Shown here: positions 1 to 20,000 of the stretch, one piece after another | How positions within the stretch are numbered: the stretch's first letter is position 1 | How the letters are laid out: the number at the start of each line of letters is the position of its first letter | Virus record (IMG/VR): IMGVR_UViG_3300011429_000010 | Length of the DNA: 20,000 bases | Source: an uncultured virus (IMG/VR IMGVR_UViG_3300011429_000010) | Taxonomy: Duplodnaviria > Heunggongvirae > Uroviricota > Caudoviricetes | Reading direction: 5' to 3' (one strand) | Made by a program: the position numbers and the translations under genes | The notes under the pieces: generated by a model | The model's database searches: none | What the model was told of the DNA's origin: nothing | Seen by the model: only the letters and a program-made list of their open reading frames with translations

Positions 1-422
1 CGTTCGTTGATATACCACAGATATTGAAACGGCACATCATCCGCGGTTTGTTTGCTCCACTTTTCGAACTTCGCCCACTTGGCGACGTCGATCGCGTTCC
101 AGTGTTCCATGGACTCGCGCGTCATGCCGTCGATGTACAGCCATCCGCCCGACCGGCCAGCCTGATAGAGCTTGGTGGACTGGCCGAATATTTCCTTGGC
201 GTCTTCCTCCGCCTGTTCGAAACAATGACGGCACGCCTCGTCCCATGCGTGGTTCCGATCATCATCGCTGACGTTGGCCTCAATCCAGGCCAGCGTAAAC
301 CGCGGATCCCGTTCCACCAGCATGGCAAAGTCTTTTTCAGTCGGCGCGCGCGTCACCTTGACATTGACGACCGGCCGCGATTCATGGTCGTAATAGCGTA
401 CGGTAATATCGGATCGTTTCAT
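1..422 (-). CDS. Hypothetical phage protein (partial, runs off left edge); MKRSDITVRYYDHESRPVVNVKV...YQAGRSGGWLYIDG...
   Basis: Translated by hand (absent from the ORF track because there is no stop in the window). ATG at 422 with AAGGA upstream, open to the window edge. Contains GRSGGWL, a motif I recall from phage hypothetical proteins. Confidence 0.8.
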   Translation of the reverse strand, partial: MKRSDITVRYYDHESRPVVNVKVTRAPTEKDFAMLVERDPRFTLAWIEANVSDDDRNHAWDEACRHCFEQAEEDAKEIFGQSTKLYQAGRSGGWLYIDGMTRESMEHWNAIDVAKWAKFEKWSKQTADDVPFQYLWYINE

Positions 423-445
423 TGGCTGTTCATCCTTGCTTGCGG

Positions 446-658
446 TTATTCGGCCATTGCGGGCGGGATCTTGATCCCCTCGTCATTCTTGTCAGCGAGA
501 AACACCAACCCACCGAATTCTGCAATCACGCTGATGTGCGGCATGAACGCCAAATACTGGTTAGCAATTGTGACCGTGGCGCAAATACCATGCACGCGGA
601 CCATGCGCCCGAGTGCGCGGATGTACAACGCCTCGTGAGGCTGGAGAATGATAATCAC
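446..658 (-). CDS. Small hypothetical phage protein (VIIILQPHEALYIRALG...)
   Basis: GTG start overlaps the TGA of the upstream gene (GTGA, 655-658), consistent with translational coupling in a co-oriented gene string. Confidence 0.7.
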   Translation of the reverse strand: MIIILQPHEALYIRALGRMVRVHGICATVTIANQYLAFMPHISVIAEFGGLVFLADKNDEGIKIPPAMAE

Positions 659-879
659 CGGGGCACCACACGCGCGCGCCAAAAGGGCTCGTACATAAAT
701 GGGACGTCAAACCAGATTGTGTGATCGATCTGGTTGACGAATGGCGCCGCCCGCTTGCCATGCTTCGCCAGAATGGCGCGCGCCTCCGGGGTGTCCTTCA
801 CATACAAATCACTCTCGTGATTGTCCAGCGGCACACCAGCCGCAAGCAATTCATCGTACAGGCTCACATCCTCAGCCAT
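655..879 (-). CDS. Small hypothetical phage protein (DNHESDLYV motif)
   Basis: 74-aa ORF with GAAGGGA upstream, overlapping both neighbours. The HESDLYV motif resembles small phage early proteins (recollection). Confidence 0.8.
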   Translation of the reverse strand: MAEDVSLYDELLAAGVPLDNHESDLYVKDTPEARAILAKHGKRAAPFVNQIDHTIWFDVPFMYEPFWRARVVPR

Positions 880-1483
880 TGGCCGCCGTCCCTTCTCGCG
901 CTTGCCGGTCGATTTCCTCCAGCGCGATCACGCGTGCAACCGCCTTGACCACACACACAGACTCGGACAAACTCCAGCAGATTGTCCCCGGCTGCAAAGG
1001 CTGGCCACACCACGAGCGCGCCATAATCCCATTGCTCCGATTATGTTCGCGGATGATCTGCAGGACACTCGGGTGGACGGCGTCCCACCGATGCAACGGG
1101 ATCGCGTTCAAATGGCGATCCGATTGAACCGCACGCGCCAATTCGGCCGGCGTGGCGATCCAGCTGACCATCCGCGCGAGCGCATCCCACCCGATACAGC
1201 GCGCCAGCGACTGGTAATAGTCCTCGTGACTCACGAGATGATTCATGTAATCGGCGCGCGTCCAATCGTCGGCGGCATCGCGCGCCGCGTCACGAGGCGC
1301 CAGCCAGACCGTTGGCCCGTAGTGCGCCTTGAGCATATCGGATGTGACCTTGTAATCCTCCAGGGTGTACAGCTCGCGCAACGCGCCCGTGTGATCGGTC
1401 ACCATGGCCACGGTCGGCGCCTCCGGGTACGGGTACACGATCTTGACGCCGGGGTACTTGGCTTGCCAGTCTGCAAATGTCAT
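872..1483 (-). CDS. Hypothetical phage protein (203 aa)
   Basis: ATGA overlap with the upstream gene at 1480-1483; protein-like composition. Confidence 0.8.
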   Translation of the reverse strand: MTFADWQAKYPGVKIVYPYPEAPTVAMVTDHTGALRELYTLEDYKVTSDMLKAHYGPTVWLAPRDAARDAADDWTRADYMNHLVSHEDYYQSLARCIGWDALARMVSWIATPAELARAVQSDRHLNAIPLHRWDAVHPSVLQIIREHNRSNGIMARSWCGQPLQPGTICWSLSESVCVVKAVARVIALEEIDRQAREGTAANG

Positions 1484-1923
1484 GATCGATCAATCCCTTC
1501 CAGGTTCAGATCCCCGTCTGCGAGCTGCACAAACATAAAACCCAATTCGCGCGTTTTGATGATGCACCCGCCACGCGCCGGTCCTTTGGTATGCTCGGGA
1601 TTTTCGGCAAGGCAAAACATGCCCCACAACGCCGACGTGGACGTGTACACGTACTGCGCATAGCCCAACGTTTCGGCGATCCGCTTGCCGCGCACGAAGT
1701 CTTTTCCCGACCATTCCAGCTGTGTGAGCGGTTCCGTGGTCACCATGGCCACGCGCGCGCGGTCTACGGCCCGGCGTGACGTCCGGCCGGCGATCTCGCA
1801 CTGGGCCGCGCTGAGGACGCGATCGATCACGCTCCAGACGGATCGCGGCGCTGATTTGGTGATGATGGGATCGTACGGCGCCGGCTGAGACTTCGCGCGT
1901 TTACTTGCTTGCTTGCGTGCCAT
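1480..1923 (-). CDS. Hypothetical phage protein (147 aa)
   Basis: AAAGGA SD upstream of ATG 1923; coupled to the downstream gene. Confidence 0.8.
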   Translation of the reverse strand: MARKQASKRAKSQPAPYDPIITKSAPRSVWSVIDRVLSAAQCEIAGRTSRRAVDRARVAMVTTEPLTQLEWSGKDFVRGKRIAETLGYAQYVYTSTSALWGMFCLAENPEHTKGPARGGCIIKTRELGFMFVQLADGDLNLEGIDRS

Positions 1924-2101
1924 TGTCTAATCCTTTGCTTGGCTGGATGATCTCGCCACCATCAATCGGCCGCGTGGTACTGGCCAGCCGATCAATCCAC
2001 CATGCGCCATTGTAGTACCACATTTGCCATGGCTCGCCGCGGAGATCGGCGTTTGCCCGTGCTTGGGCTTTTGCGCGTGTGTAGTCATGGCCGGCGTTCA
2101 T
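1901..2101 (-). CDS. Small Trp-rich hypothetical phage protein (66 aa)
   Basis: GGAG SD upstream of ATG 2101; fills the gap in the minus-strand gene string. Confidence 0.7.
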   Translation of the reverse strand: MNAGHDYTRAKAQARANADLRGEPWQMWYYNGAWWIDRLASTTRPIDGGEIIQPSKGLDNGTQASK

Positions 2102-2107
2102 GGTTGG

Positions 2108-2317
2108 TTACTCCACTCTCACAATTACGTACGTGGTCGGCGCTTGACCACTCAGCGCGAATTCTTTAAACGTGAATTCGTCCACGAGCAAGTCAGTCGG
2201 CGCCGCGCCACCCCGTACGATCTTGCCGTACGTGCTGATGTACGCGTTGTCCAGGCTGACAGGACCGCCCATAACAGGATCGCCCGTGAGCGTTTGAATC
2301 TGAAATAGCTTGGCCAT
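2108..2317 (-). CDS. Small hypothetical phage protein (MAKLFQIQTL...)
   Basis: ATG at 2317 preceded by AAAGGT and abutting the stop of the upstream gene (2319). Confidence 0.7.
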   Translation of the reverse strand: MAKLFQIQTLTGDPVMGGPVSLDNAYISTYGKIVRGGAAPTDLLVDEFTFKEFALSGQAPTTYVIVRVE

Positions 2318-2318
2318 A

Positions 2319-2606
2319 CTAGTACCTTTGTTCGCTATCGGTCGATTTGGACTCACCAACGGCCATTAGAACCGCGTCCAGCAATCGCCCGGTAAAGTGT
2401 CGCACAAGCGCCGCGCGCAACGCGGTACCGCCCTGGACGGCCGCAAACGCGTCATTCATGGCGCCGCAGTACAGCCCGAGTGCATTCGGGTTGTAGTACT
2501 TGCCGCGTGCCTGTCGTTGATCGTACGCGGTGATTGCGTGCATGATCGCCGCGTGGATGCGTGCCGGGTGTGATGCCGCGGTGACGTCCGCAAAGGGTTT
2601 AGCCAT
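2319..2606 (-). CDS. Hypothetical phage protein (95 aa)
   Basis: GAGG SD upstream; 8-nt overlap with the upstream gene. Confidence 0.75.
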   Translation of the reverse strand: MAKPFADVTAASHPARIHAAIMHAITAYDQRQARGKYYNPNALGLYCGAMNDAFAAVQGGTALRAALVRHFTGRLLDAVLMAVGESKSTDSEQRY

Positions 2607-2880
2607 TTGATCGCCTCACGCCGCCGCGCGTCCCAAGGGTTAATACGACGTCCGGGCCATCCTCGTGATACTGGCCACCGCGATACAAGTGCATTTCGCA
2701 CGTGTCATCATCCACACACGGAAACCGCGGATGTTGATCCGCGCGCGCTTGGAGTACTTCGCCGGCCGCGCGGATAGAGCTATAGAATTCATGATCGCGC
2801 GTGTTGTGGCCGTCCGGCGCCGCGTAATTGCTGCCACCGTACCATAAACCTAAATACCGGCCGCGATAAAATATGGCCAT
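2599..2880 (-). CDS. Hypothetical phage protein (MAIFYRGRYLGLWYGGSNY...)
   Basis: ATG 2880 with GGGAGAG upstream; ends with the short motif GTRGGVRR. Confidence 0.75.
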   Translation of the reverse strand: MAIFYRGRYLGLWYGGSNYAAPDGHNTRDHEFYSSIRAAGEVLQARADQHPRFPCVDDDTCEMHLYRGGQYHEDGPDVVLTLGTRGGVRRSNG

Positions 2881-2894
2881 GATTGATCTCTCCC

Positions 2895-3506
2895 TTACTT
2901 CCACTTGATCGACGTCGCCCATGCGCGGACGTCCGGCGCCGCGCGGCCAATGGTGTTATGCCCGTCATCCTTCCAATACACGGCCGCGATATCCTCCGGC
3001 ACCTGGATCAACAAATGGCGGTACGCGGGCGGTACCTTTTGATAATCCATTGGGAGACCGTCACTGCCAATCGAGCCGCTGACAGACAAGGTGCAATCCC
3101 CAATACGGATCGATCCCATCATAAAATGCCCAAACTGGCGCAAGCTACAGCTCCGGACCACAGCCCATAACATCGGCTGGCCATTCGGGTACTTGTGATG
3201 ATCGCCGGCCGCGTCACGTGCCGCGCGGAAGGCATCGTACGTGTGCTGGACGCATCCACGCGGTTTTCCCGCGTGCATGATCGCCTGAATACTCGCGATT
3301 TGATCTGCAGGCAATTCCGGATCGCGCCATTTGGCCATGGCCGCGTCATACACAGCCACGAGCGCGCAACAGTCCGCACAGCTCGCGCGGATCTCATCCT
3401 CCGCTTTGCTGTCATTCCAGGAAAACAACGCGAGATAATCCCCGCGTCCCGATCGCTGCTCGCCTCCACGCGTGTACCCGCCGTTAGTGTGCTTGCGTAT
3501 GAACAT
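2895..3506 (-). CDS. Hypothetical phage protein (203 aa), contains CADCC
   Basis: TAAGGA SD upstream of ATG 3506; long ORF with protein-like composition. Confidence 0.8.
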   Translation of the reverse strand: MFIRKHTNGGYTRGGEQRSGRGDYLALFSWNDSKAEDEIRASCADCCALVAVYDAAMAKWRDPELPADQIASIQAIMHAGKPRGCVQHTYDAFRAARDAAGDHHKYPNGQPMLWAVVRSCSLRQFGHFMMGSIRIGDCTLSVSGSIGSDGLPMDYQKVPPAYRHLLIQVPEDIAAVYWKDDGHNTIGRAAPDVRAWATSIKWK

Positions 3507-3518
3507 GGTGAATCGTCC

Positions 3519-4004
3519 TTACTTGCTCCGCTGAAAATCGGCCGGATCCAATCGGGTAATCGAATCCTTCCACTTGCGCCAATTGGCCACCGTCCGCCGT
3601 GACGCCTGCCAATGGGCCAGACTCCGCGCGCGTTCACGGCTGGCGCCATGGCACAACGTCCGCAAAATCGATTTAGTCTCCACGGGAAAATGGTCCCGAA
3701 TGACGCCGGAGATCAACGGGCCATGGTCGCCATAGGTGGCGAGCGCGAACGTCACGAGGCGAGCGTACGCGCAATCCAGGGTACTGGCTTGCTCCATTGC
3801 CGTATTTGCTTCGGCCAAATGTTGATCCCGTGTCCAGCTGGCGAATTGCGGCAGACGTTTGAACAGCCGATGATCATCCAGAATGGTAATGGAACGCGTC
3901 CAGCCGTGGCACGGTTTGAAGCGTACATCATAAGGCGCGATGTACGGGTGGCCGGCGGTACCGTAGCTAATCGGTTCACTCGGGTTACTTTGATACATGG
4001 CCAT
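3519..4004 (-). CDS. Hypothetical phage protein (161 aa), probably translated from a leaderless mRNA
   Basis: ATG 4004 lies 6 nt after a -10-like box (TAGGAT, 4016-4011). Confidence 0.8.
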   Translation of the reverse strand: MAMYQSNPSEPISYGTAGHPYIAPYDVRFKPCHGWTRSITILDDHRLFKRLPQFASWTRDQHLAEANTAMEQASTLDCAYARLVTFALATYGDHGPLISGVIRDHFPVETKSILRTLCHGASRERARSLAHWQASRRTVANWRKWKDSITRLDPADFQRSK

Positions 4005-4010
4005 GAGATA

Positions 4011-4040
4011 ATCCTACGCCTCAGCTGTTCACGTTGTCAA
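4011..4040 (-). promoter_or_regulatory. Sigma70-type promoter TTGACA-N18-TAGGAT
   Basis: Perfect -35 (4040-4035) and a TAnnnT -10 (4016-4011) in an intergenic gap, with AT-rich sequence upstream. Confidence 0.75.
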
Positions 4041-4042
4041 CT

Positions 4043-4069
4043 AAATAAACCGTCCAGCTTAGTGGCCGG
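4043..4069 (-). terminator. Possible intrinsic terminator after the 4072-4536 gene
   Basis: Minus strand reads CCG-G-CCA-CTAAGC-TGG-A-CGG followed by TTTATTT, just after the stop codon. The stem is imperfect. Confidence 0.35.
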
Positions 4070-4071
4070 CG

Positions 4072-4536
4072 TTACTCGCGGACGATTGCCACCGTCCGCG
4101 TATCGGTCGCATGGTCGTATGTCTCACACACGTTGGCCATTAATACCGTGTGGAATACATCGCCCAGATAATCCTTGATTTGATTACGATTGGGCCCACC
4201 GATGGTAATGTCGATTGTCGCCCAGAGACTTGCACGAATGGTAATCGTGTGGTCCGTCCAGCCGTCGTACATGCCGGATTCGTTCATGTGGTGAAACGGC
4301 GTCGTCAGCACAATCCGCTCGCCATGGGACCGATCCAGGTCAATGGTGGTCCCGCTGTCGATGCCCGATCCGCGTGGCAGGATCTCCCGTTCGATTAGGC
4401 GGAGTAATTCCGTATGCTTGTCCAGCCATTCGCCATTACCCTTCTCCAGACAATTGAGACGTGCTTGGATGGTACTGGCGAGCATGCGGTAACACGGTTC
4501 GGTACGCGTGCGGATCTCGGTTGTCGTTTCGGCCAT
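4072..4536 (-). CDS. Hypothetical phage protein (LPRGSGIDSG...FHHMNESGMYDGWT motif)
   Basis: GGAG SD before ATG 4536. LPxGSGxD and FHHMxxxGxYDGW resemble a phage family of unknown function that I recall as widespread. Confidence 0.85.
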   Translation of the reverse strand: MAETTTEIRTRTEPCYRMLASTIQARLNCLEKGNGEWLDKHTELLRLIEREILPRGSGIDSGTTIDLDRSHGERIVLTTPFHHMNESGMYDGWTDHTITIRASLWATIDITIGGPNRNQIKDYLGDVFHTVLMANVCETYDHATDTRTVAIVRE

Positions 4537-4544
4537 GGTTACTC

Positions 4545-4724
4545 CTAATACCCAATGGTGGCAATACGCCACGCGTTGAAATCTGCTGTGGCTTCTGGGT
4601 TAGCGTCCCAATCTGGCTCGAATCCGCCACGCTGTAACCATTCGAGCAATGCTTGCCGTAATTCGCGTAAACGTGCTGAGTCGGTACATTCCGCTTGCTC
4701 GGCTAGATTGGCGTTTGGATCCAT
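4545..4724 (-). CDS. Small hypothetical phage protein (MDPNANL...WLQRGGFEP)
   Basis: GGAAGGA upstream of ATG 4724. The MDPNA...WLxxGGFxP pattern resembles small phage early proteins (recollection). Confidence 0.8.
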   Translation of the reverse strand: MDPNANLAEQAECTDSARLRELRQALLEWLQRGGFEPDWDANPEATADFNAWRIATIGY

Positions 4725-4887
4725 GGTTGGTAATCCTTCCCTCAGCTGTACATGTACATCAGCATGGCCATTACTGCCAGCATGGCCACACACGAGATCA
4801 CAACGCCGATTAATCGATCTTCCATTAGCTTTTCCACCGTATCACTTTGGCATCGCGCACACAGACACTCCGCGCGGTAACTATGTT

Positions 4888-5136
4888 TCATAGCGGTATG
4901 ACTCTCCAACCTTCGCGATGTTTGCCATTCTTGATTAACACGTCTGCGGCACGCGCACGTGATTTGAACACAAACGCCTGACCGATATTACTTGCGCATT
5001 CCCAGAACACGCCTAAGCCCAAACGGACGTAATATAGATCGCGCGAATCATGGTAAATGACGAAATGGTGTGGTTGGTGTGTGGAAATGGTGCCACTAGC
5101 GCGCGCATCGCCGTCAGCCATACCCTTGTCATCCAT
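4888..5136 (-). CDS. Small hypothetical protein, first gene of the left arm (start 5136 or 5121)
   Basis: ORF directly downstream of the promoter at 5144-5173. The track's 5148 start lies inside the -10 box and is therefore unlikely. Confidence 0.6.
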   Translation of the reverse strand: MDDKGMADGDARASGTISTHQPHHFVIYHDSRDLYYVRLGLGVFWECASNIGQAFVFKSRARAADVLIKNGKHREGWRVIPL

Positions 5137-5143
5137 GCCGGTA

Positions 5144-5173
5144 ACCATATGCTAGAATAACGCCATGCGTCAA
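5144..5173 (-). promoter_or_regulatory. Sigma70-type promoter TTGACG-N18-TATGGT (leftward)
   Basis: -35 at 5173-5168, -10 at 5149-5144; AT-rich UP-element-like tract at 5178-5198. Confidence 0.65.
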
Positions 5174-5351
5174 GCAGATAATGATTAATTAATTAAATGG
5201 GCGTAGTCCAACGTGTGTGCATATTCCCGCCATGGCCCGACATTTACCGATCCATGGGCGGATTAATGGGCGTGTACCATGAATGGTAATTGAATGATCA
5301 TTGAATGGCCGGAGCCGTGGCCATTGACTGGCCATGATTAATTATCCGACT

Positions 5352-5417
5352 CCGCGCGCATCGCCTCCATGCTGCGCGCGCATCGCCTCCATGCTGCGCT
5401 CGCATCGCCTCCATGCT
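5352..5417. repeat. Three tandem 22-bp repeats, consensus GCGCGCGCATCGCCTCCATGCT
   Basis: Copies at 5352-5373, 5374-5395 and 5396-5417 (copies 1 and 3 each have one mismatch); 14-bp partial copy at 5099-5112. Confidence 0.95.
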
Positions 5418-5639
5418 ATGGGACAAGGGTTATGCCAACGGCCGTTACTACCACATCTAGACAGTCCATGTATGAAGGGAATTGTCTAAGGGTGCCCGCC
5501 GGCCAGGGGGGAGAACTAGCGATCTGGTCATACACGTTTTATTTTTTCGAGGCTGTTTTTTATTAGCTGGCACGCTCACGCGGGCCCTTCCCGGTAGCTC
5601 GAAACAACCTCATCAGGTCTGCCCGCCAAGGGCCCCCAC

Positions 5640-5669
5640 TTGACAGCCACGGCAGCTGAGGGCTAAGGT
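5640..5669 (+). promoter_or_regulatory. Sigma70-type promoter TTGACA-N18-TAAGGT (rightward)
   Basis: Perfect -35 at 5640-5645, -10-like TAAGGT at 5664-5669; preceded by inverted repeat GGGCCCTT/AAGGGCCC (5582-5589, 5628-5635). Confidence 0.7.
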
Positions 5670-5763
5670 GGCCAGCAATGACCGCCGGCCGCGTGAATCG
5701 TGCCAGACGCTCGCGCGAGCCCCATCCAAGGCCCGTTTAACCATCAAATCAAGGGATTCCAGC

Positions 5764-6390
5764 ATGTATCACATCTTGCGCGTCATCGGGTTGGGCGAGT
5801 ATCACGTCATTCGCGTGGAAGGACAGCGGGGCGAGCTGGACCGGCGCGGGCAGCCGCAGACCGGCCAGCCCGAGACCCTGGTCGCTGTGCTGACGGAAGA
5901 GGACATGGACGCGATCGGCGAGAGCTATGGCGACTTCAGGCGCGCGCACGAGCACCAGCTGGAGGAAAACAGGCGCGTGGCGGGACGGGTGGGGGTGCCT
6001 TCGGCGGCGAGTCAGGCCGGGCCGGTGCGGCGCACGGGTGATGCGGATTACCCCCAGTCGGCGTGGCCGCGGGCCGAGGCGGCGCGCAAGGCACCGCTGG
6101 CCCAGCCGGGGGCCGTGATCGAGCTGCCGAAAACCGCTCCGCCTTCAGCGGCGGCGCCGGAACCCGTAGGCACGGCGATTCCTGCCGACGTCGCCAAGGA
6201 ACCGGTGCCGATCGCCGGGCAGGCACCGGGGGCTCCAGCACCGGCGCTGTCAGAGGAAGAGGCGGCACGTGTCGCGGCCGAAACGGGTGGCGCCCCTGGT
6301 GTCGAGGCGACCACAGCGCAGGCGGCGGCCAACGCGGTCCCGCCGGGCGACCAGCCACCGCCGGTGCCACAGCGGCGTAGGACCAGCTAG
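5764..6390 (+). CDS. Hypothetical protein with a globular N-terminus and Ala/Pro-rich disordered C-terminus
   Basis: ATG 5764 with AAGGGA upstream; the track's GTG 5668 overlaps the -10 box. Confidence 0.75.
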   Translation: MYHILRVIGLGEYHVIRVEGQRGELDRRGQPQTGQPETLVAVLTEEDMDAIGESYGDFRRAHEHQLEENRRVAGRVGVPSAASQAGPVRRTGDADYPQSAWPRAEAARKAPLAQPGAVIELPKTAPPSAAAPEPVGTAIPADVAKEPVPIAGQAPGAPAPALSEEEAARVAAETGGAPGVEATTAQAAANAVPPGDQPPPVPQRRRTS

Positions 6391-6392
6391 CC

Positions 6393-7481
6393 ATGGCCGA
6401 TGTGCGCGGCACCAAAGCCCATCAGGAGACCGGCGGCCAAGCCGCGGGCGCTGTTCCTCCGGCAGGGGCTCCACATGAAGTGTCGGCGCCCCTGCAGCAC
6501 GATGCCGGCGGGATCATCTTCGCGGACGGCTCGCGGATGACCCCGGCCCAGCGCGCGGCCGAGAATGAACGATCGCTGCAGCCGCTGAAGTTCCAGGGCG
6601 GCCAGACGGCTGGCGGCGTGGCGGAAGCCACGCAGGCGGCGCGCGCAGGCAAAATCGATCCGTTTTACGCGCGGCTGTCGGCGGCGAATGTGCTGGCGGA
6701 CGGCTATAGTGATGTGCTGGACGCGCCGCCGGTGCCGCGCATTCGCCGCGCCACGCGACCGCCTGTGATCCTCACGGACGCGCCAGACGCGCCCGGCGAC
6801 CCGGCGCTCATCGTCCAGCAAATCGACACGGCGACTGGTGGACTGGTGGACGGGACCGAGCTGATCGACGCCGCCGAGGCGCGCGCCAACGCGCAACCCG
6901 CCCAAGTCATTGGCCTGCCCAACGCGGCCACCGCGCCATCGCTGGAGCCGATTGATCTCAAGCGCATGCCGGCGGCCAGCGATACCGATAGCCCCTCGCG
7001 CGGCCAGCCGCGGATCATCGCCAACCCAGACAAAAAGGTCACGGGGGGTTTCTCGGGCGGCGCGGATTTGCAATACTTCGCGCTGGACGGGCAGGAGCTT
7101 CGTGTATTAGTTGAAACGCTGATGGATACTATCTATCAGCGCATTCAAAATGATCTGCGGTTCAGCATGGCGATTACCTATCCGCAAGTGTCGGCGCGCG
7201 TGGTGATCGAAATTCAGGGCTTCGCCAGTGACGTGGCGATCGTCATCGACCAGATTTTGTCGCCGGAGCATCCCGCGCGCTGCAAAAACCCCATCGCGTT
7301 TGCGCGCACGGTCGCCAATGAAATCGCGTTTGTGCTGGTCGAGGAAGCGGCGGAGACCGATGACCAAGGCCAATCGCTGAATCCGCCGGACGCGATCCGC
7401 GACCAATTAGGGCTGACCAAGCCGCGCAAGCAAGTGGTGGGCGTGGGCGCCGGCCGGAGCTGGGTGGATAGCAAAACATGA
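6393..7481 (+). CDS. Hypothetical phage protein (362 aa)
   Basis: Long ORF starting 2 nt after the previous stop; ATGA overlap with the next gene. Confidence 0.85.
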   Translation: MADVRGTKAHQETGGQAAGAVPPAGAPHEVSAPLQHDAGGIIFADGSRMTPAQRAAENERSLQPLKFQGGQTAGGVAEATQAARAGKIDPFYARLSAANVLADGYSDVLDAPPVPRIRRATRPPVILTDAPDAPGDPALIVQQIDTATGGLVDGTELIDAAEARANAQPAQVIGLPNAATAPSLEPIDLKRMPAASDTDSPSRGQPRIIANPDKKVTGGFSGGADLQYFALDGQELRVLVETLMDTIYQRIQNDLRFSMAITYPQVSARVVIEIQGFASDVAIVIDQILSPEHPARCKNPIAFARTVANEIAFVLVEEAAETDDQGQSLNPPDAIRDQLGLTKPRKQVVGVGAGRSWVDSKT

Positions 7482-7669
7482 GTGTCCTCGCGGACGGCCC
7501 TGCCGGGGACGTCCACGTCGTGCCCATTGACGATCTGGAGCCGCACGTGGACGCCCGCGACTGCTGGTGCCATCCGACGCTGGTCCGTGAGCCCGACGCG
7601 GATCGGGCGGTGGTCATTCACCACAGCGCCGATGGCCGCGAGCTGATCGAGGAGCACGGGGTGAATTAG
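7478..7669 (+). CDS. Small putative metal-binding phage protein (H...H...CWCHP...HHSADGRE)
   Basis: His/Cys-rich pattern; coupled by ATGA overlap. Confidence 0.75.
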   Translation: MSVLADGPAGDVHVVPIDDLEPHVDARDCWCHPTLVREPDADRAVVIHHSADGRELIEEHGVN

Positions 7670-7671
7670 TC

Positions 7672-7920
7672 ATGCGCTTTGGCGTCTATCGTAAAATCGC
7701 GGGGCGTACGGGCGTGGGGATGTTGTACCAATTCCTGTTGCTCGCCCGCCATCACACGACCGATGAACAGGTGGTCGTGTACATCCCGTTGCGGATTGAA
7801 CCAGAGTGGGCGGGCACGATTCGCCCGTGCTTCCTGCACCGCGCCACGTTTGACGCCAAGTTTGAATTTGTCAGTGAAGGGTTACCGATCGGAGTGCGCC
7901 ATGAAACGCCGCCTGGATGA
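7672..7920 (+). CDS. DUF1653-like small protein
   Basis: GVYRK...LYQFLLLARH..T.EQVVVY...F..KF resembles the DUF1653 pattern (GxYxHyKGxxYxVxxxAxHxETxExxVVY). Confidence 0.6.
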   Translation: MRFGVYRKIAGRTGVGMLYQFLLLARHHTTDEQVVVYIPLRIEPEWAGTIRPCFLHRATFDAKFEFVSEGLPIGVRHETPPG

Positions 7921-8194
7921 TTTCGCCATGTTGGTGTGCTTGTGGCTGTTCATTATTGAATCTTGGATTCTGGCGACCGGACTCGGCCTGATGACGAGCT
8001 ATTACCGCGCTGGCCGACTGGACGAATTCTGGCAACTGAACGAGATGCCGATCCCGGCGCTGCGCTGGATCGATGCCTACGTTGAAAATTTTCAAATTTT
8101 CGTATTCGTGTGGCTCGGTCTGTGTTATGTGTTCGGTGTGTTCAAGCGGCTGGAGCAACAGGACCATGGCGAAATCGATCATCCGCGGCGTTGA
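7901..8194 (+). CDS. Small membrane protein with two predicted TM helices
   Basis: ATG 7901 with GGAG SD; hydrophobic stretches FAMLVCLWLFIIESWILATGLGLM and FQIFVFVWLGLCYVFGVF. Confidence 0.7.
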   Translation: MKRRLDDFAMLVCLWLFIIESWILATGLGLMTSYYRAGRLDEFWQLNEMPIPALRWIDAYVENFQIFVFVWLGLCYVFGVFKRLEQQDHGEIDHPRR

Positions 8195-8288
8195 TCAACG
8201 CGTGCCCGCGCGGCCGGCGTCGATGCTGGCGCGACCGGGCGATCATCGGCCGACCAATGAGCCGATGCGCAAAATCACCCCCACGTGA
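8166..8288 (+). CDS. Small basic hypothetical protein (40 aa, MAKSIIRGV...)
   Basis: ATG 8166 preceded by GGAG and AGGA; fills the gap before the tad1 leader. Confidence 0.45.
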   Translation: MAKSIIRGVDQRVPARPASMLARPGDHRPTNEPMRKITPT

Positions 8289-8359
8289 CGGCAGCGGGCC
8301 GTGCGCGTGCCGCACAGAGGATCGAGGCGATAACCCTCGCGGGCAGCCCTTGAGGTATT

Positions 8360-8737
8360 ATGGATAGAGAGCTTATCGACCACCACGACGGCCACGGATT
8401 AACAGAGTCCATCAAAATTCTCGCTGACGAGCCGGGGCCGGGCGGCGCCTCCCATCGCTATTTGATCCAGGTCGAGGCGCCGGACGGCCAGAAATTCGCG
8501 GTCGGCGAGATTCAATTTCAAAAGGGCCCGCGGAATGTGGAAGGGTCCACGCCGGGTGTGGTCGAATCGGCGTTGCTGGCGATTGTGGTGGATCGCATGC
8601 GCAGCTTTAACAGCGGCGAGCTGCGCAACCGGCAGAATGCGCTCGTGCAGACCAAGTGTGAAGAGGCCATCCATTGGTTGCGCGACCGCGCCGACGAGCG
8701 TGCGCGGCGGGGCGTGCTGGGGACCATGAACAAATGA
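8360..8737 (+). CDS. tad1: Tad1-family anti-defence sponge protein (Thoeris anti-defence 1; sequesters immune signalling nucleotides)
   Basis: 125 aa with the Tad1 motifs in order: GPGGAxHxY, IQFQKGPR, GV...LLAIVVDRMRSF, RQNA...TKCEEAIHWLRDR..ERARRGVLGT, ending in NK. SD GAGG upstream. Confidence 0.9.
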   Translation: MDRELIDHHDGHGLTESIKILADEPGPGGASHRYLIQVEAPDGQKFAVGEIQFQKGPRNVEGSTPGVVESALLAIVVDRMRSFNSGELRNRQNALVQTKCEEAIHWLRDRADERARRGVLGTMNK

Positions 8738-9093
8738 ACCGACGTGTTTTCAGTCAGACGCTCGCGGCCGTGCTGACCGCCCTTGCGTGGCCGTGGTCGG
8801 CCTCGGCCGCGCGGCCCGTCCCCGTCATCACCGGTGTCGCCCCCGGTATCGACTGGACGGCGTGGAATCAGATCGCGCGCCGTGTTGATGCACACGGCGT
8901 GTCCACGTGGTTCATCAACGGGATGCAGGTAGACGGCCCGCACAATATCCCATGGCAGGCGCTGGCATGGTTGAAAGATCCCACGCCGGGGACGTGGACA
9001 CAATTCAACATGAAAATTCGTCGTATGCCGGGGAGTGTTTGTACCGACCACACCGATTACGTCAACATTGACGACGCCGTGGTGTGGGACTGA
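8734..9093 (+). CDS. Putative Tat-exported protein
   Basis: ATGA-coupled to tad1. N-terminus MNRRVFSQTLAAVLTALAWPWSASA has RRxF, a hydrophobic h-region and an AxA cleavage-like site. Confidence 0.65.
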   Translation: MNRRVFSQTLAAVLTALAWPWSASAARPVPVITGVAPGIDWTAWNQIARRVDAHGVSTWFINGMQVDGPHNIPWQALAWLKDPTPGTWTQFNMKIRRMPGSVCTDHTDYVNIDDAVVWD

Positions 9094-9347
9094 TGCACCA
9101 CCACGGCATTCCCATTCTCGATTTAGAGGTTGTCCAGGTCATGGCCCATGTCGTTCGTTCCATCACCATCGACGCGAAAGAAATCCTCGACGTCACCTGG
9201 GAGGAACGCAACGCCGCCGGACAGGTGATCGAACGCTATGTGACACGCATCACTCGGCCGCCCGTGGACGTCCGCAAGGCACGCACCGGCACGGACATGG
9301 CGCCGGTCGATCATGACCCAGGATCGATCCGTGCCGTCACCGGGTAA
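9093..9347 (+). CDS. Hypothetical protein (MHHHGIPILDLEVVQ...)
   Basis: TGATG overlap with the previous stop; beta-rich protein-like sequence. Confidence 0.65.
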   Translation: MHHHGIPILDLEVVQVMAHVVRSITIDAKEILDVTWEERNAAGQVIERYVTRITRPPVDVRKARTGTDMAPVDHDPGSIRAVTG

Positions 9348-9522
9348 GGCCCGTCGAGGATTCGCTGCCATGACCAAGGCTCAGCATCGCGCCATTGCCC
9401 GCAAAGGGGGGTTGGTGCGGGCCGATCGCCACACCGGCCATGAATGGCGGGCAGAGGATGGATCCGCCGCGCGGGCAGGCCGCAAGGGCGGATTAGCGTG
9501 TGCCGAAAAGAAAGGAAAATGA
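9313..9522 (+). CDS. KGG-repeat stress-induced protein family (YciG/YmdF/GsiB-like)
   Basis: RRGFAAMTKAQHRAIARKGG...HEW...AARAGRKGG matches the RGFAxM...R.IAxKGG / AREAGRKGG repeat. Confidence 0.8.
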   Translation: MTQDRSVPSPGKARRGFAAMTKAQHRAIARKGGLVRADRHTGHEWRAEDGSAARAGRKGGLACAEKKGK

Positions 9523-9731
9523 TCATGCCTCCGTTTCAACTTGTGCGCTCCACCGCGCAACGCAAAAAGTTATTCGCGCTCGCCGACCGTGGGGAAATCA
9601 GCAAGGACGAGGCTGAAGGTAAGGCGCGCGCCGCCAAGGGGCGTGATCTGCCGGAGTATGTCAAGGCTGCGCCGAAACCCAAACGCGTGAAATCACGCGG
9701 CGCGTTTGGCCGTCCGCTGACTGGGCGTTGA
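9519..9731 (+). CDS. Small basic phage protein (S.AQRKKLFALADRGEISK...LPEYVK)
   Basis: AAAGGA SD and ATGA overlap (start 9519 or 9525). Resembles the small phage protein pattern MPFKSxAQRR...RGEIS...LPExV (recollection). Confidence 0.8.
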   Translation: MIMPPFQLVRSTAQRKKLFALADRGEISKDEAEGKARAAKGRDLPEYVKAAPKPKRVKSRGAFGRPLTGR

Positions 9732-9733
9732 TC

Positions 9734-9907
9734 ATGGGCATGGGATTCAAACAAGGTGGGCACGTCGGCCTTGGGCCACCCCCGCCCAAACATAATCGCA
9801 ATATCGAAAAGGCGCGCGGGCCGTTGGTGCGCGCGGAACACAAGGCCATGCCCAAGATCACCGGTGCGCTGAGGAACAAAGGCCGCTCACGTCGCGTGGG
9901 GCGGTAA
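9734..9907 (+). CDS. Small basic hypothetical protein (57 aa, MGMGFKQGGHVGLGPPPPK...RSRRVGR)
   Basis: Translated by hand (below the track's cutoff); exactly fills the gap between the stop at 9731 and ATG 9909. Confidence 0.65.
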   Translation: MGMGFKQGGHVGLGPPPPKHNRNIEKARGPLVRAEHKAMPKITGALRNKGRSRRVGR

Positions 9908-9908
9908 C

Positions 9909-10283
9909 ATGCCATGGACGTCACAAGCCCAATTGGATCGGATCGAGGCCAAACTGGACCAGTTACTGGCGAGCCTCGCCGCGGCCGGGGTCGCCCTCGT
10001 GGCTCCAAAAATCATGCCCCGCACGCGCGGCCCCCTGTCCCAGATGGTCCCGGCGCGCAAGCGCACGGCGGCGGACGTCCAGATCATGAATCGGGAGGCG
10101 CGGCTGGAACGACAACAGCGCGACCGGGAACAACAGGCCAGCCCGCGTGGCGCAAGTACTGGCCCCTCGACCCCTACAAACCCATCCCCGACGAGTCCGA
10201 TCCCTTCGCCGATCTCCGGCCCCTCTATTACACCCCGCCCAGAGACCAGCGACACATCCGCCGGACCCGAGACACCATCCTAA
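9909..10283 (+). CDS. Hypothetical coiled-coil protein overlapping the next ORF
   Basis: ATG 1 nt after the upstream TAA; QLDRIEAKLDQLL heptad pattern and REARLERQQRDREQQ helix. The C-terminal third is Ser/Pro/Thr-rich and may be an overlap tail. Confidence 0.55.
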   Translation: MPWTSQAQLDRIEAKLDQLLASLAAAGVALVAPKIMPRTRGPLSQMVPARKRTAADVQIMNREARLERQQRDREQQASPRGASTGPSTPTNPSPTSPIPSPISGPSITPRPETSDTSAGPETPS

Positions 10284-11086
10284 CGCGGAGTGATATTACC
10301 CACACGATTTCTCCGACCGGGGCGGTGGATCAGGTCACACGGGCGGCGCTGGACAACGCCCCCGAAGACGTCCGCCTCGCCGCTGCCGAACTGGTCGCCC
10401 AACAAAAAATCCTCAAGGACCGTGCGAAGGCGCTGGGCATCCCATCCACGGAATTCGCCCACACATTAGGATTTATTACCCGCAAGATGGAAGGCGGGCG
10501 CGAGCGGTTCATTCAATTCGTGGCGCTCGGCGCGTCCATCGGCGATGAGGACTGCCGGCGGTTCCTGCACGCGTACGAGGAATTACCCAAGTGGCAACAG
10601 AAAAGCCGCATTGGGCTGGATTTGCTGGCGCTGTCGATTGGGATCCAGCCCGTGACGATTCTCAGGGCTGTCGTCGGCGTGGCGTTTGAGGCCCAGGTGG
10701 ACGCCGCCCGCATGATCGCGCTGGCCTCGCAGCCCGACGTCATGTCGGCGGCGGTGGAATCGGCCAAGCGGCTGGATTCGCAGATTGGTTTGCGGGATCG
10801 GCATGCGTTGCTGCAGTCAGCGGGCGTGCTACCGACACCCAAGGGATCCACGATCAATATTGGCGTCACCGCCAACGCCCAAGCCCAGTCCACGGCCGCT
10901 GCCGCTGCCGCCTCCAGCTCGCCGAATATTCCCTCGTTCGTGGCGGATATGGATGTGGTGTCCGGCGTGCGCGAGACGGTCCAGCGGCAGTTGCTCACCG
11001 AAGGTGTGGCGCCGGAGCCCTTAATCTTTACCGATCAGGAGCGCGAACACGCGCCGATCGACGTGAACCCGTCAGCTGTGGAGTAA
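9914..11086 (+). CDS. Putative terminase small subunit / DNA-binding protein (start uncertain)
   Basis: 390-aa ORF just upstream of terL; AT-hook-like RRGRGRPRGSKN, helical core, C-terminal TINIGVTAN beta-strand. The TerS assignment rests mainly on position. Confidence 0.55.
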   Translation: MDVTSPIGSDRGQTGPVTGEPRRGRGRPRGSKNHAPHARPPVPDGPGAQAHGGGRPDHESGGAAGTTTARPGTTGQPAWRKYWPLDPYKPIPDESDPFADLRPLYYTPPRDQRHIRRTRDTILTRSDITHTISPTGAVDQVTRAALDNAPEDVRLAAAELVAQQKILKDRAKALGIPSTEFAHTLGFITRKMEGGRERFIQFVALGASIGDEDCRRFLHAYEELPKWQQKSRIGLDLLALSIGIQPVTILRAVVGVAFEAQVDAARMIALASQPDVMSAAVESAKRLDSQIGLRDRHALLQSAGVLPTPKGSTINIGVTANAQAQSTAAAAAASSSPNIPSFVADMDVVSGVRETVQRQLLTEGVAPEPLIFTDQEREHAPIDVNPSAVE

Positions 11087-11089
11087 CAC

Positions 11090-11377
11090 ATGAATGACAA
11101 AATCGCCCGGATAGTCGGCAAGGTCGTCACCACGTTGATTCTGACCGGCGCCCGCACGGCGACCGCGTACGTCAGCCCGACGCATACCGTCCGTGCGTGC
11201 CAACGGCGTATCCGTGGACGCGTCCCGCGGCATCCCCGGCGGTTTGATGTGAACCTGACGATCGGGACGCCGAATTACCGATCGCGGCAATTCATCAAAA
11301 AGGCACAGCGCGCGGGCGAACCATTTCCCATCAAGCGTGTCCAACTCACGTACGTTCACGTTCACGCTCGTGCGTAG
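11090..11377 (+). CDS. Small basic hypothetical phage protein (95 aa)
   Basis: GGAG SD; sits between the TerS candidate and terL with 3-nt gaps. Confidence 0.75.
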   Translation: MNDKIARIVGKVVTTLILTGARTATAYVSPTHTVRACQRRIRGRVPRHPRRFDVNLTIGTPNYRSRQFIKKAQRAGEPFPIKRVQLTYVHVHARA

Positions 11378-11380
11378 CCC

Positions 11381-13642
11381 ATGTATGACCACCGTGTGAC
11401 GTCCCTCGCGATTGAGGCGGCCAGCGCCAAACAAGGTTGGGCGCTGGTGTACCACACGCCCGCCCAGATTGACGAAGCCATTCATCATTTCGCGCCGCTG
11501 TGGAACGCGGAGCGCCAGGATTTCATCCGCCCGCTGGTCGCCGCCGAACAGCGGTTCATTCAAAATGAACGCACGCTGTGCGCGCTCGATTACCGTTATT
11601 GGCTGCAGTACGTCCATATCATCGGGTGGGACAAAAAGGACGTCATTTTCATCCCCAACATTGCCCAGGAAATCATCCTCGAAATCTGGGGCGAGGCCGA
11701 AGCCAAAGGGCTCGCCATCATCTGCATGCTGCTCAAGGCGCGGCAGCTCGGGATGACGACCGAAGTGGAATTAGCGGTCCTTCACCGGTTCCAATTCTAC
11801 CCGCGCACGTACGCGGTGGTCGCCAGCGCCGACCCAGACAAAACCGTCGAAATGGCGAAGATGATTCATTACGCCATTCAGCGCCAGCCGTGGTGGCTAC
11901 TGCCCAAGGCCACAAAAATCTCCCGCGGCATGCCGGTCGAATTCGGCGAGATTAATTCCACGCTCGCCGCCCAGTGGGGTAACCAGTATCACGGCGTGGC
12001 GCGCGGGCGCACCCCCAACGTGTTCCACTTGACCGAAGTCAGCTCGTGGAACAACGCCGAGGACGATATCGACGCCGCATTATTCAAGGCCATGCACGCC
12101 ACGCCGGACGTCTTCGGCTGTCTCGAATCGACCGCCATGGGCCGCAACAACTGGTGGCATGACGAGTGGCAGCTGATGATCGCGGAGTATCCAGCCGGTC
12201 GATCACTCATTCGCCCGATTTTTCTGCCCTGGTTCGTTGGCCTTGATATTTACCCGACGCCGGCTGACTTGCGCGCACGGCCCGTCCCCGGCGACTGGAT
12301 TCCGCTCGATCGCACGATTCGCCACGCGGAGCGCGCCCGGCAGGCGGTCCTGTCCAACCCGCTCTGGATGAAACACGTGGCCAAGGGCCAGTCCAACTGG
12401 CAGATGCCCCGCGAGCAAATGTGGTATTACGAGATCGAACGTGAATTAGCCGTCAAGAAAAAGGCCGTGAATAAGTTCTTGGGTGAAATGCCGGCCGATG
12501 ATCAGGAAGCGTTCCAGAACACGTTGATCTCGGTGGTGGACCAGGACGTCATTTTGGATCTGCGTGAGCGGGCGCTGGCCAATCACCCGCTGGGCGTGTA
12601 CACAGTGGTCGGATCCACCATTCACCAGACATTGGTGGTCCCGCGATCACATTGGGATCTCTCGCAGCCGATTATTCCCATCCGTCCGGCGGATATCTCG
12701 CGCACGATCAACGAAACCTATCAATTCGTCCCGGTGGAATTCCAAGGCTACACCGCCTATGATCCCACATGGAAATTGTTCATCTGGGAATGGCCGAAGC
12801 CGGGGGAGACCTACGGCGTGGGCTTGGACACCAGCGATGGGATCGGGCAGGACTGGTGTGTCATCGAAGTTTTCCGCAAGGGCGACAGCCAGCGCGCGCA
12901 CGCGCAGGTCGCTGAATTCGCCTCGCCGTACATCAAGGCCAACCAGATTTGGGAACAGCTTTTAGCCATCGCCACGTTCTACAGCGTGTACAACTTCCGC
13001 GCCAAAAAGCGTACCCAATGCCGCGTGTGCATCGAATGCAAGGGCAATGGCGAAAAAGCGCAGGACGAGCTGAAAAAACGCGGCTGGGTCAATTTCCACC
13101 CGTGGAAACGTCTCGACAACCGCAAGCGCCTGACCAACGATCAAGTCCACAAGGAAGGGATTTTCACTAATGTCTGGTACCGCGCGCGTCTTATGGACAC
13201 GCTCCTTACGGCGGTGGACGAGGATTCGGTGGATATCAATTCCCCGTGGCTGGTGGGGGAATTGGAGACCTTGGAACGAGATCCCGAATTGGCGTCGGCC
13301 CGTGCCGCCTACGGTTGCCACGATGACCGCGTTATGTCCTTTGGCTTCCCGCTCGAATCCCTCACCGTGGATGACCGGCCCGGCATGGTCAGCAACACCG
13401 GCAGCAAGTTTCGCCGCAATGTGCCGCAGTACCTGCCAGACGCCGTGGGACAGTCCACGAACAACCACGTTGAAATTTACGCCAGTTACCCGGTCCCGCT
13501 CCAGGCTCGCAGCGACGTCACCCACCGATCTGGGATTCCACTGGAGCGAAGGCCCACGATTCTTGGTCAGGTCGGACGGTCAGGCGGACGGTACCGATTA
13601 GGGTCGTATAAAAATCCCCAATTAGCTAAGGTGCTCCGGTAA
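11381..13642 (+). CDS. terL: Terminase large subunit
   Basis: Walker A-like LLKARQLGMTT, Walker B FHLTEV, motif III ESTAMG, and RNase H-like nuclease motifs GVGLDTSDGIGQD, CIECKGNG and HDDRVMS. Confidence 0.95.
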   Translation: MYDHRVTSLAIEAASAKQGWALVYHTPAQIDEAIHHFAPLWNAERQDFIRPLVAAEQRFIQNERTLCALDYRYWLQYVHIIGWDKKDVIFIPNIAQEIILEIWGEAEAKGLAIICMLLKARQLGMTTEVELAVLHRFQFYPRTYAVVASADPDKTVEMAKMIHYAIQRQPWWLLPKATKISRGMPVEFGEINSTLAAQWGNQYHGVARGRTPNVFHLTEVSSWNNAEDDIDAALFKAMHATPDVFGCLESTAMGRNNWWHDEWQLMIAEYPAGRSLIRPIFLPWFVGLDIYPTPADLRARPVPGDWIPLDRTIRHAERARQAVLSNPLWMKHVAKGQSNWQMPREQMWYYEIERELAVKKKAVNKFLGEMPADDQEAFQNTLISVVDQDVILDLRERALANHPLGVYTVVGSTIHQTLVVPRSHWDLSQPIIPIRPADISRTINETYQFVPVEFQGYTAYDPTWKLFIWEWPKPGETYGVGLDTSDGIGQDWCVIEVFRKGDSQRAHAQVAEFASPYIKANQIWEQLLAIATFYSVYNFRAKKRTQCRVCIECKGNGEKAQDELKKRGWVNFHPWKRLDNRKRLTNDQVHKEGIFTNVWYRARLMDTLLTAVDEDSVDINSPWLVGELETLERDPELASARAAYGCHDDRVMSFGFPLESLTVDDRPGMVSNTGSKFRRNVPQYLPDAVGQSTNNHVEIYASYPVPLQARSDVTHRSGIPLERRPTILGQVGRSGGRYRLGSYKNPQLAKVLR

Positions 13643-14217
13643 TGCCCTTGTACGATCTCGCGTGCCAGTCCTGTGGTCGGCAATTCGAACATTTTATTCC
13701 ACTGACGCTGTACCCCACGACACCGCCGTGTCCCACGTGTGGAGAACCCACGATCCGCGAATTACTCCCACCCGTCAACCGCCGCGCCACCCCTGACGCC
13801 GTGGTGGTCTATCGCGCGCCAGACGGCTCATTCCGCTTCCCCGGTGACACCGGCGGGATCTCGGCCGGCAAGTACGAGCGCATGGGCTACGAACGGATTG
13901 AAGCGCGAGGCCACGCGGAAGTCCGGCGCCTCGAAAAGCGCCTGAACACCCACGAAACCAGTCAAATGGCCCGCTTAGCTGAGCATCAGGCCGCGCGCCG
14001 CGAGCACGGAGAGACCTTGCGCCGCAGCGAACTTCGCGCTAGGATGCAGTCCATGTCGCGCGAGGGACGTGATCTCGCGCGGGCCGTGATCAACCGGAAC
14101 AACGCCAAACCCGTGCGCGTCGTGCGGAATCCCGGCCTGCACGTTGACGTCTATTCGAACGACCGCGGCAACCGGGATGAGTCACGCGACCGTCGCGGCA
14201 AACGCTTCAGGGATTAG
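13642..14217 (+). CDS. FmdB-like zinc-ribbon domain protein
   Basis: MPLYDLACQSCGRQFE...CPTCG (MPxYxxxCxxCG...CPxCG); TAATG coupling with terL; Arg-rich helical C-terminus. Confidence 0.85.
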   Translation: MPLYDLACQSCGRQFEHFIPLTLYPTTPPCPTCGEPTIRELLPPVNRRATPDAVVVYRAPDGSFRFPGDTGGISAGKYERMGYERIEARGHAEVRRLEKRLNTHETSQMARLAEHQAARREHGETLRRSELRARMQSMSREGRDLARAVINRNNAKPVRVVRNPGLHVDVYSNDRGNRDESRDRRGKRFRD

Positions 14218-14245
14218 GGCTCGCGCCCAGCCCTACAGGTGATCC

Positions 14246-14668
14246 ATGACCATTCGTGTCGAGCACCACCACTATTTCCATGTCGATTCTGACGATAGCG
14301 TGCGCCAGAAACTCGATTCCATCATCACGCTGTTAGCTGGTCTGAAACACCAGGAGGAAGCCGAAATGACCCGACTCGATGATCTCAAAGTCAAGCTCCA
14401 GACCCTCAGCGACGACGTGGCGGCCGAAACCAACATCGTGGAAGCCGCCAAGATTGCGATCGACGGGCTGATCGCGTCCAACGAGGAACTTCGTCAGCAG
14501 CTCGAAAACCAGGGCGTGCCCCAGGAAGTCCTCGATCTCGTGGACGCGACCATCGCCGCCCAGAAGGCCCAGCGCGAGCGGCTGGCCGCGGCCATCCCGG
14601 CTGGCACGCCGGCTGTTCCGGCGCCGCCCGCGGAAGGCACCGGGTTGTCCACCGACGCCAAGTCGTAA
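14246..14668 (+). CDS. Coiled-coil phage protein (possible internal start at 14366)
   Basis: AGGTG upstream of ATG 14246; heptad-rich sequence; strong AGGAGG SD before internal ATG 14366. Confidence 0.8.
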   Translation: MTIRVEHHHYFHVDSDDSVRQKLDSIITLLAGLKHQEEAEMTRLDDLKVKLQTLSDDVAAETNIVEAAKIAIDGLIASNEELRQQLENQGVPQEVLDLVDATIAAQKAQRERLAAAIPAGTPAVPAPPAEGTGLSTDAKS

Positions 14669-14695
14669 GCGTTTCTCAGTTGGGAGGACTCGCGC

Positions 14696-16804
14696 ATGTC
14701 GCAATATCAAATTCCCCGGTTCGGTTCCACTAACGACCAGATCGCGGGATACATGCGCGAGGCCACCCAGCAGGGGGAGGCATGGCTGGCGACCCAGCGG
14801 CCGTCCAGCGAGTGGATGAGCATTATCGAGCGCCTGTCCGCGTCCATTCCCCAAGCCGAGTTATCCGGGCAGTCCAACGCCACCTACAACAAAACCGAAC
14901 GAGTGGCGCGTGAATTAGTCGCGTCCCTAGGATCCTTCGCGCACGACGGTGAATTCAAACCCAGTAGCGACAAAAAACTCTACAACCAAGCCGGCGCGCT
15001 GACCAAGCTCGATCGCCACTGGAATAACCAGGAAGACGTGTATTTGACGCAACGCGCGGGCCTGCAGTACGGCATCGCGCTCGGGACCGGTTATCTGGGC
15101 TGCGAGTGGGACAAACATTACCACGGCATGTACAAAGGCGATATCCGCCTGACGGCCTACGCGCCAGACCGCGTGACCTTTGTCCAATTGCCTTCTGACA
15201 ACGATATCCAGCGCGCGTACATCGTGCTGATCAAACACGAACTCCCGATCACCTTCGCCAAGCGCGTCTACGCTCAGACCAATCCCGCCTTCGCGGCGGC
15301 GCTGCAGCCTGACCGCTCCGCCCCCGGCTGGATTTCCAAGGGTCTGCGCAAGGTGCAGGAATTTCTCTCACCCGCGTTGCGCGTCCGCGGCACGCGCCCC
15401 GGCGACGTCGCCGAAGCGTCATTCCCTACGTGTGACATTTTCCACGCGTACATCATGGACGATGCCGTCAACGATATCGGTATTAATCGTCAGATGGGCG
15501 CCATGGGGACGAATTGGTCGTACCAAGTCCCGTCACTGGGCGATCCGATCAACATGGGGATCATGAACCCGGCGACCGGCCAGAATTTCACCCGTCCCGC
15601 CGAACCATCTGACTGCGCATTGTTTCCCTTGCGGCGCCTCGTCATCTTCGCGCGCTCGACCGACATTATCGCCTACGATGGCAGCTCACCGTGGTGGCAC
15701 GGCATGGTCCCGCTCGCGCGCTTCCGGTTCAACGACTGGCCCTGGGAAGCCCTCGGCCGCTCCTGCGTAGGCATGATCGGCTCCTTAGACGATTCCATGA
15801 ATAACATCTTCCGCGGGATGGAAGATTCGATCGCGGTGCGGCTGGATCCCCCCGTCCTGTACAACGACCAGATGGTCAGCCAATCATTCGCGGAGGCGTT
15901 CAATCCACGTAAGGCGGGCGTGCGCGCGGCGGCGAACCTGGACGGCGGCAAGGTGCTGGAATTCCCGGTGCCCCCTGGTCAGTACGACGTCGGCTCGTGG
16001 ATCCCTGAACATCTGCGGTATCTGGATGACCGCGCGGAATATTTAACGGGTGTGCGCGATCTCACCGCCATCGCCAAGGCCAAGCAATTACCCTCTGGCG
16101 ATTCCATCGAAAAGTTATTGGAAATGGCCGGCCCGCTGACGCAGGACATGGTCCGCGCCATTGTCGGCCCGCTTCGCCAGCTCGGTGAAATGCGCAAAGC
16201 CTATTATTTCCAATTCTACACCTACCAGCGGATTTTGCAGGCGTCCGACGCCACCGGGCAACCCGAAGATTGGCTGTACACGCCCGATCAACTGGTCAAC
16301 ACGATCGAGGGCGAGCCGATTGCCCAGCGCCAGAACCGCGCACGGCAATTGTTGTCGGAATTCACCTACAGCGTGACGCAATCCGGCATTTCGGAAATCA
16401 ACCGGATGACCACCAAGCTGTTTTACGCGCAGTTATTGAAATTGGGCTTCCCACTCGATTGGTGGACGTTCGCCAAGATCGCCCAGATTTCGAATTTCGG
16501 GCCCGAACCCGAAGAAACCCACAACGTCATGGAGCGGTGGATCGCCCAGCAACACATCCAGGCCGAGATCCAGGCGAATCTCCAGGAAGAAATGGCCATG
16601 TCCGCCGCCGAGACCGCGGCGAAAACCGGTGGGCTCGGGGCACCGGGCACGGGCGGGCCTCCCGCACCGGGGGGCGAGGGCGGTGGGGGTGGTCCCGCTG
16701 GTCCGGCAGGCCCCAAGCGTCCCGGCCGACCGTCTTCGTTCAACGCGCCGCCCAAATTGGTCAGTAAAGACGGCGGTGAACGCTCGACTATGACCACGTC
16801 ATGA
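14696..16804 (+). CDS. Portal protein
   Basis: 702 aa between terL and the scaffold/capsid genes; strong GGGAGGA SD. Portal-like segments include GIALGTGYL (GTG), wing beta-region, GRSCVGMIGSLDDSMN, EYLTGV, then a Gln-rich and a Gly/Pro-rich tail. Confidence 0.85.
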   Translation: MSQYQIPRFGSTNDQIAGYMREATQQGEAWLATQRPSSEWMSIIERLSASIPQAELSGQSNATYNKTERVARELVASLGSFAHDGEFKPSSDKKLYNQAGALTKLDRHWNNQEDVYLTQRAGLQYGIALGTGYLGCEWDKHYHGMYKGDIRLTAYAPDRVTFVQLPSDNDIQRAYIVLIKHELPITFAKRVYAQTNPAFAAALQPDRSAPGWISKGLRKVQEFLSPALRVRGTRPGDVAEASFPTCDIFHAYIMDDAVNDIGINRQMGAMGTNWSYQVPSLGDPINMGIMNPATGQNFTRPAEPSDCALFPLRRLVIFARSTDIIAYDGSSPWWHGMVPLARFRFNDWPWEALGRSCVGMIGSLDDSMNNIFRGMEDSIAVRLDPPVLYNDQMVSQSFAEAFNPRKAGVRAAANLDGGKVLEFPVPPGQYDVGSWIPEHLRYLDDRAEYLTGVRDLTAIAKAKQLPSGDSIEKLLEMAGPLTQDMVRAIVGPLRQLGEMRKAYYFQFYTYQRILQASDATGQPEDWLYTPDQLVNTIEGEPIAQRQNRARQLLSEFTYSVTQSGISEINRMTTKLFYAQLLKLGFPLDWWTFAKIAQISNFGPEPEETHNVMERWIAQQHIQAEIQANLQEEMAMSAAETAAKTGGLGAPGTGGPPAPGGEGGGGGPAGPAGPKRPGRPSSFNAPPKLVSKDGGERSTMTTS

Positions 16805-17058
16805 TCGATCTCGATCGCACCCTGCGCACGCATCTGGCGCCCAGCGAATTGGCGGAAATCCTCGGGATTTGCCGTCGAGCCGTGTACCACCGCATCAGCC
16901 GGAACCGCGTCCGCTACGACGTGGGCAAGTACGGCGGCTGGCGCATCCCACTTGACGAGTGTAAACGGTTGCGGGACATGGAATTAGGCATTACCATTCC
17001 GGAGAAATCCACGCCCGTGCCCGCGGACACCGTGCAATCTCGCGCAAAATCCCACTGA
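16801..17058 (+). CDS. Helix-turn-helix DNA-binding protein (Xis/MerR-like, HTH_17 type)
   Basis: LAPSELAEILGICRRAVYHRI...GGWRIP pattern; ATGA overlap with the portal gene. Confidence 0.8.
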   Translation: MIDLDRTLRTHLAPSELAEILGICRRAVYHRISRNRVRYDVGKYGGWRIPLDECKRLRDMELGITIPEKSTPVPADTVQSRAKSH

Positions 17059-17064
17059 TTTTCC

Positions 17065-17094
17065 TCGACAGCTTCGCCAATTCCCCCCTACGCT
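17065..17094 (+). promoter_or_regulatory. Putative promoter TCGACA-N18-TACGCT for the head genes
   Basis: One mismatch from TTGACA; TAnnnT -10; same 18-nt spacer as the other promoters; intergenic. Confidence 0.55.
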
Positions 17095-17130
17095 GATCGC
17101 CATTACCGTTATTCGGTTGGAGGGTGTTAC

Positions 17131-17211
17131 ATGGCGAAACCCGGCAAGGGCGGCAAGAAAACCGGCAGCGGCAAAGTGCGAACGACCATGAATCGGCCCT
17201 TCGGCCGGTGA
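17131..17211 (+). CDS. 26-aa Lys/Gly-rich microprotein MAKPGKGGKKTGSGKVRTTMNRPFGR
   Basis: Strong GGAGGG SD before ATG 17131; first ORF after the putative promoter. Confidence 0.65.
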   Translation: MAKPGKGGKKTGSGKVRTTMNRPFGR

Positions 17212-17241
17212 TGCTCGCGCATCAGCCCGCTTTCTAAGCAC

Positions 17242-17559
17242 ATGCCCCCCATCGGCGGCCAAGCCGCAACAGTCCCCGGCGCGATGGACGCCTTCGCCCA
17301 GGGCACGCCGACCGCACCGGCCGGCAGCCCGGATGCGCCGGGCGGCGGGATGGATCAGCAGCGTCAGATGCTCCTGACGATCATGCAGCAAATGCGCGAT
17401 TTCGACGGCCAAATCGATCAAGTCTTCGGGCAGCTGCCGTCGCTCGCGCCGATCGCCACCCAGATGCACACCTTGGTCAAACGCGCCGTGCAGGAAGCCG
17501 TCAAAGCGGCGCCGCAACAGACCGCGTCAAGTGAAGCGGTTCCCATGGGGGCTCAATGA
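17242..17559 (+). CDS. Hypothetical head-module protein (105 aa, Gln/Pro/Ala-rich)
   Basis: ORF between portal and scaffold; ATGA overlap with the next gene. Confidence 0.75.
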   Translation: MPPIGGQAATVPGAMDAFAQGTPTAPAGSPDAPGGGMDQQRQMLLTIMQQMRDFDGQIDQVFGQLPSLAPIATQMHTLVKRAVQEAVKAAPQQTASSEAVPMGAQ

Positions 17560-17711
17560 CCGGGAGTATCAGCATCGGGCTTGTCGCGCTCCTCGCAGTC
17601 CTCGCGCTCGTGACCGCGTGGCTCAGCGCATTGACCCCGCCAAAGGCTCCCGGTTGGGTGGCCATTGTGCTGCTTGCTCTCGCAATTCTGATCATGGCGG
17701 TCCCAAAATAA
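17556..17711 (+). CDS. 51-aa two-TM membrane microprotein MTGSISIGLVALLAVLALVTAWLSALTPPKAPGWVAIVLLALAILIMAVPK
   Basis: Translated by hand; ATGA-coupled; two hydrophobic helices joined by a PPKAPG turn. Confidence 0.7.
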   Translation: MTGSISIGLVALLAVLALVTAWLSALTPPKAPGWVAIVLLALAILIMAVPK

Positions 17712-17742
17712 AATGTCGCAACGTGTCCGATCCCTCGTGATT

Positions 17743-17890
17743 CGCCCCCGGACCCCTCGGGTAGCCCCCGTGGGAAGGGCGGTCGCATCTCATTTCCCCG
17801 GACCCTTGTCAGCCCGTGTAGCCCCGTTGGTGTGTGAAGACACCCTGCCAACGATGTTTCCGTGCGCGCAAGGAAGGGTGAAAGGAAGCA
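17743..17890 (+). promoter_or_regulatory. Putative structured 5' leader RNA of the scaffold gene (two related motif copies)
   Basis: CCCCGGACCC at 17746-17755 and 17796-17805; GTAGCCC at 17761 and 17818; GGAAGGG at 17773 and 17872; several stems can be drawn by eye. Confidence 0.5.
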
Positions 17891-17896
17891 TGAATC

Positions 17897-18829
17897 ATGG
17901 CGATTGATCTTCGAGCGTGGCTCACTGAAATTGGGGTGGCGGCGGACAAAATCGACACGGTGCTGCCAATCATCGAACCGACCGCAGCCAACATCGAAAA
18001 GGCCACGTTGCGACAGTCGGATTATTCGCGTGTCATGAACGACGTGCGGACCCAGCAGACGGCCCTCGACGCCGCCAACCAGCGCGTGAACAACGAACTC
18101 CTGGAAGTCGCGGAAATGCGGGCGGCCGGCGAGCCCATCACCGCCAAGATGCGGACGGATCTGGAAAACTCCCAGGCGGAAGTTGCGCGGTTATCCTCGC
18201 GCCTCAACACGTTGGCCGTGCAGGCGGGCATCGATCCGGCGACGATCGTCCCAGTGCAAGCCCCACCCCAGCGCACCGACGCGCAGGCCGTGGATCTCAG
18301 CGGCTACGTCAAGACCGACGAAGTCAATCGCCAACTCGGACAATTCGCCGATTACTTCGTCACCTTCCCGGCTGAACTCCAGTCGATCGCGCAGGAACAT
18401 TTCGACCTGACCGGCGAACGGCTGGACGCGCGCACCATCGCGGCGGAAATTCGCACCCGCGCGGGGGACAAACACAACCGGCGCGCGGACGGCACGCTGG
18501 TCAAGCCGGTGGACGCGCGATCCATCTGGGAAGAAAAACACGACATTGCCACCAAGCGTGCGGCCAAGGCCACATCCGATATGGACGCGCGGTTGAACGC
18601 CGCGCGCGAGGAAGGCCGCCAGCAGGTTCGCACCGAAGCGGCCTTGCCGGGGGCCACGCCCATCGGCCATCACGCGCCGGTGTTCAAGCGGCCCGGTGAC
18701 GCGCAGGCGCCGAAAACGCCGCGGCCGTCCCAGTCGGCACACAACGATCGCATCAGCGGAGCGGCAGCGGCGATTGCGACTCATCGCTATCGTCCTGCAG
18801 GTACCCCACAACCCGGAGGCGCGCGTTAG
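17897..18829 (+). CDS. Capsid scaffolding protein (putative)
   Basis: Immediately upstream of the capsid gene; LRQSDYSR motif followed by coiled coils, as in many phage scaffolds; AGGAAG SD. Confidence 0.75.
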   Translation: MAIDLRAWLTEIGVAADKIDTVLPIIEPTAANIEKATLRQSDYSRVMNDVRTQQTALDAANQRVNNELLEVAEMRAAGEPITAKMRTDLENSQAEVARLSSRLNTLAVQAGIDPATIVPVQAPPQRTDAQAVDLSGYVKTDEVNRQLGQFADYFVTFPAELQSIAQEHFDLTGERLDARTIAAEIRTRAGDKHNRRADGTLVKPVDARSIWEEKHDIATKRAAKATSDMDARLNAAREEGRQQVRTEAALPGATPIGHHAPVFKRPGDAQAPKTPRPSQSAHNDRISGAAAAIATHRYRPAGTPQPGGAR

Positions 18830-18876
18830 CCTTCGCAGGCAGCCCCTGACGAAATGACGCGCGGAAGGACAATACG

Positions 18877-20000
18877 ATGGACCCGAATGTTGCTGAACTG
18901 AATGCGGTCACGTTATTCGAAATTTATCCCAAGACGATTGAGGATGAATTTTTCCTTGCCGCGCCACTGCTCGCGTACTTCCGTGACCATTGTCTGGTCC
19001 CCTTCACCGGTGGATCATTCATGCAGGCGCCGTTCCGGTACGCCCCGCTGATCGGCGGCTTCTACGCGCCGGGCGCCGGCTTCAACACCATCAAGCGCAC
19101 GACCATCGCGGCGCTGCAATTCGACACGCGGTACGCCTACGTGTCCATTCCTGAATACAAGGAAGAAATTCAGGTCGAGCAAAAGGGTGAATTGGCCGTG
19201 GCCAGTCTCCTCGACGCCGACATGCAGAACGGCATGGACACGATCAACGCCATCTACGCGGTGGCGCTGGCCCAGTCCGGTCAGGGCGTCCGGTCCCTCG
19301 CGGTCAACGGCTGGTCGGAAATCATCAACGACGGCATTACCCCGAGCTGGGACGGCAACATCTACACCAGCTACGGCCTCCAGCTGCGCAACGGCGCCAT
19401 CGGTTCGGTCCTGAATTCCATCCCCGTGTACTGCGGTGACGCGCTGGGCAACCCCGGCGTGGCCGACTATTCGGTGTACGAGGAAGGCTACCAGGACGCC
19501 ACGATCGGCAAAAAGGAACCGAACCTGATGTGCGCCAACAAGGCGGCCATCGCGTACGTCAAGGAAAAGCTGGTCGTCCAGCAGCGATTCCAGCAGGAGC
19601 GCGATCCGGTCTGGGGCGTCATGGGCTTCCGCTTCAACAACGCCATGGTGCTGAAGGACGATTATTTTCCGTCCCTGAAGTACGGGCAGGTTGACCCGGT
19701 CCTGGGCAGCTGGCGTACCGGCACCTTCGTCTCGCCCGGCACCACCGCCAACGGCGGCACTGCGGCGGCGACGTCGAATCTCCCAGTCGCCGGCACCGTC
19801 GTCACGGTCGGCGAAGTCGTGGCCATGTTCAACACTTTCGATTTCCTGTTCCGGGTGACCGACAACGAGGAATTCGGCTTCGGCTTCTCAGGCTTCGTCC
19901 CCGCGCAGGACAACACCAAGGTCGTCGGCCAAGTCAAGGCCATGGCGAACGTCGAAAACATTTCGCCGCGCACCCAGAAACAGTTCTACGGGATCGGCGG
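18877..20000 (+). CDS. Major capsid protein (HK97-fold, putative); stop lies just beyond the window
   Basis: Translated by hand: ATG 18877 with GGAAGGA SD, open for 374 codons to the edge (MDPNVAELNAVTLFEIYPKTIEDEFFLAAPLL...EPNLMCAN...QQRF...GFRFNNAMVLKDDY...SPRTQKQFYGIG). Position after the scaffold, size and motifs fit a capsid protein. Confidence 0.88.
   Translation, partial: MDPNVAELNAVTLFEIYPKTIEDEFFLAAPLLAYFRDHCLVPFTGGSFMQAPFRYAPLIGGFYAPGAGFNTIKRTTIAALQFDTRYAYVSIPEYKEEIQVEQKGELAVASLLDADMQNGMDTINAIYAVALAQSGQGVRSLAVNGWSEIINDGITPSWDGNIYTSYGLQLRNGAIGSVLNSIPVYCGDALGNPGVADYSVYEEGYQDATIGKKEPNLMCANKAAIAYVKEKLVVQQRFQQERDPVWGVMGFRFNNAMVLKDDYFPSLKYGQVDPVLGSWRTGTFVSPGTTANGGTAAATSNLPVAGTVVTVGEVVAMFNTFDFLFRVTDNEEFGFGFSGFVPAQDNTKVVGQVKAMANVENISPRTQKQFYGIG

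Follow-up and report, generated by a model that had tools for sequence, protein, structure and literature searches.

Described Tad1 proteins

The closest described relative of the protein analysed here is CbTad1 from a Clostridium botulinum prophage (PDB 7UAV, 7UAW, 8SMD, and 8KBE–8KBH). Eleven CbTad1 residues are named as gcADPR contacts in the Leavitt preprint (F82, R109, N92, R57, R113, G120, F87, H29, G55, R78, and N122), of which F87 braces the ribose of the adenosine and N122 contacts a ribose hydroxyl. According to the preprint of Li et al., the exchanges F82A/N92A and R109A/R113A abolish binding of gcADPR and 2',3'-cGAMP, and R90A or T97A lower the binding of cA3. The guanine of 2',3'-cGAMP is described there as sandwiched between L13 and L119 and additionally contacted by Q8. 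The same preprint reports that dinucleotide spectra differ between Tad1 homologs and that 12% and 6% of Tad1 orthologs are substituted in the site for dinucleotides and gcADPR or in that for trinucleotides, respectively. ColiTad1 from Colidextribacter sp. OB.20 (L054) was found to bind cA3/cAAG and cADPR isomers (Li et al. preprint).

A Tad1-family anti-Thoeris protein linked to the head has been described in a phage of a Gram-negative host. This protein, gp184/Tad1 of phiKZ, is reported to be capsid-associated and to be processed by the head protease. Its N-terminus is wedged in the capsid, whereas its C-terminal part, once freed, is reportedly injected. A broader survey by Hadary et al. 2025 (PMC12393519) gathered 1,587 non-redundant Tad1 homologs, tested 20 of them, and described new specificities that evolved in sister sponge families.

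The tad1 gene and its product

The window, i.e., the whole stretch of 20,000 nucleotides from an uncultured virus of the Caudoviricetes (IMG/VR IMGVR_UViG_3300011429_000010), contains an open reading frame with a plausible translation start.

8360..8737, + strand: tad1 coding sequence, 125 amino acids plus TGA stop (ORF list, phmmer, PHROG, AF2, Foldseek)
8352..8355, + strand: GAGG, likely ribosome-binding site, 4 nt before the tad1 ATG, as read from the sequence

The original prediction had named the product a full-length Tad1, and this was confirmed by sequence and structure searches. Compared by phmmer with all PDB chains, the 125-amino-acid protein had CbTad1 as its best match (E 1.8e-21, query residues 24–124) and also matched CmTad1 (E 4.8e-8); only Tad1 rose above noise, with the next match at E 0.4. 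PHROG 2428, a family of unknown function, was matched at E 5.4e-20. An AlphaFold2 model built from 40 relatives (mean pLDDT 93.7, pTM 0.83) placed strands at residues 3–5, 18–22, 33–39, and 45–53 and helices at 69–85 and 91–116, and it has the Tad1 fold, in which an N-terminal antiparallel beta-sheet precedes two long C-terminal helices (AF2, Foldseek). In a Foldseek search against the PDB, the best match was 8smd_B, which is CbTad1 with 1''-3' gcADPR (TM 0.85, rmsd 2.0, 37% identity, 126 columns). Twenty matches were obtained at E ≤ 0.001, all of them Tad1 chains among the matches listed, and the next fold followed at E 0.15.

Over the full length, the protein is 37–38% identical to CbTad1 (TM 0.84–0.85) and shares with it the beta-sheet and two-helix fold, whereas it carries a two-residue insertion after E16 and a different beta2–beta3 loop. 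ColiTad1 (123 amino acids) is 38% identical and has the same conserved binding residues. It differs by the canonical segment FQAGPFSCRENA, by the N-terminal stretch TIQKHDNLN, and by a match to the Pfam model PF24729.2 (Acb2/Tad1 hairpin) of 33.9 bits. The local version of this model also scored a C. sporogenes homolog (24.7 bits) and one relative of the protein (P0014, 19.7 bits), whereas the tad1 protein itself was unmatched even at E ≤ 10, and searches of NCBIfam and the local Pfam were empty. A precomputed PF24729.3 label is attached to an identical protein (P0001) and to most of the best 120 of 215 relatives. Judged by its sequence, the helical hairpin that contains the segment singled out in the original prediction really is atypical for the older model PF24729.2. 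Membership in Tad1 rests on much stronger evidence than the Pfam result.

On sequence and structural model, the product of 8360–8737 is a genuine, ordinary, full-length Tad1 sponge. Our main reading, to which a probability of about 85% is assigned, is that an uncultivated phage of about 60–70 kb, the nearest cultured relatives of which infect Acidobacteriota, encodes a Tad1 sponge that is canonical and stands alone. The identical protein is present on six contigs, the longest of which has 68,513 bases.

By homology to the described proteins, the tad1 protein would assemble as a hexamer, a trimer of dimers. The type I Thoeris signal, 1''-3'/1''-2' gcADPR, would be sequestered in six pockets where the subunits of the dimers meet, possibly along with cyclic dinucleotides, whereas cA3 and other cyclic trinucleotides would be bound in two further pockets along the three-fold axis. 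Effectors of the ThsA type and of CBASS would be starved of their activating signal.

Ligand-binding residues

The alignment to CbTad1 could be used directly for residue mapping because all residue numbers quoted in the papers are recovered when it is numbered on the 124-residue chain. Nine of the eleven published gcADPR contacts are identical, namely H32, G56, R58, R79, F83, N93, R110, R114, and G121 (H29, G55, R57, R78, F82, N92, R109, R113, and G120 in CbTad1, gcADPR/cGAMP), and two are changed, F87 to L88 and N122 to M123. All four residues validated by mutagenesis for gcADPR and dinucleotide binding are kept (F83, N93, R110, and R114), as are both cyclic-trinucleotide residues (R91 and T98, equivalent to R90 and T97 for cA3) and both residues of the cGAMP base sandwich (L14 and L120, equivalent to L13 and L119). 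From CbTad1 to the tad1 protein, the changes comprise Q83>N, P86>E, F87>L, S89>N, E91>Q, N122>M, and, in the alignments of the N-terminus, Q8>H9. CbTad1 Q83, P86, and E91 are absent from the contacts named in the texts of the Leavitt and Li et al. preprints. Of the four substitutions that the original prediction had listed, only the exchange of F to L88 concerns a published contact, and the second changed contact, M123, had been missed.

8726..8728, + strand: codon for M123, opposite CbTad1 N122 (alignment and published contact list)

Conservation was assessed in a pool of 343 sequences, consisting of 262 proteins and 81 ORFs from fetched loci; three of 265 proteins were left out as they had fewer than 90 filled columns. 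Within this pool, G56, R110, R114, and G121 are conserved at 99% and F83 at 97%. Position 123 is highly variable and ranks 103rd of 125 columns, with N in 37% and M in 7.8%. A second set of 151 rows was made up of the query and the best 150 of 2,090 cluster representatives. Here, the residues at position 123 included N (42), Y (19), S (16), M (15), L (15), and H (12). The number of identical contacts in these rows was 9 in 48, 10 in 34, 11 in 19, and fewer in 50, so the mode is 9 of 11, the value of the tad1 protein, and R91 and T98 were both retained in 93 of the 151 rows. ColiTad1 is likewise devoid of N at the position equivalent to 122 and has T there.

Interface positions of CmTad1 were transferred by the offset of +2 to CbTad1 that is stated in the Li et al. 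preprint (R88 to R90, T95 to T97). Identity was found for R91, T98, K99, E102, and W106, and differences were found at Q98 (E101), M102 (H105), and K106 (D109).

The N-terminus has a motif of its own.

8381..8401, + strand: N-terminal motif H8-H-D-G-H-G-L14, with H9 opposite Q8 and L14 opposite L13 (ColiTad1 alignment)

HHDGHGL stands in place of the QKHDNL stretch of ColiTad1 and spans the positions that contact the second cGAMP base in CbTad1. Among the best 120 of 215 relatives, the motif is nearly invariant, with H8, D10, and L14 in 120 of 120 and G11 in 119.

The segment at residues 83–94

A shift of ligand specificity had been proposed in the original prediction from one segment of the protein.

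8606..8641, + strand: segment FNSGELRNRQNA, residues 83–94, comprising the end of helix 1, the loop, and the start of helix 2 (AF2, sequence)

The segment FNSGELRNRQNA aligns to FQAGPFSSRENA in CbTad1 (PDB 7UAV/7UAW/8KBx) and to the canonical ColiTad1 segment given above; F83, R91, and N93 are conserved, and N84, E87, L88, N90, and Q92 are substituted. The template FQxGPFxxRENA, given in the original prediction together with the substitutions Q>N, P>E, F>L, and E>Q, was correct with respect to both CbTad1 and ColiTad1. Its description as normally conserved applies to positions 84 and 92, whereas position 87 is variable and position 88 is split between F and Y. In the pool of 343 sequences, position 84 is Q in 86% (19th most conserved of 125 columns) and position 92 is E in 84% (25th); among the 30 most conserved columns, the tad1 protein is non-consensus at these two alone. 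Position 87 is P in 57%, and position 88 is aromatic, F in 46% or Y, with L in 4.7%. The combination N84/E87/L88/Q92 was found in one of the 343 sequences, which is the tad1 protein alone.

Each single substitution recurs among relatives. Of 233 candidates from a word-index search, 215 reached E ≤ 0.001; the best 120 of these are 53–70% identical to the tad1 protein. Among these 120, position 84 was Q in 84 and N in 29; position 87 was P in 74, E in 29, and D in 10; position 88 was Y in 81, F in 35, and L in 4; and position 92 was E in 107 and Q in 11. The 151 rows gave a similar list, with Q (132) or N (9) at position 84, P (88) or E (24) at 87, F (75), Y (55), or L (10) at 88, and E (114) or Q (14) at 92. 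N84, E87, and R89 mark the protein's own subclade because the nearest relatives read FNAGEYRCRENA, FNAGDYRCRENA, or FNAGEFRCRQNA in the segment.

Each change in the segment is conservative and recurrent, and the ligand-binding columns are canonical. The segment is mainly a subclade signature that surrounds the conserved ligand-binding residues and does not replace them. A shifted specificity deduced from this segment is not supported, as the residues validated by mutagenesis are kept, a single one of the named substitutions lies at a contact, and the substitutions recur.

Published catalogue and tested homologs

The tad1 protein is already known, as its exact sequence is contained in a published survey, where it is catalogued only. 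Hadary et al. 2025 (PMC12393519) list the string FNSGELRNRQNA three times in the sheet 'homologs_Tad1' of their Table S1, at least two of these rows being the identical 125-residue protein, which was classed there as Tad1 by HHpred against 7UAW. The string is absent from Table S2 of the same study, which holds the tested proteins. The exact motif HHDGHGL occurs 13 times in Table S1 and not once in Table S2, and the HHDGHGL subclade appears to lie outside the tested set of Table S2.

For type I Thoeris, eight entries are scored y/y/y among 17 of the 19 Tad1 rows of Table S2. The position of M123, taken by eye to lie two residues past the conserved Gly in V-[LEY]-G, is N, E, Y, S, H, S, N, and Y in these eight rows. 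One of them, homolog no. 46, has an apparent Leu at the position of L88, again by eye. Given these eight rows and the Thr of ColiTad1 at the position of N122, variation at both changed contacts is, by analogy with the tested homologs, experimentally tolerated for inhibition of type I Thoeris.

The family is very large: 2,090 cluster representatives were counted at E ≤ 0.001, of which 545 reached E ≤ 1e-10. As it stands, the protein is one more Tad1 in this family and matters little.

Genome neighbourhood

Downstream of tad1 and on the same strand lie three genes that identify the surroundings as those of a phage.

11381..13642, + strand: terminase large subunit (TerL); tblastn 29.7% identity over 86% to Tunturiibacter phage Tunturi_1, E 3e-64; PHROG 5989, E 3.4e-4
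14696..16804, + strand: portal protein; tblastn 26.9% identity over 714 columns to the annotated portal of Tunturi_1, E 2.6e-62
18877..19998, + strand: major head protein, running off the window; tblastn E 2e-30 to Tunturi_1; PHROG 9953, E 5.3e-7

PDB sequence searches with TerL, the portal, and the major head protein were empty at E ≤ 0.01. Between the large terminase and the portal, a 191-amino-acid ORF (13642–14217, + strand) has an N-terminal Zn_ribbon_8 domain (PF09723, E 6.3e-11).

A strand switch is located at about 4.6–5.6 kb in the window, and tad1 is part of a block of small ORFs between this switch and TerL. The layout of Tunturi_1 is parallel, with a strand switch, about 4 kb of small ORFs on the same strand, and then TerL; a Tad1 match was not obtained in Tunturi_1 by tblastn. 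The original prediction had placed tad1 on the packaging arm rather than the early arm. The gene does lie on the same strand, 2.6 kb upstream of TerL, but such a position is common and silent on timing. A census covered the 45 loci that had 5 kb or more on either flank; for each, the three ORFs of at least 130 amino acids closest to Tad1 (135 proteins) were compared with PHROGs at E ≤ 1e-5. Head-and-packaging matches were found at 16 of the 45 loci, with the large terminase at 9, and top matches to DNA metabolism and to lysis genes were found at 8 and 2 loci, respectively. Tad1 beside packaging genes is common, since 16 of 45 related loci have such neighbours. Scans of positions 4000–11500 for consensus promoters and terminators gave 3 versus 1.9 and 6 versus 6.3 in shuffled sequence, with none near tad1, and because these counts are at shuffled background, no statement on the timing of expression is possible.

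None of the ten flanking ORFs of the window had a homolog near Tad1 in 84 fetched loci, and tad1 is a free-standing accessory gene. A fixed operon partner had also been considered and was dropped, as no flanking ORF recurs in these loci. Directly downstream, an ORF overlaps tad1.

8734..9093, + strand: ORF of 119 amino acids, with its ATG overlapping the tad1 stop (ATGA); the N-terminus MNRRVFSQTLAAVLTALAWPWSASA resembles a Tat/Sec signal peptide by eye

For this ORF, family searches were empty, and a homolog beside Tad1 was found in 0 of the 84 loci.

Some further ORFs near tad1 have features of their own. Just 5' of tad1, the ORF at 7679–8194 (+ strand) has long hydrophobic stretches and is possibly a membrane protein; searches of PHROGs, Pfam, and NCBIfam with it were empty. 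Positions 6001–7000 have a GC content of 0.727 compared with about 0.60 elsewhere, which corresponds to the Ala/Gly/Pro-rich N-terminal half of the ORF at 6393–7481 (+ strand, 362 amino acids, no family match). At 9313–9522 (+ strand), a putative basic ORF of 69 amino acids contains the KGG-like motifs ARKGGL and GRKGGL and overlaps ORFs in other frames.

Alternative readings

Which dinucleotides the tad1 protein binds cannot be predicted from its sequence because the spectrum differs even among characterised Tad1 proteins. One alternative is a pocket that has been retuned. In such a reading, the side of the pocket that faces the ribose–ribose linkage would be altered by L88 and M123, with a possible contribution from N84, Q92, and the lid residue H9, so that another signal is preferred over 1''-3'/1''-2' gcADPR. 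A retuned Tad1 would keep the adenine and phosphate clamps, and its ligand might be, for example, another TIR-derived ADPR derivative or a different cyclic dinucleotide. Two published ribose contacts, F87 and N122, are indeed altered, and the differing spectra of Tad1 homologs (Li et al. preprint) as well as the specificities newly evolved in sister sponge families (Hadary et al. 2025, PMC12393519) also count in favour of this reading. The two changes also tend to occur together: among 332 sequences with both columns filled, M123 is present in 7 of 14 sequences with L88 versus 19 of 318 others (naive Fisher p 1.9e-5), and the closest genome-borne homolog, from a Blastocatellia MAG, has L88/M123 and an identical C-terminus, GVLGTMNK. 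In a FastTree phylogeny built without columns 88 and 123, L88 changed 12 times and M123 changed 23 times, and the joint state required at least six origins. However, a tree-aware sign test on independent pairs was non-significant (median p 0.25 with 262 rows and 0.5 with 332 rows), although this test is underpowered, as 0.05 is unreachable with so few informative pairs, and the tree of 125 residues is weakly supported. Since the naive association is strong and the tree-aware tests are non-significant, the co-occurrence of L88 and M123 is a lead only. Moreover, position 123 is among the most variable columns, type I Thoeris is still blocked by tested homologs that have E, Y, S, or H there and by one with an apparent L at position 88 (both by eye, Table S2), and the contacts to adenine and phosphate and the other ribose contacts are unaltered, all of which makes a retuned pocket unlikely. 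In a related proposal, the recurrent pair L88/M123, accompanied here by N84, Q92, and the invariant HHDGHGL lid of a mostly soil-borne subclade, would define a distinct Tad1 pocket variant that reads another ribose linkage or TIR/CD-NTase product than gcADPR. This is quite unlikely in our estimate; if true, Acidobacteriota and similar hosts would use an immune signal that has yet to be characterised. Positions 88 and 123 and the N-terminal motif could serve as handles for choosing Tad1 variants in binding screens.

A protein with a Tad1 fold might also have ceased to act as a soluble sponge and have become virion-associated or structural, or its gene might be a decaying accessory gene. The position of tad1 in a block leading into packaging genes would fit a virion role, as would the annotation of Bacillus phage homologs as 'putative structural protein' and the capsid association reported for gp184/Tad1 of phiKZ. 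Against this, the tad1 protein is a bare Tad1 of 125 residues that is devoid of an N-terminal extension, and even in phiKZ the Tad1 part, given its reported injection, acts as a sponge. The phiKZ entry was unmatched by the tad1 protein in PDB sequence and fold searches. Also against this, the binding residues are intact, of which R110, R114, G121, and G56 occupy columns conserved at 99%, the AF2 model is confident and compact, and the identical protein occurs on six contigs. Loss of the sponge function in either form is therefore regarded as very improbable, and the canonical stand-alone sponge is the preferred reading.

Host and distribution

TerL, the portal, a 310-amino-acid protein, and the major head protein are 25–30% identical to those of Tunturiibacter phages and occur in the same gene order. 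A DNA-level match to positions 9900–17800 was not obtained in the phage collection, and by its sequence, the phage is very distant from cultured phages. An acidobacterial host is a reasonable guess and no more, because Tunturiibacter and Blastocatellia both belong to Acidobacteriota. That the host lineage uses nucleotide-signalling immunity, as the original prediction had stated, is a reasonable generic inference. The tad1 protein is a modest hint that signalling of the Thoeris or CBASS type is encountered by relatives of the phages of soil Acidobacteria.

Compared with the source of CbTad1, the phage is GC-rich and probably has a Gram-negative soil host. The original prediction had attached weight to this contrast with Firmicutes phages, but it is not special, as Tad1 is found in phages of Gram-negative hosts and in many phyla. 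By tblastn, Tad1 was detected in 74 phage records, among them phages of Xanthomonas, Agrobacterium, Rhizobium, Vibrio, Pseudomonas, and Klebsiella, and 80 genome loci include Acidobacteriota, Planctomycetota, Verrucomicrobiota, Bacteroidota, Spirochaetota, Cyanobacteria, and Proteobacteria. A scan of viral contigs with the single protein returned two distant loci only.

The closest genome-borne Tad1 (53% identity, in the region L003 4556-8354) is encoded on a 7.9-Mb contig of the Blastocatellia MAG, directly 3' of a terminase-like gene of 755 amino acids. It has lost both trinucleotide-site residues (R91>A and T98>K), and L88 and M123 are kept.
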